In this document: in pieces, positions 1 to 54,250 of the stretch | Layout of the letters: each line of letters opens with the position of its first letter | Position numbering within the stretch: the stretch's first letter is position 1 | Sequence record: OM141125.2 | Length of the DNA stretch: 54,250 nt | Origin: Pseudomonas phage PP9W2 | Direction: 5' to 3' (one strand) | Notes under the pieces: generated by a model | What the model was told of the DNA's origin: nothing | The model's database searches: none | Seen by the model: only the letters and a program-made list of their open reading frames with translations | Position numbers and translations under genes: made by a program

Positions 1-36
1 GCTCTTTTCTCATTTCCACAGAATTTAGGTTTCAAG

Positions 37-417
37 ATGGCACGACACAAACAGCCGGATGTCGTCGCCAAGTTCAAGGGCGCCGACAAGAAAAACCCTC
101 AGCGATACCGGAAAGAGTCCGCTCAAGGTGAGGGTGAAATTGGCGATGCGCCGATCCATCTCCAGGGGCCGGCAAGGCTTGCTTGGGTTGAGCTTTGCTC
201 CCAATCAATCAAGGGCGTCTTGACGGGCTCTGATCGAATCATCCTGGAGGTCACCGCCAACCTGCTTGCTGAGTACAGGTCGAATCCATCGGAGTTCGCT
301 GTAGGCAAGTACACCCACCTGATTGGCAACTTGGCGAGGCTTGGGCTAACCCCATCCGACCGCCAGAAGTTCGGCCTGGAAAAGCCGAAGGAGAAGGACG
401 AGTTCGAGGATTTCTGA
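37..417 (+). CDS. terminase small subunit (P27-like)
   Basis: 126 aa ORF directly upstream of TerL, with sequence typical of the P27 TerS family; it follows an HNH in the equivalent position of prophage 2. Confidence 0.65.
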   Translation: MARHKQPDVVAKFKGADKKNPQRYRKESAQGEGEIGDAPIHLQGPARLAWVELCSQSIKGVLTGSDRIILEVTANLLAEYRSNPSEFAVGKYTHLIGNLARLGLTPSDRQKFGLEKPKEKDEFEDF

Positions 418-418
418 G

Positions 419-2110
419 ATGACCCCCAGCGACATTGCGCGACAGTACGCTAGCGATGTCGTGAGTGGGGGTATCGTCGCGTGCCGGTATGTGAAGTTGG
501 CATGCCAGCGCTTCCTGAATGACCTGGAACGGCAGGGCGATGACGATTGGCCGTACGTTTTCGACGAGGCCAAGGCAGATCGCGCCGTAAAGTTCATGCA
601 GCTCATGCCTCACACCAAAGGCAAATGGAGCGCTTCGAAGTCGAAGTTGGTGTTCGAGCCCTGGCAGGTATTCATCGAGGCCAACATCTTTGGCTGGGTG
701 AAGAAGGACGCTGGCAAGCGCAGGTTCCGCGAGGCCTACGAAGAGGTTCCCAGGAAGAACGGGAAGTCGGCCCGCCTTGCCGCACGAGGCATTTACCTAT
801 TCGCCGCAGATGGCGAGTCGGGAGCCGAGGTCTACTCCGGCGCCACCACCGAGAAGCAGGCCTTCGAGGTTTTCCGTCCGGCGTGGATGATGGCGCACAA
901 GCTGGAGAACCTGCGTAACCGATTCGGTATCGAGCTTTCTGGCAACCAGAAGAACCCTGGCCCCATGTTCGTCATGGAGGATATGTCGAAGTTCGAGACG
1001 GTTATCGGCAACCCAGGGGACGGTGCGAGTCCCCATGCTGCCCTGGTGGACGAGTACCACGAACACGACACGGATGCCCTGGTTGACACCATGCAGACCG
1101 GCATGGGGGCACGAGAACAGCCATTGCTGTCGATCATTACGACGGCAGGATCGAATCTCGGCGGCCCATGTTACGAGAAGCGCAGGGACGTGATCCGCAT
1201 TCTCGAGGGGCAGACGATCGATGAGACGATCTTCGGGATCATCTACACGATCGACGAGGATGATTCGTGGGATGACCCGGCCAGCCTGATCAAGGCCAAT
1301 CCTAATTACGGAGTGTCGGTCTTCCCTGACTTCCTCCTAGCCCAGCTCCAGCAGGCCAAGCGTTCGGCGTCGAAGCAGAACGCCTTCCGCACCAAGCACC
1401 TGAACCAGTGGGTGGGGGCTAGGACGGTCTGGATGAACATGCTGGCCTGGCAGCGGCAGAAGCGCGACTTCACGATTGCGGACATGGCCGGATGTCGCTG
1501 CTGGATGGCTTTGGACCTTGCCAGCAAGAAAGACGTGGCCGCCCTGGTAATGCTGTTCGAGAAAGCTGGTCAGTTCTACTGCATTCCGCGCTTCTACGCT
1601 CCAGAGGCCGCCGCTGAGGAAAACGAGAAGTATCAGAACTTCGCGCTTGAGGGTCATCTGACCCTGACGCCAGGGAGCATGACGGACTACGCATTCATCG
1701 AGGCAGACATCCTTGATCTGGCAAAACAGATCGACCTGCAAGATGTTGCCTTCGACGACTGGCAGGCCAACTACCTGATTACCCGACTCTCCAACACATC
1801 CATCCCGGTCGTGGACTTCAACCAGACAGTGAAGAACATGAGCGACCCGATGAAGGAGGTGGAGGCAAGGGTAATAGCGCGGACGCTCTGGCATGACGGG
1901 AACCCAGTCATGACCTGGATGATGGGCAACGTGGCGGCAAAGATCGACGCCAAGGAAAACATCTACCCGCGCAAGGAAAACGACAACGACCCCAACTGCA
2001 AGATCGATGGTCCAGTGACCTTGATCATGGCTATGGGGCGCGCCCTGGTTGCCGGAGTTGATGACGGCGACGACTTCATGAACGCCATACGGAATCCCAT
2101 CATCGCATGA
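419..2110 (+). CDS. terminase large subunit
   Basis: 563 aa with an ATPase N-terminal domain and a nuclease C-terminal domain; conserved position upstream of the portal gene. Confidence 0.85.
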   Translation: MTPSDIARQYASDVVSGGIVACRYVKLACQRFLNDLERQGDDDWPYVFDEAKADRAVKFMQLMPHTKGKWSASKSKLVFEPWQVFIEANIFGWVKKDAGKRRFREAYEEVPRKNGKSARLAARGIYLFAADGESGAEVYSGATTEKQAFEVFRPAWMMAHKLENLRNRFGIELSGNQKNPGPMFVMEDMSKFETVIGNPGDGASPHAALVDEYHEHDTDALVDTMQTGMGAREQPLLSIITTAGSNLGGPCYEKRRDVIRILEGQTIDETIFGIIYTIDEDDSWDDPASLIKANPNYGVSVFPDFLLAQLQQAKRSASKQNAFRTKHLNQWVGARTVWMNMLAWQRQKRDFTIADMAGCRCWMALDLASKKDVAALVMLFEKAGQFYCIPRFYAPEAAAEENEKYQNFALEGHLTLTPGSMTDYAFIEADILDLAKQIDLQDVAFDDWQANYLITRLSNTSIPVVDFNQTVKNMSDPMKEVEARVIARTLWHDGNPVMTWMMGNVAAKIDAKENIYPRKENDNDPNCKIDGPVTLIMAMGRALVAGVDDGDDFMNAIRNPIIA

Positions 2111-2271
2111 ACATCGCAACTGGCCTCTACCTCTTCTTCGGCGTCCTTGGTCTGGCTCTTTTCGTAGCCGGAACCTTTGTGCTGCTGGGGCTCGGCTGGG
2201 CGCTCATTTCCGGTGCAGCGTCAGCATTCGCTATCGCGGCGTTCATTCGCAAGGGGCTGACCAGTGAGTAA
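2107..2271 (+). CDS. small two-TM membrane protein (54 aa)
   Basis: MNIATGLYLFFGVLGLALFVAGTFVLLGLGWALISGAASAFAIAAFIRKGLTSE. ATGA overlap with the TerL stop and its own stop overlaps the portal GTG start. GC3-rich codons. Below the ORF-track length cutoff. Confidence 0.35.
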   Translation: MNIATGLYLFFGVLGLALFVAGTFVLLGLGWALISGAASAFAIAAFIRKGLTSE

Positions 2272-3568
2272 GAGTCTCGGAAAAGTCCTGAGCAGTGCTA
2301 CGTCTGCGCCCAGGTCTTCATTGTTCGGTTGGGGGGATAAGACCATCCGCCTGACAGATGGCGCGTTCTGGTCGCAGTTCTTGGGGCGAGAGTCCTCGAG
2401 CGGGAAGAAGGTCACTGTCGACAAGGCAATGAAGCTGTCCGCGGTATGGGCTTGCGTTCGCTTGATCTCTACTTCTGTCGCCGGCCTGCCGCTTGGAGTG
2501 TACGAGCGGAAAGCGGACGGGAGCAGAGTCGATGCTCGGTCGTTCCCGCTCTACGATGTTGTTCACAACAGCCCCAATGACGACATGACGGCCTTCCAGT
2601 TCTGGCAAGCCATGGTCGCATCGATGTTGCTTTGGGGGAACGCATACGCGGAGATTCGTCGTGCTGCCGGTAGGCCTGCTGCGCTGGACTTCCTGCTTCC
2701 ATCGAGGGTCGACCTGGAGTGTGATGACAACGGTCGGCTGAAGTACTTCTACACGCCAAAGAAGGGTGCCCGTAGAGAGATCGAGCGCACAAACATGCTG
2801 CACATCCCGGCGTTCACGCTGGATGGCAGAGTCGGTCTCTCTGCCATCCGGTATGGCGTCGATGTCTTCGGTTCGGTCATGTCGGCGGAGGATGCCGCCA
2901 ACGGCACATTCAAGAACGGACTGCTCCCCACGGTCGCATTCAAGGTCGACCGCACTCTCCAGCCTGCGCAGAGGGAGGAGTTCAGGGAGTACGTGAAGTC
3001 CATATCTGGCGCTATGAACGCTGGGAGGTCCCCTGTACTGGAGCAGGGTATTACCCCTGAGACTATCGGCATCAACCCAGTCGATGCTCAGTTGCTGGAG
3101 ACGCGAGAGCATGGAGTGATCGAGATTTGCAGATGGTTCGGGGTTCCGCCCTGGATGATTGGTCAGACCGACAAAGGGAGTAACTGGGGGACCGGGCTTG
3201 AACAGCAGATGCTCGCGTTCCTGACATTCTCGATCAGTTCGATCACCAATCAGATTCAGCAGTGCGTCAACAAGCGGCTGCTAACTGCGCCCGAGCGGAT
3301 TCGCTATTACGCCGAGTTTTCCCTTGAGGGATTCCTGAAAGCTGATAGCGCGGGTCGCGCTGCCTGGTACAGCACCATGGCGCAAAACGGATTCATGACT
3401 CGCAATGAAGGTCGCCGGAAAGAGAACCTTCCAGAGCTTCCCGGCGGCGACATCCTGACTGTGCAATCCAACCTTGTCCCCCTCGACCAACTCGGTCAAT
3501 CCAATGAGAGCCAGGCGGTTCGCGCCGCACTCATGAACTGGCTCAGCCAGCCAGAACCACAGGAGTAA
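2264..3568 (+). CDS. portal protein (HK97 family)
   Basis: 434 aa, GTG start with AAGGGG RBS; sits between TerL and the prohead protease. Confidence 0.85.
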   Translation: MSKSLGKVLSSATSAPRSSLFGWGDKTIRLTDGAFWSQFLGRESSSGKKVTVDKAMKLSAVWACVRLISTSVAGLPLGVYERKADGSRVDARSFPLYDVVHNSPNDDMTAFQFWQAMVASMLLWGNAYAEIRRAAGRPAALDFLLPSRVDLECDDNGRLKYFYTPKKGARREIERTNMLHIPAFTLDGRVGLSAIRYGVDVFGSVMSAEDAANGTFKNGLLPTVAFKVDRTLQPAQREEFREYVKSISGAMNAGRSPVLEQGITPETIGINPVDAQLLETREHGVIEICRWFGVPPWMIGQTDKGSNWGTGLEQQMLAFLTFSISSITNQIQQCVNKRLLTAPERIRYYAEFSLEGFLKADSAGRAAWYSTMAQNGFMTRNEGRRKENLPELPGGDILTVQSNLVPLDQLGQSNESQAVRAALMNWLSQPEPQE

Positions 3569-3571
3569 CCC

Positions 3572-4462
3572 ATGACTCTGCGAAATCTTCCGGCAGCGCC
3601 GGAGGCTCGCCCGCGCTCGGGCGTCCAGTGCGACCTGGCGCCAAAAGCGCTGGATGCATGGCGTCCTGAGCTTCGCGCCGCGTCCGGCGATAACCCCGAC
3701 ACCACCATCACCATCTACGAGCCCATCGGTTATGACTGGTGGACCGGCGAGGGCGTAACCGCGAAACGCATTGCCGGTGCGCTGCGCGCCATCGGCGGCG
3801 ATGTCGATGTGACCGTGAATATCAATAGTCCGGGCGGCGACGTGTTCGAGGGGCTGGCGATTTACAACCTGCTGCGCGAGCACAAGGGCAAGGTCTCGGT
3901 GAACATCATCGGATTGGCTGCCTCTGCCGCCTCCTTTATCGCCATGGCAGGGGATGAAATCCGCATTGGCCGCGCCGCCTTCCTGATGATCCACAACGCC
4001 TGGCTGATCGCCATGGGCAATCGGAACGACCTGCGTGAGATCGCCGACTGGCTGGAGCCATTCGACATGACGCTGGCTGACATTTACGCGCAGCGCACCG
4101 GCATCGATATCGACGACATCGTGAAGCAGATGGACGCCGAGACCTGGATCGGCGGGCGCGAAGCCGTCGACAAGGGGTGGGCAGATGCCTTCCTGGAATC
4201 CGACGAGATCTCCAGTGCGCCGAGCAACCGCAGTGAAGCCATCTTGGCCAAGCGCCGGATGGATGCCGCTCTGGCTCGCAGCGGCATGCCGCGAAGCCAG
4301 CGCAATGAACTCATCAATGACTTCAAGACCAGCATGCTTGGCGCTGCTGGCGGGGGTGGTGACACCCCGACCGATATGCCTGGCGCTGTCGCTCCTGACC
4401 TCTCCGCTGCACTACGGGCAGCACAAGACATCACTAAATTCCTCCAAGGAGAATCGCAATGA
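3572..4462 (+). CDS. ClpP-like prohead protease (S14)
   Basis: NINSPGGDVFEGLAIYN ClpP signature with Ser/His catalytic context; AGGAG RBS. Confidence 0.85.
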   Translation: MTLRNLPAAPEARPRSGVQCDLAPKALDAWRPELRAASGDNPDTTITIYEPIGYDWWTGEGVTAKRIAGALRAIGGDVDVTVNINSPGGDVFEGLAIYNLLREHKGKVSVNIIGLAASAASFIAMAGDEIRIGRAAFLMIHNAWLIAMGNRNDLREIADWLEPFDMTLADIYAQRTGIDIDDIVKQMDAETWIGGREAVDKGWADAFLESDEISSAPSNRSEAILAKRRMDAALARSGMPRSQRNELINDFKTSMLGAAGGGGDTPTDMPGAVAPDLSAALRAAQDITKFLQGESQ

Positions 4463-5646
4463 GCGACTTCGAGAAACAAATCGGCGAACTGAACACCAGC
4501 CTCAAGCAGGTCGGCGATCAGATCAAGGCCCAGGCCGAACAGGTCAACACCCAAATCGCCAACTTCGGCGAGATGAACAAGGAAACCCGAGCCAAGGTCG
4601 ACGAACTGCTGACCGCTCAGGGCGAACTGCAAGCACGGCTGAGCGCCGCAGAACAAGCCATGCTGGCCAACGAGAAGCGTGACGGCGGCGAGGAAGCACC
4701 GAAGACCGCCGGCCAAATGGTCGCAGAGAGCCTGAAAGAGCAGGGTGTAACCAGCTCCCTGCGCGGTTCGCATCGCGTATCCATGCCGCGCTCGGCCATC
4801 ACCTCCATCGACAGCTCTGGCGGTGCCCTGGTTGCTCCTGATCGTCGCCCCGGTGTCGTTGCCGCTCCGCAGCGTCGACTGACCATCCGCGACCTGGTTG
4901 CGCCGGGCACCACTGAATCGAACTCCGTCGAGTACGTTCGCGAGACCGGCTTCGTCAACAATGCCGCTCCTGTTTCGGAAGGCACCCAGAAGCCGTACTC
5001 GGACCTGACCTTCGAGCTGGAAAACGCGCCGGTTCGCACCATCGCCCACTTGTTCAAGGCAAGTCGCCAGATCCTGGACGACGCATCGGCCTTGCAGAGC
5101 TACATCGATGCGCGCGCTCGTTACGGCCTGATGTTGGTCGAAGAAGGTCAACTGCTCTACGGAAACGGAACCGGTGCCAATCTGCACGGCATCATTCCGC
5201 AGGCACAGGCCTACGCTCCGCCGAGCGGCGTAGTGGTGACTGCCGAGCAGCGAATCGACCGCATCCGCCTGGCGATCCTTCAGGCGCAACTGGCCGAGTT
5301 CCCGGCCAGCGGTATCGTGCTCAACCCCATCGACTGGGCGCTGATCGAGCTGACCAAGGACGCCGAGAACCGCTACATCATCGGCAGCCCGCAGAACGGC
5401 ACCACTCCGACCCTCTGGCGTCTGCCGGTGGTGGAAACCCAGGCCATCACTCAGGACGAGTTCTTGACCGGGGCATTCTCGCTCGGCGCCCAGATCTTCG
5501 ACCGCATGGATATCGAGGTTCTGGTCTCCACCGAGAACGACAAGGACTTCGAGAAAAACATGGTAACCATCCGCGCTGAAGAGCGACTGGCCTTCGCGGT
5601 CTATCGGCCTGAGGCGTTTGTCACTGGTTCGCTGACCGCCAGCTGA
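4459..5646 (+). CDS. major capsid protein (HK97 fold)
   Basis: 395 aa immediately after the protease; the N-terminal delta-like coiled coil is followed by a capsid domain. Confidence 0.85.
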   Translation: MSDFEKQIGELNTSLKQVGDQIKAQAEQVNTQIANFGEMNKETRAKVDELLTAQGELQARLSAAEQAMLANEKRDGGEEAPKTAGQMVAESLKEQGVTSSLRGSHRVSMPRSAITSIDSSGGALVAPDRRPGVVAAPQRRLTIRDLVAPGTTESNSVEYVRETGFVNNAAPVSEGTQKPYSDLTFELENAPVRTIAHLFKASRQILDDASALQSYIDARARYGLMLVEEGQLLYGNGTGANLHGIIPQAQAYAPPSGVVVTAEQRIDRIRLAILQAQLAEFPASGIVLNPIDWALIELTKDAENRYIIGSPQNGTTPTLWRLPVVETQAITQDEFLTGAFSLGAQIFDRMDIEVLVSTENDKDFEKNMVTIRAEERLAFAVYRPEAFVTGSLTAS

Positions 5647-5684
5647 CTGGAAGGGGCCGGTCTCCCGGCCCCTCTTTCTTTGAG

Positions 5685-6409
5685 GTGATTATGTCTGACG
5701 TAATGATCAAGCCGGTTCGTTCCTACCTGGATGGCGGTCGTGTGAGAAAGGCTGGTGGTGATGCATACCTCGCATCCGAGTACCTGGCTCGCCAGTTGGT
5801 GGCGCGCGGACTTTGCCAGATTGTGGAATCAGAGATCCCAAAGCCTGTGGCTGGCGAGTCGCTGTCTGCCTCGCAAGTGGCCCCAGCCTCACAGCAGAAG
5901 ACTGCGAACGAGTCCGAGAGTGGCGGAACTCCTCGCCGCAGAGGGCGGCCATCTGCACGAACACAACGTTCCGACTGACTCCCTGGGCTGATGCGCTGTG
6001 GGCAATGGATAAAGTCTGGTGGGAGAGATACGCCGCCGAGGCTAAAGCAAACTTCTGCGGTGAGCTTCTGACACTCAGCGCCAATCCCTTCGGCATCAAA
6101 ACGGCACGCATTGAGCACTACAGGAACTCAGGCGGCGGCGCAGTTTCTTTGGCCATAGCCAGGGGCGCCAAGCGAATCATCCTTCTCGGCTACGACATGC
6201 AGAAAACTGGCGGGATGTCTCACTGGCATGGTGATCACCCCAGAGGGCTGGGTCGTGCAGGGAAGATATCCGAGTGGCCGGTAGAGTTCGAAAACCTGAA
6301 GCGCAAGAACCCTGGGATAGAAATCATCAATTGCACACGCGAAACGGCGCTTACCTGTTTCGCGCGTAGACCGCTGGAGGACGCGCTGAATGAGCCTGAT
6401 CCCGCTTGA
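5685..6409 (+). CDS. hypothetical protein spanning two overlapping frames (5685..5978 and 5813..6409)
   Basis: The frame-0 ORF has a strong RBS (GAGGTGATTATG). The long downstream ORF in the -1 frame has no RBS. A CCCAAAG heptamer at 5837-5843 sits in the frame-0 register. Confidence 0.35.
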
Positions 6410-6710
6410 TACGGCAAAGTCCTTTCTTGATGTGATCCACGATTGGGATGACGCCAAGCTCCAGTTGCTGCTGGATGGAGCGGAGGACGAGGCCTGCCAG
6501 TTCATGTGGCGCCAGTCCCTTGATGGCCTTTGCAACTGCGAAGAGAGCAGTGAGGCTGTCAGTAGCGAACCGGGACTTCCGCCTAGCGTGGTCATCGGAG
6601 TGCTTCTTTTGCTTCAGGCCAGCTATCAGGCTGCTCCCGATGAAATCGCGACGCTGCGTAAGGCGGCCGAGGTGAAGCTGATGCCGTACCGATGCGGCTT
6701 GGGGGTTTGA
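6390..6710 (+). CDS. head-tail connector (gp6-like)
   Basis: MSLIPLDTAKSFLDV...LQLLLDGAEDEA is typical of the gp6-like head-tail connector family. Confidence 0.7.
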   Translation: MSLIPLDTAKSFLDVIHDWDDAKLQLLLDGAEDEACQFMWRQSLDGLCNCEESSEAVSSEPGLPPSVVIGVLLLLQASYQAAPDEIATLRKAAEVKLMPYRCGLGV

Positions 6711-7067
6711 ATGCTGGCCTACCGTATGCGCCATCGCATTCAGTTTCAGCGGCAGGTACAAACACAAGACCCTGATACGGGGGAAATGGTGACGACCTGG
6801 GAGACCGTTCTGTTCTCCGGTCGCGCCGACCTTCCCGCCGAGGTTCTGACTGGCCCAGGTCGCGAGCTGATCGCTGCCGATGCTACGCAGGCGGAGACCA
6901 CTGCCAGGATCAATTGTCGATGGTTCCCCGTTGAGCGGTTGGAACTCTACACCTGGCGTGTCATCTGGGATGGCCGGGTCTACAACATCACCAGCGCAGA
7001 GACCGATGTCACCGCTCGGCGTGAATGGCGACTGCGCTGCTCTGATGGATTGACGGACGGACGCTAG
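6711..7067 (+). CDS. head closure / head-tail adaptor protein
   Basis: 118 aa; size, position and sequence are typical of HK97 gp7-like head-tail joining proteins. Confidence 0.6.
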   Translation: MLAYRMRHRIQFQRQVQTQDPDTGEMVTTWETVLFSGRADLPAEVLTGPGRELIAADATQAETTARINCRWFPVERLELYTWRVIWDGRVYNITSAETDVTARREWRLRCSDGLTDGR

Positions 7068-7075
7068 GAGGTCAC

Positions 7076-7903
7076 TTGTTCATCCGCGGAATGCTTGGCC
7101 TTGGTGACAATATCTACGCCCGCGCGTTCGTGAAGAAGCACCTTGGAGCCTATCTCGAAACGCCGTGGCCCCAGCTCTATGCAGACATCGATGTGAAATG
7201 CGTGCGTCCGAGCACGCAGCTCCGCACGCAAGCGAAGAACGTCCAGCGCCCGGCGCAGTGGCATAAGCCATTCGGTGGCGGCCAGCTCCGAATCGCCTAC
7301 GGCCAGATGCCGATCATCCAGGGCTTGCGCCAAGCGTTCCGGTGCGAGCCCGGTGTGTTTGATCTGCCAGACTTCGGTCCATCACCGGTCGAAGGGCGCT
7401 ATGTCCTGGTTCGCCCGGCGACGGTTCGTGCTGAGTGGCGTGCAGACACGCGCAACCCACTTCCTGAGTACATCGCTAGCGCTGCCGCAGTGATGCGCCG
7501 CAGGGGCTGGAAAGTGGTTTCCGTGGCGGACTTGGAGCCGGGTAAGGAATGGGCGATCGATCCACTTCCTCCGGCAGACATCAAGTTCCATAAGGGTGAA
7601 CTGCCGGTTGAGAAATTACTTGCCCTTTTGCAATACGCCGACGCAGTGATTGGCGGCATTGGCTGGATCGTGCCGGCCGCCATCGCCGCAAAGCGGCCGG
7701 CCTGGATCATCTGTGGCGGGCAGGGCGGCTACAACTCGCCGGAACACATCACCGACAAATGCATGGACCTGTCCCGCATCACATTCGCGGTTCCCGACAG
7801 GTTCTGCCGCTGCACGTTGAAACAGCACAACTGTGACAAAAGGATCGCCGATCATGACGCACGCTTTGCCGCCTGGGCTGACCGACTGCCTGCTCTGGTC
7901 TGA
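7076..7903 (+). CDS. GT-B fold glycosyltransferase, family 9 (heptosyltransferase)-like
   Basis: TTG start after an AGGAGG RBS. N-terminal MLGLGDNIY resembles the GT9 RLSxLGD motif. C-terminal LLALLQYADAVIGGIGWIVPAAIAAKRPAWIICGG resembles the GT9 donor-binding segment. Confidence 0.45.
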   Translation: MFIRGMLGLGDNIYARAFVKKHLGAYLETPWPQLYADIDVKCVRPSTQLRTQAKNVQRPAQWHKPFGGGQLRIAYGQMPIIQGLRQAFRCEPGVFDLPDFGPSPVEGRYVLVRPATVRAEWRADTRNPLPEYIASAAAVMRRRGWKVVSVADLEPGKEWAIDPLPPADIKFHKGELPVEKLLALLQYADAVIGGIGWIVPAAIAAKRPAWIICGGQGGYNSPEHITDKCMDLSRITFAVPDRFCRCTLKQHNCDKRIADHDARFAAWADRLPALV

Positions 7904-8471
7904 AGAGCTTGGCATGGGCTTCCACCCGCGCCCGCCGATGGACTATAGCGGGCCGTATTTCGAGAAGTATCAGGTGCTTGACGCTACCCCGATGGGCGCC
8001 GCGCTGACCCAGGCCCGTATTGATCTGGTGCGCCGTCACTTTGCCGGCCAGGTGGTAGACATCGGTATCGGCGGAGGCCGTTTCGTCACCGAGTCCGGCG
8101 CTATGGGTTTCGACGTGAACCCGGAGGCGGTGGACTGGCTGAAGGCGCAGGAGCGCTACTACGACCCGTACCAGCACCACGCAGAAGCCGTGACCTGCTG
8201 GGACAGCCTGGAGCACATTCCCGAGCCGGAGAAGCTGCTCGACCACGTTGGCGAGTGGCTGTTCGTGTCCATGCCGATTTATAAGGATCAGGCTGACTGC
8301 CTGTCCTCCAAGCACTACAAGCCGGGTGAGCATATCTGGTACCACACGATGCACGGTTTGATCGGATGGTGCGAGCGTCAAGGTTTCGAATGTGTCGAGC
8401 TAAACGACCAGGAGTCGAAACTTGGCCGAGAAGGCATCACCAGCTTTGCGTTCCGGAGAGTCCATGGCTGA
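7854..8471 (+). CDS. class I SAM-dependent methyltransferase
   Basis: Motif I VVDIGIGGGRF, post-I acidic residue, and CWDSLEHIPEPEKLL / LFVSMP motifs; AAGGA RBS. Confidence 0.65.
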   Translation: MTHALPPGLTDCLLWSEELGMGFHPRPPMDYSGPYFEKYQVLDATPMGAALTQARIDLVRRHFAGQVVDIGIGGGRFVTESGAMGFDVNPEAVDWLKAQERYYDPYQHHAEAVTCWDSLEHIPEPEKLLDHVGEWLFVSMPIYKDQADCLSSKHYKPGEHIWYHTMHGLIGWCERQGFECVELNDQESKLGREGITSFAFRRVHG

Positions 8472-8937
8472 CGGCGTTGAGTTCAGCATCACCGGGCTTG
8501 AAGGCGTGCTCGAGAAACTCAGAACTCTTGGCCCGCGCCTCCAAAAGAACGGCCTGAGAAAAGCAGCCCGCAGGGCGATGAACATTGTCAGGGATGCCGC
8601 ACGAGAAAAGGCGCGACTTGTCGATGATCCCGAAACACCAGAGAAAATCTGGAAGAACATCATCACTCAAGAGTCCGCCAAGCAGGGGCGGCGTGAAGGG
8701 GGGGTGGTGATGAAGGTTGGAGTGCGCGGCGGCGCTGGTCGAAACCAGTACAGCAAGGATGCAAGCGGAAATCCTGGTGGCGACACCAGGCACTGGCGCT
8801 ATCTGGAGTTCGGCACCAAGTACTCGCCGGCGAAGCCATTCATGCGGCCTGCTCTGTCTCAAAACATTGAGCCCGTTACTGAAAAATTCATATCCGAGCT
8901 TGATGGCGAAATAGACAAGGCTCTAAGGGGGAGGTGA
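8464..8937 (+). CDS. HK97 gp10-family tail-component protein
   Basis: Start overlaps the MTase stop (ATGGCTGA) with a GGAGAG RBS; size and sequence are typical of the gp10 family. Confidence 0.55.
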   Translation: MADGVEFSITGLEGVLEKLRTLGPRLQKNGLRKAARRAMNIVRDAAREKARLVDDPETPEKIWKNIITQESAKQGRREGGVVMKVGVRGGAGRNQYSKDASGNPGGDTRHWRYLEFGTKYSPAKPFMRPALSQNIEPVTEKFISELDGEIDKALRGR

Positions 8938-9302
8938 TGCATCCGCCAATCTTTAAGGTCTGCTCAAGTAGTCCCGCTGTTACCGCGATTCTCGGTGCGT
9001 CCCCGCTGAGGATGTATCAGTTTGGCCTGGCCCCCCAGCTCGTCGTCAAGCCGTACGCAACATGGCAGACCATATCTGGATCGCCGGAGAACTACCTATG
9101 GGGGCGCCCTGACGCCGATGGGTTCACCCTCCAGGTGGACATTTTCTCAGCCACCGCTGCGGAAGCCAGAGATGCAGCAAAGGCCATCAGGGATGCAATT
9201 GAGCTTTCAGCCTATGTAGTCCGCTGGGGAGGGGAATCTGTTGATCCTGATACCAAGACCTACCGAGTCAGCTTTGACATCGACTGGATAGTCCAGCGAT
9301 AG
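8937..9302 (+). CDS. tail completion/terminator protein (DUF3168-like)
   Basis: About 120 aa between the gp10-like gene and the major tail gene; GGGAGGTG RBS. Confidence 0.5.
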   Translation: MHPPIFKVCSSSPAVTAILGASPLRMYQFGLAPQLVVKPYATWQTISGSPENYLWGRPDADGFTLQVDIFSATAAEARDAAKAIRDAIELSAYVVRWGGESVDPDTKTYRVSFDIDWIVQR

Positions 9303-9317
9303 ACACCTAAACCAATC

Positions 9318-9345
9318 AGCCCGCCACCGCGCGGGTTTTTATTGC
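9318..9345 (+). terminator. rho-independent terminator
   Basis: GC hairpin (agcccgccaccgcgcggg) followed by TTTTTATT. Confidence 0.5.
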
Positions 9346-9365
9346 CTGCTACAGGAGAAGACGTT

Positions 9366-9869
9366 ATGTCGATGCTTACCCAAGGAACTCAGGTCTATGC
9401 CCTTGTTCCGCCCCGCTCTGGATCTGGTCCTTTTACGGTGATGGAGATCGAGTGCGCAACCTCCTTCAACCCCGGAGGAAACCCGGCGGATCAGATCGAG
9501 GACCCGTGCTTGAGCGAGACCTCGCGCAAATACAAGAAGGGCATGCGTACCCCTGGTCAAGCCACTCTCGGACTGAATGCAGATCCGCGGAATGCGAGCC
9601 ATGTTCGGCTCTTTCAGCTCTCAGAGGATGACAGTGACCAGGATATTGTCTTTGCTGTCGGCTGGTCAGATGGTGTCGGTGTAAGCCCGTCCGCAGACCA
9701 AGACAGCAATGGAGACTGGGACTTTGATCTTCCGCCGACGCGTACATGGTTCGTTTTCCGTGGTTACGTCAGCGACTTCCCGTTCGATTTTGCAGCCAAC
9801 ACCCTGGTCGCCACCCAGGCCACGATCCAGCGCTCTGGCGCAGGGCAGTGGATTCCGAAAACCGCGTAA
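9366..9869 (+). CDS. major tail (tube) protein
   Basis: AGGAGAAG RBS; about 167 aa immediately upstream of the G/G-T chaperone pair. Confidence 0.6.
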
Positions 9870-9878
9870 GGAGCAGAC

Positions 9879-10229
9879 ATGAAACTAGCCGATCTGGTGG
9901 CCGCTGGCGCGGTCCTGGGCGATGGACTGGTGAAGAAAAGCATCACCTGGACGCACACTCCGCCGGGTAAGAAAAAGGCGGTCACGGACACCTTCGATGT
10001 ATTCATCAAGCGCAGCAGTTTCGGCGCCATGGAACGCCTGTTCGCCCAAGACGACGACAAGAAGAGCCAGAATGCGCGTTACCTGGCTGAGAGCGTCAGA
10101 CTGGGCGAGGGTGGCGAGGAAGAGATTCCCTACGAAACTGCGTTCAACCTCGACCCTGCGTTGGGCTTCCTGCTCTTGCAGGCTGTCGCGGAGGTAAATG
10201 GCACGGCGCCGGGTGACGAAAAAAACTGA
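9879..10229 (+). CDS. tail assembly chaperone (gpG-like)
   Basis: Acidic 116 aa protein between the major tail and tape measure genes; ends at the slippery site. Confidence 0.6.
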   Translation: MKLADLVAAGAVLGDGLVKKSITWTHTPPGKKKAVTDTFDVFIKRSSFGAMERLFAQDDDKKSQNARYLAESVRLGEGGEEEIPYETAFNLDPALGFLLLQAVAEVNGTAPGDEKN

Positions 10230-10525
10230 CGCCCGCCGATGAGGTTTGGCATGAACTCGTGCTGAACGGCATCGGCGGTTGCACCATTCGCGAGGCGAAG
10301 GAGCGCATCGACTACGATGAGTACAGGGCGTGGGTTGCCTACCTGAAAAAGCGTGGCTCCCTCAACGGGAGCTATCGCCTGGAGTGGGTGCTGGCTCAGT
10401 TAGCCGCGATTCAGGCCAAGGTAGGGGGTGTGAAGTGCGAACCCGACGACTTCCGCCCCCATGTTCGGGGGCCGGTAGAGCCGGTGGGTATCTCGCTCGA
10501 GCAAGCCATGGCCGCATGGGTTTGA
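9879..10525 (+). CDS. tail assembly chaperone G-T fusion by programmed -1 frameshift
   Basis: Heptamer A_AAA_AAC at 10220-10226 lies in the zero-frame register, 1 codon before the G stop. The -1 frame continues as KKLTPADEVW... into the 10259..10525 ORF (gpT-like). Confidence 0.55.
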
Positions 10526-10563
10526 CCTGGCAAGGATGCCGGGTTCCTGTGCTGGCGCTCCGG

Positions 10564-10593
10564 TTGGCGAGGATGCTGGCTCCGTGCTAGATT
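10564..10593 (+). promoter_or_regulatory. candidate sigma70 promoter of cargo cassette
   Basis: TTGGCG-N18-TAGATT about 30 nt upstream of the lipoprotein ATG, at the start of a lower-GC island. Confidence 0.3.
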
Positions 10594-10622
10594 CCGGGCG
10601 ATCACCACCGGGAGGGTTGTTA

Positions 10623-10952
10623 ATGCGTAATATATTGGTTGCTTCAATAGTTCTAACTGCTGTTTTAAGTGGATGCGCCTCTAGTGGAAAAGAGATTACG
10701 CAGGAGCAGGTGGATAGAATTGTGCAGGGACAAACAACTCAGGATCAGTTGATTTCGATTTTTGGCAAGCCCATGGCGGAACAATACAATTCAGATGGGA
10801 GCCGTGTACTTACCTGGGGGTATGCCTATGTTGGGTTTATGGGGGCTGGCACAGAAACCCAGGGGCTTTCGGTAATTCTTGGTCCAGATGGAAAGGTTAC
10901 AGGGTATAGCAGGGCAGGTTCCTCTCCATCCCCTGCAAGATTTGGTCGGTAA
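10623..10952 (+). CDS. BamE/SmpA-OmlA-like lipoprotein
   Basis: Signal peptide plus lipobox LSGC. ITQEQVDRIVQGQTTQDQLISIFGKP...LTWGYAY matches the BamE pattern. GGAGGG RBS. AT-richer than its surroundings. Confidence 0.6.
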   Translation: MRNILVASIVLTAVLSGCASSGKEITQEQVDRIVQGQTTQDQLISIFGKPMAEQYNSDGSRVLTWGYAYVGFMGAGTETQGLSVILGPDGKVTGYSRAGSSPSPARFGR

Positions 10953-10988
10953 GCTGTTTTAGTTTCTGATTTAATCGGCAGGTAAGAT

Positions 10989-11300
10989 ATGTTTGAGGAA
11001 GTTTATAATAATTGGGTTTCTATTTTGTTTTTCGGGGTTTGGTTGGCGTCAATCTCTGCGTATCTGGCAGCATCTCGCAGAAGAAGTATAGCCCTATGGT
11101 TTGTCTTTGGTTTCTTCGCTCCGATAATCGCCATACCTCTTATATTTATTCTAGGGGAAGATAAGCAAGCGTCTGAACGCTCGTCTCGTCAGGCCGCAGT
11201 GGATGTCGGTATATCGAATGGTTTTAAGAAATGCCCATATTGCGCGGAAGCCGTCAGAGAGGAGGCTAAGCTATGCCGACATTGTCGGTCTGAGATATGA
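10989..11300 (+). CDS. 2-TM membrane protein with C-terminal zinc ribbon
   Basis: Two hydrophobic helices and a CPYC...CRHC ribbon; AGGTAAG RBS; low GC. Confidence 0.55.
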   Translation: MFEEVYNNWVSILFFGVWLASISAYLAASRRRSIALWFVFGFFAPIIAIPLIFILGEDKQASERSSRQAAVDVGISNGFKKCPYCAEAVREEAKLCRHCRSEI

Positions 11301-11398
11301 GATATGGGCATGTCTGTACTGGCATCGGCCAAACTAAAATTGGCCGAAAATCATATTCAATGGGGATGATTATCTGAAGAAGTAGAAAATCCCTATGC

Positions 11399-11424
11399 AA
11401 GCCGCCTTCGGGCGGTTTTTTATT
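11399..11424 (+). terminator. rho-independent terminator
   Basis: gccgccttcgggcgg followed by TTTTTTATT, just upstream of the tape measure RBS. Confidence 0.5.
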
Positions 11425-11441
11425 GTCCGGAGAAAAGCTAA

Positions 11442-14400
11442 ATGGCCTCTCGCTCCCTTGGTGTGCTGACGCTCGACCTCATTGCGCGCATTGGGGGATT
11501 TCAGCAGAACATGAATCGTGCAGCCCAGGATACTGCGCGCAGTATGGGGCGGATCGAGCAAAGCACGCAGCGGGCGAGTTCGACGGCAGTTAGCGCTATC
11601 AAGTCTATTGGTGTTGCGGCGGCTGCTTATCTGAGCGCCCGAGAACTTGTTGGATATTCGCAAGCCTGGGTCTCTATTGAGAACCGCATCAAGCAGGTCA
11701 GCGAAAGTCAGGCTCAGTTCAGTCAGTCGATGGATGCAGTGTATTCCGTCGCTCAGAATGCGCAGTCATCTTTGGAGGGCACTGCGGAGCTGTACCAGAG
11801 GATTGCCGCTTCAACTGGCGACCTCGGGGTAAATCAACAGCAAGTTGTCCAGGTGACCCAGAACATCAGCAAGGCCATGTCGGCCAGTGGTGTTTCCGCT
11901 GCCGCTGCGGAAGGTGCGCTGGTGCAACTCGGACAGGCCTTTGCCTCTGGCGTGCTCCGAGGACAGGAGTTGAACTCGGTACTCGAGCAGGCTCCGGGCT
12001 TGGCCCAGGCCGTCGCAAACGGTCTCGGGGTTGCGGTTGGAGACCTCCGGAAGCTTGGCGAACAGGGCAAGCTGACCTCCAAGCAGGTCTTCGAGGCGAT
12101 TCTGTCTCAAACCCGAGCTATTGATGACCAGTTTGCGCGCGCCCAGACTACCATCGCTGGCGCGTTTCAAGTTCTGGAGAACAGCGCGACCAAAGCGATC
12201 GGCAGCCTAGATAGCACTCTCGGGGTGTCCAAGGCTTTTACGGAAGCCATGGTTTCCCTGTCGAAGTCGCTTGACTCTACGGGCGTACAGGCCTTCGTCC
12301 AGGTCCTGAATACTGGGCTGTATCTGGCGATCGGACGTACTGCTGGCGCTCTGGTAAGCGCGACGGCTGCCAAGATCGCAGACGCCAAGGCGACCCAGGA
12401 GCAGACCTATGCTGCGTCGGTTGCTGCGGCCGGAGAGGTGCGACGCGCCCAGGCGGTCAAGGCCGAGGCCGTTGCTGAGTTAGACCGAGCCCGCCAAGCC
12501 GTGGCTTCTGCTCGTGCACAGGTGGCTGCTGATCGGGAGCGGCAAGCCTCCGAAATCTCTCGTTTGCGGGCCGTACAGGCATCGCTTGTGGCTGAGCGCG
12601 AACTCGAAGGTCAGCGGCTGAAGGCCCAAATCACAGAGATTGGCCGACAGCAGTCTGTCGCTCGAATGGCCGAGTTACGGCTATCCGAAACGGCCATCAT
12701 CAAGCAGCTTCAGGCTGCCGAGGCGCAATTGACGGCCACCTCCGTGGCGGGCTCGCAGGCGGTTACCGCAGCCCTTGCTCAGCGAGTGTCTGCAACCGAA
12801 GCGCTTTCTGCGGCGAACTTGCAACTTACCGCAACTCAAACTGCCTCGACGGCCGCAATGGGCCGATGGTTCGCGGCCAGCACAGCTTTGGGGGCAGGGT
12901 TAAATGCCCTGAGAACAGCAGGCGCGGGGATTCTCAGGATTGCTGCTGGATGGCCGGGGCTGATCATCTCGCTGGGGATGGTAGCCTTGTCCTTCGTCGA
13001 TTTCGGGGGCAAGGCCGAGAGTAATGCTGGTCGTGCGGCCAATGCTTTCGAAGACGCCTCCACCCGCATCCGTCAGGCCGCTCGGACGATGATTCCGGAG
13101 GATCTTTCCGGGCTCAGCTATGAGCAGTTGAAGCAGCAGTTGGCGGGCCTTCAGGATCAATTGAAGGATGCCGAGGCGCTTCAGGAGCGGTTCCAGAAGG
13201 GCGTTGACGACAATACCGACGTTCCGTTTGGTCCTTCGCTGGACGAGGCAAAGGAGAAAGCAGAGTCCTTGCGCCTTGCCATCCAGAAGACACAGCGAGA
13301 ACTGGACGGTGCAAGGTTCGCTTCGGATAAGGCTGGCGCGAGCTATCTGGATAATTTGCAGAAGCAGAGCGTTGTCGCCGGCAAACTGACCGAGGTAGAG
13401 AAGCTCCGTGCCCAGGTCAACGCTGGCATCCTGAAGCTAAGTCCTGACGATGAAAAGCGCGCCCTGGCCTATGCCGCAGCCGTGGACAAGGCGAATGCCT
13501 CGACCAAGTCCCAGAAGGACCTGTTGAAGGACTCTGCGAAGGGGCTGAAGCAGGCTGAGGAGCGGTATCGGGACCTCAAGAAGGAGATAGACCCTACCGC
13601 GACTGCGACGGACGAGTACAGGAAGAACATCGAAGCCCTCAACATCCTGAAGGGCAGGGGAAAGATCACGAGCCAGGAGTATGCGAAGGGAATCGACTGG
13701 GCGGCCAAGTCGTTCAACTCCGCAGTGGACGCGGCTAATCCGTTCGTGAAGCGGCTCAGAGAGATCAAGTCCGCGATGGACGAGAGCTTGGGCAATCTCA
13801 AGCTCGAAGGGCAACGCGAAATCCTCGGGATGGGGATGAGCGATAGCCAGAGGGGGCTGTTCGACAAGCTGAACGAGGAGAATGACCGTTACGCCAAGGC
13901 CCGCAGGGATCTTGCCGACCGCTACGCAGACAGATCGGTCGGGATGAGCGACGACGAGTACCAGCAGGAACTTCAGGCTCAGCAGAAACACCATGAGCAA
14001 ATGCTGGAGCAGTTGCAGGCAAACTACGATGCTCGACTTGAGGCCCAGGGGGACTGGGTGTCTGGAGCCCGCTCCGCATGGGAAACCTACGTGGAGGATG
14101 CACAGAATTACTCGAAGCAGGCCTCTGACTTCGTGTCTGGCGCACTTGGCGATGCTACCAACGGCTTGGGCGATGCAATCACCGATATCGTCACGCGGAC
14201 CAAGAGCCTCGGAGATGCGTTCGGTGACATGGCTGCGGACCTGGCTAAGTCGGTCATCAAGGCCCTGGCTGACATGGCCGCCCAGTGGCTTGTCTACCAG
14301 GCGGTGCAGTTGGTCGTAGGGAAGACGGCTCAATCGACTGCGGCAATCGGGCTGGTCGCCAATGCTCAGGCAACGGCGTTCCAGGCACAGCTAGCAGCTT

Positions 14401-14831
14401 TTGCCTCGACGGCTGCCATCCCGATTGTTGGCCCTGGCCTGGCTGCTGGTGCTGCTGCGGCTGCCGCCGCAGCTACCGCGCCAATGGTTGCTGGAGTTTC
14501 TTCGGCGGCCTTCGCGGGCATCGCGCACGGCGGCATCGACAACATCCCGAAGGAGAGTACCTGGCTGCTTGATGCTGGTGAGCGGGTGCTCAGTCCGAAT
14601 CAAAACAGGGACCTGACTGCTTTCCTCAGCAGGGAAGGCGGCGCGAGTGCTGGGGCTGGACAGGCGCCGTCGATCACTATCAACGCTCCGGTCACGGTTA
14701 ATGCCCAGCCCGGCATGAGCCAAGAGGAAGCTCGAATGCAGGGAGAGGCTGCCGGGCTGGCCTTGCGGGAGGAGGTCCGGGGCGTCATTCGGGAAGAGTT
14801 GGGGCAGAACGGTCTGCTTTGGAGGCGATAA
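11442..14831 (+). CDS. tail tape measure protein
   Basis: 1129 aa, Ala/Gln-rich and alpha-helical, with a C-terminal Gly/Ala hydrophobic region. Confidence 0.85.
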   Translation: MASRSLGVLTLDLIARIGGFQQNMNRAAQDTARSMGRIEQSTQRASSTAVSAIKSIGVAAAAYLSARELVGYSQAWVSIENRIKQVSESQAQFSQSMDAVYSVAQNAQSSLEGTAELYQRIAASTGDLGVNQQQVVQVTQNISKAMSASGVSAAAAEGALVQLGQAFASGVLRGQELNSVLEQAPGLAQAVANGLGVAVGDLRKLGEQGKLTSKQVFEAILSQTRAIDDQFARAQTTIAGAFQVLENSATKAIGSLDSTLGVSKAFTEAMVSLSKSLDSTGVQAFVQVLNTGLYLAIGRTAGALVSATAAKIADAKATQEQTYAASVAAAGEVRRAQAVKAEAVAELDRARQAVASARAQVAADRERQASEISRLRAVQASLVAERELEGQRLKAQITEIGRQQSVARMAELRLSETAIIKQLQAAEAQLTATSVAGSQAVTAALAQRVSATEALSAANLQLTATQTASTAAMGRWFAASTALGAGLNALRTAGAGILRIAAGWPGLIISLGMVALSFVDFGGKAESNAGRAANAFEDASTRIRQAARTMIPEDLSGLSYEQLKQQLAGLQDQLKDAEALQERFQKGVDDNTDVPFGPSLDEAKEKAESLRLAIQKTQRELDGARFASDKAGASYLDNLQKQSVVAGKLTEVEKLRAQVNAGILKLSPDDEKRALAYAAAVDKANASTKSQKDLLKDSAKGLKQAEERYRDLKKEIDPTATATDEYRKNIEALNILKGRGKITSQEYAKGIDWAAKSFNSAVDAANPFVKRLREIKSAMDESLGNLKLEGQREILGMGMSDSQRGLFDKLNEENDRYAKARRDLADRYADRSVGMSDDEYQQELQAQQKHHEQMLEQLQANYDARLEAQGDWVSGARSAWETYVEDAQNYSKQASDFVSGALGDATNGLGDAITDIVTRTKSLGDAFGDMAADLAKSVIKALADMAAQWLVYQAVQLVVGKTAQSTAAIGLVANAQATAFQAQLAAFASTAAIPIVGPGLAAGAAAAAAAATAPMVAGVSSAAFAGIAHGGIDNIPKESTWLLDAGERVLSPNQNRDLTAFLSREGGASAGAGQAPSITINAPVTVNAQPGMSQEEARMQGEAAGLALREEVRGVIREELGQNGLLWRR

Positions 14832-15179
14832 GTGGCTGAGACCTTTTCTTACTGTACCCGCCTTGGAGCTAGCGGCGAGATTGCCCAGCGCACCTGGCAG
14901 AACGACTTCGGGGATGGATACGTTCAGTCCGGCGGAACGGGGATCAACACCAGATCCGAGATCTGGGATGGAATGACGATCATCGGGCGCCTGGAGGCTG
15001 GTGATGATCTCCTGGGCGCCCGCGCCTTCCTGGACCGGCACGAGGGGTATAGGTCGTTCCTATGGACGCCCCCTGGCGGCGCACAGGGTCGATACCGGTG
15101 CAATGGATACAAGCTGAGGCCGTTGGGTGGAGGGCTGTACGAACTGAGTTTCACGTTCGTCCAAGTCTTCTACCCGTAG
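14832..15179 (+). CDS. minor tail protein (lambda gpM-like)
   Basis: 115 aa immediately after the tape measure gene; GTG start; gpM-like size and sequence. Confidence 0.6.
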   Translation: MAETFSYCTRLGASGEIAQRTWQNDFGDGYVQSGGTGINTRSEIWDGMTIIGRLEAGDDLLGARAFLDRHEGYRSFLWTPPGGAQGRYRCNGYKLRPLGGGLYELSFTFVQVFYP

Positions 15180-15216
15180 CAACCAACCATGAGCGGTTAT
15201 GCCGCGGGAGAGAGGA

Positions 15217-15375
15217 ATGAACACCCAAACTACCACCAAAGGTCAGGCTATTAAAAGCCAAGCTGTAGACTCGAAAGGAAATCCAGCTTGGCTTTTACGC
15301 TCTGACGGTCAAATCGTGATTTCGGCGCAGTTCGTAAAAGATAGCGCCGTGACCAAAGCTGTTATTCGCGGTTGA
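15217..15375 (+). CDS. small hypothetical protein (52 aa)
   Basis: MNTQTTTKGQAIKSQAVDSKGNPAWLLRSDGQIVISAQFVKDSAVTKAVIRG with a strong GGGAGAGAGG RBS; below the track cutoff. Confidence 0.3.
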   Translation: MNTQTTTKGQAIKSQAVDSKGNPAWLLRSDGQIVISAQFVKDSAVTKAVIRG

Positions 15376-15761
15376 TATTTGGGATATCAAGAGTGTAAGT
15401 TCTTGGTATCACTCCGTCCGGAAATACCTTTTGGAAAATCTCTAGCACGAAGTTATCTCCTACACCTTGCTGCCTGCATGCCAGTGAAGCTTTTCGGACG
15501 ATGTGTCTTTGTTGGCTGCAAGAATCTTCTGTCGAGTCAGGGTGCCTCTGATAAATTCAAGACAAAGCATAAATCTCGGAGCGAGTTGAATGAGCACTTT
15601 TGCTTGTGAGTCCAACATGAGGGAGCTCTCAATGAGCACAGGTCGGCCCATTGAGGAGCTAAAGCAGGTAGTCGTGACTGAGTTAATGGTCAAAGCCGCG
15701 ATGGATTATGTGCTCGGGTTATGGGATCGGGATGTCGACATTTTCCTGCTAGAGGATGTGT

Positions 15762-16379
15762 TCAGGATAATGGCAGTTCTTCAGCCTCGGCCTCTGGATA
15801 TTCCAAAATTGACGAGCGCACCTTCTCAATGAGCTTGTCGAACTTGGATAGCGATGCCGATTTAATTTCATCTGGAACACCGCATTCCAACAGCCCAGCA
15901 ATAATGCCGAGCAGGTAGTAAACCTGCATTAAGTCGAGCGCGATTTTTCTAAGTTCAAGCAACGTTAGCGTTTCTGAGTAGGGCGTTCCGTCACTGTTCC
16001 TCTTTGTTGGATGGTAGATAGGGGCCTCGTCCTTGCCCTCTGGTGATAACCCCCAGGCCCAATGGACGATCTTGTTTCTCTGCGCCGTCATCTTCTTGAA
16101 TGTGGACAGAGCGACATTCAGCCTTTCCGGTATGTCGATCGGTAACGGCGATGTTTCGAGAAGCTTTGTGACCGTTGCTGCTAATGAGGTCGAGCGGAGC
16201 CTTAATGATTCTACGACGACCGACTGGGTATCCGCTCTTAGTCCGCTTAGAAAACCGAATATCCGCATGAGCGGTTCATCGCACAGGCTGTGATTGACCA
16301 CGATCTGCCCGATTTCTGCCCGCATGGCAGAGTTTGGGCCCGCGTCGTATCTATAGTTTGTGGTTCTTGGGTCTTCCAT
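15762..16379 (-). CDS. HEPN-motif protein (Rx4H: AQRNKIVHWAW), candidate abortive-infection toxin
   Basis: 205 aa helical protein on the opposite strand, inside the M-L junction of the tail operon. GGAGG RBS before MEDPRTT. Local GC is about 48% against about 63% elsewhere. Confidence 0.5.
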   Translation of the reverse strand: MEDPRTTNYRYDAGPNSAMRAEIGQIVVNHSLCDEPLMRIFGFLSGLRADTQSVVVESLRLRSTSLAATVTKLLETSPLPIDIPERLNVALSTFKKMTAQRNKIVHWAWGLSPEGKDEAPIYHPTKRNSDGTPYSETLTLLELRKIALDLMQVYYLLGIIAGLLECGVPDEIKSASLSKFDKLIEKVRSSILEYPEAEAEELPLS

Positions 16380-16480
16380 TCCGCTTGCCTCCTCGGCCCC
16401 TGGTCTCATCCAAGCACGGGAAGCTACCGCCAGAGCAAACATGCTGCCACTGGCATTTCATCCACGCTGTACAACCTTCC

Positions 16481-16504
16481 AGCCCGCCTCGCGCGGGCTT
16501 TTTC
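16481..16504 (+). terminator. hairpin plus T-run (terminator-like) 16 nt upstream of gpL start
   Basis: agcccgc ctcgc gcgggct TTTTTCAT on the + strand. Confidence 0.3.
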
Positions 16505-16519
16505 ATATCTGGAGAACGC

Positions 16520-17221
16520 ATGGCCTTCAATGCTGATGTGCAGAAGCTTGAGCCGGGGAACCTGATCCGGCTGTTTGAGGTGGATGCGACGCGCCTTGGC
16601 GGAAATCTCTGGCGATTCCATGGCCACGCCCAGGAAGGGGAGATCATCTGGCAGGGAAATGTGTACGAGCCGATTCAAATCACCGCAAAAGGCTTTGATA
16701 TCCGCGGCGATGGTCGACCCGCGTCGCCGACCCTCCAACTGGCAAACGAGCTCGCCGGCATACGAGGAGCGATATCGGCCATCTGCCTTCAGTTGCGAGA
16801 CCTCTGTGGCGCCAGGGTTCGGGTGATCGAGACGTGGCGGCACTATCTGGATTCCGCGAACTTCCCTGATGGCAACCCCGATGCAGCCGACGAGGCTCGG
16901 GTGGGGATCTGGTTCATTGAGCAGAAGACCGAGGAAACCCGGGAGCAGGTCACCTTCGCGCTCAGCAGCCCTATCGACATGGAGGGGCAGATGCTACCGG
17001 CCCAGCAGATCACCAAGCTTTGCCGGTGGGCGTGCCGAGGTCAGTATCGAGGAGAGGCTTGCGCCTATACCGGCGCTGCCCTCTTCACGAAGAAGGATGA
17101 GCCTACCGATAACCCGGCTCTCGATCGGTGCGGCGGCCGCTGGAGCAGTTGCAAGCTGCGCGGCAACACCAACCGCTTCGGCGGTTCTTTGGGGGCAAGT
17201 TTGATCGTTTCGTCGAGGTAA
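16520..17221 (+). CDS. minor tail protein (lambda gpL-like)
   Basis: MAFNADVQKLEPGNLIRLFEVD...; C-terminal Cys cluster CRWACRG...C as in gpL; GGAGAA RBS. Confidence 0.7.
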   Translation: MAFNADVQKLEPGNLIRLFEVDATRLGGNLWRFHGHAQEGEIIWQGNVYEPIQITAKGFDIRGDGRPASPTLQLANELAGIRGAISAICLQLRDLCGARVRVIETWRHYLDSANFPDGNPDAADEARVGIWFIEQKTEETREQVTFALSSPIDMEGQMLPAQQITKLCRWACRGQYRGEACAYTGAALFTKKDEPTDNPALDRCGGRWSSCKLRGNTNRFGGSLGASLIVSSR

Positions 17222-17223
17222 GC

Positions 17224-18006
17224 ATGCGCATCAGTCAAAAGCTCCAGTGTCAGATCCTGGCGCACGCCGAAAGCGTCTACCCGAGCGAGGCGTGTGGCGT
17301 ATTGCTCAAGACCGATAGCGGCCGAGAATACGCTCCTTGTGGCAACCTGGCGGTCAGTGATCGCGAAAACTTCGTCATGGATCACCGGGACTACGCAGCA
17401 GCAGAGGACCGCGGCGAAGTAATTGCCGTCATCCATAGCCATCCTGACAAGGCTCCGATCCCGAGCATGGCAGACCGGGTCAGTTGTGAGCTTCACGGAT
17501 TGCCGTGGGGAATCATCGGGCTGCCGGGTGGGGAAATGACCTGGTTCAAACCATCAGGTTATCGTGCCCCGTTGCTTGGCCGAGAGTTTTCCCACGGCTT
17601 GCTCGACTGTTGGGGCGCCTGCCGGGATTGGTACGAGCGAGAAGCTGGGTTGACGCTGCCGAACTTCGAGCGCAAGGACCTTTGGTGGGAGGTCAAGGAC
17701 GGATCGAGCCTGTACGAGGACAATTACGAGAGTGCCGGTTTCTATCGCGTTGACGACCTGCGCCGTGGTGACATGCTGGTGTTTCAGGTGCCCACTCCAG
17801 GGAGGCCTTGTTATCACCCGAACCATGCCGCGATCTATCTCGGTGCCGATCCTTGTTTACGAAGTGAAGAGGCTCCAGCACTGGGCGGCTCGGGCCCGTT
17901 CATCTATCACCACATGGCGGGTCGCGCGGCCACACGTGAAATCTACGGCTGGTCCATGGCCAACAGGGTCCGGCTGATCCTTCGCCACAAGGACTTCCCC
18001 CAATGA
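17224..18006 (+). CDS. tail assembly protein K (JAB/MPN plus NlpC/P60)
   Basis: HSHP metalloprotease-like motif and a downstream Cys/His peptidase region, as in the gpK family. Confidence 0.7.
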   Translation: MRISQKLQCQILAHAESVYPSEACGVLLKTDSGREYAPCGNLAVSDRENFVMDHRDYAAAEDRGEVIAVIHSHPDKAPIPSMADRVSCELHGLPWGIIGLPGGEMTWFKPSGYRAPLLGREFSHGLLDCWGACRDWYEREAGLTLPNFERKDLWWEVKDGSSLYEDNYESAGFYRVDDLRRGDMLVFQVPTPGRPCYHPNHAAIYLGADPCLRSEEAPALGGSGPFIYHHMAGRAATREIYGWSMANRVRLILRHKDFPQ

Positions 18007-18581
18007 AGACCGTGCGACTGTATGGCGCGTTGCGCCGTGAATTTGGCCGTGAGTATGTGCTCGATGTATCAGGTCCGCGAGAGGCCACCATTGCCCTGGC
18101 CAGCATGGTAGATGGTTTCGAGAAATTCATGCGAACCGCAGAAGAGCGCGGGATGCGGTTCGCGGTTTTCGTAGGGCGGCGAAATCTTCGCGAAGAGGAG
18201 CTTGACCTGGCCGGAGCCGGCGAGTCGGTCATCCGCATCGTGCCAGTCATCCAAGGCAGCAAGAGTTCCGGAATTTTTCAGACGGTCCTGGGAGCGGCGT
18301 TGGTCGTTGCGGGCTATTTCACGTTCGGCACCACCTCGGCAATAGGCGTTGCAATGATGGCTGGCGGCGCTGGCCTGGCGCTTGGTGGCGTTGCCCAGAT
18401 GCTGGCCCCGTCAACTCAGGCTTCCGCCGCGAAGAACGAGGATGGGAATAACCCGAGCTATGGATTCGGTGGCGCCATGACCACTATTGCTCAGGGCAAC
18501 CCATACCCAGTGCTTTACGGCGAGCGAGAGATCGGCGGCGCCGTCGAGTCGGGCGGGGTTTACACGGAAGACCAGCTCTAG
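18003..18581 (+). CDS. tail assembly protein I
   Basis: ATGA overlap with K; ubiquitin-like N-terminus and a Gly/Ala-rich hydrophobic C-terminus, as in lambda gpI. Confidence 0.65.
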   Translation: MKTVRLYGALRREFGREYVLDVSGPREATIALASMVDGFEKFMRTAEERGMRFAVFVGRRNLREEELDLAGAGESVIRIVPVIQGSKSSGIFQTVLGAALVVAGYFTFGTTSAIGVAMMAGGAGLALGGVAQMLAPSTQASAAKNEDGNNPSYGFGGAMTTIAQGNPYPVLYGEREIGGAVESGGVYTEDQL

Positions 18582-18595
18582 CACGACCGCTGCCA

Positions 18596-18624
18596 GACCC
18601 CGCTTCGGCGGGGTTTCTTGTTTC
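18596..18624 (+). terminator. hairpin plus T-rich tract
   Basis: gaccccgcttcggcggggtt followed by tcttgttt. Confidence 0.35.
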
Positions 18625-18636
18625 TGGAGATCGAAA

Positions 18637-21600
18637 ATGTCTGTTGTGACCAAAAAGCGCCATCAGCCTTTGCGTGGAAGCAAGGGGGGCAGCTCCAAGC
18701 CGAAGCAGCCGCACATCGCCCAGAACGGCGTCGCATCGCTGTCCACTGCTCGGATCGTGTATCTCCTGAGCTGGGGGCCGATTGTTGGCCCAGTCAATGG
18801 ACTTAAGTCGATCAAGCTTGACGGTACTCCGATCCAGGCAGAAGACGGCACGCTGAACTACCCCGACGTGAAGTGGCAGTTTCGACCGGGCGAGTTAAAT
18901 CAGGAGCGACTGGAAGGTGTAGCGGAGTCCAGCAACGAGATTGCGGTGGGCCAGACCTTGCTCAGCACGCAGCCCTACATCTACACCGTCACGAACGCCA
19001 CGGCGGATGCGGTACGCGTGCGCCTGTCCTGGCCCAACCTGCAGGCGCAGGATTCGTCCGGGAACATCAATGGGGTGCGTATTGAGTACGCGATCGATGT
19101 CGCCACGGATGGCGCTCCTTACCAGACCGTACTCAGCACGTTTGTCGACCGGAAGAACGTTACGACTTACTACCGTTCTCATCGGATCAACCTGCCGGCA
19201 GGAGGGCACTGGGCGGTTCGCGTGCGGCGGATCACGCCGGAGGCGAACAGCTCTCTGGTCCAGGACACCATGGTGCTGACTGCGATAGCTGAAGTTGTCG
19301 ACAGCAACCAGGAGTTTCCGCTCACCGCCGTTGGCTGCGTGGAGTATGACGCCCAGCAGTTCGGGGGCGACTTTCCGAAGTTCTCTGCGCTCATGCGCGG
19401 GCGGATCGTGCGGGTTCCGATGAACTATGACCCTGAGACTCGGACCTATTTTACCGGCGGCCCCGGTACCACGAATGGCGTTTGGGACGGCACCTTCAAG
19501 GAGGCTTATTCCAACAATCCGGCCTGGGTTTTCTATGACCTGGTGTTGAACCCCTATTACGGCCTGGGTGAGCGCATCGACCAGAGCATGGTCAACCGTT
19601 GGGCCCTCTATCGCATTGCGCAGTACTGCGACCAGTTGGTGCCAGACGGGAAAGGCGGTCAAGAGCCTCGGTTCACTTGCAACCTCTATCTTCAGAAGCA
19701 AGAGGAGGCGTATGCCGTTCTTCAGGACCTCGCCGCAATCTTTCATGGGTTGGCGTTCTGGGATGGTAGCCAGATCACTGTCAACGCCGACATGCCTCAG
19801 GACCCGGTTTACACCTACACCACTTCGCAGATTCTGAACGATGGCGTGGTTGCGTATTCGGGGACGCGGACGCGAGACCGCCATTCGCTGGCGATGGTCT
19901 CTTGGGACAACCCGGCCAATGCGTTCGAGACAGACAAGGAGCCGGTCTTCGACGAGGATGCGATTATCGATCTTGGCGGGATCGTCAGAGAGGTCTCGGT
20001 CGGGGCTCTTGGCTGCACCAGTCAGGGTCAGGCGCAGCGGGCGGGGCAGTGGGCGCTGATGACTGAGCAGTTGCAGACGCGTGGCGCCGTCTGGAAGGTT
20101 GGCCTGGATGGATTCATCCCACGCCCTGGACAGGTGGTCGCTCTGGCAGACCCCATGCTTGCTGGTCGTGCGAATGGCGGCAGGATCTCGGCGGTATCTG
20201 GACGAGAAATCACCGTAGACCGAGATGTGGATATCCCGGTCGGCGCGCGGCTGCGAGTCAACCTGCCCAGTGGGCGCTCAGAAGCCAGGGCGATTCAAGG
20301 TCATGACGGACGCGTCATAACGGTGGTAGCCGACTTCAGTGAAGAGCCTTCCCCCGAGAGCGGTTGGGCGATCGACTACGACGACCTGGCCCTGATGCAG
20401 TTCTACGTCAAGAACGTGACCAGACCAAGTTGGGAGCAATTCCAGCTTGAGGTTATCCAGCACGAGCCCGGCAAGTTTGATGCGATCGATCACGGGGCGA
20501 TCATCGATTCTCGGCCGATCAGCGTCCTCCCGTCCGGGGTGCAGGATCCACCTGCACGCGTATTGATCTCGCAGCACATCGCGGTCGAGCAAGGCCTGGC
20601 GGTCACGATCATGACCATCGCCTGGGACGCGGCACCGGACGCGGTAGCGTACGACGTAGAGTGGCGCTGGGGCTCGCGCGAGTGGGTCAGGGTTCCGCGT
20701 ACGGGGGAGCTGATGGTGGAAGTACGCGGGGTATACACCGGCCAGTACCTTGCTCGCGTGCGGGCTGTGAACTCCATGAACGTGTCGTCGATCCCGGCGA
20801 ACTCGGTGTTGACCAACATCACCGGCAAGACCGGCGCGCCGCCGGCGTTGGCGTTCCTGCGTACCACCAGCGGACCGTGGAAGATCGGTCTGGAGTGGGG
20901 ATTCCCGGCCAGTGGCGCGGCGGACACCGCCTACACCGAGATCCAACAGTCGGTTACCCCGGGCGGCAGCGAACAGAACGCAACTGCCCTGGGCTTGTTC
21001 GCGTACCCGACCGACACCCACACGCTGACCTCGCTGGCGGCCGGCGCTCGCCTGGCCTTCCGCGGGCGGCTGATCGACCGGACCGGCAACGTCGGCCCCT
21101 GGTCGGCCTGGGTCGACGGTATCAGCTCGACGGATGCGAGCGAGTACAACGAACTGATCACCAAGGAGTACGTCGAGTCCGCGCTGGGCGAGCAGTTCTT
21201 CGCCGACATCGATCAGATGCAGGTCGATATCACTGGCCTGCAGGACCAGATCGACAATCTGACCGATGTGCTGGCCTACGACCCGACGAAGACCTACGCG
21301 AAGAACGATATCGTGCGGGTCGGCAACCGGCTGTATCAAGCGAAGCAGGCGGTGCCGCTCAACGCCTCGCCGCCGAACGCGACCTACTGGGCCGACATCG
21401 GACAGTCGATCGAGACGGCCAACGGCCTGGCCCAGCAGGTGTCCACCAACACCGCGGATATCACCGAGCTCGACGGTAAGGTCGAAGCGGCGGCTTCGAG
21501 CTTGGATGTTCTGCAGGCTGCCGCCCGCCGGGAGCCGGCGACCGGAGAGAAGGCCGACGCGCTGAAGGGCTGGGACACCATTGCTCGAGCCGCCACCGAA

Positions 21601-22344
21601 GTCACCGTGCGGGCGAACGAGGATGAAGCGCAGGCGAAGCGGACGAGCTTGCTTGAAGCGCGTACCGGGACCGCGGAGGGCAGGATCGCCACCGTGGAGT
21701 CGGTCGTTGCGTCGAACAATGCCGTGACCGTCCAGCGGCTGGACCAGCTATCCGGCCAGGTTGCGAGCAACGCCTCGGCCATCAGCACCGAACAGACCGT
21801 CCGCGCCAACGCGGACAGCGCCCTGGGGCAGCGGGTGGATACCGTCAGTGCGCGCACCGATACCAACGAGGCGAACATCCAGACCACATCTCAAGCGGTT
21901 ACCTCGCTGGATGGAAACGTCAAGGCGCTCTACAGCGTGAAGCTCCAGGCGCATGCCAATGGCCAGAAGTACGCCGCTGGCTGGCAACTGGGCTTCGACA
22001 GCGGTACGAGCGTGACGACCATGGCGTTCCAGGCTGATCGGTTCCTCTGGTTCAACAGTTCCAGCGGGCAGACAGTGGCGCCGGTCTCGATCGTCGGCGG
22101 CCAGATGTTCATCAACAACGCGATGATCCAGGATGGGTCAATCACCAATGCGAAGATCGGCAACGTGATCCAGTCGACCGCCCTCGGTGCCAACGGCGAG
22201 CCGCTGTGGAAGTTGGATAAGGGCGGCGCGTTCACAATGAACAGCGCAACGTCGGGAGGGTTTATGCGTCAGACGGCAGAGGCAATAAAAGTGTATGACG
22301 GAAACTTGGTGCTTCGAGTCCAGATCGGGAATCTTGATGTATGA
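18637..22344 (+). CDS. host specificity / central tail fibre protein J
   Basis: 1235 aa from the ATG with a GGAG RBS; lambda gpJ-like N-terminal two-thirds, fibronectin-like middle and a coiled-coil C-terminus. Confidence 0.8.
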   Translation: MSVVTKKRHQPLRGSKGGSSKPKQPHIAQNGVASLSTARIVYLLSWGPIVGPVNGLKSIKLDGTPIQAEDGTLNYPDVKWQFRPGELNQERLEGVAESSNEIAVGQTLLSTQPYIYTVTNATADAVRVRLSWPNLQAQDSSGNINGVRIEYAIDVATDGAPYQTVLSTFVDRKNVTTYYRSHRINLPAGGHWAVRVRRITPEANSSLVQDTMVLTAIAEVVDSNQEFPLTAVGCVEYDAQQFGGDFPKFSALMRGRIVRVPMNYDPETRTYFTGGPGTTNGVWDGTFKEAYSNNPAWVFYDLVLNPYYGLGERIDQSMVNRWALYRIAQYCDQLVPDGKGGQEPRFTCNLYLQKQEEAYAVLQDLAAIFHGLAFWDGSQITVNADMPQDPVYTYTTSQILNDGVVAYSGTRTRDRHSLAMVSWDNPANAFETDKEPVFDEDAIIDLGGIVREVSVGALGCTSQGQAQRAGQWALMTEQLQTRGAVWKVGLDGFIPRPGQVVALADPMLAGRANGGRISAVSGREITVDRDVDIPVGARLRVNLPSGRSEARAIQGHDGRVITVVADFSEEPSPESGWAIDYDDLALMQFYVKNVTRPSWEQFQLEVIQHEPGKFDAIDHGAIIDSRPISVLPSGVQDPPARVLISQHIAVEQGLAVTIMTIAWDAAPDAVAYDVEWRWGSREWVRVPRTGELMVEVRGVYTGQYLARVRAVNSMNVSSIPANSVLTNITGKTGAPPALAFLRTTSGPWKIGLEWGFPASGAADTAYTEIQQSVTPGGSEQNATALGLFAYPTDTHTLTSLAAGARLAFRGRLIDRTGNVGPWSAWVDGISSTDASEYNELITKEYVESALGEQFFADIDQMQVDITGLQDQIDNLTDVLAYDPTKTYAKNDIVRVGNRLYQAKQAVPLNASPPNATYWADIGQSIETANGLAQQVSTNTADITELDGKVEAAASSLDVLQAAARREPATGEKADALKGWDTIARAATEVTVRANEDEAQAKRTSLLEARTGTAEGRIATVESVVASNNAVTVQRLDQLSGQVASNASAISTEQTVRANADSALGQRVDTVSARTDTNEANIQTTSQAVTSLDGNVKALYSVKLQAHANGQKYAAGWQLGFDSGTSVTTMAFQADRFLWFNSSSGQTVAPVSIVGGQMFINNAMIQDGSITNAKIGNVIQSTALGANGEPLWKLDKGGAFTMNSATSGGFMRQTAEAIKVYDGNLVLRVQIGNLDV

Positions 22345-22628
22345 GTTACGGAATGAGAACGCGTTCGGCCGGCGGCTCAATACTCTTTGACAGCAACAAT
22401 TACTCATTGAGGATGGTCTATCGTCGGGACTTGGGGAACATTCCTCAGGGACTTTCAGTTACGGTCCCTGGGTTCGACGGTTCTAAAGGTGTCATGTTTG
22501 TCGTCTGCAATACGCCGGATTCTAGATCTTGGATTCCCAGGCATACCATTAGCGGCTCGACTATTGCGTTTGGTTGGTCCGGTGATGTAACAGCGAATTA
22601 CACTCTATATGCGGTGATGTTCTCATGA
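22341..22628 (+). CDS. hypothetical tail-distal protein
   Basis: 95 aa, about 50% GC; N-terminus MSYG... resembles that of the next ORF. Confidence 0.4.
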   Translation: MSYGMRTRSAGGSILFDSNNYSLRMVYRRDLGNIPQGLSVTVPGFDGSKGVMFVVCNTPDSRSWIPRHTISGSTIAFGWSGDVTANYTLYAVMFS

Positions 22629-23311
22629 GTTTCGGTGCGAAGTTTGTTGGGAATGCCGGTCAGGTGATAATCGATCAGGACCACCCTTGTCTGCATCTGG
22701 TTGCGTCTGGTACCTACCCAGCCACTAATGCCCAGATCATCAACGTCTCGTACCCATCTCCGGTGCAGAGCCCGCTCCCACCGTTTGTTTTCTTTTGCCC
22801 TAATGGTTCGCATCACATAACGATGTTCCAGCATGCTGGTTCGGCTGGGAACTGGACGGGTTTCAGCTTCTACGTGAAGGTATTTCAAGATACAAGGGGC
22901 GTCGTACTGGGAGGGAAGTGGAAGGCATGCGCGGTGTTCATGCCGAAAACTGGCGGATGGGGGATGCAGATATTCGACAATCAGTCGAGAGTGGTATTTG
23001 ACAGTAACAGGGATCTTGTTCGGTTCATAAGTGGTACCCAGATGCTGAATTATTACGGCACGAATGGTAACTATCTGGGGTATTACACCCTGCATTCATG
23101 GTCTGCACCGTGGCCGCATGGGACTGATGGGTATTTTCTGATTAGTCATTTCAATGTACAGGCGCAACCGCCCCAAGGTGATACTGGAGAGTGCTCCATT
23201 GGGTTTGTTACTTCGGCCCGAAACACAGTCGTAGCAACTGTTCAAGTCGGCGGACCTGGGCAAGACGCAATACGAACACCTTTCCCATGGCCTCTTCTGG
23301 CCATTGCATAG
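22625..23311 (+). CDS. hypothetical tail-distal protein (beta-rich)
   Basis: 228 aa, lower GC; N-terminus MSFG..AG..I.D paralogous to the preceding ORF. Confidence 0.45.
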   Translation: MSFGAKFVGNAGQVIIDQDHPCLHLVASGTYPATNAQIINVSYPSPVQSPLPPFVFFCPNGSHHITMFQHAGSAGNWTGFSFYVKVFQDTRGVVLGGKWKACAVFMPKTGGWGMQIFDNQSRVVFDSNRDLVRFISGTQMLNYYGTNGNYLGYYTLHSWSAPWPHGTDGYFLISHFNVQAQPPQGDTGECSIGFVTSARNTVVATVQVGGPGQDAIRTPFPWPLLAIA

Positions 23312-23323
23312 CAGGAGAACTCT

Positions 23324-24133
23324 ATGGCGTGGTACTCAACCGGAACCGTGGCGGTGACCGCAAATAGCCCGACCGTTACCGGTACCGGCACACAGTTCTC
23401 GTCCAATGCCCGAGTCGGCGACGCATTTCGCGGACCCGATGGACGTTGGTACGAGGTCACAAACGTCGCCAGTTCGACGGTCATCTCGATCAAGCCCAAC
23501 TACCAGGGCAGCACGGCCAGCGGCCAGGCCTATGCGGTGGCGCCGATCCTGGGCTACGACAAGGACCTGTCGGATCGATTCAACCTGATCGCCAACCAAT
23601 GGGGGGCAACCCTGGCGGGGATCAAGCCCTGGGCGCTTTCTGCAAATGCGGCGGCAGCGCGGGGGGATCTCGGCCTCGGCAGTGCGGCGGTACGGGAGGC
23701 GCTCGGTAGTTCGGGCGCGCTGTACTCTCGAGACAGCATTCTGGGCGCCGTTTCGCAGTCGAGCGGCGTACCGACCGGTGCGGTGATTGATCGCGGGAGT
23801 AACGCGAACGGGGAGTATGTGCGGTTCGCGGATGGGACGCAGATTTGTTGGACGAACACTCTCACCTTCACCGCTGGGGTCTCATCAGTCGGTGCGAACT
23901 GGTCGTACCCGGCGAGCTTTAGTTCCTCGTACCCCATCGCTGGGGCTGTCTCCGCTTCTGGTGCTGGTGGAGACTATGACTCTGGCGTGTCGGCGAGAAA
24001 CCAGGGAGCGACCTACTTCAATCCATCCGCGGGTACGTCTGGGGTGGGGTTCTTCTGCATATCGTCGGCATCATTCACGTCAGGCGCTCAGACTAGGAAT
24101 AACAGGGTCGTCGCCATCGGGAGGTGGTTCTGA
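23324..24133 (+). CDS. tail fibre protein
   Basis: MAWYSTGTVAVTANSPTVTGTGTQF N-terminus typical of side tail fibres; Gly/Ser-rich distal part. Confidence 0.55.
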   Translation: MAWYSTGTVAVTANSPTVTGTGTQFSSNARVGDAFRGPDGRWYEVTNVASSTVISIKPNYQGSTASGQAYAVAPILGYDKDLSDRFNLIANQWGATLAGIKPWALSANAAAARGDLGLGSAAVREALGSSGALYSRDSILGAVSQSSGVPTGAVIDRGSNANGEYVRFADGTQICWTNTLTFTAGVSSVGANWSYPASFSSSYPIAGAVSASGAGGDYDSGVSARNQGATYFNPSAGTSGVGFFCISSASFTSGAQTRNNRVVAIGRWF

Positions 24134-24435
24134 TGATCATCAAGTTGTCACCGTACGCACCACTGCCAGGCAGCGACGAGCACCTGTCGCTGAGCAGGGC
24201 TGGCGATGTACTCACCGTGAATGGCCAGGCGTTCGACTTCACACCGTTACCGGAGGGGGGCGAACTGCCGGCCGAGGCTATCGGGTCGGAGTGGTTCGCT
24301 GGTCCCGTACTGCGACGTGCCGGCCGGTTGGAGCTGATCCTGCGGTTCCCGCTGGCTGATGATGCCAGTGCCGCCGCTCGCTTCCCTGAACCGTTGCTGA
24401 TCGATACCGATGGACCTGTGGAGTTACCGCGATGA
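24133..24435 (+). CDS. tail fibre-associated protein (assembly chaperone?)
   Basis: Start overlaps the fibre gene stop; GGGAGGTGG RBS. Confidence 0.35.
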   Translation: MIIKLSPYAPLPGSDEHLSLSRAGDVLTVNGQAFDFTPLPEGGELPAEAIGSEWFAGPVLRRAGRLELILRFPLADDASAAARFPEPLLIDTDGPVELPR

Positions 24436-24671
24436 TCGACTGGAGCAAGGTAAAGGCCGCTGAACAGCAGGCGCAAGAGCGCAGGCAGGCTGAGTACGAT
24501 GCCGCAACCGCGGCGCGGGCAAATGCCTACCGCCTGGAGAGTGACCCGCTCAAGACCGAGGCCGAGTTCGACGCTATCAAGGCCGGCGTGGAACCGGACT
24601 ACAGCGCCTGGATCGCTAAGGTCGAAGAGATCAAGGCCAGGTATCCTCTGCCGGATCAGCTACCAGCCTGA
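24432..24671 (+). CDS. hypothetical protein
   Basis: 79 aa hydrophilic ORF that overlaps the previous stop. Confidence 0.35.
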   Translation: MIDWSKVKAAEQQAQERRQAEYDAATAARANAYRLESDPLKTEAEFDAIKAGVEPDYSAWIAKVEEIKARYPLPDQLPA

Positions 24672-24690
24672 CAACACCTATCGACGAACG

Positions 24691-24723
24691 AAAGCCCGCC
24701 CTGCGCGGGCTTCGTCGTTTTTG
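24691..24723 (+). terminator. rho-independent terminator
   Basis: aagcccgccctgcgcgggctt followed by cgtcgttttt. Confidence 0.5.
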
Positions 24724-24734
24724 GAGACCCGTAA

Positions 24735-25169
24735 ATGCGTACATCCCAACGAGGCATAGACCTCATCAAATCCTTCGAGGGCCTGCGCCTGTCCGCTTAC
24801 CAGGACTCGGTGGGTGTCTGGACCATTGGCTACGGCACCACGCGAGGCGTCACCCGCTACATGACGATCACCGTTGAGCAGGCCGAGCGGATGCTGTCGA
24901 ACGACCTTCGGCGCTTCGAGCCAGAGCTAGACAGGCTGGTGAAGGTGCCACTGAACCAGAACCAGTGGGATGCCCTGATGAGCTTCGTCTATAACCTGGG
25001 CGCAGCCAATCTTGCGTCGTCCACTCTGCTCAAGCTGCTGAACAAGGGTGACTACCAGGGAGCAGCGGACCAGTTCCCTCGCTGGGTGAATGCGGGTGGT
25101 AAGCGCTTGGACGGCCTGGTGAGGCGCCGAGCGGCGGAGCGTGCGCTGTTCCTGGAGCCGCTGTCGTGA
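24735..25169 (+). CDS. endolysin (GH24 lysozyme)
   Basis: GIDLIKSFEGLRLSAYQDSVGVWTIGYG with the catalytic Glu/Asp/Thr triad spacing of T4/lambda R-like lysozymes. Confidence 0.85.
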   Translation: MRTSQRGIDLIKSFEGLRLSAYQDSVGVWTIGYGTTRGVTRYMTITVEQAERMLSNDLRRFEPELDRLVKVPLNQNQWDALMSFVYNLGAANLASSTLLKLLNKGDYQGAADQFPRWVNAGGKRLDGLVRRRAAERALFLEPLS

Positions 25170-25534
25170 TCTCTTGGCGCTGGGCAACCATCGCGCTGGC
25201 CTGCCTGCTGCTGGTCGGCCTCGGCACCGCCGGCGGTGTCTGGCTCGGCGCGCGACACTACCGGCCGCAGTTGGATGCCGCGAGCGCGGATCTGGCTGCC
25301 TGCCGTGCCTCCCGGGGAGAGTTGGAGTCCGCAGTGGCAGAGCAGGTCCGGCAGGTTGCCGCGCTGCGCATGGCCGGCGAGCAGCGCGCCCGGGATGCCG
25401 CGCAGGCTGTGGAGCGGGGGCGGCAGCAGGCCGCGGAGCAGTATGCCGGAGCCCAACGCCTGCTGAGTCAGCGAACCGCCGGTGAGCAGTGTGCGGCCGC
25501 CGAGGCGGTCATCGATCAGGAGCTGGGTCTATGA
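25166..25534 (+). CDS. i-spanin (Rz-like)
   Basis: N-terminal TM helix followed by a periplasmic coiled coil; overlaps the endolysin stop. Confidence 0.6.
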   Translation: MISWRWATIALACLLLVGLGTAGGVWLGARHYRPQLDAASADLAACRASRGELESAVAEQVRQVAALRMAGEQRARDAAQAVERGRQQAAEQYAGAQRLLSQRTAGEQCAAAEAVIDQELGL

Positions 25535-25791
25535 GGGTGGTGCTGATGCTGATGATTGTCGCGCTGGTGGGATGCGCCGGCCGGCAGGAAGCCGAGCCGC
25601 GCACGGTGCGCGTAGAAGTTCCGGTGGCGGTGCCGTGCCGAGCGCCCGCGGTCGAGGTGCCGGCCTGGGCAGCGGCTGGGCTGCGGAAAGACGACGACCT
25701 ACAGACCAAGGTCCGTGCGCTGCTGGCCGAGCGGTTGCAGCGGATCGGGTATGAGGCGCAACTGCTTGCAGCCAACAGGGCATGCCAGTAG
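25531..25791 (+). CDS. o-spanin lipoprotein (Rz1-like)
   Basis: MRVVLMLMIVALVGCAG lipobox; Pro-rich; starts within the end of Rz. Confidence 0.55.
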   Translation: MRVVLMLMIVALVGCAGRQEAEPRTVRVEVPVAVPCRAPAVEVPAWAAAGLRKDDDLQTKVRALLAERLQRIGYEAQLLAANRACQ

Positions 25792-25826
25792 GAGTAGACT
25801 ACGGCCTTTTCCTACGGAGCTTGGTG

Positions 25827-26090
25827 ATGCTGGTGATTCGATTCAAGGGCTGGTCGGTGAAACTCGACCACCAGGTGGGCAGCGCTGGGAAACATGGCAT
25901 CTGGTCATTCCACGGCTCGGAGAGCAGCTACGTCCCAGACATGCAGACGATTCTCCGGCATGCTGCTATTCGGCCTGCGGAGCCGAAAGAAGGCGGGGAG
26001 GTCGAGGTATTCATCTGTGATTCGCGCATGCCGCAGGATGAGTGGCGGCCTGTCGGTAGCGGCGTTGCGGCCTACGAGTCGGACCGCTGA
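25827..26090 (+). CDS. hypothetical protein
   Basis: GGAG RBS; last ORF before the att junction. Confidence 0.35.
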   Translation: MLVIRFKGWSVKLDHQVGSAGKHGIWSFHGSESSYVPDMQTILRHAAIRPAEPKEGGEVEVFICDSRMPQDEWRPVGSGVAAYESDR

Positions 26091-26108
26091 ATGCTGGCCG
26101 TGACGGAA

Positions 26109-26150
26109 ACGTGAAGCACGGAAATGGAAAACGTGAAAAGGAATTTCACG
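26109..26150 (+). repeat. ACGTGAA direct/inverted repeats (putative integrase arm-type sites)
   Basis: ACGTGAA at 26109 and 26131, and an inverted TTCACG at 26145. Further copies at 26328, 26339 and 26353 on the other side of the core. Confidence 0.35.
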
Positions 26151-26218
26151 ATTGGCACAGTTTAAGTGATTGCGGTCGGCGTAAACTGTTGTAATATAAG
26201 CGCTTCTGAGGTGCGAGA

Positions 26219-26276
26219 CAGGATTTAGGTTCCAGCGCCGCAAGGCGTGAGAGTTCGAGTCTCTCCGTCCGCACCA
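26219..26276 (+). tRNA. partial tRNA (3-prime half, class II long variable arm, Leu-like, ends CCA) = att core
   Basis: T-arm gagagTTCGAGTctctc, acceptor 3-prime strand cgtccgc-a-CCA and variable-arm hairpin cgccgcaaggcg. No complementary 5-prime acceptor strand upstream. Confidence 0.55.
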
Positions 26277-26285
26277 CCTTCTAAA

Positions 26286-27395
26286 TCAAGTGTTTACGAG
26301 CTTCAGCGGCCCTCCATGTAGATACGCTGGATTATCAACGTGAACAGAACGTGAAATGCGACTTTCACGGACCTGATCAAGAACCCCTACAGCATCCCTT
26401 ACCCTGGCTGGAGCAAGATGGGCATATCGTTCAGTCATCGCGACTGTCGAGTGTCCGAGCAGATCCCGAACATCCGCCAACGGAACGCCGGCGCTGACCA
26501 GCCATGCCGCGCAGGTGTGGCGCAGGTCGTGAATCGTAAAGTCCGCAATCTTCGCTGCCTGGCAGGCCTGCTTGAAGCCGGCCGAAAGCGATACCACTCG
26601 ATCACCGTTAGCGCGCGCAAAGACCCAGGGGCATTCCGGGCTGGTCTCGGACCTGAATGCCATTCGTCGCTTTAGTGCTGCCATCGCCCCTTCGTTGATC
26701 GGGATGCTCCGGCGCTTGCCTGCCTTAGTGTGGGATGCCTCCAAGTAGATCAGTCGATTGGCGAAATCCACTCTGCGCCACTCCAGGCCAAGCATTTCCT
26801 CCCGCCGGCATCCGGTGTTTACCGCTAGGCGGATGAAATCCTCTAGCATCGGGCCAAACTTCTGGACGCGCGCGGCGCGGCACAGGGCCTCGACCTCCGC
26901 CCTGGTCAGCCAACGATCACGCCCCTCGGCCTCGCGCATCTTCCGCCCCTTCACCGGGTTAGGAAGGGCCCACTCCAGTTCTGTGTTGCAGTGGTTGATC
27001 GCCGCGGACAGTGCGGCGAGTTCTCGGTTGATGGTTGCCGGGGATGCGCCGGCATCCAACCGATGCGCTCCATATCCCCGGATGTCCTGGCCCCCTAGAT
27101 CGTTGACCACGCGTCCGGCAAAATACTCGCGCAGCGGCTTTATGCGGTGCACGGTCGTTTCGTAGCTGCGCTGATGCTGGCGAGCGTGCTGCAGGTACGG
27201 AATGATCACCTCCTCAAAGGTCCTGGGCGGATTCACGCCCATTTCCTTTTCCTTCCACGCTTTCGCGCGCTCCTGTTGCTCTAGTGCTTTCGCCGCCGAG
27301 TAGTCGGCAGTTCCAGAAGAGCGTCTAACAAGCTTTCCTGTTGCTGATTTGAAAGAGATCCACCAGTAGGCGGAGTCGTTTCTCTTGTACGGCAT
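26286..27395 (-). CDS. int: tyrosine integrase
   Basis: MPYKRNDSAYWWISF N-terminus and HDLRHTCAAWL...ERYAHL catalytic box; abuts the tRNA fragment. Confidence 0.9.
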   Translation of the reverse strand: MPYKRNDSAYWWISFKSATGKLVRRSSGTADYSAAKALEQQERAKAWKEKEMGVNPPRTFEEVIIPYLQHARQHQRSYETTVHRIKPLREYFAGRVVNDLGGQDIRGYGAHRLDAGASPATINRELAALSAAINHCNTELEWALPNPVKGRKMREAEGRDRWLTRAEVEALCRAARVQKFGPMLEDFIRLAVNTGCRREEMLGLEWRRVDFANRLIYLEASHTKAGKRRSIPINEGAMAALKRRMAFRSETSPECPWVFARANGDRVVSLSAGFKQACQAAKIADFTIHDLRHTCAAWLVSAGVPLADVRDLLGHSTVAMTERYAHLAPARVRDAVGVLDQVRESRISRSVHVDNPAYLHGGPLKLVNT

Positions 27396-27595
27396 ACTTC
27401 CTCCGGTACGCCGACCGCGTCGCGCATGCTAGCAGCGGCTTCCTCTTCAAGCATCTGTTCGAGCTTTTCCTTGTGGACGCGGATGGTCTTTTTGAACCTG
27501 ACCACTGGGATCAGCTTTTCGTCCGCGTAGCGGTACGCGGTCCTGCGGCTCACGCCGAGAATGCCGGCGGCCGCCTCAACTGAAATCAAAGACAT
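27281..27595 (-). CDS. xis: excisionase / AlpA-like HTH protein
   Basis: LISVEAAAGILGVSRRTAYRY..IPVVRFKKTIRV MerR-like Xis motif; overlaps the int 5-prime end. Confidence 0.55.
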   Translation of the reverse strand: MSLISVEAAAGILGVSRRTAYRYADEKLIPVVRFKKTIRVHKEKLEQMLEEEAAASMRDAVGVPEEVCRTRETTPPTGGSLSNQQQESLLDALLELPTTRRRKH

Positions 27596-27664
27596 AGCGA
27601 GACCTTGGCCGATCAACGGCATCGGGTTGGCGGTTAGAATTCGTGGAGGCTTGGCCGGGCTGGG

Positions 27665-28120
27665 CTACTTCGGTTGTTTCTGCTTGTTGCGGCGAGCGAT
27701 GATCAGTTGCTTGGACGCCGTGGCAACTCCCTTTACAACGTCTTCCGGGAGAAGCGCCTCATTGCAGTGCGGGCAAAGCGGAGCCATCTTCGTACTGCGC
27801 CACGCTTCGTCGATCACCTTGGCTGCCCGGCTGCGGATTGCAAACTGCTCTGCCTCATGAAGTTCTCGGCGGCGCCTGTTCAAGTCCTTCAAGCCGCCGT
27901 CGAATACCTGTACCAGGTGCATGAAGGCATCAAATGGCTCGACCTCAGTTTCACAATCGCTGCACCAGATGCGGCGCTCCTTTTCGTCGTAGACCATTTT
28001 CCTGTGACGGCAGGATGAAACGGGGCGTCGGGTAAGCCCTCGTGCCACCCGCAAGTCCTCGATCTGGACGACCTTTACGCCGTAAAGGTATTCATGGGGT
28101 TCAATGGGTGCGTCGCTCAT
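27665..28120 (-). CDS. hypothetical Cys-rich protein
   Basis: GGAGAG RBS; two CxxC pairs. Confidence 0.45.
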   Translation of the reverse strand: MSDAPIEPHEYLYGVKVVQIEDLRVARGLTRRPVSSCRHRKMVYDEKERRIWCSDCETEVEPFDAFMHLVQVFDGGLKDLNRRRRELHEAEQFAIRSRAAKVIDEAWRSTKMAPLCPHCNEALLPEDVVKGVATASKQLIIARRNKQKQPK

Positions 28121-28295
28121 TCAACTCTCCATACCGTTCTGCTTCAATTGGCTGGAAAACCACCATTGCCCATCGCCATCCATCCCAAGCAGCCTGGGTG
28201 TGGCTGTCCGAATATCGGATGTCTCCCTGGCTGTCCACGTAAGCGGACAGGTCGAATATGCCGGCCATGCGCTTCTCGAATTCCTCCCGTTTCAT
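28101..28295 (-). CDS. hypothetical protein (64 aa)
   Basis: Strong GGGAGGTGGGGAG RBS; ATGA overlap with the upstream gene. Confidence 0.4.
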   Translation of the reverse strand: MKREEFEKRMAGIFDLSAYVDSQGDIRYSDSHTQAAWDGWRWAMVVFQPIEAERYGELNERRTH

Positions 28296-28609
28296 CACTC
28301 CCCACCTCCCATAGACTTGCCGATCTCGGCGGCGGCGCGCAGGATGGCTAGTCGAATGCACGTGTCCTGATAGAAGACATCGTTTTCAGCAGTTCTAAAC
28401 ATGACTGTCGGATTGCTCTTTGGGCTATGGATCTCCAGATTAAGCAGAACTGCCAGCCTCAGCGCGTCGCCGTCGTCGTGTCGTGGGTCCCATTGTCGCC
28501 ACCGCCCAGTCTCTGCCAGGATTAACGGGATGGAGATGGAGTGGTACGGGTATGAGAACTGATAGCCCGCCGCCCGCGCCGCCAGTTCGAGTAGTTCGCG
28601 GTCGGTCAT
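28295..28609 (-). CDS. hypothetical protein
   Basis: Operon-packed minus-strand ORF. Confidence 0.45.
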   Translation of the reverse strand: MTDRELLELAARAAGYQFSYPYHSISIPLILAETGRWRQWDPRHDDGDALRLAVLLNLEIHSPKSNPTVMFRTAENDVFYQDTCIRLAILRAAAEIGKSMGGGE

Positions 28610-29154
28610 GGCTTGTCTCCTTCCAGGGATGCTCCGATGATCCTTTCGATCTCGTCGCAGTGTTCGTAGATGTCATTCGGGTGGCTGCCGTTTTTCAAGC
28701 CGCTGACCATGTTCACGAGGTCTCGGGTAAGTGGGCGGAGATTCCCGTCGACCTCGGCTTGAACGGCATGTAGCGCTCCCCGCAGCGCATCGTTCTGCGC
28801 CCTCAGCCGGTCGCGCTCTTCGGCTCTACGCTTGGCGGCCTCGCGCCAATACCCACATCCGCCTGGATGCTCGGTGCATGCGGATAGTTCGTCGAGCAGC
28901 CTTTCGTTCTCCGCCTTGAGCCTGTCCCGCTCTTTCCTAGCATCATCGCGTGCTTGGCAGAGCGCCCTAAGTTCGGAGCTATCGCGGCCATGCTGAGCAA
29001 GCAAGCCGTCGATCTCGTCCAGCATGGCGAGGATGGTCTTTGGGTTGGCGGCGGAATCGAATAATTCCCAAGCAGAGGAGATCGGCTCATCCTCGCTCCG
29101 CTCAATTCGGATCACTTCTTCAGCCAGCCTCCGCAGCTCTGCGTGGTCGGTCAT
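28606..29154 (-). CDS. hypothetical coiled-coil protein
   Basis: Heptad-rich R/E/L sequence. Confidence 0.45.
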   Translation of the reverse strand: MTDHAELRRLAEEVIRIERSEDEPISSAWELFDSAANPKTILAMLDEIDGLLAQHGRDSSELRALCQARDDARKERDRLKAENERLLDELSACTEHPGGCGYWREAAKRRAEERDRLRAQNDALRGALHAVQAEVDGNLRPLTRDLVNMVSGLKNGSHPNDIYEHCDEIERIIGASLEGDKP

Positions 29155-29363
29155 GACTCTTCCCTCCGATAGAAGCCTAGGCGGTTGAGCGCCGCCTCTA
29201 AGTCGAAGTCAGTTGCGTCTTTCTTGGCGGAACCGAGCAACATGATGACGAACTGCTCGCCGCGTGGCGGACGAAAACCGAAGGTCATCTTATGACCATC
29301 ATCAGTCCATCCGACTTTGTTGAACGAACCTACGAAGGTCGCGTCACCGTCATGCAGTTCCAT
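29151..29363 (-). CDS. hypothetical protein
   Basis: Overlapping start/stop chain. Confidence 0.35.
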   Translation of the reverse strand: MELHDGDATFVGSFNKVGWTDDGHKMTFGFRPPRGEQFVIMLLGSAKKDATDFDLEAALNRLGFYRREES

Positions 29364-29643
29364 GCTTCACCTCGATTCCGGCTTGCTTGATGAACGCTGC
29401 GCAGGACCAGATGGCGCCGTTGACCATGTGCGCAATACCAGCGGCCATGTCGATGCCTTCCTCGTCGATGTTGAAATGCTCAACAACCTCTTCGGCGGTG
29501 ATCGTCGGCGGCAACTCCACCCTCAGAGCCGCGCGGCTGGCTTTCCAGATGACCTCGGCCCATCCCCTTGCGCAGGATTTGCGAAGTTCCGATTGCGCCG
29601 GCAAATTCCACCACGCTTCAAACTCTTCTCTCATGTCAGGCAC
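29350..29643 (-). CDS. hypothetical protein
   Basis: Overlapping start/stop chain. Confidence 0.4.
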   Translation of the reverse strand: MPDMREEFEAWWNLPAQSELRKSCARGWAEVIWKASRAALRVELPPTITAEEVVEHFNIDEEGIDMAAGIAHMVNGAIWSCAAFIKQAGIEVKHGTA

Positions 29644-29830
29644 GGTCAGACTCCTCTGAACGGATCACCTTGTTCATATCTCGCTTCATCGCATTGACCT
29701 TGTTCTGGAGTTCGTTCCACTCCGGGTCATTCAGCGAGAAGTCCTCCTGCTTGTGCATCTTCCGCTCCAGCCAGAGGGTGAAGCGCAATAGCATTCTGGT
29801 GAGTGGGAATCGGTTCACTGCTTGCTCCAT
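29636..29830 (-). CDS. hypothetical protein
   Basis: Overlapping start/stop chain. Confidence 0.35.
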   Translation of the reverse strand: MEQAVNRFPLTRMLLRFTLWLERKMHKQEDFSLNDPEWNELQNKVNAMKRDMNKVIRSEESDRA

Positions 29831-29961
29831 CGGCTCAACTCCTGTCCTTTCAACTCAGTCTGCTCGTAGAGGTTCTGCATATCCCCGGCGACCCGGAAGA
29901 CTCCAAGGACGAAGAGAACGATGACTATCACTGCGACCAGGGTTTCGTTTTCGTTGTCCAC
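29815..29961 (-). CDS. small single-TM protein (48 aa)
   Basis: VDNENETLVAVIVIVLFVLGVFRVAGDMQNLYEQTELKGQELSRWSKQ; GGAGG RBS, GTG start; below the track cutoff. Confidence 0.3.
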   Translation of the reverse strand: MDNENETLVAVIVIVLFVLGVFRVAGDMQNLYEQTELKGQELSRWSKQ

Positions 29962-30002
29962 TGTTGGTCCTCCGGGGGCGGATACGGTTGGGTTCGTTGG
30001 GG

Positions 30003-30293
30003 TTATTCGCCCGCTGCTTTGGAGATCAGGTGCATGAGCATTTCGCGCAGTTGCTCGCGCTCTAGCACTTGGCCGGTTTTCGCGTACTCATCGGCCTGGC
30101 GCAGGATCGCGTCGATCTCGAGGTTGAACATCGGCGAGAGCACGTCTGGCTCACACTGCTCGAGCAGCAACTGGATTGCGCGAGTCGGATGTGCCATCGC
30201 TACGCCGAGCCAGTTGTAAGCTGACGCGGTGCGGTAGTAGCGGAGGCCGGCGATCTCATGCCGGCGCGGCGGACGGAAGGGTTTCGTGCGCAT
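30003..30293 (-). CDS. hypothetical protein
   Basis: C-terminal 96 aa of a longer ORF; weak RBS and uncertain start. Confidence 0.3.
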   Translation of the reverse strand: MRTKPFRPPRRHEIAGLRYYRTASAYNWLGVAMAHPTRAIQLLLEQCEPDVLSPMFNLEIDAILRQADEYAKTGQVLEREQLREMLMHLISKAAGE

Positions 30294-30364
30294 ATTCAAT
30301 CCGGGTAGTGGGTAGCCCATTATCCGAATTGCTGTATATGCGTACAGTGGATGGCGATGGGTGG

Positions 30365-30568
30365 CTATGCCTGCTCCGGAAGGTACTGAAGCGCCCAGGT
30401 CGGGTGGAACCTCCTTGGCCTGCTTTCGCCGTCTAGCTTGATCATGAGGTGGGCGCCCTTTGCGCTTGTTATCGTCCCGTTCTCCTCGGTGCCGCGACCT
30501 CGGTAGATGACCTTTCCGCCTCGCTTGCAGGGAACGTTGTAGGCCCTGCGAATGAACTCCATGCTCAT
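30365..30568 (-). CDS. hypothetical protein (67 aa)
   Basis: MSMEFIRRAYNVPCKRGGKVIYRGRG... with a GGAGGG RBS. Confidence 0.4.
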   Translation of the reverse strand: MSMEFIRRAYNVPCKRGGKVIYRGRGTEENGTITSAKGAHLMIKLDGESRPRRFHPTWALQYLPEQA

Positions 30569-30990
30569 GGCTTCCCTCCATCCTGCTCGCTCAGCAGGGC
30601 GCGAATCTCTGGAGTTACCCGGTAGCATTCAGCCGGGAACGAGGTAGACCAGGCGCAGGCGCAGTACTCTTCTGGGCCGCGGCACGGCTCGTTCATCACC
30701 TGCTTGGCGATCAGTCCATGGCGTTCAGCGCTTTCCTGTATGTCTGCCCCATCGAAGCTTCCGCCATCGAGGGCTCCGCAGATGATCTCGCGCGCGAACT
30801 TGGCCATCCCCTGCACAAGCCCCTCGCTGACCACCACATGGCCCGCTGGAATAACTGCCAACTCCCGCACTTCATAGCCTGGCCAGTCCTGAGGGTTTGC
30901 TCTGACCATGTCGTGGTGCTCCTTGGAGCAGGGGCGCCAATCTCCCGGATGGCTTGTGAAGAACGAGTAGTACCGCTTCACCTCACTCAT
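30565..30990 (-). CDS. hypothetical protein (MSEVKR paralogue A)
   Basis: AAGGAGG RBS embedded in the repeat; shares its first 19 nt with the next gene. Confidence 0.45.
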   Translation of the reverse strand: MSEVKRYYSFFTSHPGDWRPCSKEHHDMVRANPQDWPGYEVRELAVIPAGHVVVSEGLVQGMAKFAREIICGALDGGSFDGADIQESAERHGLIAKQVMNEPCRGPEEYCACAWSTSFPAECYRVTPEIRALLSEQDGGKP

Positions 30991-31597
30991 GACCTACCTC
31001 CTTGCCGGGCGCGGCGGCGAGCAGCTCGGCCAGCGATATCTCTGGAGCCTTGCACTGGCCTGCGTCAGCAACAGCCATCGCTAGCGCGCGGTCGTCGACG
31101 AATTCTGAATTGCGGAATCGAGTCACCGTCTTCTGCATCTCGTCCACCTGTTCCTGCGTCCAGATTCCGCACTCGACGAGCATCCACCCCTCCGGCACGC
31201 TGTGCTGAGCCTGGTCGTCGTGGAGTTCTTCCAGCTTCTTGTCGATGCAGGTCAGACAGACATAGCCGCCCATCCAGTCGACGCGCAGCGGGGTGTGTTT
31301 GTACTCCCCGCAACCGGCGCAATTGGTTGCCTGGGTGCTGGCGTAAGTCCATCGGCTGCGCAGCTCTTTCTGTAGCTCGGTTACTTTCTCGCGTAGCTCC
31401 TGGATCTCCATCTCCATTCCGCCGCATTGCTGGCGAGCAGCATCACCCTTTGCTGCTGCGTCCTCAGCCATGGCCAGCTTGGCGGCGAGGGCGTCGTAGT
31501 CGGAGGCCGTCACCCACGCCCCTTCGCTGGACTCAACATGTTCACAGTCATCAATGTGAGCATGGTTCACATGGTCGAACCGCTTCACCTCACTCAT
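30983..31597 (-). CDS. hypothetical Cys-rich protein (MSEVKR paralogue B)
   Basis: CAGCGEYKH...CLTC zinc-ribbon-like region; contains an AQHSVPEG repeat. Confidence 0.45.
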   Translation of the reverse strand: MSEVKRFDHVNHAHIDDCEHVESSEGAWVTASDYDALAAKLAMAEDAAAKGDAARQQCGGMEMEIQELREKVTELQKELRSRWTYASTQATNCAGCGEYKHTPLRVDWMGGYVCLTCIDKKLEELHDDQAQHSVPEGWMLVECGIWTQEQVDEMQKTVTRFRNSEFVDDRALAMAVADAGQCKAPEISLAELLAAAPGKEVGHE

Positions 31598-31600
31598 GGT

Positions 31601-31876
31601 TCAGTCCTCCGGATACAGGTCGTACTTGCGGCAGATGGCATCCATTTCCGGGCGGGCGCGGAAAATCCAGAACTCCCCACCATCGACACTCACCTGATAG
31701 ATGTACTTTGTGCCCGGAAGGATCTTCCCTCGGTCGGATCGAACGGCCTCAACGATTAGCCAGTCATCCGCGTCAACGTCTTGCCTTCCGAAGCCGGCAC
31801 GGTCGAACCAGTAATAGGCATCACACTGATAGTGCTTCCGGGCCGTCCGAAGTTCGTCGCGTAACAGTTGCATCAC
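31601..31876 (-). CDS. hypothetical protein
   Basis: Same repeat-borne RBS as paralogue A. Confidence 0.4.
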   Translation of the reverse strand: MMQLLRDELRTARKHYQCDAYYWFDRAGFGRQDVDADDWLIVEAVRSDRGKILPGTKYIYQVSVDGGEFWIFRARPEMDAICRKYDLYPED

Positions 31877-32298
31877 GCCCCCTCCTTGCCGGGCGCGGCG
31901 GCGATGTACGCATCCAGCAGCTTCTGCGTATCGGTGCGGGCGACGCCCTTGTACAGCAGCGCCATCACGGCATCGTGCATTGCCTCCGTCTCGCGAACCG
32001 GGATCAGGGCTAGCCCCTCCGGCACGCTGTGCTGAGCCGAGTTGCCGGGCGCGGCGGCGAGCACCTTTTTCAATTCGCTGAGTGCGTATTTCGAAGTTGG
32101 GCGGTCGCCGTCAGCTTCTAGGGCGGCTACAACTAGCCCCAAAGCGCGCTTAAGTTGAGGTGCGATAGGCACGCTGTGCTGAGCCTGGGCTGTACGCAAC
32201 TCATGAATTCGGATTTCAAGGCGGCGTATGTGATCAGCCTGGGCGTCTATCTTCTTGCGCATGCCGATGATGTTTTCGTATTGGCTGATCATGCTCAC
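31873..32298 (-). CDS. hypothetical protein with internal AAAPG/AQHSVPEG repeats
   Basis: Two copies of the 25-nt repeat lie inside the ORF. Confidence 0.4.
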   Translation of the reverse strand: MSMISQYENIIGMRKKIDAQADHIRRLEIRIHELRTAQAQHSVPIAPQLKRALGLVVAALEADGDRPTSKYALSELKKVLAAAPGNSAQHSVPEGLALIPVRETEAMHDAVMALLYKGVARTDTQKLLDAYIAAAPGKEGA

Positions 32299-32816
32299 GG
32301 CTCCTCAGAGGCTCGGTTGTGAGTTTGTTCTGCTCGCTTCCATCGGAAGCCTTTGTACTTTTGGACATGTCCATTCAGGCAGCGATAGACGCCACGCCTG
32401 TCGAATCCATGACGACGGATAGATTTCGAAGATGGGAACCATATGCCGAAGCCGGCAACTTCTTCTGACTCGGCGATGATTGGAATTCCGTCTTGGTGGA
32501 GCAGTCCTTGTTGATAGGCATGCTTGATGTTCTCGGACGGTGTGCACCATTCAAGATTCGCTGCTGAGTTGTCTGTCTTTACGCCGTTGATGTGGTTTAT
32601 TTGCGTCTTGCAGTCAGGGTTTGGGATGAACGCAAGTGCAACGAGACGATGAACAAACATGTTTTTCTTCTGGCCATGCAGCCGGAATGTGATCTTCTCG
32701 TAGCCTTTCTTGTCTAGCTGAGTGGTCAGCTTTTTCCCAGTCTCGCCGTTGAAGATGCAGCCATCGTTGGTCGCCATGAAAGGATCAAAGCCAGGTATCG
32801 CGACCGCCTCATTCAT
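32295..32816 (-). CDS. HNH homing endonuclease (NUMOD4 plus HNH_3)
   Basis: IPGFDPF NUMOD4-like N-terminus and HINGVKTDNSAANLEWCTPSEN; about 50% GC. Confidence 0.7.
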   Translation of the reverse strand: MNEAVAIPGFDPFMATNDGCIFNGETGKKLTTQLDKKGYEKITFRLHGQKKNMFVHRLVALAFIPNPDCKTQINHINGVKTDNSAANLEWCTPSENIKHAYQQGLLHQDGIPIIAESEEVAGFGIWFPSSKSIRRHGFDRRGVYRCLNGHVQKYKGFRWKRAEQTHNRASEEP

Positions 32817-33861
32817 CTGGCACCTCCGGCCGCTCCTGCTTCTCCAGCTCCGCGACCCTGGCCAGGGCGGCGTCGCGCTCTGCCTTGAGCTTCTCGCTGA
32901 TACGGGCAACGTGCTCGCCCATCAAATCCATTGCACGGTTCCAGCGCGCTTCGACGATGCGCTCATGCTGCGCGACGGTCATCAGCGCATCAACGGTCAG
33001 TGTTCCGTCGCTGGCTGGCAGCGGAAGCGGTTTCTGTACTTCGGCAAATGGCGTCATCGTCAAGTCGTTCGATCGATACAGTCGTGCCACCACGACAGGC
33101 CGCTCCGCCTCTGCCTGCTCGGCCTGCGCCTTGGTCACGTCTGCCACGAAGAACCCGCAGTGCCGGCACTCGCGGCCGGTTTTTGTCTCGCCGTTGTCGT
33201 TCCACCACACACCCGCGAAGTCGTGCCGGCAGGTCTGTTCGGTGGTGCTGAAGCGGTGCTGCGTACCGCGCTCGGCGAGTTCCGGCGCATGGGAGGGTTG
33301 CGCCAGGGCGGCTTGATCAGGTGCAATTCGAGCGTGCGTGACCATCCAATCAAACACGTCCTTCATGTCATTCAGCGATACGCCAATGAACTTGCCGTCC
33401 TTCGTGCACAGGTCAAGCAGCCTCTCGCCACCCTTCATGAGCATCAGGAAATTTGGATTGAGTATGTTGGGTAGAACGGTGTTGTTCAGGTGATCATTCC
33501 AATCGCGCAGGCGCTCGATCTCGTCAGCGGCCTCCTCCTGGTGGCCAGGAAGTGCCTCACCTTTACGCAAAAGACCGATCAAATGTCGGTCATACTCTTT
33601 TGAGACTGGCGATGGAACCTCCTGTGCGCCCTTTGCCTGGAAGTCGCGCTCATCCCCGCCTGCCTGCTTTACCGATTCGCTGAGCGCCATACCTGTCTCG
33701 AAAACTTGTGCAAGATGTTCGTCGAGAGGAGGCAAGTCTGGCTCGCTTTCGTTGTGTACCGGGGAGCCGACGAGTTTGTCGAATGGACCGATGTGTGCCG
33801 GACAGGGATGGCGGAGGGAGCCGTTGCCGGAAGGGCAGGTGCATTCATTTGCTTTGGTCAT
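32809..33861 (-). CDS. hypothetical protein (350 aa, Cys clusters)
   Basis: Long ORF with CTCP...CPAH and CRHD...CRHC clusters. Confidence 0.45.
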   Translation of the reverse strand: MTKANECTCPSGNGSLRHPCPAHIGPFDKLVGSPVHNESEPDLPPLDEHLAQVFETGMALSESVKQAGGDERDFQAKGAQEVPSPVSKEYDRHLIGLLRKGEALPGHQEEAADEIERLRDWNDHLNNTVLPNILNPNFLMLMKGGERLLDLCTKDGKFIGVSLNDMKDVFDWMVTHARIAPDQAALAQPSHAPELAERGTQHRFSTTEQTCRHDFAGVWWNDNGETKTGRECRHCGFFVADVTKAQAEQAEAERPVVVARLYRSNDLTMTPFAEVQKPLPLPASDGTLTVDALMTVAQHERIVEARWNRAMDLMGEHVARISEKLKAERDAALARVAELEKQERPEVPDE

Positions 33862-34067
33862 GGGAGCTTTCTCCAGGCCTCGGTTTCGAGGTCAGAAACG
33901 GTTATCAGTCGGCGCCGTCGCTCGATGTTTTCGAGTTGAATGACCTCACCCAGGCTGTCGATGACTACCCAGTGAATGCCTGTTGGGAGGTGTAGGTAGC
34001 GTGCTGGCGCGGTAGAGGAGCAGAGGGCGTTTATGCGGCGGTATGCGGCGTTGTCGTCGAAGGGCAT
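33858..34067 (-). CDS. hypothetical protein
   Basis: ATGA-coupled to neighbouring genes. Confidence 0.35.
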   Translation of the reverse strand: MPFDDNAAYRRINALCSSTAPARYLHLPTGIHWVVIDSLGEVIQLENIERRRRLITVSDLETEAWRKLP

Positions 34068-34309
34068 GGCTCATCCTCCGGGTAGACCCGAACGCCCTCG
34101 GCGCCCTGGGCCTGGTTGATCGCCATCTGCTTAACCGCTCTCGCGAATAGCAGAATGTCGTCTGGGGTCATGAGCTGGCTTTCTTCGGGCCAGCCGGTGA
34201 CCGTCACACCGCCCTGGCGGTGATGCGCTGTTAGCTGGTGCATGGGGGTATTCCTGTGCGGGTAGGGGAGGCCGGTCATGGGGCCGGACAAGTAGACGCG
34301 GCGCATCAT
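34031..34309 (-). CDS. hypothetical protein (DUF4406-like N-terminus)
   Basis: MMRRVYLSGPMTGLPY motif. Confidence 0.3.
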   Translation of the reverse strand: MMRRVYLSGPMTGLPYPHRNTPMHQLTAHHRQGGVTVTGWPEESQLMTPDDILLFARAVKQMAINQAQGAEGVRVYPEDEPCPSTTTPHTAA

Positions 34310-35691
34310 GCGATTTGCTCCTTGGCGTCTCGAAAGATATCGAGTTGCGCCTCTGCTTCTGCTGTTTCCAGTGCGGCGGCGGTGACGCGCTCGAGTTCGT
34401 GTGCTATGCGCGCCTCGGCGATGGCAAGGTAGGGCGGCTCGCGCTCGATGCCGACGAACTCGAATCCTTCGCGTACCGCTGCCTTGCCGGTGCTACCGCT
34501 GCCCGTGAATGGGTCGAGCACCTTGCCGCCTGGAGGGGTGACCAGGCGCACCAGGTAGGCCATCAGGTCCGTCGGCTTCACCGTTGGGTGGTGGTTACCG
34601 GCTGCAGGCGGCTCGTAGCCATCGCGCCGTGTTATGTGCTTGCCGCTGGTGTTCGAGACCATGCCTCCACGCTGCTGGGGAAATTCATCGCACCCTTCGT
34701 TGCGGTCTTTCCTGCTGGCCTTGGCGCAGTAGAAGAAGCGAGCGGCGCTGCCGCCGGCGTCGTGCGGAGAGAAATGGGCATCAGGTGAGCCGGCGAAGGT
34801 GCCGTAGCTGTTGTGGGTCTTGTCGCTGTTGCGGGTTGCCAGCGGAGCCGCCTGCCCGGCATCGGCTGGGAACAACGCGACCACCTCGGTGCTCCCGTCG
34901 TGGATCAGGTTCGCGGGCCAGCGGCCAGCAACCGCACCGCCGCGCGGCCCTGGCTTCATTGCGAAGTTGGTGCCGCCGGTTTCAATGTAGCGACGCTCGG
35001 CGCTGGCTTCGCCGGACCGTGTGCGTGGTACATGCTCGTCGTGCCGGCAGGGAATTCCGCCAGACCCGGTACGCAGAGCCTCGCCGGTTGGGATGCGACA
35101 AGCGTCGATGTTCAGTGCCCCGGTACCGTGGGCCAGGACGTTCGCCGCGACCGTGCCAACCAGCGGCTTGCGGGCCATGCAGATGGGTTCGTGCCCCGGC
35201 TTGAGTGCGGTCCCCCAGCCTTCGAACTCGCCGGACAGGTTGTGCGATTTCGGGAATCCGCTGCCGAACACCCACATGATTTGGTCGCGGATCTCGAAGC
35301 CGGCCATTTCGATGCCGACCGCCATATGGTGGTAGGTGCGCGGCGAGGCGAATGACAGCAGGTGTCCACCCGGCCTCAGCACGCGCAGGCACTCGGCCGC
35401 CCATTCCAGCGTGAAGGCCTGAAAGGCAAGCATCCCTTTTGGGGTTAGGTCGTACTTCCCAGCTTCCGCAGCGACTGAACGATAGCCGCCGTTCGGCCCG
35501 GCATCAGGTGCGTGGCTGGGCATTTCCGCTCGTCGAGCTGCACGCGCCTCGATGTCGGCACCGTCCCAGGCTTTACCCATGAAGCGGATGCCGTAGGGCG
35601 GGTCAGTCACCACGCTGTCGAAGCTGTTGTCGGGAAATGTTTTGAGCACCTGCAGGCAGTCGCCAAGGTGCAGGCGATAAGGCAACTCCAT
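34306..35691 (-). CDS. DNA N6-adenine/N4-cytosine methyltransferase (orphan)
   Basis: VVTDPPYGI (motif IV) near the N-terminus and VLDPFTGSGSTGKAA (motif I) near the C-terminus: beta-class MTase order. No adjacent restriction gene. Confidence 0.85.
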   Translation of the reverse strand: MELPYRLHLGDCLQVLKTFPDNSFDSVVTDPPYGIRFMGKAWDGADIEARAARRAEMPSHAPDAGPNGGYRSVAAEAGKYDLTPKGMLAFQAFTLEWAAECLRVLRPGGHLLSFASPRTYHHMAVGIEMAGFEIRDQIMWVFGSGFPKSHNLSGEFEGWGTALKPGHEPICMARKPLVGTVAANVLAHGTGALNIDACRIPTGEALRTGSGGIPCRHDEHVPRTRSGEASAERRYIETGGTNFAMKPGPRGGAVAGRWPANLIHDGSTEVVALFPADAGQAAPLATRNSDKTHNSYGTFAGSPDAHFSPHDAGGSAARFFYCAKASRKDRNEGCDEFPQQRGGMVSNTSGKHITRRDGYEPPAAGNHHPTVKPTDLMAYLVRLVTPPGGKVLDPFTGSGSTGKAAVREGFEFVGIEREPPYLAIAEARIAHELERVTAAALETAEAEAQLDIFRDAKEQIA

Positions 35692-35922
35692 AGGGAATCC
35701 TCAGGACGAGCAGAGCCGCGCCAGGCTTGCTAGCGTCGGTGATCTGGTGGTGGTCAGGGATGGCAGACTTCGACGACGCGGTGATAGTCGCCACGGAAGG
35801 GCATGGCCTTGTAGCCCTGGTTCATGGGGTAGATTCCCCAGGACTGGCGAGAGCAGGCCGCCATCATCGCCGCGTACTTGATGACCTCGATGACGTCTTT
35901 CTTGATGTACATGACATGGCCC

Positions 35923-36258
35923 TCATGCACTCATCGCCGACTTGATCTGTGCCGAGTGGCTGCGGCTGACTGGAATCCAGTTCTCGGTTCCGAGCAGCAG
36001 CACTTCGCCGGCCTGGGTGTCGTCTGGCCGGCGCTTGAATATGCTGATCAGAGACCGGCGAACCAGGGCCTTACGGTGGGTGCGGATGAACTCGGCGGAG
36101 AACTCTGTTTCCAGGTTCTTGAGCGCATCGCTCAGAACCAGAAAGCCTTCCCGGTAGTACGCGATGACGTACTTATCCTCGGCGACGAAGTGGGTGATCT
36201 GCTCAAGCGGGATTTCCTTGGAGTGCTTGCCGCATGTGGCTTTGAGTACGGTTCTCAT
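35923..36258 (-). CDS. LytTR-domain DNA-binding protein
   Basis: IPLEQITHFVAEDKYVIAYYREG...FIRTHRKALVRRSLI. Confidence 0.5.
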   Translation of the reverse strand: MRTVLKATCGKHSKEIPLEQITHFVAEDKYVIAYYREGFLVLSDALKNLETEFSAEFIRTHRKALVRRSLISIFKRRPDDTQAGEVLLLGTENWIPVSRSHSAQIKSAMSA

Positions 36259-36881
36259 GCTGCTTTCCTCATGCGCTCTCGCATCTGATGTTCAAGCTCT
36301 GCCAACTCTTCCAGGAACGCTTTAACTTCGGACTCCATCTCGCGAATGCGTTCCTCGTCGCGGTGGTAGCGGAAGCACACGTACTGCAATTCATCAGGCA
36401 GGCGGTCGTCGAAGCTCACGAAGTCGACCCACTCGCGGCCGCTGCATGACATTTGGGCGAGCATCTGCCACTCGTACTGTGGGTCGTGCTTGCCCGACTG
36501 CATCGTGTAGATGTGGGTTGCGGTTGACGGGCATTTAATCTCGACGAGCCCATGCTCCCCCGCGAGGCCATCTGGCGACGCGCCAAATCCATCGATTCTC
36601 GGATGGATGATAAGGCCTGTTTCGATCGTCATTACGCCTGCATTGAACTCGTAGGCCGAGCGAGCAATCGGCTCCAGGTCGGTACCACGCTGCATTGCGG
36701 CGCTGGTGAATCCTTCCTCGCGCTTGCCGGTCAGGCGCTCGCACAGGAGCTGCATCATGTAGTTCTGGCGGGTAGCAGAAGGGGCGCCACTGCGCCCCTT
36801 TGCCATTACGTCCTTGACCTTGCTGGCGGTCACGCGGCCGAGTCGTGCCGCGAACCATTCATCACTACGCTGCTCGATCAT
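36255..36881 (-). CDS. YqaJ-like viral recombinase exonuclease
   Basis: MIEQRSDEWFAARLGRVTASK... with a GAGGAG RBS; paired with RecT. Confidence 0.7.
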   Translation of the reverse strand: MIEQRSDEWFAARLGRVTASKVKDVMAKGRSGAPSATRQNYMMQLLCERLTGKREEGFTSAAMQRGTDLEPIARSAYEFNAGVMTIETGLIIHPRIDGFGASPDGLAGEHGLVEIKCPSTATHIYTMQSGKHDPQYEWQMLAQMSCSGREWVDFVSFDDRLPDELQYVCFRYHRDEERIREMESEVKAFLEELAELEHQMRERMRKAA

Positions 36882-37611
36882 CGCCGGTCTCCTCGAATTC
36901 AACGTCGATAGGTTCCTCCAGAAGTTCTTTCTTCCGCTGGTCCTTGGCCGCCGTAAGCTGGTCGCGCGCGCCCTTTGTCTTGTAGGCTTTCCAGGCATTG
37001 CTGAATGCTGCCTGCAAGTCTTCCATTGTTGGGGAGTCCTTGATCAGGCATACCGCCTCGCTGACGTCCTCGTACTGTTCTGCGGGAGTGACGTCTCGTT
37101 CAACGATCCGCTCGGCCTCGTCCTGGTCGTATATGCCGGCGAACCCGAACGCGAGGCGTGCGCACTGGATCATTGCCTTGTGGCGAAGCATCCGGCGCGG
37201 ATGGGACTGCCAAGGCTGGGTGTTCCGCTTGCACTCGGCCATGTACTCAGTCGCGCTGATGGCATGGCTGCGGTCCTTCCGATAGATCTTGCAGGTGCAT
37301 TCGGTTCCCTGCTGGTCCATTGAGAATTCCATGCCATCGAACTGTGGGTTCTCGTTGATGATCCGAGCCCAGCCATCCACACCAACAACCGGCACGATGC
37401 CGTTGTTCTTGTCGGGGAATGCGTACAACTCCTTGGTGAAGGGGTTCAGCTTGTACTGGTCTGCCACGATCAGCAGGGCGACCATCTGCGAATCATTGAC
37501 CTGGCCCTTGAAACAGGTCTGCTTGAGCGTGTTCGCCACTTCTTCAGGCGTGGTACCCATCTCGTAGCGCGTGGCGAACTTCGTCAGGAGCGGTGTTAGT
37601 GCAGTTCCCAT
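36865..37611 (-). CDS. recT: RecT/Redbeta single-strand annealing protein
   Basis: RecT family pattern with conserved basic C-terminal region; sits adjacent to the exonuclease. Confidence 0.7.
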   Translation of the reverse strand: MGTALTPLLTKFATRYEMGTTPEEVANTLKQTCFKGQVNDSQMVALLIVADQYKLNPFTKELYAFPDKNNGIVPVVGVDGWARIINENPQFDGMEFSMDQQGTECTCKIYRKDRSHAISATEYMAECKRNTQPWQSHPRRMLRHKAMIQCARLAFGFAGIYDQDEAERIVERDVTPAEQYEDVSEAVCLIKDSPTMEDLQAAFSNAWKAYKTKGARDQLTAAKDQRKKELLEEPIDVEFEETGDDRAA

Positions 37612-37618
37612 GTGAACC

Positions 37619-38683
37619 TCAGTAGTTGATCGAGATATGAGGAACCTTGCGCTGAGCGATCAGTGTGATCGCCTGCTTGGCGCATTCCTCGGGCATGCCG
37701 CCGGCGATAAGGGCTGCCAGGGCTTCGTTGTTGATGGCTTTCTTATGGGCCTTATCGGCTTCTCGGGCTGCTGCCTCGCGCTCGATCCTGGCCTGCTCGT
37801 CTGCCTGCCGTTGGCGCTCTGCGGCAGCGGCTTCTTCGGCGCGCCGCTGTGCATCACGCTCAGCTTGCTCGGCGCGCTGCTGTGCTTCCAACTTCTCGCG
37901 CTCCGCCTTCTCGGCAGCGAGTCGCAGTTCCAGTTCCCTGCGCTCGGCGGCAGCCTTTGCCTCGGTTTCTCGGCGAGCTGCGGCTTCGCGTTCTTCCTGG
38001 GCGCGTCGTTCCGCTGCCAGGCGCTCGGCCTCGGCTGCTTCGCGGGCAATGCGTTCCTCGCGCTCTTTCTGCTCGCGAGCAGCAGCTTCGGCGCGCAGTC
38101 GCTCCAGCTCGGCCTGCTCGGCTTCATACTTCTCGCGTGCAACGAGGGCTTCGCGCAGCGCGGCCAGGGCCTTATCTTTGGTGCGGGCGGCCTCGGTTTC
38201 GAACTCTTCCCAGTCCTCGCCAATCAATAGACCTTCCAGCCACTCAATGTTGGCTTTCAACTCGGTCGAATCTAGGTCGCGGCATTCAAGACGCAGGTTG
38301 ATCTGATCGATGCCGGCCTGGTGCTTGGCCTTGCGCATTTCCTCGCGCTGCTCCCACTCCGTTAGCGGCTGGCGTACCTCCGCCTGCCAGTGGTCCAGAA
38401 GATCACGCATGCGCTTACGCTCGGCATCGACCTTCTTCGGTACTTCCTTCAGCTCGGCGACCAGTTCCTTGCCTACGTTGTCCAGCGCCGTCTTCGAGCG
38501 GGCTACCTTGTAGGCGATGGAGGCGATGGCCTCTCTGCCCTTGCGGGTAGTGACGTCTGGCACGAAGCCGTCGATCTCTTCGCGAATCTTGGCCAGGAAC
38601 GGGTCAAGGCCATTTGCGGACGAGTAGACTTGGAGGGCGGTTTCTTTGGCCGGCACTTCGACCAGTTGGGTTTCTGCGGACAT
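37619..38683 (-). CDS. hypothetical coiled-coil protein
   Basis: Long E/R/A-rich helical repeat region. Confidence 0.45.
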   Translation of the reverse strand: MSAETQLVEVPAKETALQVYSSANGLDPFLAKIREEIDGFVPDVTTRKGREAIASIAYKVARSKTALDNVGKELVAELKEVPKKVDAERKRMRDLLDHWQAEVRQPLTEWEQREEMRKAKHQAGIDQINLRLECRDLDSTELKANIEWLEGLLIGEDWEEFETEAARTKDKALAALREALVAREKYEAEQAELERLRAEAAAREQKEREERIAREAAEAERLAAERRAQEEREAAARRETEAKAAAERRELELRLAAEKAEREKLEAQQRAEQAERDAQRRAEEAAAAERQRQADEQARIEREAAAREADKAHKKAINNEALAALIAGGMPEECAKQAITLIAQRKVPHISINY

Positions 38684-38725
38684 GAGTGATCCTCGCCGCG
38701 CATGCGCAGCCAGTGAAGGGAGGGG

Positions 38726-38953
38726 TTATAGGCTTGTCGTTCTGGAAATCTCGTCCAGCTTCTCGAAAGCCATCGACATTGCTTCGACGTAGGCGCGGGA
38801 CTTGCGGATGTCGGAAGGTAAGCAACTACTACTTCCAACCATCCAAACTCCTCCGATGTTGTTGCTAATCGACATAACGTCACGCCCATCGACTAGGGCG
38901 TTGATCTGCGTATATCGATGATGATCAACTACCTCAATGCTTGCCCTACTCAT
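38726..38953 (-). CDS. hypothetical protein
   Basis: 75 aa; lower GC. Confidence 0.35.
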   Translation of the reverse strand: MSRASIEVVDHHRYTQINALVDGRDVMSISNNIGGVWMVGSSSCLPSDIRKSRAYVEAMSMAFEKLDEISRTTSL

Positions 38954-39037
38954 ATCGTTCTCCAGGTAGAAGGGGAAAGGCGCTTACGGCGCCACTCGGC
39001 AGCGTCACCCCCGCTGGGGAAGCCGCAGTTATCCGGA

Positions 39038-39172
39038 TTACCGGCCTGCTGCGGACAGGTGCGTAGCTTCTGCGGTGATGATGCCGCCCCAGATCGGGCC
39101 GGCTGCGAGAATGAACAGGTACAGCAGGCCGCCGAAGAGGCTGCCTAGCCAGATTGCTGTGCGTCGTGGGTT
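39038..39172 (-). CDS. small single-TM protein (45 aa, GTG start)
   Basis: VNPRRTAIWLGSLFGGLLYLFILAAGPIWGGIITAEATHLSAAGR. Confidence 0.25.
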   Translation of the reverse strand, partial: NPRRTAIWLGSLFGGLLYLFILAAGPIWGGIITAEATHLSAAGR

Positions 39173-39774
39173 CACGGCGTCACCCGCTTGAACTCGACGA
39201 CCCAGACCCAGGGATTGGCGGTGAAAGCCTCTGGGCCGTTGATCTCTCCCCAAAGGGAGCGGAACCAGAGCCAAGCATCCAATCCACTACCGCCCGTTTC
39301 GCATTCGCGCTCGGCGGGATATCCCTCGGCCCGTGCCTGCTCCTCGCTGATGTCCTGCAGGCGCTCTACGCGAACGGCGGTGATCTCCAGTAGGATGCGG
39401 GAGGCCCAACGCGGCATATGGATAGAGGGGCGAACGCGGCCCTTAGAGATCATGGAGCATCCTGTCTGCCGAACGCTGAGGTCTGCCGGGTACCAGATCG
39501 GTTCACCTTGGCTGAGGTCGCACGGCGCGATTGCGTCTACCTGGGCATCTGCTGCCCAGGCCTCCCGCACCCACAGCCGATCGCCGGGCTCGCCGTAGGG
39601 GCAGGTGATGCGTGCGTGCAGGCCGGCATCAAGCGTCTTGAATGGCGTATTGGGATCGACCATTGAGCCGAGGAAGTCGGGCTGCGGCGACACCACTCGG
39701 CGGCTGACCGTCTTCCTACCTTCCAGGATGGCGCGGACCATCTGGTCGTTGAACAGGATCGGACGTTCTTTCAT
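39172..39774 (-). CDS. ASCH/PUA-like domain protein
   Basis: MKERPILFNDQMVRAILEGRKTVSRRVV...GDRLWVREAW. Confidence 0.45.
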   Translation of the reverse strand: MKERPILFNDQMVRAILEGRKTVSRRVVSPQPDFLGSMVDPNTPFKTLDAGLHARITCPYGEPGDRLWVREAWAADAQVDAIAPCDLSQGEPIWYPADLSVRQTGCSMISKGRVRPSIHMPRWASRILLEITAVRVERLQDISEEQARAEGYPAERECETGGSGLDAWLWFRSLWGEINGPEAFTANPWVWVVEFKRVTP

Positions 39775-39941
39775 TCTTCTTGCTCCTCAAGCTTTGTCAG
39801 CCGAGCCAGCATTTCACTGGTTAGCTGCGCATGGTCCTCTTGGCTAAGGACAGGCATGGGCACGAACAGAACGCCCGTATTTTTGAGCACCTGGGCGGCC
39901 TCTATGGCCTTGCGAAGTAAATCGACTGGTGCGCGCTTCAT
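39771..39941 (-). CDS. small hypothetical protein (56 aa)
   Basis: ATGA overlap with the next gene; GAGGTGG RBS. Confidence 0.3.
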   Translation of the reverse strand: MKRAPVDLLRKAIEAAQVLKNTGVLFVPMPVLSQEDHAQLTSEMLARLTKLEEQEE

Positions 39942-40051
39942 AGCCCCGCCACCTCAACAAACGCCACGGCGAACATGAACACGCTGCCCACAAAAAAGCC
40001 GCCGAAGATCAGGACTTGGGCGGCCTTGGTCAGGTCGATGGTGATGGTCAT
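39938..40051 (-). CDS. small TM peptide (37 aa)
   Basis: MTITIDLTKAAQVLIFGGFFVGSVFMFAVAFVEVAGL; AGGAG RBS. Confidence 0.25.
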   Translation of the reverse strand: MTITIDLTKAAQVLIFGGFFVGSVFMFAVAFVEVAGL

Positions 40052-40566
40052 GTGGATGACTCCTGGCGGCGGTAGCCGGCGTCGTATAGCGCGTAAAGCG
40101 TAGGGTACTGATATGGAACTCCTTGAATTGACATAGCCATATCACCGACTGCCTTCTCCCGCTCCTCGGCGGCGATCTGCTCGGGGGTGCGGATGGGGCG
40201 GAACAGCATGTCGCACGTGCGGTAGAGCTGTTCTTGTGCGTCGTCGTACGCAACTAGAGACTCTTCGCTGATGTACCGAATTTCACAGGGACGATACTCA
40301 GGCCAGATCATGTGTCTGTATTGGCACACCGTCCCAACCGGCGGCAGGCCCTGGCCGTCCCAGGCCTCTTGCGGTCTAGCCTCGAATGTCGCCTCACGCT
40401 CTGCGGATACAAAACAATCTGCCCACACTCCGGCCCACACTTCGCTTCCTTCGAGCCAATAGGACCATTCATTCCCGACCTTTTTCATCCAGCCTTCGCC
40501 GAATACTATCCCCCTCGGCTCCCAATGAGTCGCACCCTCCGGTGCCGTGTTCCAGTCAATGCTCAT
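40048..40566 (-). CDS. hypothetical protein
   Basis: Minus-strand ORF that overlaps both neighbours. Confidence 0.4.
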   Translation of the reverse strand: MSIDWNTAPEGATHWEPRGIVFGEGWMKKVGNEWSYWLEGSEVWAGVWADCFVSAEREATFEARPQEAWDGQGLPPVGTVCQYRHMIWPEYRPCEIRYISEESLVAYDDAQEQLYRTCDMLFRPIRTPEQIAAEEREKAVGDMAMSIQGVPYQYPTLYALYDAGYRRQESST

Positions 40567-40928
40567 GCTCGCCTCTCCCTAACCAGTCGTTCAGCGTTCT
40601 CGATAAGCGTGGATTCGAATGCGCGGAACCAGATGCGTTGTGCCAGTTCCAGATCGCCTCGGCGGACGGCTAGGAGTAGCTGAGTCATCGGGCACTCTTT
40701 GCTGTCGACCTCTGCGAGCCACTCAGGCACGAATCCGGCAAAGCCGTAGACCGTGAACTCCGGCCCGATAAAGGGCCTCTCTTTCCGGTCATGGAACGGC
40801 ACGCAATCACCGTCTTCACAGTTCAGAAGCTTCCCGACTTGCTCAGTGACATACTCTCGGTCGCCGTCATCGTCGGGCGGTAGCGCGTTGTCCCAGCGCT
40901 CCTGGGCGTATTTCAATGCGGTGTTCAT
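40563..40928 (-). CDS. hypothetical protein
   Basis: Minus-strand ORF that overlaps its neighbour. Confidence 0.4.
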   Translation of the reverse strand: MNTALKYAQERWDNALPPDDDGDREYVTEQVGKLLNCEDGDCVPFHDRKERPFIGPEFTVYGFAGFVPEWLAEVDSKECPMTQLLLAVRRGDLELAQRIWFRAFESTLIENAERLVRERRA

Positions 40929-41033
40929 GTCTCACCTCGCGTTCGCGTGCATGCGGCAGCGTCCTGTCTCGCTGTCGTCATACAGGCGAAAAAATGCCCG
41001 GACTTGCCGGGCTAAGAGGGGTACTTGTCGGTG

Positions 41034-41225
41034 TCATTCGCTTTCAACGTATGCGCCGAAGTCAATGTGATTACCGAGAAAGTCTTGAGCTAACTCTTCT
41101 AGATATTCATCTTTCCCTTCTTCTGAAAGAGAGTCCCAATACCCTTTGTCTATCTCGATAGAGTCTTCGTGTTTGCATCCAGCAAATCCGGTATCCACAT
41201 ACATTTTGATCTTGATAAGTTCCAT
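41034..41225 (-). CDS. small highly acidic protein (63 aa)
   Basis: 17 Asp/Glu against 5 Lys; about 42% GC island. Confidence 0.45.
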   Translation of the reverse strand: MELIKIKMYVDTGFAGCKHEDSIEIDKGYWDSLSEEGKDEYLEELAQDFLGNHIDFGAYVESE

Positions 41226-41425
41226 TTCTCATTACCTGTTCTTGTGTGCCAGGGTAGGGTGGGGATGCCGGAGCTGATCTCCGGCATGCTGGTGGTGACA
41301 TCATGTGTTCCGTTTCATGCCACGCATCGATTCGTGTACGCGGTTCACAGCGGCAGTCTGGCCAGCAACCATTTACAGTTATGACGTTCGTCTCATGGCG
41401 GCAAAACCATGATTCTCGTCGCGCA

Positions 41426-41677
41426 TCAGCCTGCGCATTCAGACCACTCTCCGATACAGCCATAAGGCTGGTGTTCGTTGACTTCTTCGATGCCCCTCTT
41501 GCGAAGGGCATCTGAGAAATCGGGGTGTTTCTTTTTGCACAGGCCAACGGTCGCTTTCCCGTTGATGCGATTCGGCGCGACAAGGGATCGAGGTCCCACG
41601 GCCAAACGCCAATCAACATCACGCAGCCTCTCCAGCCACGCCCTCCGAATGAGGTCTCCTGTGCCCAGCGCCGACAT
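41426..41677 (-). CDS. hypothetical early protein in N-like position (Arg-rich N-terminus)
   Basis: First ORF downstream of the putative PL; IRRAWLERLRD. Confidence 0.3.
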   Translation of the reverse strand: MSALGTGDLIRRAWLERLRDVDWRLAVGPRSLVAPNRINGKATVGLCKKKHPDFSDALRKRGIEEVNEHQPYGCIGEWSECAG

Positions 41678-41812
41678 ATGGTCGAATCGCTGCCTACCGT
41701 TGCGCGGTAGGTCCGCTGGCTATGCATCGGCCAGCTCGGCGTCCATCTGGTTGTTAAAGAGCGGTCGGCTCGGTGGCCTCGCGCTGCGGTGTTCTGCGGC
41801 GTTGAGGTGAGT

Positions 41813-41852
41813 ATGAGATTGCTCATATTCATTGTCAATGAGTTTCCCCATA
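41813..41852 (-). promoter_or_regulatory. OL/PL: two operator sites plus TTGACA -35
   Basis: TATGAGattgCTCATA and AATGAGtttcCCCATA with centres 24 bp apart. TTGACA on the minus strand lies between them. Confidence 0.4.
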
Positions 41853-41867
41853 TTTTTTCTTGAGGCC

Positions 41868-41895
41868 ATGAAAAAGCCCGCGCTAGGCGGGCTTA
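41868..41895 (-). terminator. rho-independent terminator of cI operon
   Basis: On the minus strand: gccataagcccgcctagcgcgggcTTTTTCAT. Confidence 0.5.
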
Positions 41896-41913
41896 TGGCT
41901 CCTTTGGAAGGTT

Positions 41914-42183
41914 CTAGCTGCGGCGTCTTAGGGTGAATCCCCTAGCGGCCATGCCAAACAGGCAGAAAATGGCGCCTACCGCTGCTTTGGCCAGAAGGAT
42001 AGTAGTAGGGTGCTGCTCCCAGGCAGGGATACTGCCTGAAAAGGCAAGCGTGATAGCGACATATACACACGCAGAGATCAGTACCGAGATTCTGCTCTTG
42101 ATGAAGAACCCGATAGCCGCGCACAGGAAGAACACCAATGGGTCCAGAAGGGAAGCTGCTAGGCAAGCGACAAACACAACCAA
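41914..42183 (-). CDS. 3-TM membrane protein co-transcribed with cI (rexB-like position)
   Basis: TTG start with AGGAG RBS 10 nt after the cI stop; about 52% GC; followed by a terminator. Confidence 0.5.
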   Translation of the reverse strand: MVVFVACLAASLLDPLVFFLCAAIGFFIKSRISVLISACVYVAITLAFSGSIPAWEQHPTTILLAKAAVGAIFCLFGMAARGFTLRRRS

Positions 42184-42192
42184 AGCGATCTC

Positions 42193-42864
42193 CTATCCAA
42201 TGCCGCCACCGCGCCATATGACGCGACCTATGATTGGAAGCTCATGAACTGAGCTTTCACTAGCCATCTCATCCGGATAAGCGGACTTGTCTGGATTGTC
42301 GCTACGGATTAGCCACGCTCCTGTTAACTGCTGGTTAAGGCGCTTGATGCTAACGCCGCCATCCGGCCTCCGGATAACATAGACCTGCTTGTCCTGTGGG
42401 TCTGTCTTGGAGGTGTCGAAGAGGACCACATCTCCCTCGAATATGTAAGGCTCCATGCTGTCGCCATCAGCATAGATTACAAAGAGGTTCTCCGGCTTTG
42501 AGTTGACACGCTTCAGCCAGTCGCGCTTGAAGACAAGCCCTTCGGTGGTCTCAACGTGATCATTGAAATACCCATCGCCGCATTCGCCGCGAGCAGTGTA
42601 TTGAGGTATCAGGGCGTAGTCCTTTTCGCTTGGGGCTCCTGGTAAAGCCTCTTCATTGTTGTTCATGTTGCCACGCCCAGCGGCAAGCCATAACGCGCTT
42701 ACCCCGCAAGCAGCAGCTAGCTGAGCAATATACGCCGATCCCTGAGATTTTCCTTTCTCAAGGTTGGAAATAGATGTTTGGTCCAGGCCGACTCGCTGAG
42801 CCAGTTGAGCCTGAGTGAGATTGGCGTGCTTGCGCGCGGCCTTGATGCGGTCTTTGAGTTCCAT
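42193..42864 (-). CDS. cI: CI-like repressor (HTH_XRE plus S24 LexA-like peptidase)
   Basis: [24 protein letters not shown]; Ala-Gly cleavage site and Ser...Lys catalytic dyad (DGDSMEP...VSIKRL); leaderless start downstream of a GATAAT -10. Confidence 0.85.
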
Positions 42865-42875
42865 CCGAAAATTAT

Positions 42876-42939
42876 CATGGGCGTTCCCATGTCCTTGCAA
42901 ATGAGTATTCCCCTGCTGTACCGTATGAGTATTCCCATA
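42876..42939 (+). promoter_or_regulatory. OR: three operator sites at 24-bp spacing, PRM/PR
   Basis: CATGGGcgttCCCATG, AATGAGtattCCCCTG and TATGAGtattCCCATA; consensus ATGRG-N4-CYCAT. Confidence 0.5.
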
Positions 42940-42951
42940 AGGAGGGAAGCT

Positions 42952-43173
42952 ATGACCACCATCTACAAAGAGCTCGTCGCCTATTTTGGGACTCAAGACG
43001 AGACCGCCGCGAAGCTCGGCGTTGACCAAAGCACTGTGTCTGGATGGGTCCGGGGAAAGCACGGGATGTCTCCTATTGTTGCGAAGCGGGCTCAGGTTTT
43101 GACCGACGGGAAATTCAAGAAAGAGGACCTGTGTCCGGCTTTCCCGTGGGAAATGCTGTCGGCGGTTGCCTGA
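42952..43173 (+). CDS. cro: Cro-like HTH protein
   Basis: GGAGGGAAG RBS; [23 protein letters not shown]; divergent from cI. Confidence 0.65.
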
Positions 43174-43174
43174 C

Positions 43175-43483
43175 ATGACAGCCAGTCAATTAAACCCCGA
43201 GCAGGAAGCAAGGGCACGCAAGAACTACAGCCTCATCGTGCAGCGACTTGCATCGGTTGGAAATGCGCCGGTTGCGCATGCAGTCGGTTGCGATGAGTCG
43301 ACGATCAGCCGAATGAAGCCGGAGAAGTTCCTTGAGTTCGCCCGGATCTTGGCCGTGCTGGACCTGAAGGTCGTCGGCAACGAGATGAAGTGCTTCAACG
43401 AGAAGGAGATCGCCGCGATCTTGCACCTGGCGAAATCGAAGCTCTCTGAGGTCGAGAGCGTCGAGCAACTGGAGTGGGATTGA
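43175..43483 (+). CDS. cII: CII-like transcriptional activator
   Basis: [37 protein letters not shown] resembles the lambda CII core. Confidence 0.55.
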
Positions 43484-43674
43484 TGCGCGAACGACTCACG
43501 AACTCTGACTATGCCGCAATGGCTGACGCTGCTGGAGAGCTTGCGGAGATGGGTTCGAGCGAGTGGAGGCGCAGATACAACAAAGCCCTGCGCGATTACT
43601 ACAGGGCTTTGTCGGTGCGTGGATCGGTGGCAGCCGAATCACGCTTGGGGAAACACAACACACAGGAAGCATAA
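43483..43674 (+). CDS. hypothetical protein
   Basis: ATGA-coupled to cII. Confidence 0.35.
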   Translation: MRERLTNSDYAAMADAAGELAEMGSSEWRRRYNKALRDYYRALSVRGSVAAESRLGKHNTQEA

Positions 43675-43677
43675 CCC

Positions 43678-44268
43678 ATGAGTTACGGGTTTATCTACTG
43701 CCTGGGCAATCAGGCTATGCCGGGGATCTACAAGATCGGCATGACAGAACGGGCTCCGACTCAGCGCTGTATTGAGCTTTCAAATGCTACGGCGGCGCCT
43801 CTTCCTTTCGACCTTCTGTTTTACGGCGAGGTGGAAGACCCGCGTGAAGTGGAACGCAAGATCCACGAACAGTTCGATCTCGAACGGCTCTCCTGTGGTC
43901 GCGAATTCTTCCGCGGCCGCGCCCTGACCTACAAGCTGGCAATTGAAGAGTGGTGCAGCTCGATAGCTGTTACCAGCGACGGCGATTATTACCTGTCCGT
44001 AGAAGATTTGTTGGATCAGCTGGAGGCATGCGCGGATGACGAAGGGCGCGTCGAGGTCTTCATGCGCTACGCCTCCTTGGATGGAATTCGCATGTGGGCC
44101 GAGGGTGGAAACGTGCGATTCAGCGTGCCAAATCTCGACATGATCCCGCGCTGGATTCTGGCGGCATCGTCTATCTGCAAAGGAGTGCTTTTGCAGCATC
44201 TGCCGACTGAACACCCGATCAAGTCCAGCCGCGCTCTTTCCCTGATTGCCGCGGAGGATAGCTGGTGA
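43678..44268 (+). CDS. T5orf172 (GIY-YIG-like, MUG113) domain protein
   Basis: YGFIYCLGNQAMPGIYKIGMTERAPTQRCIEL. Confidence 0.55.
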   Translation: MSYGFIYCLGNQAMPGIYKIGMTERAPTQRCIELSNATAAPLPFDLLFYGEVEDPREVERKIHEQFDLERLSCGREFFRGRALTYKLAIEEWCSSIAVTSDGDYYLSVEDLLDQLEACADDEGRVEVFMRYASLDGIRMWAEGGNVRFSVPNLDMIPRWILAASSICKGVLLQHLPTEHPIKSSRALSLIAAEDSW

Positions 44269-44975
44269 GCACGATAATCATGACTCAGTGCTGGCCGCTT
44301 CAGGGAATGAGCGCCCCACAGAAAGCCGTTCTTATCTCGTTGGCTGACAACTCGAACGATGACGGCGTTTGCTGGCCGTCCGTTGCCAAGATTGCAGAGC
44401 GTACCTGCCTGTCAGAGCGCGCTGTGCGCAACGCGCTTCGCTGGCTGGAGGATGCAAAGATACTGATCAGTCACCAGCGCAATGGCCGATCCACTTGGTA
44501 CACCGTTACCCCGGCATCTTATGCCCCCGGCACGACATGCCCCCCGGCACCAGATGCCGCCCCACCCCGGCACGACGTGCCGCCCACCCCGGCACCTGGT
44601 GCCCCCAGAACCGTAATAGAACCATCAAGTGAACCGTCAGTAGAGACAACCGCTGCTGCCGAAGATGCGAAATCCAAGAAGACTGCCTGCCCGGTAAAGG
44701 CGATTGTCGACCTGTTCAACGAAGTGCTTCCAGAGCTGCCGACCGTGGTCTTGATCAACAAAGATCGGAAGTCGAAGGTGCAGGCTCGCTGGAATGACAG
44801 CGAAGTCCATCAGGACCTTGGCTTCTGGAGAGATTACTTCGAGACCGTTCGCGCCAGTGATTTCCTGATGGGGAGGGTGACGGGTCGCGACGGGAAAGTG
44901 TTTCGCTGCTGCTTCGACTGGCTGATTGCTCCCTCCAACTTCGTCAAGGTTGTGGAGGGCAATTACCATGCGTGA
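44265..44975 (+). CDS. replication initiator (lambda O-like, N-terminal wHTH)
   Basis: LSAPQKAVLISLADNSNDDGVCWPSVAKIAERTCLSERAVRNALRWLE; iterons lie inside the gene. Confidence 0.6.
   Translation: MSTIIMTQCWPLQGMSAPQKAVLISLADNSNDDGVCWPSVAKIAERTCLSERAVRNALRWLEDAKILISHQRNGRSTWYTVTPASYAPGTTCPPAPDAAPPRHDVPPTPAPGAPRTVIEPSSEPSVETTAAAEDAKSKKTACPVKAIVDLFNEVLPELPTVVLINKDRKSKVQARWNDSEVHQDLGFWRDYFETVRASDFLMGRVTGRDGKVFRCCFDWLIAPSNFVKVVEGNYHA
44515..44593 (+). repeat. origin iterons (4 direct repeats of about 19 bp, each an imperfect palindrome GGCACNNNGTGCC)
   Basis: cccccggcacgacatgcc / cccccggcaccagatgcc / accccggcacgacgtgcc / accccggcacctggtgcc, followed by an AT-richer tract. Confidence 0.55.
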
Positions 44976-46353
44976 TCCCTACAGCCTCGAAGCCGAGCAT
45001 GGGGTTCTTGGCGCGATGATGCAGCGTCCGGAGCTAATCGACGTTCTTGCCGATGAGCTGACCCCGGAGTCGTTCTATTTCGCAGACAACGCTGAGGTTT
45101 TCCGGGCGATCATGGCGGTACGCTCTGCCAACAAGGCGGTCGACTTCCTGACCGTAGCTGAGCAGCTTGGAGCGCTTCCTAGCGAGACCCCGGCACTGGC
45201 TTACTGCTGCGAGATCGTGAAGAACACTCCGAGTATTGCTAGCGCCTCGACCTATGCCCGTATCGTCCGTGAGCGCGCTGTTGATCGGGCACTGCATATC
45301 GCTGCCCAGGACATTTCCGAGATTGCCAGTTCGAGCCAGGAGACCGCTGAAAAGGTCTCTGCTGCTCATGCCGCAATCATGGCAGTGGATGCTGGCGAAA
45401 CTAGCGTTGACGTTCAGAAGGCTTCAGATGTCCTGGCAACCCAGGTTGAGGTCTGGCAGCAGCGCCACGACCGCTATCGGAGCGGACAAACCCTGATGGG
45501 TATTTCTTCTGGGCTGACTGATCTCGACGCCAAGATCGGCGGGTTCCTGCCGGGCCAACTGATTGTCGTCGCTGGCCGACCAGCGATGGGCAAGACAACC
45601 TTCGCAATGTCCTGCTCGATCCATGCGGCGCTCAAGGAGCGGAAGTCAGTGCTGGCGCTTAGCCTTGAGATGAGCAATGGGCAGCTCATTGACCGCGCCG
45701 TTGCTTCAGTCGGAAAGATTCCGCTGAACATGATCCGAAACGGTACCGCATGCGAGGAGTACGGTGCCGAGCTGGGTGCCGCATCGCGGACTATCAGCAT
45801 GTCCAGCCTGTACCTCGCGGACAAGCCAGCCCTGAATACGATCGGCCGAGTTCGCGCCATGGCGCGCCGTCACAAGATGCGCTATGGACTCGACATGCTG
45901 ATGGTCGACTACCTGCAACTCATGGACGGGGAGGGGGAGAACCGCGTCAACGTCATCAGCTCAATCAGCCGCGGCTTCAAGCTCCTGGCAAACGAACTTG
46001 GCGTTCCTGTGATTCTCCTAAGCCAGCTTTCCCGAAAGTGTGAGGAGCGCCCTAACAAGCGCCCGATCCAGTCCGACCTCCGCGAATCCGGCGCCATTGA
46101 GCAGGACGCAGACATCATCCTCTTCGTCTACCGGGACGAGGTCTACAACGAGCATACCGAGTTCAAAGGGGTGGCCGAGATCATCGTCGCAAAGGGGCGC
46201 GACGTTGAAACGGGGACGGTACGTGCTGCGTTCTTGGGTCAGTACAACCGCTTTGAAAACCTATCCGCTGAATGGCGGCCTGCTGAGGCCGATAGGCCGC
46301 AGAAAGTAACTCGGCTGTCTGACCGCTATGGCAGCAAAGGAGCGGGCCAATGA
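44968..46353 (+). CDS. dnaB: replicative DNA helicase DnaB
   Basis: Walker A GRPAMGKT; DnaB N- and C-terminal domains; GGAGGG RBS. Confidence 0.9.
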   Translation: MRDPYSLEAEHGVLGAMMQRPELIDVLADELTPESFYFADNAEVFRAIMAVRSANKAVDFLTVAEQLGALPSETPALAYCCEIVKNTPSIASASTYARIVRERAVDRALHIAAQDISEIASSSQETAEKVSAAHAAIMAVDAGETSVDVQKASDVLATQVEVWQQRHDRYRSGQTLMGISSGLTDLDAKIGGFLPGQLIVVAGRPAMGKTTFAMSCSIHAALKERKSVLALSLEMSNGQLIDRAVASVGKIPLNMIRNGTACEEYGAELGAASRTISMSSLYLADKPALNTIGRVRAMARRHKMRYGLDMLMVDYLQLMDGEGENRVNVISSISRGFKLLANELGVPVILLSQLSRKCEERPNKRPIQSDLRESGAIEQDADIILFVYRDEVYNEHTEFKGVAEIIVAKGRDVETGTVRAAFLGQYNRFENLSAEWRPAEADRPQKVTRLSDRYGSKGAGQ

Positions 46354-47117
46354 AAGAGCAACGCTACAGAGACCCGAAGGCCGTACACGCCTGGAACAAC
46401 GGAGAGGGCGGCAGGGCTGCCCGTAAGCGCTACGCGGAGCGTAACAAGGAAGCTATAAGGGCTCGCCTGGCTGCCCGCCTGAGTCGCAGCAACTCCGTCT
46501 CCAAGGCGCAGCTGATCGAAGAGGTCGCCCGGCTCCTTTCTTACGATGGCGAAACCGGCGAGCTTCGCTACTGCGATGCACCGCGGGAGATGTTCTCGAC
46601 TCAATCGGCGTGGAAGCGCCACTCGACCTTCCTTGTCGGGAAGCCAGCAGGAAGCGTTCTGGAGAGCGGCGTGTGCCGCTATCTGAAAATCCAATACCAG
46701 CGTAAGCACCTTCAGGCACACCACGTGGCGTGGTTCATTTCCACTGGCCAGCACGTCCAGGATGGTTGGTTCATTGACCATATCAACGGCGATGGCCTGG
46801 ATAACCGCATATGCAACCTGCGCCTGGTCTCCAGGCAGGAAAACATGCGGAACAAGCGGCTCTATCGGAACAAAACCATCAGGATATTTGGTGTTCTGCC
46901 AATTCGAGGGCAGCGCCTTCGTTACGAAGTGCGTATCGGTGGCGAAGCAGGTCAGGAGCGAGTCGGTATCTTCGATGACTTCTTCGAAGCCTGCTGTGCG
47001 CGAAAGTCGGCAGAAGTCCGTCATGGCTACCACGCCAACCACGGACGCCTGATGGAAGACTGCGACCCGCTCGCGGTCGTGAAGAGCATTTGGCCGGAAG
47101 GGAGAGTTGAACAGTGA
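46350..47117 (+). CDS. HNH endonuclease (HNH_3 plus AP2-like)
   Basis: HHVAWFISTG...IDHINGDGLDNRICNLRLVSRQENMRN. Confidence 0.7.
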   Translation: MKEQRYRDPKAVHAWNNGEGGRAARKRYAERNKEAIRARLAARLSRSNSVSKAQLIEEVARLLSYDGETGELRYCDAPREMFSTQSAWKRHSTFLVGKPAGSVLESGVCRYLKIQYQRKHLQAHHVAWFISTGQHVQDGWFIDHINGDGLDNRICNLRLVSRQENMRNKRLYRNKTIRIFGVLPIRGQRLRYEVRIGGEAGQERVGIFDDFFEACCARKSAEVRHGYHANHGRLMEDCDPLAVVKSIWPEGRVEQ

Positions 47118-47623
47118 CTCCCGCAAAACAGGAATCCCTCATGCAGGGCCAGACCGGAATCGCGAAGAAGGTCTACGAGTGCGTACCGATCTCTGAGCCC
47201 TGGCGTTCGTTCCAGGTGCTCACCGCACTTCGCAACATGACCGGAAGCACGCCGGACGTTCGGATTGTCCAGGGCTGCCTGCGCGATCTAGTCGATTCCG
47301 GACTGATCCGCCGCACTGGTACTGACCACTGCCAACGAATCCAAGTCGAGAAAAAGACCAAGCCTCAGGAGCCGAAGATGGCGGAGCCCGCGAAGAAGAT
47401 CGAAACCCAGTCCGAGCCGAAGCGCTCCGCCTCCCCGCTGGAGATGCTGGGCGAACTGGCAACCGAAATCGTCGACCTAGCCGAACACCTGAAGCGCCTG
47501 GCGGCCCGAGTCGAGGACGCTGCCCTGGCCGTTGAGCAGGAGCGCGAATCGAACGCGAAGTCGATGGAAAGCTATCGCCAGCTCAAGGCGCTACTGAAGA
47601 GCCTGCAAGGGGAGGGTGAGTGA
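47114..47623 (+). CDS. hypothetical protein
   Basis: Coiled-coil C-terminal half. Confidence 0.4.
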   Translation: MTPAKQESLMQGQTGIAKKVYECVPISEPWRSFQVLTALRNMTGSTPDVRIVQGCLRDLVDSGLIRRTGTDHCQRIQVEKKTKPQEPKMAEPAKKIETQSEPKRSASPLEMLGELATEIVDLAEHLKRLAARVEDAALAVEQERESNAKSMESYRQLKALLKSLQGEGE

Positions 47624-47624
47624 C

Positions 47625-47825
47625 ATGGACATTATCGACATCGCCAACGACTACGCCGAGCGTGAACTCGCTGAACGCCTGTACTCCCGAGTCAAGTACG
47701 TCGGCGAGAGCCTGGACGAATGTGAAGACTGCGGCGAGGAGATCCCGGTAGCGCGGCGCTCGATCATCCCTGGTGTTCGTAAATGCCGGGACTGCGCTGA
47801 ACTGGCTGAGCGGAGGGCTGTGTAA
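47625..47825 (+). CDS. TraR/DksA-family C4 zinc-finger protein
   Basis: CEDCGEEIP...CRDC. Confidence 0.55.
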   Translation: MDIIDIANDYAERELAERLYSRVKYVGESLDECEDCGEEIPVARRSIIPGVRKCRDCAELAERRAV

Positions 47826-48022
47826 TGAGAGAGAAAACGCACTATTGCTCGTTCTGCGGAGAGTCCGAGCACGAGCTCAAGGCTCTCATCAAAGGCCCAT
47901 CGGCGCTTATCTGCGATGCGTGCGTCGCGCTGTGCGTGGACCTGCTCGAGGACAAGGGGCACTGGCCGCCAGCTGCTTGCAGTTCTGAGGTTCCCGGCGC
48001 CAAGCCGGAGGAGGTCGAGTGA
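47825..48022 (+). CDS. ClpX N-terminal zinc-binding-domain homologue (stand-alone)
   Basis: YCSFCGESEHELKALIKGPSALICDACVALCVDLLED compared with E. coli ClpX [36 protein letters not shown]. Confidence 0.65.
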   Translation: MREKTHYCSFCGESEHELKALIKGPSALICDACVALCVDLLEDKGHWPPAACSSEVPGAKPEEVE

Positions 48023-48258
48023 TGCCGAACTATCGCAAGCCGGACATGTACTCGGACGCCGATTGGGAAATGGTTCAGGGCTACATGGCCGGCAAGGACG
48101 GCCTGCGCGCCCAGCGCTCGAATGCCGCCTACATGCATGGCTATCGCAACGGGGTTTCTGATCGGATTGGAATCCCGCATGAGCGGGCAGAGGTTCTTCG
48201 CCGTCGCGCAGAGATGATCCCTGGCATCACACCGAGGGAGGAAATTCTCCATGGCTGA
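48019..48258 (+). CDS. hypothetical protein
   Basis: ATGA-coupled to its neighbour. Confidence 0.35.
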   Translation: MMPNYRKPDMYSDADWEMVQGYMAGKDGLRAQRSNAAYMHGYRNGVSDRIGIPHERAEVLRRRAEMIPGITPREEILHG

Positions 48259-48667
48259 CCGCACCTTTCGCATTCAAGGCGCCGCTGGCATCCGTCCGGC
48301 TTTCGTTGCGGCCTGGAACCTTATCCAGGGGCTCATGCGTGACGCTCAGGGCGGCTACGAACTGGTCCTTCGCCCCCTCAAGTCGAAGCGCTCCATCGAG
48401 CAGAACAAGCGGTACTGGTCCCTTCTACGCGAGCTTGCATCGGTCGCCTGGGTCGACAACCGACAGTTCGACGATCAGGTCTGGCACGAGCAGTTCAAGC
48501 GCTGGTTCATCGGTTGCGAGGACGTGAAATTGCCTGACGGCTCTACCGAACTGCGTGGAATCAGTACGACGAAGCTGAGCGTCGACGAGTTCGGCATTTA
48601 CATGACCAAGATCGAAGCATGGGCCGCGGAGCAAGGGTGGCCGCTGATGATTCAGGAGGCCGCATGA
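48251..48667 (+). CDS. ninB: NinB-like recombination protein
   Basis: KRSIEQNKRYWSLLRELA... NinB family pattern. Confidence 0.55.
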   Translation: MADRTFRIQGAAGIRPAFVAAWNLIQGLMRDAQGGYELVLRPLKSKRSIEQNKRYWSLLRELASVAWVDNRQFDDQVWHEQFKRWFIGCEDVKLPDGSTELRGISTTKLSVDEFGIYMTKIEAWAAEQGWPLMIQEAA

Positions 48668-49350
48668 GCGTCATCAAGCGCTTCGAGCGCAATCAGGCCG
48701 GCCGAGACTTTGCAGTCGGTGACATCCACGGCCATTTCACACTTTTGCAGAAGGCTCTCGATGCTGCGTGCTTCGATCCGGCCGTTGACCGCCTATTCAG
48801 CGTCGGCGACCTGATTGACCGTGGCCCTGAGTGCGAGGACGTTGAGGCGTGGCTGGCCAAGCCATGGTTCCACCCAGTGCGCGGCAATCACGATGACTAC
48901 GTATGCCGGTACGACACCTGCGAGATCGGAAACTGGATGCGCAATGGAGGTTCGTGGTTCGTCGGCCTCCCGGAAGTCCAGCAGCAGTGCCTGGCCATAT
49001 CCTTCCGCGAACTCCCGATCGGTATCGAGATCGACACCCAGAACGGCCTCGTCGGACTGGTCCACGCTGACTGCGTCTTCGACTCGTGGGATGAGCTGAA
49101 ACGCGAACTCGACTGTGCGAGCAACCAGCGCCGCAAGTTGGTGATGAATACCTGCATGTGGTCGCGCACTCGCATCGAGCAGCACGACGAACGCCCCGTG
49201 CACGGTCTCCGTGCCCTGGTGGTGGGCCATAACCCGCTGTGCCGCCCGGTTGTGCTCGGCAACGTCTACCACATCGACACGATGGGATGGCGGCCACAAG
49301 ACGGCGGGTACTTCACGCTGCTTAACCTCGAAACTCTGGAGGCCGCATGA
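48664..49350 (+). CDS. Ser/Thr phosphoprotein phosphatase (lambda PPase-like metallophosphoesterase)
   Basis: GDIHGHF, GDLIDRGP and GNHD motifs. Confidence 0.8.
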   Translation: MSVIKRFERNQAGRDFAVGDIHGHFTLLQKALDAACFDPAVDRLFSVGDLIDRGPECEDVEAWLAKPWFHPVRGNHDDYVCRYDTCEIGNWMRNGGSWFVGLPEVQQQCLAISFRELPIGIEIDTQNGLVGLVHADCVFDSWDELKRELDCASNQRRKLVMNTCMWSRTRIEQHDERPVHGLRALVVGHNPLCRPVVLGNVYHIDTMGWRPQDGGYFTLLNLETLEAA

Positions 49351-49616
49351 GCAAGTTCAAGGCGGGTGACCTAGCGCTCGTAATCAACCACACCTTCCCT
49401 CCGGTTATCGGGACCTGCGTCGAACTGATCAGCCGCCATTTGGTTGGGCCGGTTGATCGTAGCGATCCGATGGACCCAGGAGTTTATGAAACCCCTGACG
49501 GCGAGCCGGTGTGGGTAGTGGACGATCAAGGCGCCATCGTTTGGGAGAAGTGGCTCATGCCGCTTCGGGGAGACTTCCAGCCCGAGCAGCAGAAGGCGAA
49601 GGAGGTGGAGGTATGA
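49347..49616 (+). CDS. hypothetical protein
   Basis: ATGA-coupled to its neighbour. Confidence 0.35.
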   Translation: MSKFKAGDLALVINHTFPPVIGTCVELISRHLVGPVDRSDPMDPGVYETPDGEPVWVVDDQGAIVWEKWLMPLRGDFQPEQQKAKEVEV

Positions 49617-49978
49617 GCTACTGCCGTTGGAGCAGCGATGATTTCCAATGCGATGTTTACGTATACGAAAGCGTAGCCGGTGGATTCGTCACTCACGTTG
49701 CCGCCAATAGGGTGGTTTTCAAGGATGAACTGCCTGCCCTGGTTCCTTTCGAGCCGGAGTACGTTGACCAGTTCTTGGCGCGCCACAACCAGGTAATGGC
49801 AATGGTTGATGCGGCTGATCGTGTGCTGATCGGTCTTCCACACGACGGCGACAGCTTCGATGACGCCGATCAAGAGGCCTGTGCGGACCGACTGGAGTAT
49901 CTGAAGGGGCTGGGCTACGTCGTCCCGCAGTACGCCATTGACGCGCTGCGCGAGGAAGCAGAGGAGGGCGAAGCATGA
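49613..49978 (+). CDS. hypothetical acidic protein
   Basis: GGAGGTGGAGG RBS. Confidence 0.4.
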   Translation: MSYCRWSSDDFQCDVYVYESVAGGFVTHVAANRVVFKDELPALVPFEPEYVDQFLARHNQVMAMVDAADRVLIGLPHDGDSFDDADQEACADRLEYLKGLGYVVPQYAIDALREEAEEGEA

Positions 49979-50616
49979 CGCTTTCCGTCCGCAGTTCGAA
50001 GCCCAGGAAGTGCAAGAACCCAGCCTGCGGCAAAGAGTTCATCCCGCAGCGCCTTGGCCAGTGCGTGTGCTCTCCTGCCTGCGCCCTGGCCATCAAGGAC
50101 AAGCACTCAAAGCCGGCGCGGAAGGCAATCGCAGACCGCGAGCGGCGGGAGATCAAGGTTCGGAAGGAGAGGCTGAAGACGCACAGCGACCACATCAAAG
50201 ATGCAGAGAAAGCCGTTCGGGACTACCGGCGCACCTACGAACTGTCCATCGGAAGCGGCTGCATAAGCTGCGGCAAGTCTCAGGCCGAGGTACTAGCCGA
50301 ACAAGGCTGGAAGACTGGAGGTGCATTCGACGCAGGGCATTTTCTCGGCAAGGGGGCAAGGCCCGAGCACCGCCTGGAGCCATCCAACATATGGCTTCAA
50401 TGCAAGGCCTGTAACGCCGGCTCCAGCAAGTACGCCAGGAAGGGGCTTACCGTTTCCCAGGGCTTCCGTGAGGGCTTGATCGAACGCATCGGCCTGGAAG
50501 CTGTAGAGGCTCTGGAAGCCGATCACCGTCCCCGCAAGTACACCAACGACGAACTGAAGGCGATCACCGCCGAGTACCGCGCCAAGCTGCGCGAGCTGAA
50601 GAGGGCTACGGCATGA
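49975..50616 (+). CDS. ninG: NinG/Rap-like protein
   Basis: Cys-rich (CKNPACG...CVCSPAC, CISCG, CKACN); NinG-like size and position. Confidence 0.6.
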
Positions 50617-51299
50617 ATCTAAACAGCGCGCGCATTGCCTGGCACGATGCGTTCTATACCCCTTGGAACAGCGGCATGGCCGAGGCGGCGGAGCGAGCTG
50701 CTCTTGGAATTGTCGAGGCTGGCGGATATGTCCGTCGACGCATCACCGAGATCGACGATGAAGGGGAGGCTGTCTCCTACAGCCAATACACCTTTGTGCC
50801 AGGAATCCACCAGACCAAGACTGAGCGCGACATCAGCACTCCTCGGGCTGTTCATCAGGCACTCGCCGGCGTGATTCAAAAGGCGATCGATACCCTCCCG
50901 GCGCATCTGAAGGTGTTCGGCAATCACATGTACAGCCCTATGGCTGGCGAAGACGACAAGGAGGCTGCGGAAGAGATCGTGTTCAGGGTCGCTTACGAAA
51001 CCGGCCCAAGGATGTACACGAAGAAATTCGAGAAGGCGCGCTATGTCGCTGCGGGAGTCTTGTTCCGGTACCGTCGCATGCACCAGGGCGGCCAGAGCGA
51101 AGGCGTTGATCCCTGCCCAAGCCCTGAGTCGTTCCGCGCCTGGCTTGACCGTATGCATGGCATTGAACTTGACCCAAGAAACTGGGATAGGGAATGGGAC
51201 GGCTTTATCCAGGCCTGTTTCGATGCCTGCAACGATCTCGACAAGGCCGCGCTTGTGCCTGTCTCTTCGGCGATAAAAATGATGAAAAATGCTGCTTGA
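50613..51299 (+). CDS. putative late-gene antiterminator (Q-like position)
   Basis: Last ORF of the nin region, upstream of the terminator, tRNAs and holins. Confidence 0.4.
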   Translation: MNLNSARIAWHDAFYTPWNSGMAEAAERAALGIVEAGGYVRRRITEIDDEGEAVSYSQYTFVPGIHQTKTERDISTPRAVHQALAGVIQKAIDTLPAHLKVFGNHMYSPMAGEDDKEAAEEIVFRVAYETGPRMYTKKFEKARYVAAGVLFRYRRMHQGGQSEGVDPCPSPESFRAWLDRMHGIELDPRNWDREWDGFIQACFDACNDLDKAALVPVSSAIKMMKNAA

Positions 51300-51370
51300 C
51301 GACAAATGTGCGGCTGAGGCACACTTATCTCCATCGTGACAAATTCGCCTCTGGCGAAAGTCACCACCGA

Positions 51371-51400
51371 AGCCCTGGCATCTGCCGGGGCTTTTTCGTT
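51371..51400 (+). terminator. rho-independent terminator (tR-prime-like)
   Basis: 10-bp stem agccctggca/tgccggggct followed by TTTTTCGTTTCC. Confidence 0.5.
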
Positions 51401-51423
51401 TCCAGCCGTCTACGGAGTTCTGC

Positions 51424-51522
51424 AATGTCTGCTGAATCGAAAGATGTTTGGCTGCTCAAGGGTATCGGCGGTGGCGCGCTGGTCCTGCTGCTCCTGGTTG
51501 GAGCGGTAGTAGTACTGATCTG
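51424..51522 (+). CDS. small hydrophobic peptide (32 aa)
   Basis: MSAESKDVWLLKGIGGGALVLLLLVGAVVVLI; GGAG RBS. Confidence 0.3.
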
Positions 51523-51762
51523 AATCCTTCTGGGTTGCGACTACGCGGCCGAGGATGGTCAAAGGTGGGACCCGGCCCTACCGCGACCTAATACTCCGGG
51601 ATCGCCTTGGACACGCAGGCGTTAAAGTGAAGTGGGAGCCGGTGGAGGCCCGGCATTCACGCATGCGGCAGAAGAAAGCAAGGGTCACCACTGGTGATCA
51701 AGGCGAAAGCCCCGGCTACTTGCTCTGCGGGCGTGACGCCGGGTTCGCCCGGCACCTATTCC

Positions 51763-51838
<76 letters not shown>

Positions 51839-51850
51839 AACTCGATTCAA

Positions 51851-51925
51851 TGACGTGTAGCTCAGAGGTAGAGCGGTCGGCTGTTACCCGATTGGTCGAT
51901 GGTTCGATCCCATCCGCGTCAGCCA
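51851..51925 (+). tRNA. tRNA-Asn (anticodon GUU), CCA encoded
   Basis: Acceptor TGACGTG/CGCGTCA, anticodon loop CTGTTAC, T-arm GATGG TTCGATC CCATC. Confidence 0.55.
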
Positions 51926-51929
51926 ATAA

Positions 51930-52005
51930 GCCGGTATGGCGCAACAGGGAGCGCTGCTGATTTGTAATCAGAGGGTTGCGGGTTCGACTCCTGCTGCCGG
52001 CACCA
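51930..52005 (+). tRNA. tRNA-Thr (anticodon UGU), CCA encoded; weaker anticodon stem
   Basis: Acceptor GCCGGTA/TGCCGGC, anticodon loop TTTGTAA, T-arm GCGGG TTCGACT CCTGC. Confidence 0.45.
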
Positions 52006-52059
52006 CACTACAAGGCCCAGGCAATGACCTGGGCTTTTCTGCATCTGGAGTACGTGAAT

Positions 52060-52428
52060 ATGGCCGAGCCGAGTGGTGCGGTAGCAGTCGCCGGCTTGGT
52101 CGGTATTGGTGCGTCTGCGTTGATCCCTGGCATTGATGCCAATGCAGTGATCGGTGCTTTTGCTGGGGCGATCTTCTTCGTGGTGTACGCCAAGGACATT
52201 TCGGCCTGGGCGCGCCTCGGTTACTTCGTCGTGTCCTGGATCGTTGGCTACTACGTCGCCGGCGAAGTCATCGGGCGAGAATGGGCCAGAACATCGGGCC
52301 TGGTCGCGTGTGGCGGGGCATTGTTCTGCGTCGCAGTGGGCACCAGCTTGCTGGAGTGGGTGCAGGGGGGGAAGACGCCTGGTTGGCTCCGCTTCATTGC
52401 GGACCGCTTTGGAGGTCGTAATGGTTGA
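52060..52428 (+). CDS. holin (multi-TM)
   Basis: Three or four hydrophobic helices; first ORF after the tRNAs in the late operon. Confidence 0.5.
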   Translation: MAEPSGAVAVAGLVGIGASALIPGIDANAVIGAFAGAIFFVVYAKDISAWARLGYFVVSWIVGYYVAGEVIGREWARTSGLVACGGALFCVAVGTSLLEWVQGGKTPGWLRFIADRFGGRNG

Positions 52429-52705
52429 CCCTTGGACTCTGGTGGCTGCGATGATCTGCGGCGCCATCTGCATGAGGCTGGCGACATACCGCCGGCAGGG
52501 CGCGAGGTATCGCCGGGGAGTTTCCTGGCTCGCCTACCTGCTGTGCGTTGGTAGTGGGTGCTTCGCCCTGAGCGTGATGCTCGATGCACTCCACGGCTAC
52601 AGACTGAATCCTGTCTCCCCTTGGCTGACCCTGGTGCTGGCGATCCTGCTCGGCCTTGTCTGCCGCGCGCGGGGGAACCTGGCCCACATTCTGAGGGTGT
52701 ACTGA
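52421..52705 (+). CDS. 3-TM membrane protein (second holin/antiholin?)
   Basis: GGAGG RBS; overlaps the holin stop. Confidence 0.4.
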   Translation: MVDPWTLVAAMICGAICMRLATYRRQGARYRRGVSWLAYLLCVGSGCFALSVMLDALHGYRLNPVSPWLTLVLAILLGLVCRARGNLAHILRVY

Positions 52706-52938
52706 TGGATGCTCCGCTTCTACTGAAGAACACTGGCACATCCCTGATTCTGTGTGACAGCAACGGGAAGCCGCTCCCTGGCCAGCTTTCGCTGACGGTC
52801 AGCAACGACGGCCCTGTTCCAACCGTCACGGTCACGTTCGCACTCGTTAACAAGCGGGTGAGGCTCTGCGGCGAAGAGATGGAGTCGCGCATCTCATACG
52901 ATGCGTATCTTGAGGCAATTAAGGGAAGGCGCAGCTGA
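52705..52938 (+). CDS. hypothetical protein
   Basis: ATGA-coupled to its neighbour. Confidence 0.35.
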   Translation: MDAPLLLKNTGTSLILCDSNGKPLPGQLSLTVSNDGPVPTVTVTFALVNKRVRLCGEEMESRISYDAYLEAIKGRRS

Positions 52939-53055
52939 TGACCAAGTGCACCTTCTGCAACAAGACGCGTGAATGGGCGAAGAAGTGGGCTCGGGTCGCG
53001 ATGGAACGCGCGGCCTCTGCTATGGCCGCCAAGCCGAAGCGACCCGGAGCAAGCG

Positions 53056-53274
53056 ATGACTGAGTCCGAGGAAGAGGTTCGACTTCTCCTGCGCGATCTC
53101 CTCGATGAGCAGCGCAAGACCAATCAGCTATTGCACCTTCTGATCCAGGCTCTGGCCGAAGATGGCGAGGATCCTGACGCCGTGCCGACCAGCTATCTGG
53201 ATGGAACACCGATCCAAGGGCATCAGCCGGTACGCAGTAATAGCCTTTTGGCAACGCCGCCAGGGGAACGATGA
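53056..53274 (+). CDS. hypothetical acidic protein
   Basis: GGAGCAAGCG RBS. Confidence 0.3.
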   Translation: MTESEEEVRLLLRDLLDEQRKTNQLLHLLIQALAEDGEDPDAVPTSYLDGTPIQGHQPVRSNSLLATPPGER

Positions 53275-53525
53275 TGTCGACGTTTATGGGCTCCGCTAGG
53301 GAAACCCAGATAGCTGCTGTTCGAGTCCGTCGCGGATGGTTCGGCAAGCTGGTTGTCCAGGTTCGCTACAAGATAGAGCGCCCCGAAAGCCCACTCCCTG
53401 GCCGGGAGCTGATCTACCACGTATGCGGGCTCTCCCCATGGCGAGACGCTAACGCAAATGATCTCGCAGAGTCCCTGCTGGTCGCGAAGCTCATCGGTAT
53501 GTCTGATGAAGGAAAGCCCACATGA
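53271..53525 (+). CDS. hypothetical protein
   Basis: Coupled to its neighbours. Confidence 0.35.
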   Translation: MMSTFMGSARETQIAAVRVRRGWFGKLVVQVRYKIERPESPLPGRELIYHVCGLSPWRDANANDLAESLLVAKLIGMSDEGKPT

Positions 53526-53767
53526 AGAGCCGTCCAATTCCTGCTGGTGTCGAGATCAACCCCGGTCGTGCCTGGACCCCTGATGACGTAACCGGATACA
53601 GCGAAGAAGTAGAGAGCGCGATAAAGGTTCTGGAACCACTGCTTCGATCTGGCCTCCTGGCTCTCCGTCCTGATGAATGGCAGGGTGGCAAGTTCTCATT
53701 CCTCAGGCCAGCACAAGGCAGGCTTCAAGGTTGGACTCCGCCGAATCGGGAGCGCCTCAATGCCTGA
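53522..53767 (+). CDS. hypothetical protein
   Basis: Coupled to its neighbours. Confidence 0.35.
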   Translation: MKSRPIPAGVEINPGRAWTPDDVTGYSEEVESAIKVLEPLLRSGLLALRPDEWQGGKFSFLRPAQGRLQGWTPPNRERLNA

Positions 53768-54074
53768 CCTCCCTCAGCGTCACACCAAGCCAAAGGCCAA
53801 GGGAGTGACCAAGCACGAGGTAGAGGGCAAAGCATGGGGGAATGGGCGTGGTGGCAGGCCGTGGCGCCGCAAGCGTGAGCGCATCCTCAAGCGGGATGGC
53901 TACATGTGCCAGTGTGCAGAGTGCAAGGGAGTGAAGAGGATCGCCACAGAGGTGGACCACATCATCCCGCTGAGCCAAGGCGGCGCTGATGATGACTCGA
54001 ACCTGATGGCTATTGCTGGATACCCCTGCCATGCGAGGAAGACGGCAAGGGAGTCGGCGGCATCTAGGAAATAG
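53760..54074 (+). CDS. HNH endonuclease (packaging-associated)
   Basis: CQCAECKG...EVDHIIPLSQGG...N...C HNH; immediately upstream of the expected cos/terS. Confidence 0.7.
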   Translation: MPDLPQRHTKPKAKGVTKHEVEGKAWGNGRGGRPWRRKRERILKRDGYMCQCAECKGVKRIATEVDHIIPLSQGGADDDSNLMAIAGYPCHARKTARESAASRK

Positions 54075-54173
54075 TCGGGTTCCATCAGCGAGCGGACACG
54101 ACGATTCGAGATATTCACGAATAATGGCAGTGGTTTTCACTGGACTCGTGCGGCTTGACAGAAAAATCTAGTT

Positions 54174-54210
54174 AAATGAGAAAAAGTCTCATTTATAGGG
54201 GTGGGGCGGG
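54174..54210 (+). promoter_or_regulatory. palindrome plus G-rich tract in expected cos region
   Basis: AAATGAGAaaaagTCTCATTT followed by GGGGTGGGGCGGG, between HNH and the presumed next terS. Confidence 0.25.
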
Positions 54211-54250
54211 TCAAAACATTAGAACCTTTCGCTAGGACACCGCGCCCCCA

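Follow-up and report, generated by a model that had tools for sequence, protein, structure and literature searches.

A probable moron encoding two predicted envelope proteins in the chaperone-to-tape-measure slot of Pseudomonas phage PP9W2

The window analyzed here is the entire 54,250-nucleotide stretch of DNA from Pseudomonas phage PP9W2 (sequence record OM141125.2). Between the genes for the G/G-T tail assembly chaperone on one side and for the tape measure protein (TMP) on the other, it contains a short cassette with two genes, here termed gene A and gene B, together with candidate expression signals. The features of the region are the following:

9879–10229, plus strand: tail assembly chaperone G, upstream backbone (Pfam Phage_TAC_13, E=1.9e-20)
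10220–10226, plus strand: slippery heptamer A AAA AAC, read from the sequence, at which a -1 frameshift yields G-T
10259–10525, plus strand: T part of the G-T chaperone, the final backbone gene 5' of the cassette (Phage_tail_T, E=6.1e-8, above the gathering score)
10528–10549 and 10565–10586, plus strand: imperfect 22-nt direct repeat across the left junction (77% identity, 37-nt spacing; repeat search)
10559–11423, plus strand: variable cassette (probable moron), its limits set by comparison with PACT201 (locus L004), where both flanks are shared and the cargo is different; GC content drops here
10564–10569, plus strand: TTGGCG, the -35 hexamer of the first-pass annotation (4/6 matches to TTGACA; weak and not conserved)
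10585–10593, plus strand: extended -10 element TGCTAGATT, a motif conserved in position; transcript start predicted about 7 nt downstream
10610–10616, plus strand: Shine-Dalgarno sequence GGGAGGG of gene A, read from the sequence, 6 nt 5' of the ATG
10623–10952, plus strand: gene A, a 109-aa lipoprotein with signal peptide, lipobox LSGC and Cys18, and a BamE/BLIP/OsmE-type alpha-alpha-beta fold
10762–10790, plus strand: promoter-like TTGGCA-17-TACAAT inside gene A (10/12 consensus match in the scan)
10989–11300, plus strand: gene B, a 103-aa protein with transmembrane (TM) helices at about 12–28 and 39–55, a basic loop (SRRRS) and a C4 zinc ribbon at the C-terminus
11399–11424, plus strand: intrinsic terminator found by the terminator scan (stem at 11399–11418 with 8 bp, 5 of them GC; TTCG loop; T-run)
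11429–11434, plus strand: Shine-Dalgarno sequence GGAGAA of the TMP gene, read from the sequence
11442–14831, plus strand: TMP gene, downstream backbone (phrog_339, E=1.9e-187)

A first-pass annotation made from the letters alone had described an AT-richer, self-contained cassette lying inside the tail operon between chaperone and tape measure, and this description is borne out by base composition and by the profile matches of the flanking genes. In 200-nt windows, the GC content is 0.44–0.49 over positions 10600–11400 and 0.58–0.65 on either side; gene by gene, it amounts to 0.476 for gene A and 0.452 for gene B compared with 0.604 for both G-T and TMP. Relative to G, the T open reading frame (ORF) is shifted into the -1 frame. 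An integrase gene at 26286–27395 indicates a prophage setting, and the cassette itself is found at 98–100% identity in 20 IMG/VR prophage contigs. One copy of the 22-nt direct repeat at the left junction (10528–10549) is also present in PACT201; the repeat is possibly a recombination scar or a boundary sequence.

Comparison with related phages revealed that the same slot is variably filled. In D3, only 50 nt separate the T and TMP genes and there is no cassette, while the T-TMP junction of PACT201 and of PseuP_224 contains unrelated cargo. The T genes of HK97 and Salmonella phage SP-016 end in nearly identical sequence and their TMPs share 55% identity, and their slots are occupied by gp15, a member of the YebO family, and by a gene B homologue, respectively. 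Genes A and B are thus not conserved virion components in relatives; the first-pass annotation had named such conservation as speaking against its own proposal. Since the close relatives D3 and HK97 exist without them, they are dispensable. When the definition of morons given by Juhala et al. 2000 and Cumby et al. 2012 (PMC3594210) is applied, the cassette is present in some genomes and absent from syntenic ones (D3, PACT201, PseuP_224, HK97/SP-016), its base composition is unlike that of its flanks (GC 0.45–0.48 as opposed to 0.60), and it has, at the sequence level, a promoter and a terminator of its own. We consider it probable that positions 10559–11423 represent a moron, i.e., a horizontally acquired accessory cassette in the tail operon of a D3-like temperate siphophage of P. 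aeruginosa.

The promoter had originally been proposed as TTGGCG-N18-TAGATT (10564–10593). This sequence matches the consensus at just 8 of 12 positions and is not listed by a consensus promoter scan; it is, however, the only one of the 18 sites with at least 8/12 matches on the plus strand of the window that carries a TG extension. What survives of the proposal is the -10 part, which is an extended -10 element, whereas the -35 hexamer TTGGCG is not conserved and has no counterpart at the equivalent position in loci L007, L008, L062 and L063. The motif TG.TA[AG]A[TG]T is present in all 12 high-GC gene B cassettes as well as in the window, L007 and L008, and lies 29–35 nt upstream of the first start codon, or about 30–40 nt when all 14 cassettes are considered. 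In 309 kb searched on both strands it occurs 16 times, and 14 of these occurrences belong to the 14 cassettes, which differ in cargo. In L007 and L008, the sequence GGGAGGG likewise follows downstream of the motif. Enteric cassettes have a conserved GTGACA-17-TAGGAT in its place. It is comparison between cassettes that supports an independent promoter, predicted at the extended -10 element and with no recognizable -35. The promoter-like sequence at 10762, considered as an internal promoter for gene B, is probably fortuitous in this AT-rich coding DNA, and this stretch is degraded in L007, where gene A is present and gene B is not.

The 36-nt gap between gene A and gene B is free of terminators. 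The terminator noted by the first-pass annotation directly before the ribosome-binding site of the TMP gene is real, and its support comes from the T-run and from positional conservation rather than from energy alone: the folding energy is -12.8 kcal/mol, with a z-score of merely -1.48 relative to shuffled sequences. Of the 23 gene B cassettes, 20 have an equivalent hairpin 5' of TMP, and so do D3, HK97, PACT201 and PseuP_224. As a hairpin with a T-run precedes TMP in all the related tail modules that were compared, even in D3, which has no cassette, it is not diagnostic of the cassette and may be a feature of the phage backbone.

The product of gene A was correctly recognized as a lipoprotein with lipobox LSGC. 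Profile searches, suggested earlier for both proteins, assign it to phrog_3135, the phage SmpA/OmlA-like lipoproteins (full-length match, E=1.6e-34, residues 1–105), and gene B to phrog_8436 (E=2.5e-20). The description of the mature part of gene A as BamE-like holds for the fold and fails for family membership. The predicted structure is confident, globular and of the BamE type, with the alpha-alpha-beta-beta-beta arrangement on a lipoprotein anchor that characterizes BamE, and sequence identity to members of the BamE/SmpA-OmlA/OsmE/BLIP fold family is 13–21%. In Pfam, BamE (PF04355) is hit with 21.9 bits, under the gathering score of 23.2 and over profile positions 1–47 of 71 only; in NCBIfam, there is no BamE match, OsmE reaches 13 bits against a cut-off of 65, and the only matches are at the level of the signal peptide. 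The BamE/BLIP fold, a type that binds proteins, is also found in stress lipoproteins (OsmE) and in type VI secretion system (T6SS) immunity proteins. Because Ala-Ser-Ser follows the lipidated cysteine, we predict an outer-membrane anchor, with the protein facing the periplasm. Gene A is phage-borne and located in accessory slots, with nothing that ties it to the BAM complex, and this context argues against a BamE-type housekeeping role. Family members are encoded directly after HTH+S24 repressors at 11 loci, after integrases at 10 and before TMP genes at four, and relatives in deposited phages are likewise situated directly after cI repressors or integrases. This position, directly 3' of and co-oriented with cI-type repressors or integrases, indirectly supports expression in the lysogen, as judged from gene order.

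For gene B, the description as a 103-aa protein with two TM helices and a CPYC...CRHC ribbon was confirmed by hydropathy as well as by the matches to phrog_8436 and Zn_ribbon_3, the latter with E=4.8e-5 and below the gathering score. The four cysteines of the ribbon (C82, C85, C96 and C99) reside in a 48-aa tail that follows the TM helices, and the protein has the complete phrog_8436 architecture of TM1, basic loop, TM2, linker and CP[YF]CAE...C[KR][HY]C. The four cysteines and a loop arginine are invariant in family alignments. Homologues are found in L008 (64% identity) and SP-016 (34%, BLASTP 1e-17). The loop contains two to three K/R and no acidic residues in every member, and the N-terminus is devoid of K/R in almost all of them, L008 with a single one being the only exception. 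By the charge rule, we predict an inner-membrane hairpin with the basic loop in the cytoplasm and the C4 zinc ribbon in the periplasm. An AF2 model contains helices at residues 2–28 and 34–72 and is of low confidence (pLDDT 63.7). NCBIfam yielded only a zinc-ribbon match to TcaA, and no named membrane family (T4 Imm-like, Imm_superinfect or any Sie family) was matched in Pfam at E-values up to 10.

With at least 454 loci in IMG/VR, the gene B family is large. Among 37 distinct IMG/VR viral homologues, 23 are encoded directly 5' of a TMP-sized ORF at a distance of 28–62 nt; all ten of the TMP-sized ORFs tested are indeed TMPs, with T and G as the genes upstream. In each of the 23 cassettes the GC content is lower than that of the adjacent TMP gene, the mean difference being -0.11. 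In reference genomes, by comparison, just six of 53 full-length matches precede a TMP-sized ORF and the family is widespread outside tail operons, such that it may have a general membrane role. In at least seven genomes, homologues are translationally coupled to phrog_37309, a periplasm-exposed protein, which indicates that gene B may often use a partner; once, such a coupled pair directly follows a cI-like repressor.

The closest parallel to the whole arrangement is HK97 gene 15, the first element to be called a moron, whose product is an inner-membrane protein made by the prophage; its block of DNA entry depends on the tail of the incoming phage (PMC3594210). Both elements occupy the identical slot between the G/G-T chaperone and the tape measure, both are laid out as a promoter, small envelope protein gene and terminator directly 5' of TMP, both have a GC content below that of the flanks, and both are absent from close relatives. 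With gene B, gp15 also shares its small size, an inner-membrane location, which is predicted in the case of gene B, and an origin in a bacterial family that is widespread. Nevertheless, HK97 has one gene where PP9W2 has two, and exclusion activity, demonstrated for gp15, is here a prediction. There is also no sequence relationship: gp15 is a 62-aa YebO protein (Pfam E=1.2e-8), whereas gene B encodes two TM helices and a zinc ribbon, and we therefore rejected gene B as a gp15 homologue. To our knowledge, gp15 is the only characterized occupant of the chaperone-to-tape-measure slot. The PP9W2 element is consequently of a known kind and in a classic location; neither its design nor its position is new, and its cargo consists of two uncharacterized families, gene A and gene B.

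Phages are also known to encode small lipoproteins that counter incoming phages from within the envelope, namely Cor of phi80, N15 and HK022, Llp of T5 and Ltp of Streptococcus phage TP-J34. Llp binds the receptor FhuA from its periplasmic side (PMC9586334), while Ltp, whose target is the tape measure protein, is a product of the lysogeny module (PMC3952083). Relatives of gene A, too, reside in lysogeny modules. Gene A differs from these proteins in that it has no sequence match to any of them (the sole match to the PHROG Cor family, E=0.36, is confined to the signal peptide), in that its fold is BamE/BLIP-like and not that of Llp or Ltp, and in that its exclusion activity is putative. P22 SieA and T4 Imm exemplify small inner-membrane proteins, encoded by prophages or phages, that halt DNA entry once adsorption has taken place (PMC10883804). 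As a small, predicted inner-membrane hairpin encoded in a prophage accessory slot, gene B resembles them; homology is not detectable, and the C4 zinc ribbon at the C-terminus is a feature peculiar to the gene B family. A survey of PADLOC defence models returned nothing for gene A and, for gene B, only a zinc-ribbon match to a homing endonuclease. In the PADLOC, YebO and Cor comparisons, neither gene showed homology to a characterized exclusion protein or defence model. No expression or phenotype data for either gene, and nothing relevant on these phages or families, were found in the literature.

From the slot, the predicted envelope localization and these precedents (PMC3594210, PMC3952083, PMC9586334, PMC10883804), we infer that the two envelope proteins of this probable, self-transcribed moron most likely protect the lysogen from superinfection at the stage of adsorption or DNA entry. 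Transcription would start at the extended -10 sigma-70 promoter, cover both genes and end at the hairpin at 11399–11418, and because of this end point the repressed prophage could make both proteins without switching on TMP and the tail genes downstream. During lytic growth, the late transcript would have to read through the same hairpin. Gene A would act in the way of Cor, Llp or Ltp and bind a receptor or a tail component on its way across the periplasm, and gene B, in the way of HK97 gp15 or P22 SieA, would disturb the inner-membrane channel formed by the incoming tape measure and tail tip. If the proteins do block phage entry, the susceptibility of lysogenic clinical strains to therapeutic phages would be affected, and a handle would be gained on how the tape measure crosses the envelope. 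Tail-operon morons are a main source of prophage-encoded phage resistance and of bacterial surface changes. In this case, two uncharacterized proteins predicted to reside in the envelope occupy the slot in a P. aeruginosa prophage lineage that is common in the clinic, and the large gene B family recurs in this slot across Pseudomonas-like and enterobacterial siphophages, each time with what appear to be its own promoter and terminator.

A more far-reaching and distinctly more speculative idea is that phrog_8436 as a whole comprises widespread, hitherto unrecognized DNA-entry blockers linked to TMP, and that the T-TMP junction is a reusable socket for interchangeable blockers. The inner-membrane hairpin would then present its C4 zinc or disulfide knuckle to the periplasm and intercept the incoming complex of tape measure and tail tip; retention of the gene beside the TMP gene would let the blocker travel together with the TMP type that it recognizes. 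The socket, into which prophages would load entry blockers, would consist of the extended -10 promoter, Shine-Dalgarno sequence, cargo and terminator, and a periplasmic partner would sometimes be present, gene A in PP9W2 or phrog_37309 elsewhere.

Superinfection exclusion has to be weighed against a form of lysogenic conversion that has nothing to do with phage defence. The lipoprotein, perhaps together with gene B, could alter envelope physiology or the interaction with the host, for instance by conferring OsmE-like stress tolerance, serum resistance or adhesion of the kind known from lambda Bor and Lom, or immunity to a toxin that acts in the periplasm, such as a T6SS effector or a bacteriocin. 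We regard this as unlikely, as the strong enrichment of gene B directly before TMP and its substitution for the proven exclusion gene of HK97 are hard to explain without a phage-related role; the position of gene A after cI, a rexAB-like slot, points in the same direction.

The first-pass annotation had also suggested that the lipoprotein and its inner-membrane partner could be a pair. In its strictest form, such a pair would be an obligate two-component system that spans the periplasm from the outer-membrane lipoprotein to the inner-membrane protein and works only when both are present. The two genes appear to be co-transcribed across a short gap and always accompany each other in the P. aeruginosa lineage, and the coupling of gene B homologues to phrog_37309 would also fit. 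Yet each gene occurs alone in the same slot and in the same promoter/terminator socket, gene A before the TMP genes of L007, L130, L147 and L152, and gene B in L008, SP-016 and the 23 IMG/VR loci mentioned above. A search for co-occurrence in other prophages, the check that had been proposed, found the tandem exclusively in a single, near-identical P. aeruginosa lineage (98–100% identity). An obligate pair is therefore improbable, and the comparative evidence identifies gene A and gene B as separate cargo genes, each mobile on its own, that are stacked in a single expression socket.

It is still less likely that the genes serve the lytic cycle of the phage itself, be it by protecting progeny from debris, by assisting TMP or the membrane during assembly or injection, or as a lysis pair of the spanin or holin type. 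Located within the late operon, the cassette will undergo late transcription as well, and for T5 Llp, a second role in keeping progeny from re-adsorbing to debris provides a precedent (PMC9586334). Across loci, gene B identity tracks TMP identity (r=0.92); we set this correlation aside as evidence for co-evolution, since it is dominated by clusters of closely related phages, and the window and L008, which share 64% of gene B, have only 22% in common in TMP. The combination of a lipoprotein and an inner-membrane protein superficially resembles o- and i-spanins. However, the window contains a separate lysis cassette (24735–25791) with the following features:

24735–25169: endolysin
25166–25534: i-spanin-like ORF
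within 25489–25791: o-spanin-like lipoprotein

A spanin pair was taken to comprise an i-spanin whose one TM helix is N-terminal and whose periplasmic part forms a coiled coil, together with an o-spanin that is a small lipoprotein rich in proline, both located in the lysis cassette. Gene A has a globular BamE-type fold and is not proline-rich like an o-spanin, the two TM helices of gene B are not accompanied by a periplasmic coiled coil, and both genes are located in the tail operon with spanin-like genes elsewhere, at 24.7–25.8 kb. An Rz/Rz1-type lysis pair was accordingly rejected.

Finally, the view that there is no functional unit at all, just fortuitous ORFs in an AT-rich spacer along with accidental matches to a promoter and a terminator, could draw on GenBank records that leave both genes uncalled or list other ORFs. 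It can practically be dismissed, because homology already refutes it: both proteins have many diverged homologues, conserved motifs and PHROG families, the fold of gene A is confident, and the promoter motif and terminator are conserved in position.

On the practical side, several deposited genomes leave gene A and gene B unannotated or mis-annotated. Both genes are uncalled in the GenBank entries for phita81A, 5371 and 5399, and in D14Q and U7, antisense or short ORFs have been called in the place of gene B.

The accessory cassette (10559-11423) separates the chaperone genes G/G-T from the tape measure gene (TMP gene) of a D3-like temperate siphophage of Pseudomonas aeruginosa, and it carries two plus-strand genes, gene A (10623-10952) and gene B (10989-11300).

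Features of the window that flank the cassette or bear on its interpretation
9342-9869, major tail tube gene, lambda-type (Phage_TTP_11, E=1.6e-65), upstream of the cassette and inside the late operon
9879-10229, chaperone G (Phage_TAC_13, E=1.9e-20)
10220-10226, slippery sequence A AAA AAC ahead of the -1-frame T ORF
10259-10525, T frame of G-T, -1 frame, downstream of the slippery sequence (Phage_tail_T, E=6e-8)
11442-14831, tape measure gene, 1129 aa, downstream of the cassette (phrog_339, E=2e-187)
24735-25791 (about 24.7-25.8 kb), lysis cassette, separate from genes A and B
24735-25169, endolysin of the lysis cassette
25166-25534, i-spanin-like ORF with N-terminal transmembrane helix and coiled coil (phrog_3774, PHROG label: function unknown)
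within 25489-25791, o-spanin-like ORF with lipobox LVGC, overlapping the i-spanin-like ORF in the lysis cassette
26286-27395, minus strand, integrase

The 905-nt region under study is 100% identical in phages phita81A, 5371 and 5399 and at least 99% identical in D14Q, D14C, U7 and the 1.5-kb fragment F_ET2439sp/ET602; genes A and B occur together in 20 IMG/VR prophage contigs at 98-100% identity. The sequence features named in the first-pass annotation, i.e., an AT-richer island, a candidate promoter sequence, a lipoprotein, an ORF with two transmembrane helices and a zinc ribbon, and a terminator, were all found. GC content in 200-nt windows is 0.44-0.49 over about 10600-11400 versus 0.58-0.65 on either side, and by gene it amounts to 0.476 (A), 0.452 (B) and 0.604 for both G-T and the TMP gene. 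Gene A starts with the ATG at 10623, six bases 3' of GGGAGGG, and not with the upstream ATG at 10536, and a hairpin-free gap of 36 nt separates it from gene B. An imperfect 22-nt direct repeat (10528-10549 and 10565-10586, 77% identity, 37-nt spacing) spans the left cassette edge, the first copy being backbone common to phage PACT201 and the second extending into the -10 element. This repeat possibly represents a boundary sequence or a recombination scar. Elsewhere in the window, two genes at 7076-8471 lie within the head-tail joining region and correspond in related records to a family 9 glycosyltransferase (heptosyltransferase) and a SAM-dependent methyltransferase, which a virion morphogenesis block does not usually contain.

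Gene A codes for a preprolipoprotein of 109 aa, its lipobox being LSGC. As judged from its full-length match to phrog_3135 (E=1.6e-34), many phage and prophage homologs at 30-75% identity, and an AlphaFold model from six sequences with a confident core (pLDDT about 89 at residues 30-70 and 80-100), it is a real gene. The designation "BamE-like" holds for the fold of this model and not for family membership, since the Pfam BamE score of 21.9 bits is just under 23.2. In P. aeruginosa, Lys+3/Ser+4 mediates inner-membrane retention of lipoproteins; the residues following the lipidated cysteine are Ala-Ser-Ser, and the sorting rule therefore predicts a periplasm-facing outer-membrane lipoprotein. 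Gene A stands alone immediately 5' of the TMP gene in four compared loci (L007, L130, L147 and L152). Other homologs are found in the classic slots for lysogeny genes: in 11 IMG/VR loci the gene lies immediately 3' of an HTH+S24 cI-type repressor and in the same orientation, and in 10 it lies immediately 3' of an integrase, a pattern repeated in deposited phages (Escherichia coli PhiR26_1 with cI followed by the lipoprotein, Salmonella S107, P. aeruginosa YMC11/07/P54 and P52, Lodos, and D14L).

The 103-aa product of gene B comprises two hydrophobic helices with an SRRRS joint and a charged tail ending in CPYC-x10-CRHC. Its match to phrog_8436 (E=2.5e-20), its homologs in locus L008 (64% identity) and Salmonella phage FSL SP-016 (34%, BLASTP 1e-17), and the residues invariant across the family (four cysteines, the loop arginine, and a tryptophan and a glycine in helix 2) identify it as a real gene. 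Across the whole family, the loop between the helices carries two to three K/R and is devoid of acidic residues; the N-terminus is free of K/R except in L008 (one K/R), and the stretch of 15 residues past helix 2 has a neutral to acidic net charge. By the positive-inside rule, this pattern points to a cytoplasmic loop and a periplasmic zinc ribbon.

An IMG/VR scan yielded at least 454 loci with gene B relatives, of which the best 80 were used; 67 of these were non-window loci and represented 37 distinct sequences. Among the latter, an ORF of 700-1176 aa starts within 28-62 nt downstream in 23 cases. All ten downstream ORFs tested are TMP genes whose products fall into several Pfam types, the upstream genes of the tested TMP-linked cassettes are T and G, and GC content is below that of the respective TMP gene in 23/23 cassettes (mean difference -0.11). 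Gene B likewise stands alone 5' of the TMP gene in L008 and SP-016, and since the window and L008 share 64% identity in gene B and only 22% in the tape measure protein, gene B has been transferred between tail modules. Further members reside in what look like myovirus baseplate operons. Longer relatives of 120-270 aa with C-terminal extensions (3501-3881 in L056, Klebsiella phage ST15-VIM1phi2.1; also L066-L068, L079, L087, L100, L114 and L128) are found in myovirus-like baseplate/tail operons and not 5' of a TMP gene, so that insertion into tail operons is not confined to siphophages.

In one-per-species reference genomes the gene B architecture extends over many phyla, and a TMP-sized ORF is next in only 6 of 53 full-length matches, all six from Enterobacterales. 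In at least seven genomes (L156, L157, L158, L161, L163, L164 and L165; about 3690-4310 in most) translation of the gene B homolog is coupled to that of a signal-anchored phrog_37309 protein of about 104 aa, which is encoded upstream and has no match in Pfam. The hosts of these pairs include Gammaproteobacteria, Campylobacterales and Nitrospirae, and in L161 the pair lies immediately 3' of an S24 cI-like repressor. It is an uncharacterised two-gene prophage unit. Gene B is thus a broadly distributed small membrane protein gene that prophages have captured repeatedly, sometimes accompanied by a periplasm-exposed partner.

The proposed sigma70 promoter TTGGCG-N18-TAGATT fits the consensus at 8/12 positions and is missing from the promoter scan list. 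Its -10 element stood up to comparison: a TG one base upstream turns it into an extended -10 (TGCTAGATT), and of only 18 plus-strand sites in the 54-kb window with at least 8/12 positions it is the sole one with this extension. The leader GTGCTAGATTCC...GGGAGGG also precedes the gene B-only cassette L008, and TGGTAGAGTCC...GGGAGGG the gene A-only cassette L007. The motif TG.TA[AG]A[TG]T is located 29-35 nt 5' of the start codon in 12/12 high-GC IMG/VR gene B cassettes; it occurs 16 times in 309 kb on both strands (these 12 loci, the window, L007 and L008), 14 times at this position. The -35 region showed no conservation across the compared cassettes, and enterobacterial cassettes have GTGACA-17-TAGGAT in common instead. 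There is thus good comparative evidence for a predicted extended -10 promoter of the cassette. Elsewhere on the plus strand of the window the extended -10 motif recurs only once, as TGATAAATT at 15549; this copy is situated 41 nt 5' of an 80-aa ORF in a second low-GC accessory island (15180-16450) inside the tail operon, between the minor tail gene M (14832-15179) and an L-like gene.

ORFs of the second island
15199-15375, plus strand, small ORF
15590-15832, plus strand, 80-aa ORF (phrog_25599)
15762-16442, minus strand, 226-aa ORF (phrog_26374)

The terminator consists of a GC-rich 8-bp stem closed by a TTCG loop (11399-11418, -12.8 kcal/mol) and a T-run, which is followed by the TMP ribosome-binding site GGAGAA. 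Such a hairpin with T-run lies between the gene B stop and the TMP start in 20/23 cassettes and, with differing stem sequences, 5' of the TMP gene in D3, HK97, PACT201, PseuP_224, L007, L130 and L147.

Hairpin plus T-run 5' of the tape measure gene
11399-11424, window
about 5167-5195, D3 (L006)
399-423, HK97 (L057)
about 3275-3300, PACT201 (L004)

No related tail module examined, cassette-less D3 included, lacks such a hairpin directly 5' of the ribosome-binding site of the TMP gene. The clean terminator noted in the first-pass annotation is real, yet it looks like a conserved feature of the T-TMP junction in general rather than of the cassette. Late transcription would have to read through it, because the TMP gene and every distal tail gene are located 3' of it. 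A further terminator-like hairpin (AGCCCGC...GCGGGTT plus T-run, 9318-9337) is located just 5' of the tail tube gene inside the late operon.

The cassette is an insertion in a known hotspot. In D3, the type phage of the group, the T-TMP gap is only 50 nt. PACT201, whose record contains frameshifts and ambiguous bases, has both flanks in common with the window (identity up to 10558 on the left and again from about 11424 on the right), and in between it has small, unrelated hydrophobic ORFs, a different zinc-ribbon ORF (CKHC...CPSC), its own terminator (L004, 2800-3300) and the extended -10 TGGTATAAT. At the same junction, PseuP_224 (L005, 2988-3809) encodes a 273-aa lipoprotein with lipobox VSGC. 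HK97 gene 15, the first element to be given the name moron, occupies this slot as well. Its product, gp15, is made from the prophage and inserts into the inner membrane, and its block of DNA entry depends on the tail of the incoming phage (PMC3594210). In the HK97 record gp15 (62 aa) is followed by a terminator 12 nt 5' of the TMP gene. HK97 and SP-016 have almost identical T gene ends and tape measure proteins that are 55% identical overall and about 90% at the N-terminus, whereas their cargos differ (gp15 of the YebO family, Pfam E=1.2e-8, and a gene B homolog, respectively); the two genes, which are not related, are therefore alternatives at one junction. The repeated capture of gene B resembles the derivation of gp15 from YebO (PMC3594210).

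The comparisons establish how the cassette is built, that it is accessory, the fold of gene A, the architecture of gene B and the slots preferred by either family. We are highly confident that the cassette is a two-gene moron with its own promoter and independent cargo genes. That its proteins exclude superinfecting phages at entry is proposed more tentatively, by analogy with gp15 in the same slot, with the lipoproteins Ltp and Llp, the former directed against the tape measure (PMC3952083) and the latter binding the receptor from its periplasmic side (PMC9586334), and with SieA of P22 (PMC10883804). In our best reading, the lysogen would make both products and both would block incoming phages at the envelope, gene B probably acting at inner-membrane penetration and gene A probably at the receptor or in the periplasm; moron and exclusion combined are, on balance, the reading we favor. 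A conversion function unrelated to phage, such as an OsmE-like stress role, toxin immunity or enzyme inhibition, agrees with the fold neighbors of gene A and the wide distribution of gene B, but accounts poorly for the linkage of gene B to TMP genes. The genes are absent from close relatives, and it is therefore unlikely that they serve the phage's own assembly. The first-pass annotation had suggested that lipoprotein and inner-membrane protein could be a pair; however, either gene also occurs without the other, which contradicts an obligate A-B complex, and the tandem was seen only in the lineage to which the window belongs. The architecture of both proteins and the separate lysis cassette rule out a spanin or lysis role.

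Element type, slot and logic are textbook knowledge. PHROG labels both cargo families (phrog_3135 and phrog_8436) as of unknown function, PADLOC has no model for either, and a literature search on the two families found no paper. As far as the literature searched shows, what is new is the recurrence of phrog_8436 in the gp15 slot across distant siphophages, the slot's conserved socket of extended -10 and terminator, and a P. aeruginosa lineage stacking two such cargos. Both genes are uncalled in the GenBank records of phita81A, 5371 and 5399, and those of D14Q and U7 give an antisense ORF or a 39-aa fragment in place of gene B (records concerned: PQ738200, PQ758388, PQ758389, BK061590 and PP003919; L001 and L002 among the compared loci), while the 103-aa ORF is intact.

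Follow-up and report, generated by a model that had tools for sequence, protein, structure and literature searches.

A convergent two-gene cargo module with a HEPN-like gene in the tail-tip operon of Pseudomonas phage PP9W2 and related prophages

RESULTS

A 1,340-bp cassette lies between tail genes M and L of Pseudomonas phage PP9W2

The DNA analyzed here, referred to as the window, is the 54,250-nucleotide (nt) sequence of Pseudomonas phage PP9W2 (OM141125.2), a lambda-like siphophage of Pseudomonas aeruginosa to which phage vB_PaeS-D14C is 98% identical across the M-L region. Its plus strand carries tail gene M (14832..15179; PF05939, E 6.7e-26; phrog_14) and tail gene L (16520..17221; PF05100, E 1e-61, also recognized by PHROGs), which are the late genes upstream and downstream, respectively, of a gap of 1,340 bp (15180..16519). 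The size of this gap agrees with the figure of about 1.3 kb given in an initial annotation of the same DNA. The G+C content amounts to 50.4% in the gap and 60.4% in both flanks; the lower G+C that had been recorded is therefore correct in direction, and its figures of 48 versus 63% have to be replaced by the measured ones.

The minus strand of the gap carries a gene for a HEPN-like protein of 205 amino acids (aa) (15762..16379; phrog_26374), which is antisense to the late operon. As had been described, this open reading frame (ORF) possesses its own ribosome-binding site (RBS), a GGAGG at 16388..16392 that stands 8 nt before the ATG. The longest reading of the frame gives 226 aa from a start at 16442, but the methionine of the 205-aa form is where the PHROG profile starts, and all homologues start there as well. 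Covering 618 of the 1,340 bp, the gene takes up less than half of the gap, which it had been said to nearly fill. Upstream of it lies a cassette-specific leader or promoter region (16380..16444, minus strand). No sigma-70 consensus was found in this leader, no promoter of the HEPN-like gene was detected, and the leader of the window was not significantly structured as RNA (z 0.12). The sequence TGGCAG-N5-TTGCT (minus strand, 16449..16434) resembles a sigma-54 site, but its GG is lost at the loci of the 82% homologue, and the match was therefore dismissed.

Two small genes are present on the late-operon strand. The first is an accessory ORF of 52 aa (15217..15375, plus strand) with a strong RBS, which had been noted before and which matches phrog_33126 (E 1e-40); its N-terminal part resembles a 77-aa ORF located after M in phage U7 (E 5e-6). 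The second, hereafter the partner gene, codes for 80 aa (15590..15832, plus strand; phrog_25599, E 4.8e-58), with alternative starts at 15617 or 15632, and its product is a putative cognate inhibitor of the HEPN-like protein. The 3' ends of the partner gene and the HEPN-like gene converge and overlap by 71 nt (15762..15832), a segment that is coding on both strands. Between the two small genes lies an AT-rich spacer of 214 nt (15376..15589; 44% G+C), in which no gene is supported, since its ORFs lack a family match in Pfam, NCBIfam, PADLOC, and PHROGs. Scans of all cassette ORFs against Pfam, NCBIfam, and PADLOC yielded no family, the PHROGs matches were to families of no known function only, and an Rfam search of the cassette together with four related loci returned nothing credible.

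The cassette is mobile cargo with conserved boundaries

The M-L junction was compared among related phages, as the initial annotation had proposed. In U7, 5371, phita81A/5399, D14Q, and PACT201, the M and L flanks are 95 to 98% identical and the DNA between them differs, showing that the cargo is present or replaced between conserved flanks. Alignment of the related phages placed the left boundary of the cassette from the M stop codon to ~15211 and the right boundary from ~16445 to the start of L. The left boundary, a linker at 15176..15211 that begins at the stop codon of M, is kept in all six related phages whatever cargo follows, and it also occurs after gene I where the cassette occupies the junction of I and J (I|J). 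The right boundary (16445..16519, plus strand), a linker composed of a box (16449..16474), a hairpin (16481..16499), a T-run reaching 16504, and the RBS of L, is identical in phages with other cargo and accompanies the cassette to I|J; copies of the box also precede homologues of only 22 to 35% identity. The plus-strand hairpin and T-run (16481..16504) reported earlier are thus real, but they are not specific to this cargo. Both this hairpin/T-run element and the initial ~35 bp downstream of M are boundary sequences of the cassette and do not belong to the HEPN-like gene.

Other P. aeruginosa prophages carry the entire intergenic segment (15176 to 16506/16523) with 99% identity at I|J; there it begins exactly at the stop codon of the gene before it and ends at the start codon of the gene after it. 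A 100%-identical cassette includes the 52-aa ORF whether it sits at M|L or at I|J, and a cassette variant of 82% identity lacks this ORF. The version encoding the 82%-identical HEPN-like protein also resides at I|J, and the DNA that it shares with the window extends only from ~15560 to 16520. The alternative cargo proteins of U7, 5371, and D14Q had no match in PADLOC, and the 182-aa cargo protein of U7, considered as a possible relative, proved unrelated to the HEPN-like protein.

Classical lambdoid morons, as known from HK97/HK022 comparisons, are cargo placed between late genes and equipped with their own promoter and terminator. The cassette resembles them in its foreign G+C, in its exact insertion between late genes, and in the terminator-like hairpin before the next late gene, and, as expected of a moron, it is present or absent between conserved late genes from which it deviates in composition. 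It is unlike the classical examples in that it holds a convergent two-gene module, that its boundaries are common to different cargos and junctions, and that no promoter was identified. Together, the different DNA in five related phages and the occurrence of the same cassette at I|J bore out the earlier suspicion that this is prophage cargo and not a structural gene. These data indicated that a mobile cargo (moron) cassette with a two-gene core module occupies the M-L gap.

The HEPN-like gene is inherited with a convergent, overlapping partner gene

A word-indexed search with the HEPN-like protein retrieved P. aeruginosa sequences only. An exhaustive phmmer search gave 28 cluster representatives, to which a profile search added ~20 more, yielding a family of ~50 proteins of ~175 to 220 aa, none of which carries a Pfam domain. 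Neither this family nor that of the partner is contained in Pfam, NCBIfam, or PADLOC, both are classed as unknown by PHROGs, and no account of the HEPN-like family was found in the open-access literature searched.

For a wider view of the gene neighborhood, 56 further loci were fetched and annotated with the tail proteins of the window, giving 62 loci in all. A convergent, overlapping partner ORF was present at 60 of them, with overlaps ranging from 38 to 107 nt, and the layout of the window is found beside homologues of 82%, 35%, and 22% identity alike. The HEPN-like gene is therefore not the stand-alone gene that it had been taken for. The same holds in part for the earlier remark that no nucleotidyltransferase (NTase)-type antitoxin is visible: an NTase is indeed missing, but to read this as the lack of an antitoxin was to overlook the 80-aa partner ORF.

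The partner proteins share a core of ..VT..M..AA.EY.. and (F/Y)R.M, in which M33, R59, and M61 are invariant. Outside the overlap the pN/pS ratio of the partner gene is 0.24, and pN is lower than pS in all 126 pairs examined, indicating that the gene evolves under purifying selection. Pairwise identity of the partner follows that of the HEPN-like protein (Spearman 0.84, uncorrected for phylogeny). Searches of Pfam, PADLOC, and the PDB revealed no relative of the partner, which has no recognizable fold or family; an HTH fold, suggested by its N-terminal pattern, was discarded as no tool supported it. By analogy with known systems and from the gene layout, we propose that the partner inhibits the HEPN-like effector.

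The module is confined to the tail-tip operon

At all loci with readable flanks, the HEPN-like gene lies antisense within the TMP-M-L-K-I-J block. Several junctions are used: M|L in the window and at 10 other loci, L|K at one, the position after K at ~25, and I|J at ~20. The hosts of the module include Pseudomonas, Janthinobacterium, and Methylotenera, and the independent insertions behind the 62 loci are perhaps few, five or six. A conserved tail protein of this phage group, whether structural or needed for assembly, would account for a gene that is always found among tail-tip genes; the gene is, however, antisense to the tail genes, missing from close relatives with identical M and L, variable in its junction, and foreign in its G+C. 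We regard such a role as having a negligible chance of being correct, since it is excluded by the orientation of the gene and by its presence and absence among close relatives.

The partner gene is always on the strand of the tail genes and directly follows one of them. In most relatives, it starts, when read as the longest ORF, between 4 nt inside and ~30 nt past the stop codon of K, M, or I, and because it thus abuts or overlaps the upstream tail gene with no room for a promoter, it must be transcribed there with the late operon. In the window, the partner begins 410 nt after M, with the 52-aa ORF and the AT-rich spacer intervening; as these two elements separate it from M, a promoter of its own is possible at this locus. 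The confinement of the module to the tail-tip operon suggests that tail-tip proteins may be either its trigger or its target.

Toxins of the HEPN superfamily also occur in type II/VII systems of the HEPN-MNT (HepT/MntA) kind, in which a cognate neighbor restrains a small HEPN toxin bearing Rx4H. The module shares with them a small Rx4H protein accompanied by a cognate neighbor. It differs in that the two genes are co-directional there and convergent here, and Pfam detected no NTase domain in any cassette ORF. A function in toxin-antitoxin addiction would imply a constitutive HEPN-like toxin and a partner that serves as the antitoxin, expressed from a promoter in the spacer, so that the pair stabilizes the prophage. 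The strict co-inheritance of the two genes would fit this scheme, the 214-nt AT-rich spacer before the partner could house the promoter in the window, and it is common for HEPN toxins to be paired with small cognate inhibitors (PMC3710099). We nevertheless consider addiction quite unlikely, given that the partner of most relatives abuts or overlaps a tail gene and has no room for a promoter, that convergent overlapping genes are atypical of a type II layout, and that a simple addiction module has no need to be confined to the late tail-tip operon.

The 205-aa protein probably belongs to the HEPN superfamily

HEPN proteins are defined by an Rx4-6H motif in which R is mostly followed by N, D, or H. 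This motif spans the point where core helix 3 ends and the loop leading to helix 4 begins, and in the Csx1 branch a beta-hairpin comes directly after it (PMC3710099). In the 205-aa protein, the stretch AQRNKIVHWAW, in which the initial annotation had recognized an RNxxxH signature, corresponds to residues 99 to 109, and the candidate active-site codons, R101-N-K-I-V-H106, occupy 16062..16079 of the minus strand. Only R101, H106, and L143 are invariant across 48 homologues, which extend to ~20% identity; N102, W107, W109, G24, and F41 are conserved in at least 90% of these sequences, giving a signature of RNxxxHWxW. Since R101 and H106 are among only three invariant residues over 48 homologues, the RNKIVH motif is more than a chance occurrence, and its invariant R and H and its largely conserved N are those of the HEPN definition.

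The AlphaFold2 model of the protein (pLDDT 93, pTM 0.85) comprises, in order, four short helices, a long helix (residues 83 to 106), a beta-hairpin (118 to 139), and two long helices. In this predicted structure, RNKIVH forms the C-terminal end of helix 83-106 and the beta-hairpin comes after it, so that the motif takes the place that it has in HEPN proteins. Profile searches with family members gave weak matches to HEPN_RiboL-PSP (E 0.018), HEPN_Cthe2314 (0.04), and HEPN_MAE_28990 (0.24) in Pfam and to Csx1 (E 9e-4), CARF_HEPN (1.4e-3), and Cas13b (0.042) in PADLOC, all of them below the curated cutoffs. Models of Csx1, CARF_HEPN, and Cas13b make up five of the nine PADLOC families matched by members, and the weak matches land on HEPN families far more often than the share of these families in the libraries would lead one to expect. 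None of ten further members scanned singly against PADLOC was among those with the HEPN matches. With hhalign, residues 17 to 107 were aligned to the HEPN domain of Tha-1, whose RNase activity is established by experiment, such that RNKIVH fell over RNSIMH (E 0.0055, probability 6.6%). No match to a HEPN family reached a curated threshold for the window protein or for any member, and no PADLOC model matched the window protein itself. Searches of PDB sequences with the protein and with the family profile gave nothing useful, Foldseek of the model against the PDB had no return, and Foldseek against viral models gave a single match (E 3e-4).

The HEPN assignment made earlier thus stood as regards the Rx4H signature, which defines a family over 48 homologues, but a decisive fold match to go with it was not found. 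We considered, as an alternative, a lysogenic-conversion or regulatory pair that alters host physiology or prophage expression and in which the short motif would merely be shared with HEPN RNases. It is in line with the finding that neither HEPN profiles nor solved structures were matched significantly; it leaves aside, however, that two of the family's three invariant residues fall within the motif, that the motif sits at the place of the HEPN motif, and that the weak matches concentrate on HEPN families far beyond what their library share predicts. We hold this alternative to be improbable. From the motif, its position in the model, and the weak family matches, the 205-aa protein probably belongs to the HEPN superfamily.

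DISCUSSION

The initial annotation expected the regulation of the HEPN-like gene to be unusual. On the contrary, the gene layout matches those of three prophage systems that have been studied by experiment, Tha/Ith, Tai/Ati, and Tab/anti-Tab. The first is that of Staphylococcus aureus, where Tha is a HEPN RNase activated by the tail proteins of incoming phages and Ith inhibits it during the phage's own lytic cycle, the two states being made exclusive by antisense transcription (PMC11087260). In both cases, a prophage HEPN protein (here a probable one) carries an RNxxxH motif, RNSIMH in Tha-1 and RNKIVH here, and its gene converges with a small gene such that the two 3' ends overlap, by 64 nt in the tha-1/ith-1 pair of 80alpha and by 71 nt in the window. 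The hhalign comparisons did not establish homology, either for the HEPN-like protein and Tha-1 (E 0.0055, probability 6.6%) or for the partner and Ith-1 (E 0.48, probability 0.1%). Tha-1 is also larger (301 aa), with an extra N-terminal region. Furthermore, tha is part of the lysogeny module, under the cI promoter, and Ith has its own constitutive promoter, whereas here the effector gene lies in the tail-tip operon, the partner would depend on late transcription, and the hosts are Gram negative.

In phage phi80, TaiEcA, a protein of 204 aa encoded antisense in the Q-dependent late operon, is countered by AtiEcA from the late strand, and late transcription lowers the expression of Tai; Tai acts on the central tail fiber and blocks tail assembly, and no nuclease role was proposed for it (PMC11364771). 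The module has the same arrangement of an antisense late-operon protein of ~205 aa with an adjacent small gene on the late strand, a "noncontiguous operon," and the counterdefense role of the partner is putative. The two systems differ in location and geometry: the phi80 pair lies upstream of the packaging genes and overlaps at its 5' ends, while the present pair lies among tail genes and overlaps at its 3' ends. Our inspection of TaiEcA revealed an invariant RNxxAH at residues 95 to 100, at the end of a long helix, and its predicted model, with a helix, the motif, a beta-hairpin, and a long helix, is broadly like that of the 205-aa protein. Tai also has weak CARF_HEPN matches in PADLOC. When the profiles of the HEPN-like and Tai families were compared by hhalign, the probability was 2.9% (E 0.015) over 40 N-terminal columns only, and the phi80 protein was absent from the Foldseek matches among viral models.

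These similarities raise the question of whether the 205-aa protein could be a nonenzymatic blocker of tail assembly in the manner of Tai. Such a protein would bind a tail-tip protein of an invading lambda-like phage, e.g., J, with its conserved R and H serving in binding, and the partner would shield the phage's own protein. The size, antisense orientation, small late-strand gene, and tail fiber target of TaiEcA (PMC11364771), its invariant RNxxAH and similar model layout, and the constant residence of the module among tail-tip genes all speak for this possibility. It is set back by the lack of support for homology in hhalign and Foldseek and by the different ends that overlap; moreover, an active site would be expected to show just this, an invariant R and H in RNxxxH spacing. 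We judge it distinctly improbable.

The third system comes from the P. aeruginosa phage JBD26, in which Tab, a minus-strand defense gene with its own promoter in the late operon, targets the tape measure protein, and anti-Tab, on the plus strand, shares 1 bp with the late gene before it and is cotranscribed with that gene (PMC10884400). Compared by description, the present module has in common with this pair the P. aeruginosa host and the placement of opposed-strand genes for defense and antidefense, putative here, in the late operon. It is distinguished by its location, as JBD26 is a Mu-like phage that carries tab and anti-tab between its terminase genes, and by its motif, as no HEPN motif is reported for Tab.

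Taken together, the gene layout and the analogy with these systems incline us, somewhat more than not, to the view that the module encodes a HEPN-type defense effector of the lysogen, silenced during the phage's own late phase by the cotranscribed partner. The effector would be a metal-independent RNase with R101, N102, and H106 as its candidate active site. Being antisense to the late operon, its gene would rely on signals of its own for expression in the lysogen, and the protein would there act against other phages in an abortive-infection type of response. Once the prophage itself reached the late stage of lytic growth, antiterminated transcription of the late operon would yield the partner alongside the tail-tip proteins, and the same transcript would run antisense through the effector gene. 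Neutralization of the effector may then come about through partner binding, transcriptional or antisense interference, or a combination of the two, which would let the phage escape its own weapon.

A more far-reaching reading makes the effector a tail-tip-sensing HEPN RNase whose inhibitor is wired to the triggering genes, takes Tai for a cryptic HEPN protein, and unites Tha, Tai, and the present family in one strategy. On that reading, the pair would occur only inside the M-L-K-I-J operon because its inhibitor is wired to the trigger genes, often by translational coupling. We think this combination rather unlikely.

The design principle of a prophage defense gene with an opposed self-immunity gene is known already; what is new here are the protein families, the location in the tail-tip operon, and the cassette boundaries shared among different cargos and junctions. 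If the model of a lysogen-borne effector silenced by its partner holds, the few prophage defense/self-immunity pairs that have been worked out would gain a lambda-like counterpart from Gram-negative bacteria. The RNxxAH of the Tai proteins may be a catalytic motif, which the original paper does not mention (PMC11364771). The strict residence of the module in the tail-tip operon offers a testable idea of what it senses, and its occurrence at several junctions within conserved boundaries offers an idea of how phages trade cargo. Many P. aeruginosa prophages carry the module, as do other Proteobacteria, and for phage therapy of P. aeruginosa, prophage-borne effectors of this type may help to decide which phages grow.

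Boundary sequences and alternative cargos

In the window, the cargo cassette between tail genes M and L is enclosed by two short linkers. The left linker (15176-15211, approximately 35 bp) starts after the upstream stop codon, and the right one (16445-16519, approximately 75 bp) runs up to the downstream start codon and carries a conserved box, a hairpin/T-run, and an RBS. Across the window and loci L002 to L005, L019, L021, and L022, both linkers are conserved: at M|L they surround differing cargos, and at the I|J junction they enclose the same cargo as in the window. These sequence comparisons suggest that cassettes are exchanged by recombination at the linkers. The 26-nt box (16449..16474) retains 96% identity even beside the distant HEPN-like homologues of 22 to 35% identity (L010 and L047).

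Three other phages carry alternative cargos at M|L: U7 (L002:1218-2334), 5371 (L003:1200-1672), and D14Q (L004:1298-1543). In each of them, a small plus-strand ORF following M opposes one or two minus-strand ORFs, and the convergent ORFs overlap by 4 to 8 nt. None of the three cargos was matched by a PADLOC model; they may represent additional pairs of defense and self-immunity genes from other families.

The 52-aa ORF of the window (15217-15375, plus strand) accompanies the 100%-identical cassette at both junctions and is missing in the 82% variant, the I|J cassette with an 82%-identical HEPN-like protein, and in related locus L025. At its N terminus it is similar to the beginning of the 77-aa ORF following M in U7 (32% over 41 aa; E = 5e-6).

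Two further candidates within the cassette region are probably spurious. A good match to the sigma-54 −24/−12 consensus, TGGCAG-N5-TTGCT, is located on the minus strand at 16434-16449, 55 nt 5′ of the HEPN-like start codon; since its GG is replaced by AG in the loci of the 82% homologue, the match probably arose by chance. The 45-aa CDS annotated in the public D14C record (window 15460-15597, minus strand) is probably not a gene, because it has no family match and falls in spacer DNA that is not shared by the 82% cassette.

Elements flanking HEPN-like genes in related phages

Most non-aeruginosa relatives possess a strongly conserved element just 5′ of the HEPN-like gene's RBS (L041:3911-3962 and the equivalent place in about 20 loci, L015 to L017 and L034 to L062), which is absent from the window. 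The loop of its hairpin, CCCAGTCCTT-N13-AAGGACTGGG, is conserved as GCCTGCAAGCCC, and GCGCC-N6-GGCGC often follows. In the alignment, 90.6% of cells are paired, and a few changes are compensatory, with AU replaced by GC at two pairs. L034 has another copy at a separate site, near position 2150. Possible roles for the element are those of an operator or an RNA leader.

In loci with the module after K (within L015 to L060), 1 to 2.5 kb separate the HEPN-like gene from gene I. Between one and three ORFs lie on the late strand of this interval, with lengths of about 100 to 200 aa (326 aa in L049); they may be more cargo or simply belong to the normal tail genes of the phages concerned.

TaiEcA of phi80

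TaiEcA, the phi80 defense protein encoded by orf63 (L071:4366-4980), and its 16 homologues share an invariant R95-N96-x-x-A99-H100 motif, which in TaiEcA is located where a predicted long helix ends. The PADLOC CARF_HEPN models matched TaiEcA weakly (E = 0.004 and 0.012), and the word HEPN appears nowhere in the paper describing Tai (PMC11364771). Thus, given the invariant RNxxAH and these weak matches, Tai may be a HEPN-like protein.

Follow-up and report, generated by a model that had tools for sequence, protein, structure and literature searches.

The slot immediately behind the repressor gene cI is a classic home of exclusion genes that are expressed in lysogens, such as rexAB in lambda and nun in HK022. 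In the lambda annotation the elements are ordered cro / OR-PRM / cI / rexA / rexB / OL-PL / N, and rexAB lie on the cI strand between the cI stop codon and the terminator ahead of OL/PL. We know of no such exclusion gene that has been characterised in those temperate phages of P. aeruginosa that make up the D3/F10/JBD44 group. Exclusion is also carried out by small, partner-less inner-membrane proteins, of which T4 Imm, P22 SieA and HK97 gp15 are examples (PMC3594210). Where such small, partner-less membrane proteins are made by prophages, they are the classic blockers of DNA entry (PMC3594210; PMC11436027). A review from 2024 gives only O-antigen conversion (acetylation) for D3, and inner-membrane DNA-entry blockers appear in it, with no Pseudomonas example, only as something that Pseudomonas phages "might mimic" (PMC11436027).

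The DNA analysed here, a stretch of 54,250 nt referred to as the window, appears from its sequence to derive from a D3-like phage or prophage. The region considered below is 93% identical at the DNA level to the immunity regions of D3, phi_D3 and PMG1 (P. aeruginosa temperate phages of the genus Detrevirus), and the right-hand 24 kb of the window is a mosaic of which the best phage records cover only 34-44%, at ~93% identity. The elements of the immunity region are arranged as cro / OR-PRM / cI / small ORF / terminator / OL-PL, with the small open reading frame (ORF) occupying the slot that rexAB hold in lambda; the positional analogy put forward by the first-pass annotation, which had assigned the ORF to the rexAB site, is exact from cro through to OL/PL. 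The cI gene (42193-42864, minus strand) encodes a 223-aa repressor with HTH_3 and Peptidase_S24 domains (Pfam) that belongs to phrog_4 and is 96% identical to the cI of PMG1. On the other side of cI from the small ORF lie cro (42952-43173) and cII (43166-43483), both on the plus strand. Between cII and the replication genes, the window encodes a 196-aa phrog_36333 protein (43678-44268, plus strand); the gene at this position in locus L005 has Pfam matches to T5orf172/MUG113, and D3 and PMG1 carry a different small gene there, orf72.

A PRM-like promoter (TTGCAA-18-GATAAT, 42871-42900, minus strand) is placed with the end of its -10 element 7 nt before the cI ATG, suggesting that the cI mRNA is leaderless or nearly so, a likeness to the message made from PRM in lambda. 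Three 14-bp OR operators (42877-42890, 42901-42914 and 42925-42938) match the operators annotated in D3. The pE (PRE-like) promoter of D3 is conserved together with its CII box, and mapping from the D3 annotation puts it at 43189-43221 on the minus strand, with the CII box TTGC-N6-TTGC at 43208-43221.

The small ORF (41914-42183, minus strand) encodes an 89-aa protein with three predicted transmembrane (TM) helices, a member of phrog_28098. According to the ORF list and the sequence it starts 9 nt past the cI stop codon, with TTG and not ATG, a start codon common to every D3-clade homologue; a GTG close to the TTG is not retained in D3-clade relatives. A Shine-Dalgarno sequence, AGGAG (42190-42194, minus strand), lies 6 nt 5' of the TTG (42183-42181) and overlaps the cI stop codon TAG (42193-42195), the coding-strand junction of the two genes reading GGA TAG GAG ATC GCT TTG GTT GTG, and it is kept as TAGGAG(A/G)TC in all D3-clade loci. 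No Shine-Dalgarno sequence is present ahead of cI (42862-42900, minus strand), whereas that of the small ORF is strong. The first-pass annotation had described an 89-aa, three-TM protein preceded by an AGGAG ribosome-binding site and encoded by the sole gene between the cI stop codon and a minus-strand terminator. The ORF list, hydropathy and AlphaFold bear this description out, and the interval from the cI stop codon to the terminator has room for no other ORF. Its further statement that the gene is low in GC holds against the window (54.4% versus 59.1%) and fails against cI (53.7%), so the small ORF is compositionally not distinct from its own operon.

No promoter-like site is found between cI and the small ORF in the window, and given the 9-nt gap the small ORF would hardly be transcribed except with cI, from PRM and pE. 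This architecture strongly implies expression in lysogens. A separate promoter for the small-ORF cassette was considered and rejected, as none is present in the window or in those loci where the gap is longer.

The operon ends, 19 nt past the small-ORF stop codon, at an intrinsic terminator (41871-41894, minus strand) with an 8-bp stem, a 5-nt loop and a U tract (U5), the hairpin being AAGCCCGC-CUAGC-GCGGGCUU followed by U's; over a 61-nt stretch the terminator folds at -22 kcal/mol (z = -2.6). A simple terminator scan did not list the hairpin at 41894-41871. It is kept in all relatives, including JBD44, F10 and VB_EV13, which lack the ORF, and in the PMG1 annotation a rho-independent terminator and a promoter occupy the corresponding places. 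Directly past the terminator, two OL operators (41838-41851 and 41813-41826) flank and overlap a PL-like promoter, TTGACA-17-CATACT (41810-41851, minus strand), with TTGACA at 41838-41833 and CATACT at 41815-41810. A 49-aa ORF with an ATG start (41720-41869, minus strand) directly follows the terminator and overlies OL and PL. With neither a family match nor a Shine-Dalgarno sequence, this ORF is unlikely to be a gene. Farther along the leftward early region, a 63-aa DUF7167/phrog_7018 gene (41034-41225, minus strand), with a GC content of only 40.6% against 59.1% for the window and with a terminator-like hairpin following it (41012-40996), is closer in look to a classical low-GC moron than the small ORF is.

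As a gene the small ORF is not new, having already been annotated as a hypothetical protein in PMG1 (PMG1_00069), phi_D3 and Lodos, whose versions are 84-87% identical to that of the window; the window allele is 97% identical to cluster P0001 and 86.5% identical to PMG1. The match to phrog_28098, a family of unassigned function, is full-length (E 1.4e-47, residues 1-89 on positions 1-89 of the 89 in the profile). Among eight alleles, pairwise dN/dS is 0.3-0.55 at dS 0.2-0.5, and the sole length change is an indel of one in-frame codon. Omega is 0.10 in TM2, 0.24 in TM1 and 0.28 in TM3, against ~1.2 for the periplasmic loop and 0.9 for the tail; variable columns number 12 of 16 in the loop and 26 of 73 elsewhere (Fisher p = 0.005), a test that is indicative only because the sequence pairs are not independent. 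The TM helices are strongly constrained, and the loop and tail relaxed or diversifying.

A short frame with a TTG start, unannotated in the original D3 record and faced by an antisense frame that likewise stays open (81-109 codons), might be read as having arisen by chance in the untranslated 3' region of the cI mRNA. Such an origin is hard to reconcile with the retention of the frame and of invariant motifs in homologues as distant as 30% identity, with a dN/dS far under 1 in the TM helices and with the conserved Shine-Dalgarno sequence. The gap in the D3 record (AF165214.2, locus L001) is due to a 1-nt deletion after codon 3, in the segment homologous to window positions 42170-42183, where D3 reads TTGGTTGTGT-CATC and PMG1 reads TTGGTTGTGTTCATC; because of it, no gene is annotated between cI and orf68. 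The deletion is missing in PMG1 and in the resequenced phi_D3 (PP944329), where the ORF is intact, and it is thus probably a sequencing error. A chance frame is effectively refuted by these comparative data and retains next to no credibility; the small ORF is a genuine gene under purifying selection. The alternative frame on the sense strand is broken in relatives, and the antisense frame, although fairly open, is otherwise unsupported as a gene. Fusion of cI to the TM protein by read-through of the cI stop codon was also considered, the cI TAG being in frame within the D3 clade, and is ruled out because the frame is broken at other loci, where the gap is 95 nt, 11 nt or -4 nt.

A word-indexed search for the family to which the protein belongs returned only seven 90%-identity clusters, all from P. 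aeruginosa, and an exhaustive HMMER profile search of 1.84 billion representatives added one distant member, P0008; searching with P0008 alone gave nothing further. In BFVD the one match to emerge from Foldseek was a viral protein of 90 aa, itself uncharacterised, and this match together with a weak tblastn match led to gp40 of the P. fluorescens phage UFJF_PfDIW6; the BFVD protein may be this UFJF_PfDIW6 homologue, with which its size and identity fit. A profile that included these distant members recovered eight more proteins of 90-93 aa, the named ones belonging to P. yamanorum and P. protegens. The ORF family is present at 15 loci in IMG/VR, and no match was confirmed among the GTDB species-representative genomes. 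At one IMG/VR prophage locus (L035, 3001-3300) the small ORF has lost its stop codon and runs on (…RRRRSNLSKGARSSGG), reflecting an assembly error or else a natural extension of the C-terminus.

Homologues at 30-40% identity in other Pseudomonas prophages share motifs with the protein of the window. Across 17 sequences M1, A6, A10, S11, L13, D14, G25, A38, L46, P53, G70, A71 and G77 are invariant, P15 is nearly so, and a Lys or an Arg occupies position 66 in each (K66 in the window, within TM3). TM1 contains the motif ASLLDP with its invariant membrane-embedded Asp, and G25, G70-A71 and G77 form conserved small-residue packing motifs. The periplasmic loop comprises only ~5 residues in most members of the family. 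Hydropathy windows above 1.6 delimit three TM segments in the small protein (residues ~2-28, ~32-52 and ~59-81), and AlphaFold models three helices (2-27, 32-49 and 59-88), giving a plain three-helix bundle both times and with modest confidence (pLDDT 59 in the first model and 71 with a deeper alignment). Basic residues are placed in loop 1 (K29 and R31) and in the tail (R81 and R86-88), which by the positive-inside rule suggests an N-out/C-in topology. The protein is predicted to reside in the inner membrane, almost wholly embedded in it, with a short basic cytoplasmic tail. A lipobox-like F-V-A-C7 raised the prospect of a lipoprotein, which was dismissed because C7 is replaced by Y or S in relatives.

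The combination of three TM segments, a predicted N-out/C-in orientation, a basic C-terminal tail and a length in the range of ~90-105 aa resembles that of class I holins such as lambda S105, and a pore-forming role is conceivable on this account. The product might be an abortive effector, an oligomeric channel of the holin or RexB kind that would depolarise or lyse the superinfected lysogen and so protect the population. The membrane-embedded Asp and the Lys/Arg conserved throughout the family, small residues at heptad spacing that are compatible with tight oligomeric packing, and the exact rexB position would all suit such a channel, and there is a weak, non-significant match to a PHROG holin (phrog_217, E 0.64). 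However, a channel expressed constitutively from the repressor operon would require a trigger, and none is evident; no sensor partner, whether RexA-like or otherwise conserved, accompanies the gene in any context, and the protein shows no similarity to RexB, to SieB or to any holin family, with no holin match in Pfam. Class I holins belong to a lysis cassette, next to an endolysin, whereas the small ORF lies in the immunity region within the repressor operon. We consider a pore effector unlikely.

Close relatives differ in whether they carry the gene. The cI of JBD44 is 100% identical to that of the carriers L005 and L006, yet JBD44 is without the ORF, its cI stop codon leading straight to the terminator; the ORF is also missing from F10, with a cI 97% identical at the protein level to that of the same carriers, and from VB_EV13, with a cI that matches that of the window at ~85% of nucleotides. 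In all three phages the DNA match to the window is continuous from cI to the terminator and PL, and the segment absent is exactly the ORF with its flanks, from cI stop codon to terminator. Carriers can differ as well: in L004 (5320-6267), and likewise in L034, cI is 100% identical to that of the window and the small ORF only 71% identical, indicating a recombination breakpoint at the cI stop codon. When the proteins of L004 and L034 are compared with that of the window, the periplasmic loop is the most divergent part. In Lodos, L017, L021 and L024 a block of homology takes in the last 14-40 nt of a D3-type cI and reaches as far as the terminator. A cassette of ~345-370 bp, made up of this cI remnant, the Shine-Dalgarno sequence, the ORF and the terminator, has therefore passed from one immunity region to another in P. 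aeruginosa. Presence or absence between close phages agrees with the definition of a moron by Hendrix; the other attributes in that definition are lacking, there being no promoter of its own, no deviant composition and no terminator of its own, since the terminator is found in the ORF-less phages too. The small ORF is thus an accessory gene of the repressor operon and not a classical autonomous moron.

In every locus examined the small gene lies 3' of an S24 repressor gene and on the same strand, and this applies to at least seven repressor types, which are mutually no more than 62% identical and mostly below 43%. The two genes are separated by 9-11 nt, or overlap by 4 nt, in most loci. Behind D3-type cI the gap is 9 nt, and behind cI genes 67-68% identical to that of D3 it is 9-11 nt; the small protein encoded there is only ~40% identical, indicating an old linkage in which the small gene is the faster-evolving of the two. 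A 238-aa repressor gene, found in P. yamanorum, P. protegens and related contigs, has a stop codon that overlaps the start of the small gene by 4 nt. Longer gaps follow a 222-aa repressor (95 nt) and a 273-aa repressor (186 nt), with no promoter-like site in either, and both of these loci continue with the same terminator and then a different PL-like promoter. The gap is 60 nt in phage UFJF_PfDIW6, and in a metagenomic phage the small gene is the last of six same-strand genes after the repressor. Behind a 283-aa repressor, a 216-aa gene stands between repressor and small gene. The product of this intervening gene, 216-217 aa in Lodos (L003, 1691-2344), L017 (4250-4900) and L036-L040, where it follows the 283-aa S24 repressor, is a member of phrog_3989 that is annotated as a BRCT-domain protein and weakly matches the defence candidate PDC-S48 in PADLOC (E 2e-6); in L021 the final ~35 nt of the gene persist as a remnant. 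The slot behind the repressor seems to collect accessory genes. No conserved partner gene stands beside the small gene in any locus examined, and no informative family match was obtained for the genes that adjoin the PfDIW6 homologue or the distant homologue of L012.

Tight and often translational coupling to this many repressor types suggests a tie to the lysogenic state, and the gene might accordingly have a role outside defence, either tuning repressor level or induction, or serving as a lysogenic-conversion trait that affects a host membrane function such as transport, envelope stress, or pilus or LPS assembly. Conserved TM helices combined with a relaxed loop and tail would fit a conserved host membrane target, and a precedent exists in D3 itself, which encodes the alpha-polymerase inhibitor Iap, a small hydrophobic protein that acts on a host membrane enzyme (PMC3594210). 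Against a role of this kind, the ORF is absent from JBD44, F10 and VB_EV13 although their cI is identical or almost identical, so that it is dispensable for repressor function; in addition, no host homologue of the small protein exists among the 1.84 billion representatives searched, and no similarity to transporter or regulator families was found in Pfam. A non-defence role is thus somewhat unlikely, although it has to be taken seriously. A far more speculative version, to which we attach very little probability, is that the family acts as a membrane-embedded partner of S24 repressors, which translational coupling would keep in fixed proportion to them and through which the state of the envelope or of membrane energetics would feed into repressor activity or prophage induction. 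If true, lambdoid prophages across Pseudomonas would have in common a RecA-independent input to their lysis-lysogeny switch.

The reading that we favour, by analogy and with some reserve, is that the protein, as a single component, excludes superinfecting phages by means of contacts within the inner membrane; it is a real possibility, if short of an even chance. In lysogens PRM, and during establishment the CII-dependent pE, would drive transcription of the small ORF together with cI, and the transcript would end at the conserved terminator just ahead of OL/PL. Low-level translation would start from the AGGAG/TTG of the small ORF itself, overlapping the cI stop codon, and would yield a three-helix inner-membrane protein acting alone at the cytoplasmic membrane. 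There, helix-helix contacts may block the entry of an incoming genome or disable a membrane component that the phage needs, which is the mode of action of T4 Imm, P22 SieA and HK97 gp15. Some considerations count against exclusion. D3 lysogens already exclude by O-antigen conversion (PMC11436027), so that an additional factor is unnecessary for the known phenotypes, and a periplasmic loop of ~5 residues would leave hardly any surface for contact with a phage that is entering. The small gene is unmentioned in the literature on D3, PMG1, Pseudomonas morons and exclusion that was covered, a body that leaves the original D3 papers outside, and this literature holds no expression or phenotype data for the gene or its homologues.

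What is added here is a Pseudomonas-wide small-protein family coupled to prophage repressors, and a predicted conserved intramembrane charged pair made up of the invariant Asp of TM1 and the Lys/Arg of TM3. The relatives described above also provide natural near-isogenic pairs in which the same cI occurs with the ORF present and with the ORF absent. If the gene does confer exclusion, it would add a new small-protein mechanism and would have a bearing on host-range prediction in phage therapy against P. aeruginosa lysogens. If it does not, its strict linkage to repressors still calls for explanation.

Set beside the known systems, the product of the small ORF resembles lambda RexB as a predicted polytopic inner-membrane protein that would be expressed in lysogens, and differs from it in size and topology, RexB having 144 aa and 4 TM segments against 89 aa and 3. 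Comparison of the family alignment with RexB by hhalign gave a probability of 1.7%. No RexA-like gene lies by the small ORF or is conserved in related loci, and lacking a RexA-like sensor the two-component Rex mechanism cannot apply, which makes an abortive system of the Rex type the less likely choice. Comparison with SieB of lambda and P22 gave a probability of 1.3%, with no Pfam SieB match, and SieB sits in the PL region, whereas the small ORF is on the cI side of the terminator and outside the PL operon. The description of the locus as rexB/sieB-like is therefore accurate as a statement of position and does not extend to any family relation (hhalign below 2% in both cases and no Pfam match).

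Among the wider resources, Pfam yielded nothing above threshold, its only hit being MerC (E 0.036; 15 bits, where the cut-off is 27.6), a sub-threshold hit that we regard as compositional; PADLOC and NCBIfam gave no match for the small protein, and the PDB, searched with HMMER and Foldseek, gave only noise in the form of TolQ and ATP-synthase c subunits, with E values above 2. Neither these searches in Pfam, PADLOC and NCBIfam nor those of PDB sequences and folds detected homology to Imm, SieA or gp15. The gene sites also differ, gp15 being encoded in the tail operon of HK97, SieA in the immI region of P22 and Imm among the early genes of T4, in contrast to the repressor operon here. The likeness to these three proteins is one of kind: the product of the small ORF is predicted to be small, partner-less and almost fully embedded in the membrane, and its gene, like theirs, is accessory, present or absent between close relatives, and presumably expressed from the prophage (PMC3594210).

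Follow-up and report, generated by a model that had tools for sequence, protein, structure and literature searches.

A free-standing ClpX-type zinc-binding domain protein encoded in the early rightward operon of the D3-like Pseudomonas phage PP9W2

The DNA analysed here (the window) is the whole stretch of 54,250 nucleotides of Pseudomonas phage PP9W2 (sequence record OM141125.2), a mosaic D3-like (Detrevirus-type) temperate phage of Pseudomonas aeruginosa. Megablast searches with positions 47100..48700 and 30000..54250 returned D3-like phages only, at 85-97% identity. The gene under study encodes a protein of 65 aa (7.0 kDa, pI 4.9, net charge -6) that carries a zinc-binding domain (ZBD) of the type found in ClpX (Table 1). 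It belongs to a tight run of genes on the same strand, in which a T5orf172-domain gene, an HTH_36 replication initiator, a DnaB-like helicase, an HNH endonuclease, a phrog_4405 gene and a TraR/DksA gene are followed by the ZBD gene, a phrog_12505 gene, NinB, a metallophosphatase, NinG and three tRNAs. In a lambdoid phage, the counterpart of this run is the early rightward operon with the nin-like region. The earlier note had described the gene as lying next to the replication genes, a description that we correct here, since the HNH, phrog_4405 and TraR genes intervene between the helicase gene and the ZBD gene.

Table 1. Features of the ZBD gene and its neighbours (window coordinates)
Feature	Coordinates	Strand	Details and basis
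TraR/DksA-family C4 zinc-finger gene, upstream	47616..47825	+	Pfam PF01258; TIGR02419, 64.8 bits
Shine-Dalgarno sequence GGAGG of the ZBD gene	47812..47816	+	8 nt 5' of the ATG; read from the sequence
ORF of the stand-alone ClpX-type ZBD protein	47825..48022	+	ATG..TGA, 65 codons plus TGA; ORF list, Pfam, PHROG, dN/dS
ZBD core, residues 4-43, predicted beta-hairpin and C-terminal helix (treble-clef zinc finger)	47834..47953	+	phmmer, AF2, Foldseek, dN/dS
First zinc knuckle, C8-S-F-C11, equivalent to ClpX C14/C17	47846..47857	+	sequence, alignment
Second zinc knuckle, C30-D-A-C33, equivalent to ClpX C36/C39	47912..47923	+	sequence, alignment
C-terminal tail, residues 44-65	47954..48019	+	predicted disordered; near-neutral evolution
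Shine-Dalgarno sequence of the downstream gene, GGAGGAGG, within the E62-E63 codons	48007..48014	+	sequence, junction alignment
phrog_12505 gene, 78 aa, downstream	48022..48258	+	PHROG match

The start codon of the ZBD gene overlaps the TAA codon (47823..47825) of the TraR-like gene, which indicates translational coupling, and its TGA codon overlaps in turn the ATG of the downstream gene. The conserved EEVE sequence at the C-terminus was considered as a functional motif and rejected, because its conservation is better explained at the nucleotide level, where it holds the embedded Shine-Dalgarno sequence and the overlapping start of the next gene. A promoter scan of 46300..49400 detected no sigma-70-like promoter, and a terminator scan of the same interval gave two terminator-like matches, both at chance level. 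The ZBD gene is therefore probably co-transcribed with its neighbours in the early rightward operon as well as translationally coupled to them, and its position suggests that it would be expressed early. Antisense and alternative-frame ORFs overlapping the gene had no Pfam match, and an Rfam search at the gene found nothing. Several early proteins of PP9W2 carry -AA tails.

The assignment of this ORF to the ClpX-type ZBDs, made in the earlier note, was borne out by profile, sequence and structure comparisons. The Pfam family PF06689 (zf-C4_ClpX) matched residues 7-42 with 54.2 bits (E=1.3e-14; gathering cutoff 27 bits) over profile positions 2-38 of 39. When the protein was compared with all PDB sequences by phmmer, only ClpX chains scored above noise; the E. 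coli ClpX ZBD (2ds5, 1ovx) matched residues 4-43 with E about 1e-12, and the scores dropped from gamma-proteobacterial through Neisseria to Listeria ClpX. Over the 40-residue core the protein is identical at 23 positions (57%) to E. coli ClpX, and at the same number to a 426-aa ClpX (PDB 9ndj). The cysteines C8, C11, C30 and C33 are invariant in all homologues and are spaced as in ClpX (CxxC-x18-CxxC). Judged by sequence, the protein has four zinc ligands and a conserved hydrophobic core, and zinc binding itself is predicted.

An AF2 model built from a 60-sequence alignment, which replaced an earlier model made from five near-identical sequences (pLDDT 58), gave pLDDT values of 73-90 in the core and of about 45 over residues 51-65, with strands at 21-23 and 28-30 and a helix at 31-43. 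The top Foldseek matches of this model were 2ds5, 2ds8, 2ds6, 2ds7 and 1ovx, with an rmsd of 1.0-1.5 Å over 35-41 residues; the matches to ClpX ZBD structures showed 56-63% identity and a target-normalised TM of 0.75-0.82, and Foldseek returned no significant match beyond the crystal and NMR structures of the ClpX ZBD. As modelled, the protein has a treble-clef fold, and we infer that it forms a ZBD-like dimer. Within the tail, G45-H46-W47 and C52 form a motif (H-x5-C) that is also present in the homologue of phage EM described below.

The earlier note was also correct that the AAA+ body is missing. Of the NCBIfam ClpX equivalogs, NF003745 scored 41.9 bits (cutoff 359 bits) and TIGR00382 38.1 bits (cutoff 370.75 bits), with matches at model positions 3-48 only; there is no AAA+ module in the 65 codons of the ORF, and Pfam found none in the next ORF. 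GenBank entries that label it 'protease' or 'ATP-dependent Clp protease ATP-binding subunit' are thus misnamed. With E=4e-47 and 159 bits, residues 1-65 of the protein align to all 65 positions of the profile of family phrog_12435, which carries the PHROG label 'protease', while the NCBI name is 'ClpX C4-type zinc finger protein'. The ZBD proteins of Escherichia phages P88 and D6 are mis-annotated in GenBank as 'carboxylate-amine ligase', and wrong labels of these kinds conceal the ZBD family. Pfam, NCBIfam and PADLOC scans found no family beyond the ClpX-type ZBD for the protein, and neither it nor its three neighbours matched a defence-system model in PADLOC. The sequence family is thus already in public databases, and the protein itself is a variant of a domain already known. 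Our literature search turned up neither papers on stand-alone proteins with a ClpX-type ZBD nor binding or activity results for this protein or its homologues.

Of the two circulating alleles of the ZBD gene, one encodes a protein about 97% identical to that of the window and the other a protein about 80% identical; between the two, dS is about 0.45-0.55. For alleles 80% identical in protein, dN/dS was 0.24 in the annotated frame and about 2 in the other two frames, and the differences fell 5, 6 and 20 times on codon positions 1, 2 and 3, respectively. This frame-specific dN/dS and the excess of third-position differences argue that the ORF is not a chance product of high GC content. Constraint was strongest in the core (dN/dS 0.12-0.13, codons 1-45) and far weaker in the tail (0.70-0.76). 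The 65-codon frame was intact in all 22 IMG/VR loci with the gene and in about 8 isolated phages. The ZBD gene is a real gene under purifying selection that is concentrated on the zinc-finger core.

All 25 D3-like loci examined had the ZBD gene between the TraR-like gene and phrog_12505, with phrog_4405 upstream in 24 of them. The surroundings of this block differed: among D3-like carriers the replication module upstream was of at least three or four unrelated types (DnaB/initiator matches of 98-100%, 46%, 35% or none detectable), and the nin genes downstream varied. The TraR-like gene adjoins the ZBD gene in every D3-like carrier and is also present in relatives that lack it, where it is followed by orf78 and other genes (phage D3), by NinB (YMC11/02/R656) or directly by phrog_12505 (vB_PaeS-D14C and Haboob). 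Nucleotide alignment demonstrated that D14C and Haboob are without exactly the 198-bp gene, between the look-alike junctions GGAGGGCTGTGTGATG and GGAGGAGGTCGAGTGATG, so the ZBD gene is a self-contained one-gene cassette exchanged at gene boundaries. Such presence/absence polymorphism among similar phages offers ready-made isogenic comparisons. The lytic Pakpunavirus EM encodes a 62%-identical homologue of 59 aa among entirely different genes. When one genome per bacterial species was scanned, a single distant relative emerged, in a Kofleriaceae MAG, and the phrog_12435 family is therefore essentially confined to phages of P. aeruginosa.

This distribution bears on the possible partners of the protein. 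The earlier note had connected it with an O-like replication protein, a link that we reject, since the carriers have different or undetectable DnaB/initiator types, phage EM has no such module, and close relatives without the gene keep its surroundings. Obligate pairing with phrog_12505 was rejected likewise, as D14C and Haboob have phrog_12505 without the ZBD gene and EM has the reverse. With no fixed phage partner and the host P. aeruginosa as the sole constant, the best reading of the distribution is that the protein would act on the host ClpX network.

All retrieved proteins together yielded 416 ZBD units for a closer comparison. Outside the protein's own family, the nearest of these were the ZBDs of beta- and gamma-proteobacterial ClpX, with 25-26 of 40 core residues identical, which favours descent from a proteobacterial clpX. 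The protein shares with the E. coli ClpX ZBD the fold, the C4 site with identical spacing and the hydrophobic core, and the core and helix positions Y7, L21, I22, I29, V34, L36, L40 and L41 are retained. It differs in being free-standing, with a disordered acidic tail of 22 residues in place of the linker to the AAA+ ring, in the charge reversals K19E and R48E (ClpX numbering), and in the loss of K26, E38 and D41. The earlier note had called the match to ClpX almost motif for motif; this stands for the domain and its C4 spacing and fails for 15 positions that are at least 90% invariant in the sampled ClpX ZBDs (L12H, K19E, Q21E, V24L, K26A, A29K, V33A, Y/F34L, E38A, I40V, N44V, I46L, I47L, R48E and E50K), an invariance somewhat inflated by a narrow, mostly Burkholderiales-like sample of ClpX N-termini. 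D41A is a further change, at a less conserved position of ClpX.

Seven of the changes, K19E, Q21E, V24L, K26A, Y/F34L, N44V and D41A, are common to both D3-like alleles and phage EM (E13, E15, L18, A20, L28, V38 and A35 in the numbering of the phage protein), as are G45-H46-W47 and C52. Acidic residues at both K19 and Q21 were seen in just 9 of the 416 ZBD units, 7 of them from the phrog_12435 family, and the net charge of the core is -4 compared with -1 in ClpX. By these alignments the family has a distinct, conserved surface that is more acidic and bears a stripe of Ala/Val along the helix, and it is no strict mimic of ClpX. The changes conserved within the phage family point to a surface selected for something other than the usual ClpX ligands. 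In the ClpX pocket, where our comparison was limited to F16 and I46 as given in PMC7804408, the phage protein has an identical F10 and a conservative L40, and the neighbouring surface residues differ.

ClpX-type zinc fingers without an AAA+ body occur in other phages, namely in phrog_6797 (Escherichia phages P88 and D6), phrog_5259, phrog_20296 and Caulobacter phage Cr30, which encodes a small ZBD protein. Like the PP9W2 protein, these are located in early or accessory regions and are uncharacterised. The P88 and D6 proteins are longer (about 106-110 aa) and have a further domain of about 60 aa at the N-terminus; 29-30 of the 40 residues of their ZBDs are identical to ClpX, compared with only 17-18 of 40 for the PP9W2 protein. 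This star-like pattern of identities suggests that phages captured ClpX-like ZBDs several times independently, with separate captures in P88/D6 and in the Pseudomonas phages. Among bacterial proteins, a HMMER search returned 8,592 clusters at E<=1e-3, ClpX itself included, of which the best 150 were mostly proteins of 90-650 aa with 2-6 tandem ZBDs. Multi-ZBD proteins such as P0007 (four ZBDs), P0165 (two) and P0156 (encoded between clpP and clpX) likewise consist of PF06689 units without AAA+; they are chromosomal tandem arrays, none of them characterised, whereas the phage protein is a single unit, and the acidic K19/Q21 signature was found in only two ZBD units outside the phage family. We rejected two further candidates. 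Short metagenomic ZBD 'proteins', which could have passed for a large stand-alone family, were mostly truncated or frameshifted clpX, with tig, clpP and lon also fragmented, and were left uncounted. A Beijerinckiaceae two-ZBD ORF between clpP and clpX, considered as guilt-by-association, is a near-copy of the 5' end of the adjacent clpX, which makes it a probable recent duplication and a weak argument.

Adaptors and some substrates dock on the ClpX ZBD, whose deletion abolishes the degradation of lambda O and the RssB-dependent degradation of sigma-S but spares that of ssrA-tagged proteins (PMC7226468, PMC7804408). The SspB tail peptide, RssB, lambda O and trigger factor have overlapping binding sites in a hydrophobic region of which F16 and I46 are part (PMC7804408). 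The isolated ZBD dimerises, as judged by cross-linking, and the E. coli ZBD, supplied in trans in isolated form, inhibits RssB-mediated breakdown of sigma-S by ClpXP in vitro (PMC7226468). A decoy or retargeting role on ClpXP, as proposed in the earlier note, is plausible by analogy with these results. Our tentatively favoured reading is that the early-operon protein is a diverged paralogue of the ClpX N-domain that competes in trans for ZBD-docking adaptors or substrates of the host ClpX network. The protein would be expressed from the early rightward operon during lytic growth, and the free ZBD-like dimer would occupy the tails of SspB- or RssB-type adaptors or N-domain-dependent substrates. 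ZBD-dependent degradation would then fall and ZBD-independent (ssrA-type) degradation would stay intact, so that a phage or host protein otherwise removed by ClpXP would be stabilised. Candidates for the protected protein are an antitoxin or labile factor whose loss triggers abortive infection, or a lysis-lysogeny regulator.

Since the free E. coli ZBD inhibits in trans and F10, L40 and the hydrophobic core are kept, competition is the most economical mechanism. F16 is, however, kept in 403 of the 416 ZBD units, so the retention of F10 is in itself weak evidence for a decoy. The family-specific surface implies that the target would not simply be everything that the ClpX ZBD binds, and ssrA-type degrons, -AA tails among them, need no ZBD, so that a pure decoy would not protect them.

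The same surface also fits a different reading, which we consider rather unlikely, namely that the zinc finger is a mere small, stable, dimeric scaffold with a job unrelated to ClpXP, acting on another host protein or on nucleic acid. ZBD units are common outside ClpX, as the tandem-ZBD proteins among the best HMMER matches illustrate; at least one of them, P0165, is encoded by a genuine gene of its own that lies outside any clp operon, and the rarity of the K19E/Q21E pair argues for a specificity of the family's own. Against this, the Pfam, NCBIfam and PADLOC scans gave no positive sign of another target, the core identity to the ClpX ZBD is high and the hydrophobic pocket positions are conserved, and the acidity of the protein makes nucleic-acid binding unlikely.

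Less probable still is that the protein binds ClpX itself, either as a heterodimer with a ClpX N-domain or docked on the AAA+ ring. It would then poison bivalent adaptor tethering, or serve as a minimal adaptor or anti-adaptor whose GHW...C tail recruits or blocks something. ZBDs dimerise (cross-linking, PMC7226468), and the hydrophobic core and helix positions are kept in the phage protein. The GHW...C residues are conserved between the D3-like alleles and EM in an otherwise drifting tail, and the fusion of a ZBD to an N-terminal domain in the P88/D6 type has an adaptor-like layout. The tail is, however, predicted to be disordered and has a dN/dS of about 0.7, and the changes on the helix face (E38A, D41A, N44V, I46L, I47L and R48E) may alter pairing specificity. 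Given the high stability described for the ClpX ZBD dimer, exchange into existing ClpX would be slow within one infection cycle. That the gene is a functionless decaying fragment of a captured clpX, or an assembly artefact, is hardly credible: many short metagenomic ZBD 'proteins' are indeed truncated or frameshifted clpX and one tandem-ZBD ORF between clpP and clpX resembles a recent duplication, but selection on the core at a dS of about 0.5 effectively refutes decay, and the frame is intact in viral contigs and isolated phages alike, the gene has its own Shine-Dalgarno sequence with coupled start and stop and no AAA+ remnant downstream, and a homologue is maintained in the unrelated phage EM.

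The competition that we favour would have wider consequences because ClpXP sets the fate of many regulators, among them sigma-S, antitoxins, repressor fragments and replication proteins, and a free docking platform of viral origin would be a simple way of reprogramming host proteolysis. At its broadest, and this we regard as possible but doubtful, phages would have repeatedly freed the ClpX docking domain as a 'domain decoy' that rewires access to ClpXP, the Pseudomonas version having acquired an acidic surface for a specific client; the captures would then be those of the Pseudomonas D3-like phages and EM, of Escherichia P88 and D6, and of Caulobacter Cr30. If the protein is such a decoy, it would be the first protease inhibitor that mimics the enzyme's own substrate-recognition module, and possibly a counter-defence against toxin-antitoxin or abortive-infection systems triggered by ClpXP. 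At least one abortive-infection system is driven by ClpP-dependent degradation of an antitoxin, and the authors who described it predicted phage-encoded ClpP inhibitors (bioRxiv 2024.02.24.581662). The completion of prophage induction in S. aureus is described as needing ClpX (PMC10584840). A decoy of this kind could also serve as a compact tool for the selective shut-off of adaptor-dependent ClpXP degradation in P. aeruginosa, and the ZBD protein could be an anti-defence factor in the genomes of therapeutic phages.

Several phage inhibitors of host proteases are known, among them T4 PinA and T7 gp4.5, which act on Lon, and lambda RexB, which blocks the proteolysis of lambda O and antitoxins by the ClpP family (PMC10286901). 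With these the ZBD protein would share the role proposed here, in which a small phage protein made early dampens a host AAA+ protease and protects labile proteins. It has no sequence relation to any of them, the PinA, gp4.5 and RexB families being absent from its Pfam, PHROG and NCBIfam matches, and docking-domain mimicry has been described for none of the three. If the protein is a decoy, its mechanism would be a new form of phage-encoded protease modulation. A second parallel is provided by the anti-adaptors IraD, IraM and IraP and by the competition between SspB and RssB, where ClpXP is likewise controlled through access to ZBD docking (PMC7226468). The Ira proteins bind the adaptor RssB through unrelated folds, whereas the phage protein would imitate the docking platform itself.

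The gain or loss of the gene for the stand-alone ClpX-type zinc-binding domain (ZBD) was found to be exact to the base when positions 47770..48070 of the window were compared with L043 and L044 (1146..1250), the loci of two relatives without the gene (phages D14C and Haboob). Both junctions of the ZBD gene are near-repeats that consist of an SD, a short spacer and an overlapping stop/start (TGATG or TAATG). They illustrate clearly how recombination at gene boundaries shuffles individual genes within the early operons of phages.

In the tail of the ZBD protein, the H-x5-C spacing was kept in both alleles that circulate among the D3-like phages and in the homologue from the lytic phage EM (GHWPPAAC, GHWPPVPC and GHWQVDTC), while the rest of the tail drifts. 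This spacing might mark part of an additional metal site, which could bridge a dimer, or it might serve in docking.

ZBD proteins were also found outside the Pseudomonas family. The proteins of the enterobacterial phages P88 and D6 (approximately 106–110 aa) carry an N-terminal region of about 60 aa followed by a C-terminal ZBD, which is identical to E. coli ClpX at 29–30 of 40 residues; their annotation reads 'carboxylate-amine ligase' or hypothetical, and their ZBD was probably captured independently from the N-domain of ClpX. An ORF with two ZBDs was detected between clpP and full-length clpX in three assemblies (L035, from a Beijerinckiaceae bacterium, L036 and L037), in the order tig-clpP-ZBDx2-clpX-lon. 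Since it nearly duplicates the 5' end of clpX in sequence, this ORF probably arose by a recent tandem duplication.

Locations of the features discussed
Feature	Locus	Coordinates	Strand	Remarks
T5orf172/MUG113-domain protein gene	window	43678..44268	+	PF10544, E=1e-12
HNH_3 endonuclease gene	window	46350..47117	+	PF13392; full-length, 255 aa
H46-W47 and C52 of ZBD protein tail	window	47960..47980	+	
phrog_12505 gene	window	48022..48258	+	78 aa; downstream of ZBD gene
-AA-ending protein	window	34031..34309	-	crude gene calls
-AA-ending protein	window	36865..37611	-	crude gene calls
-AA-ending protein	window	48251..48667	+	crude gene calls
-AA-ending protein	window	48619..49350	+	crude gene calls
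-AA-ending protein	window	50613..51299	+	crude gene calls
tRNA cluster (Gly-TCC, Asn-GTT, Thr-TGT)	window	51763..52005	+	three tRNAs
P88 ZBD protein	L006	2324..2656		
D6 ZBD protein	L007	1809..2129		
Two-ZBD ORF, Beijerinckiaceae bacterium	L035	5001..5378		125 aa; also L036, L037

The phrog_12505 protein, which was detected only in phages of P. aeruginosa, contains recurring GY..G motifs, and its resemblance to ribosome modulation factor stays below the threshold (PF04957; 19 bits vs a cutoff of 27.9, E=0.0015); searches of PDB and NCBIfam gave no match. The HNH_3 gene separates the helicase gene from phrog_4405 and looks like an inserted, free-standing gene of the homing-endonuclease type. 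Most relatives have at this site just an ORF of about 40 aa matching the C-terminal end of the HNH_3 protein, and the full gene was present in only one of them (L028, 98%). The T5orf172/MUG113-domain gene directly precedes the replication initiator gene, and the tRNA cluster is placed downstream of the nin-like region.

A C-terminal -AA was observed in 5 of the 68 window proteins, as delimited by rough gene calling, whereas the frequency of alanine predicts approximately 0.95. The five proteins (ending in HTAA, DRAA, QEAA, LEAA and KNAA) are all encoded in early, non-structural regions, three of them within the 3.3 kb that follow the ZBD gene. The ZBD is not required for the ssrA-type degron class (PMC7226468; PMC7804408). 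Several of the early proteins may be ClpXP-labile, because their C-terminal -AA resembles an ssrA-type ClpX degron.
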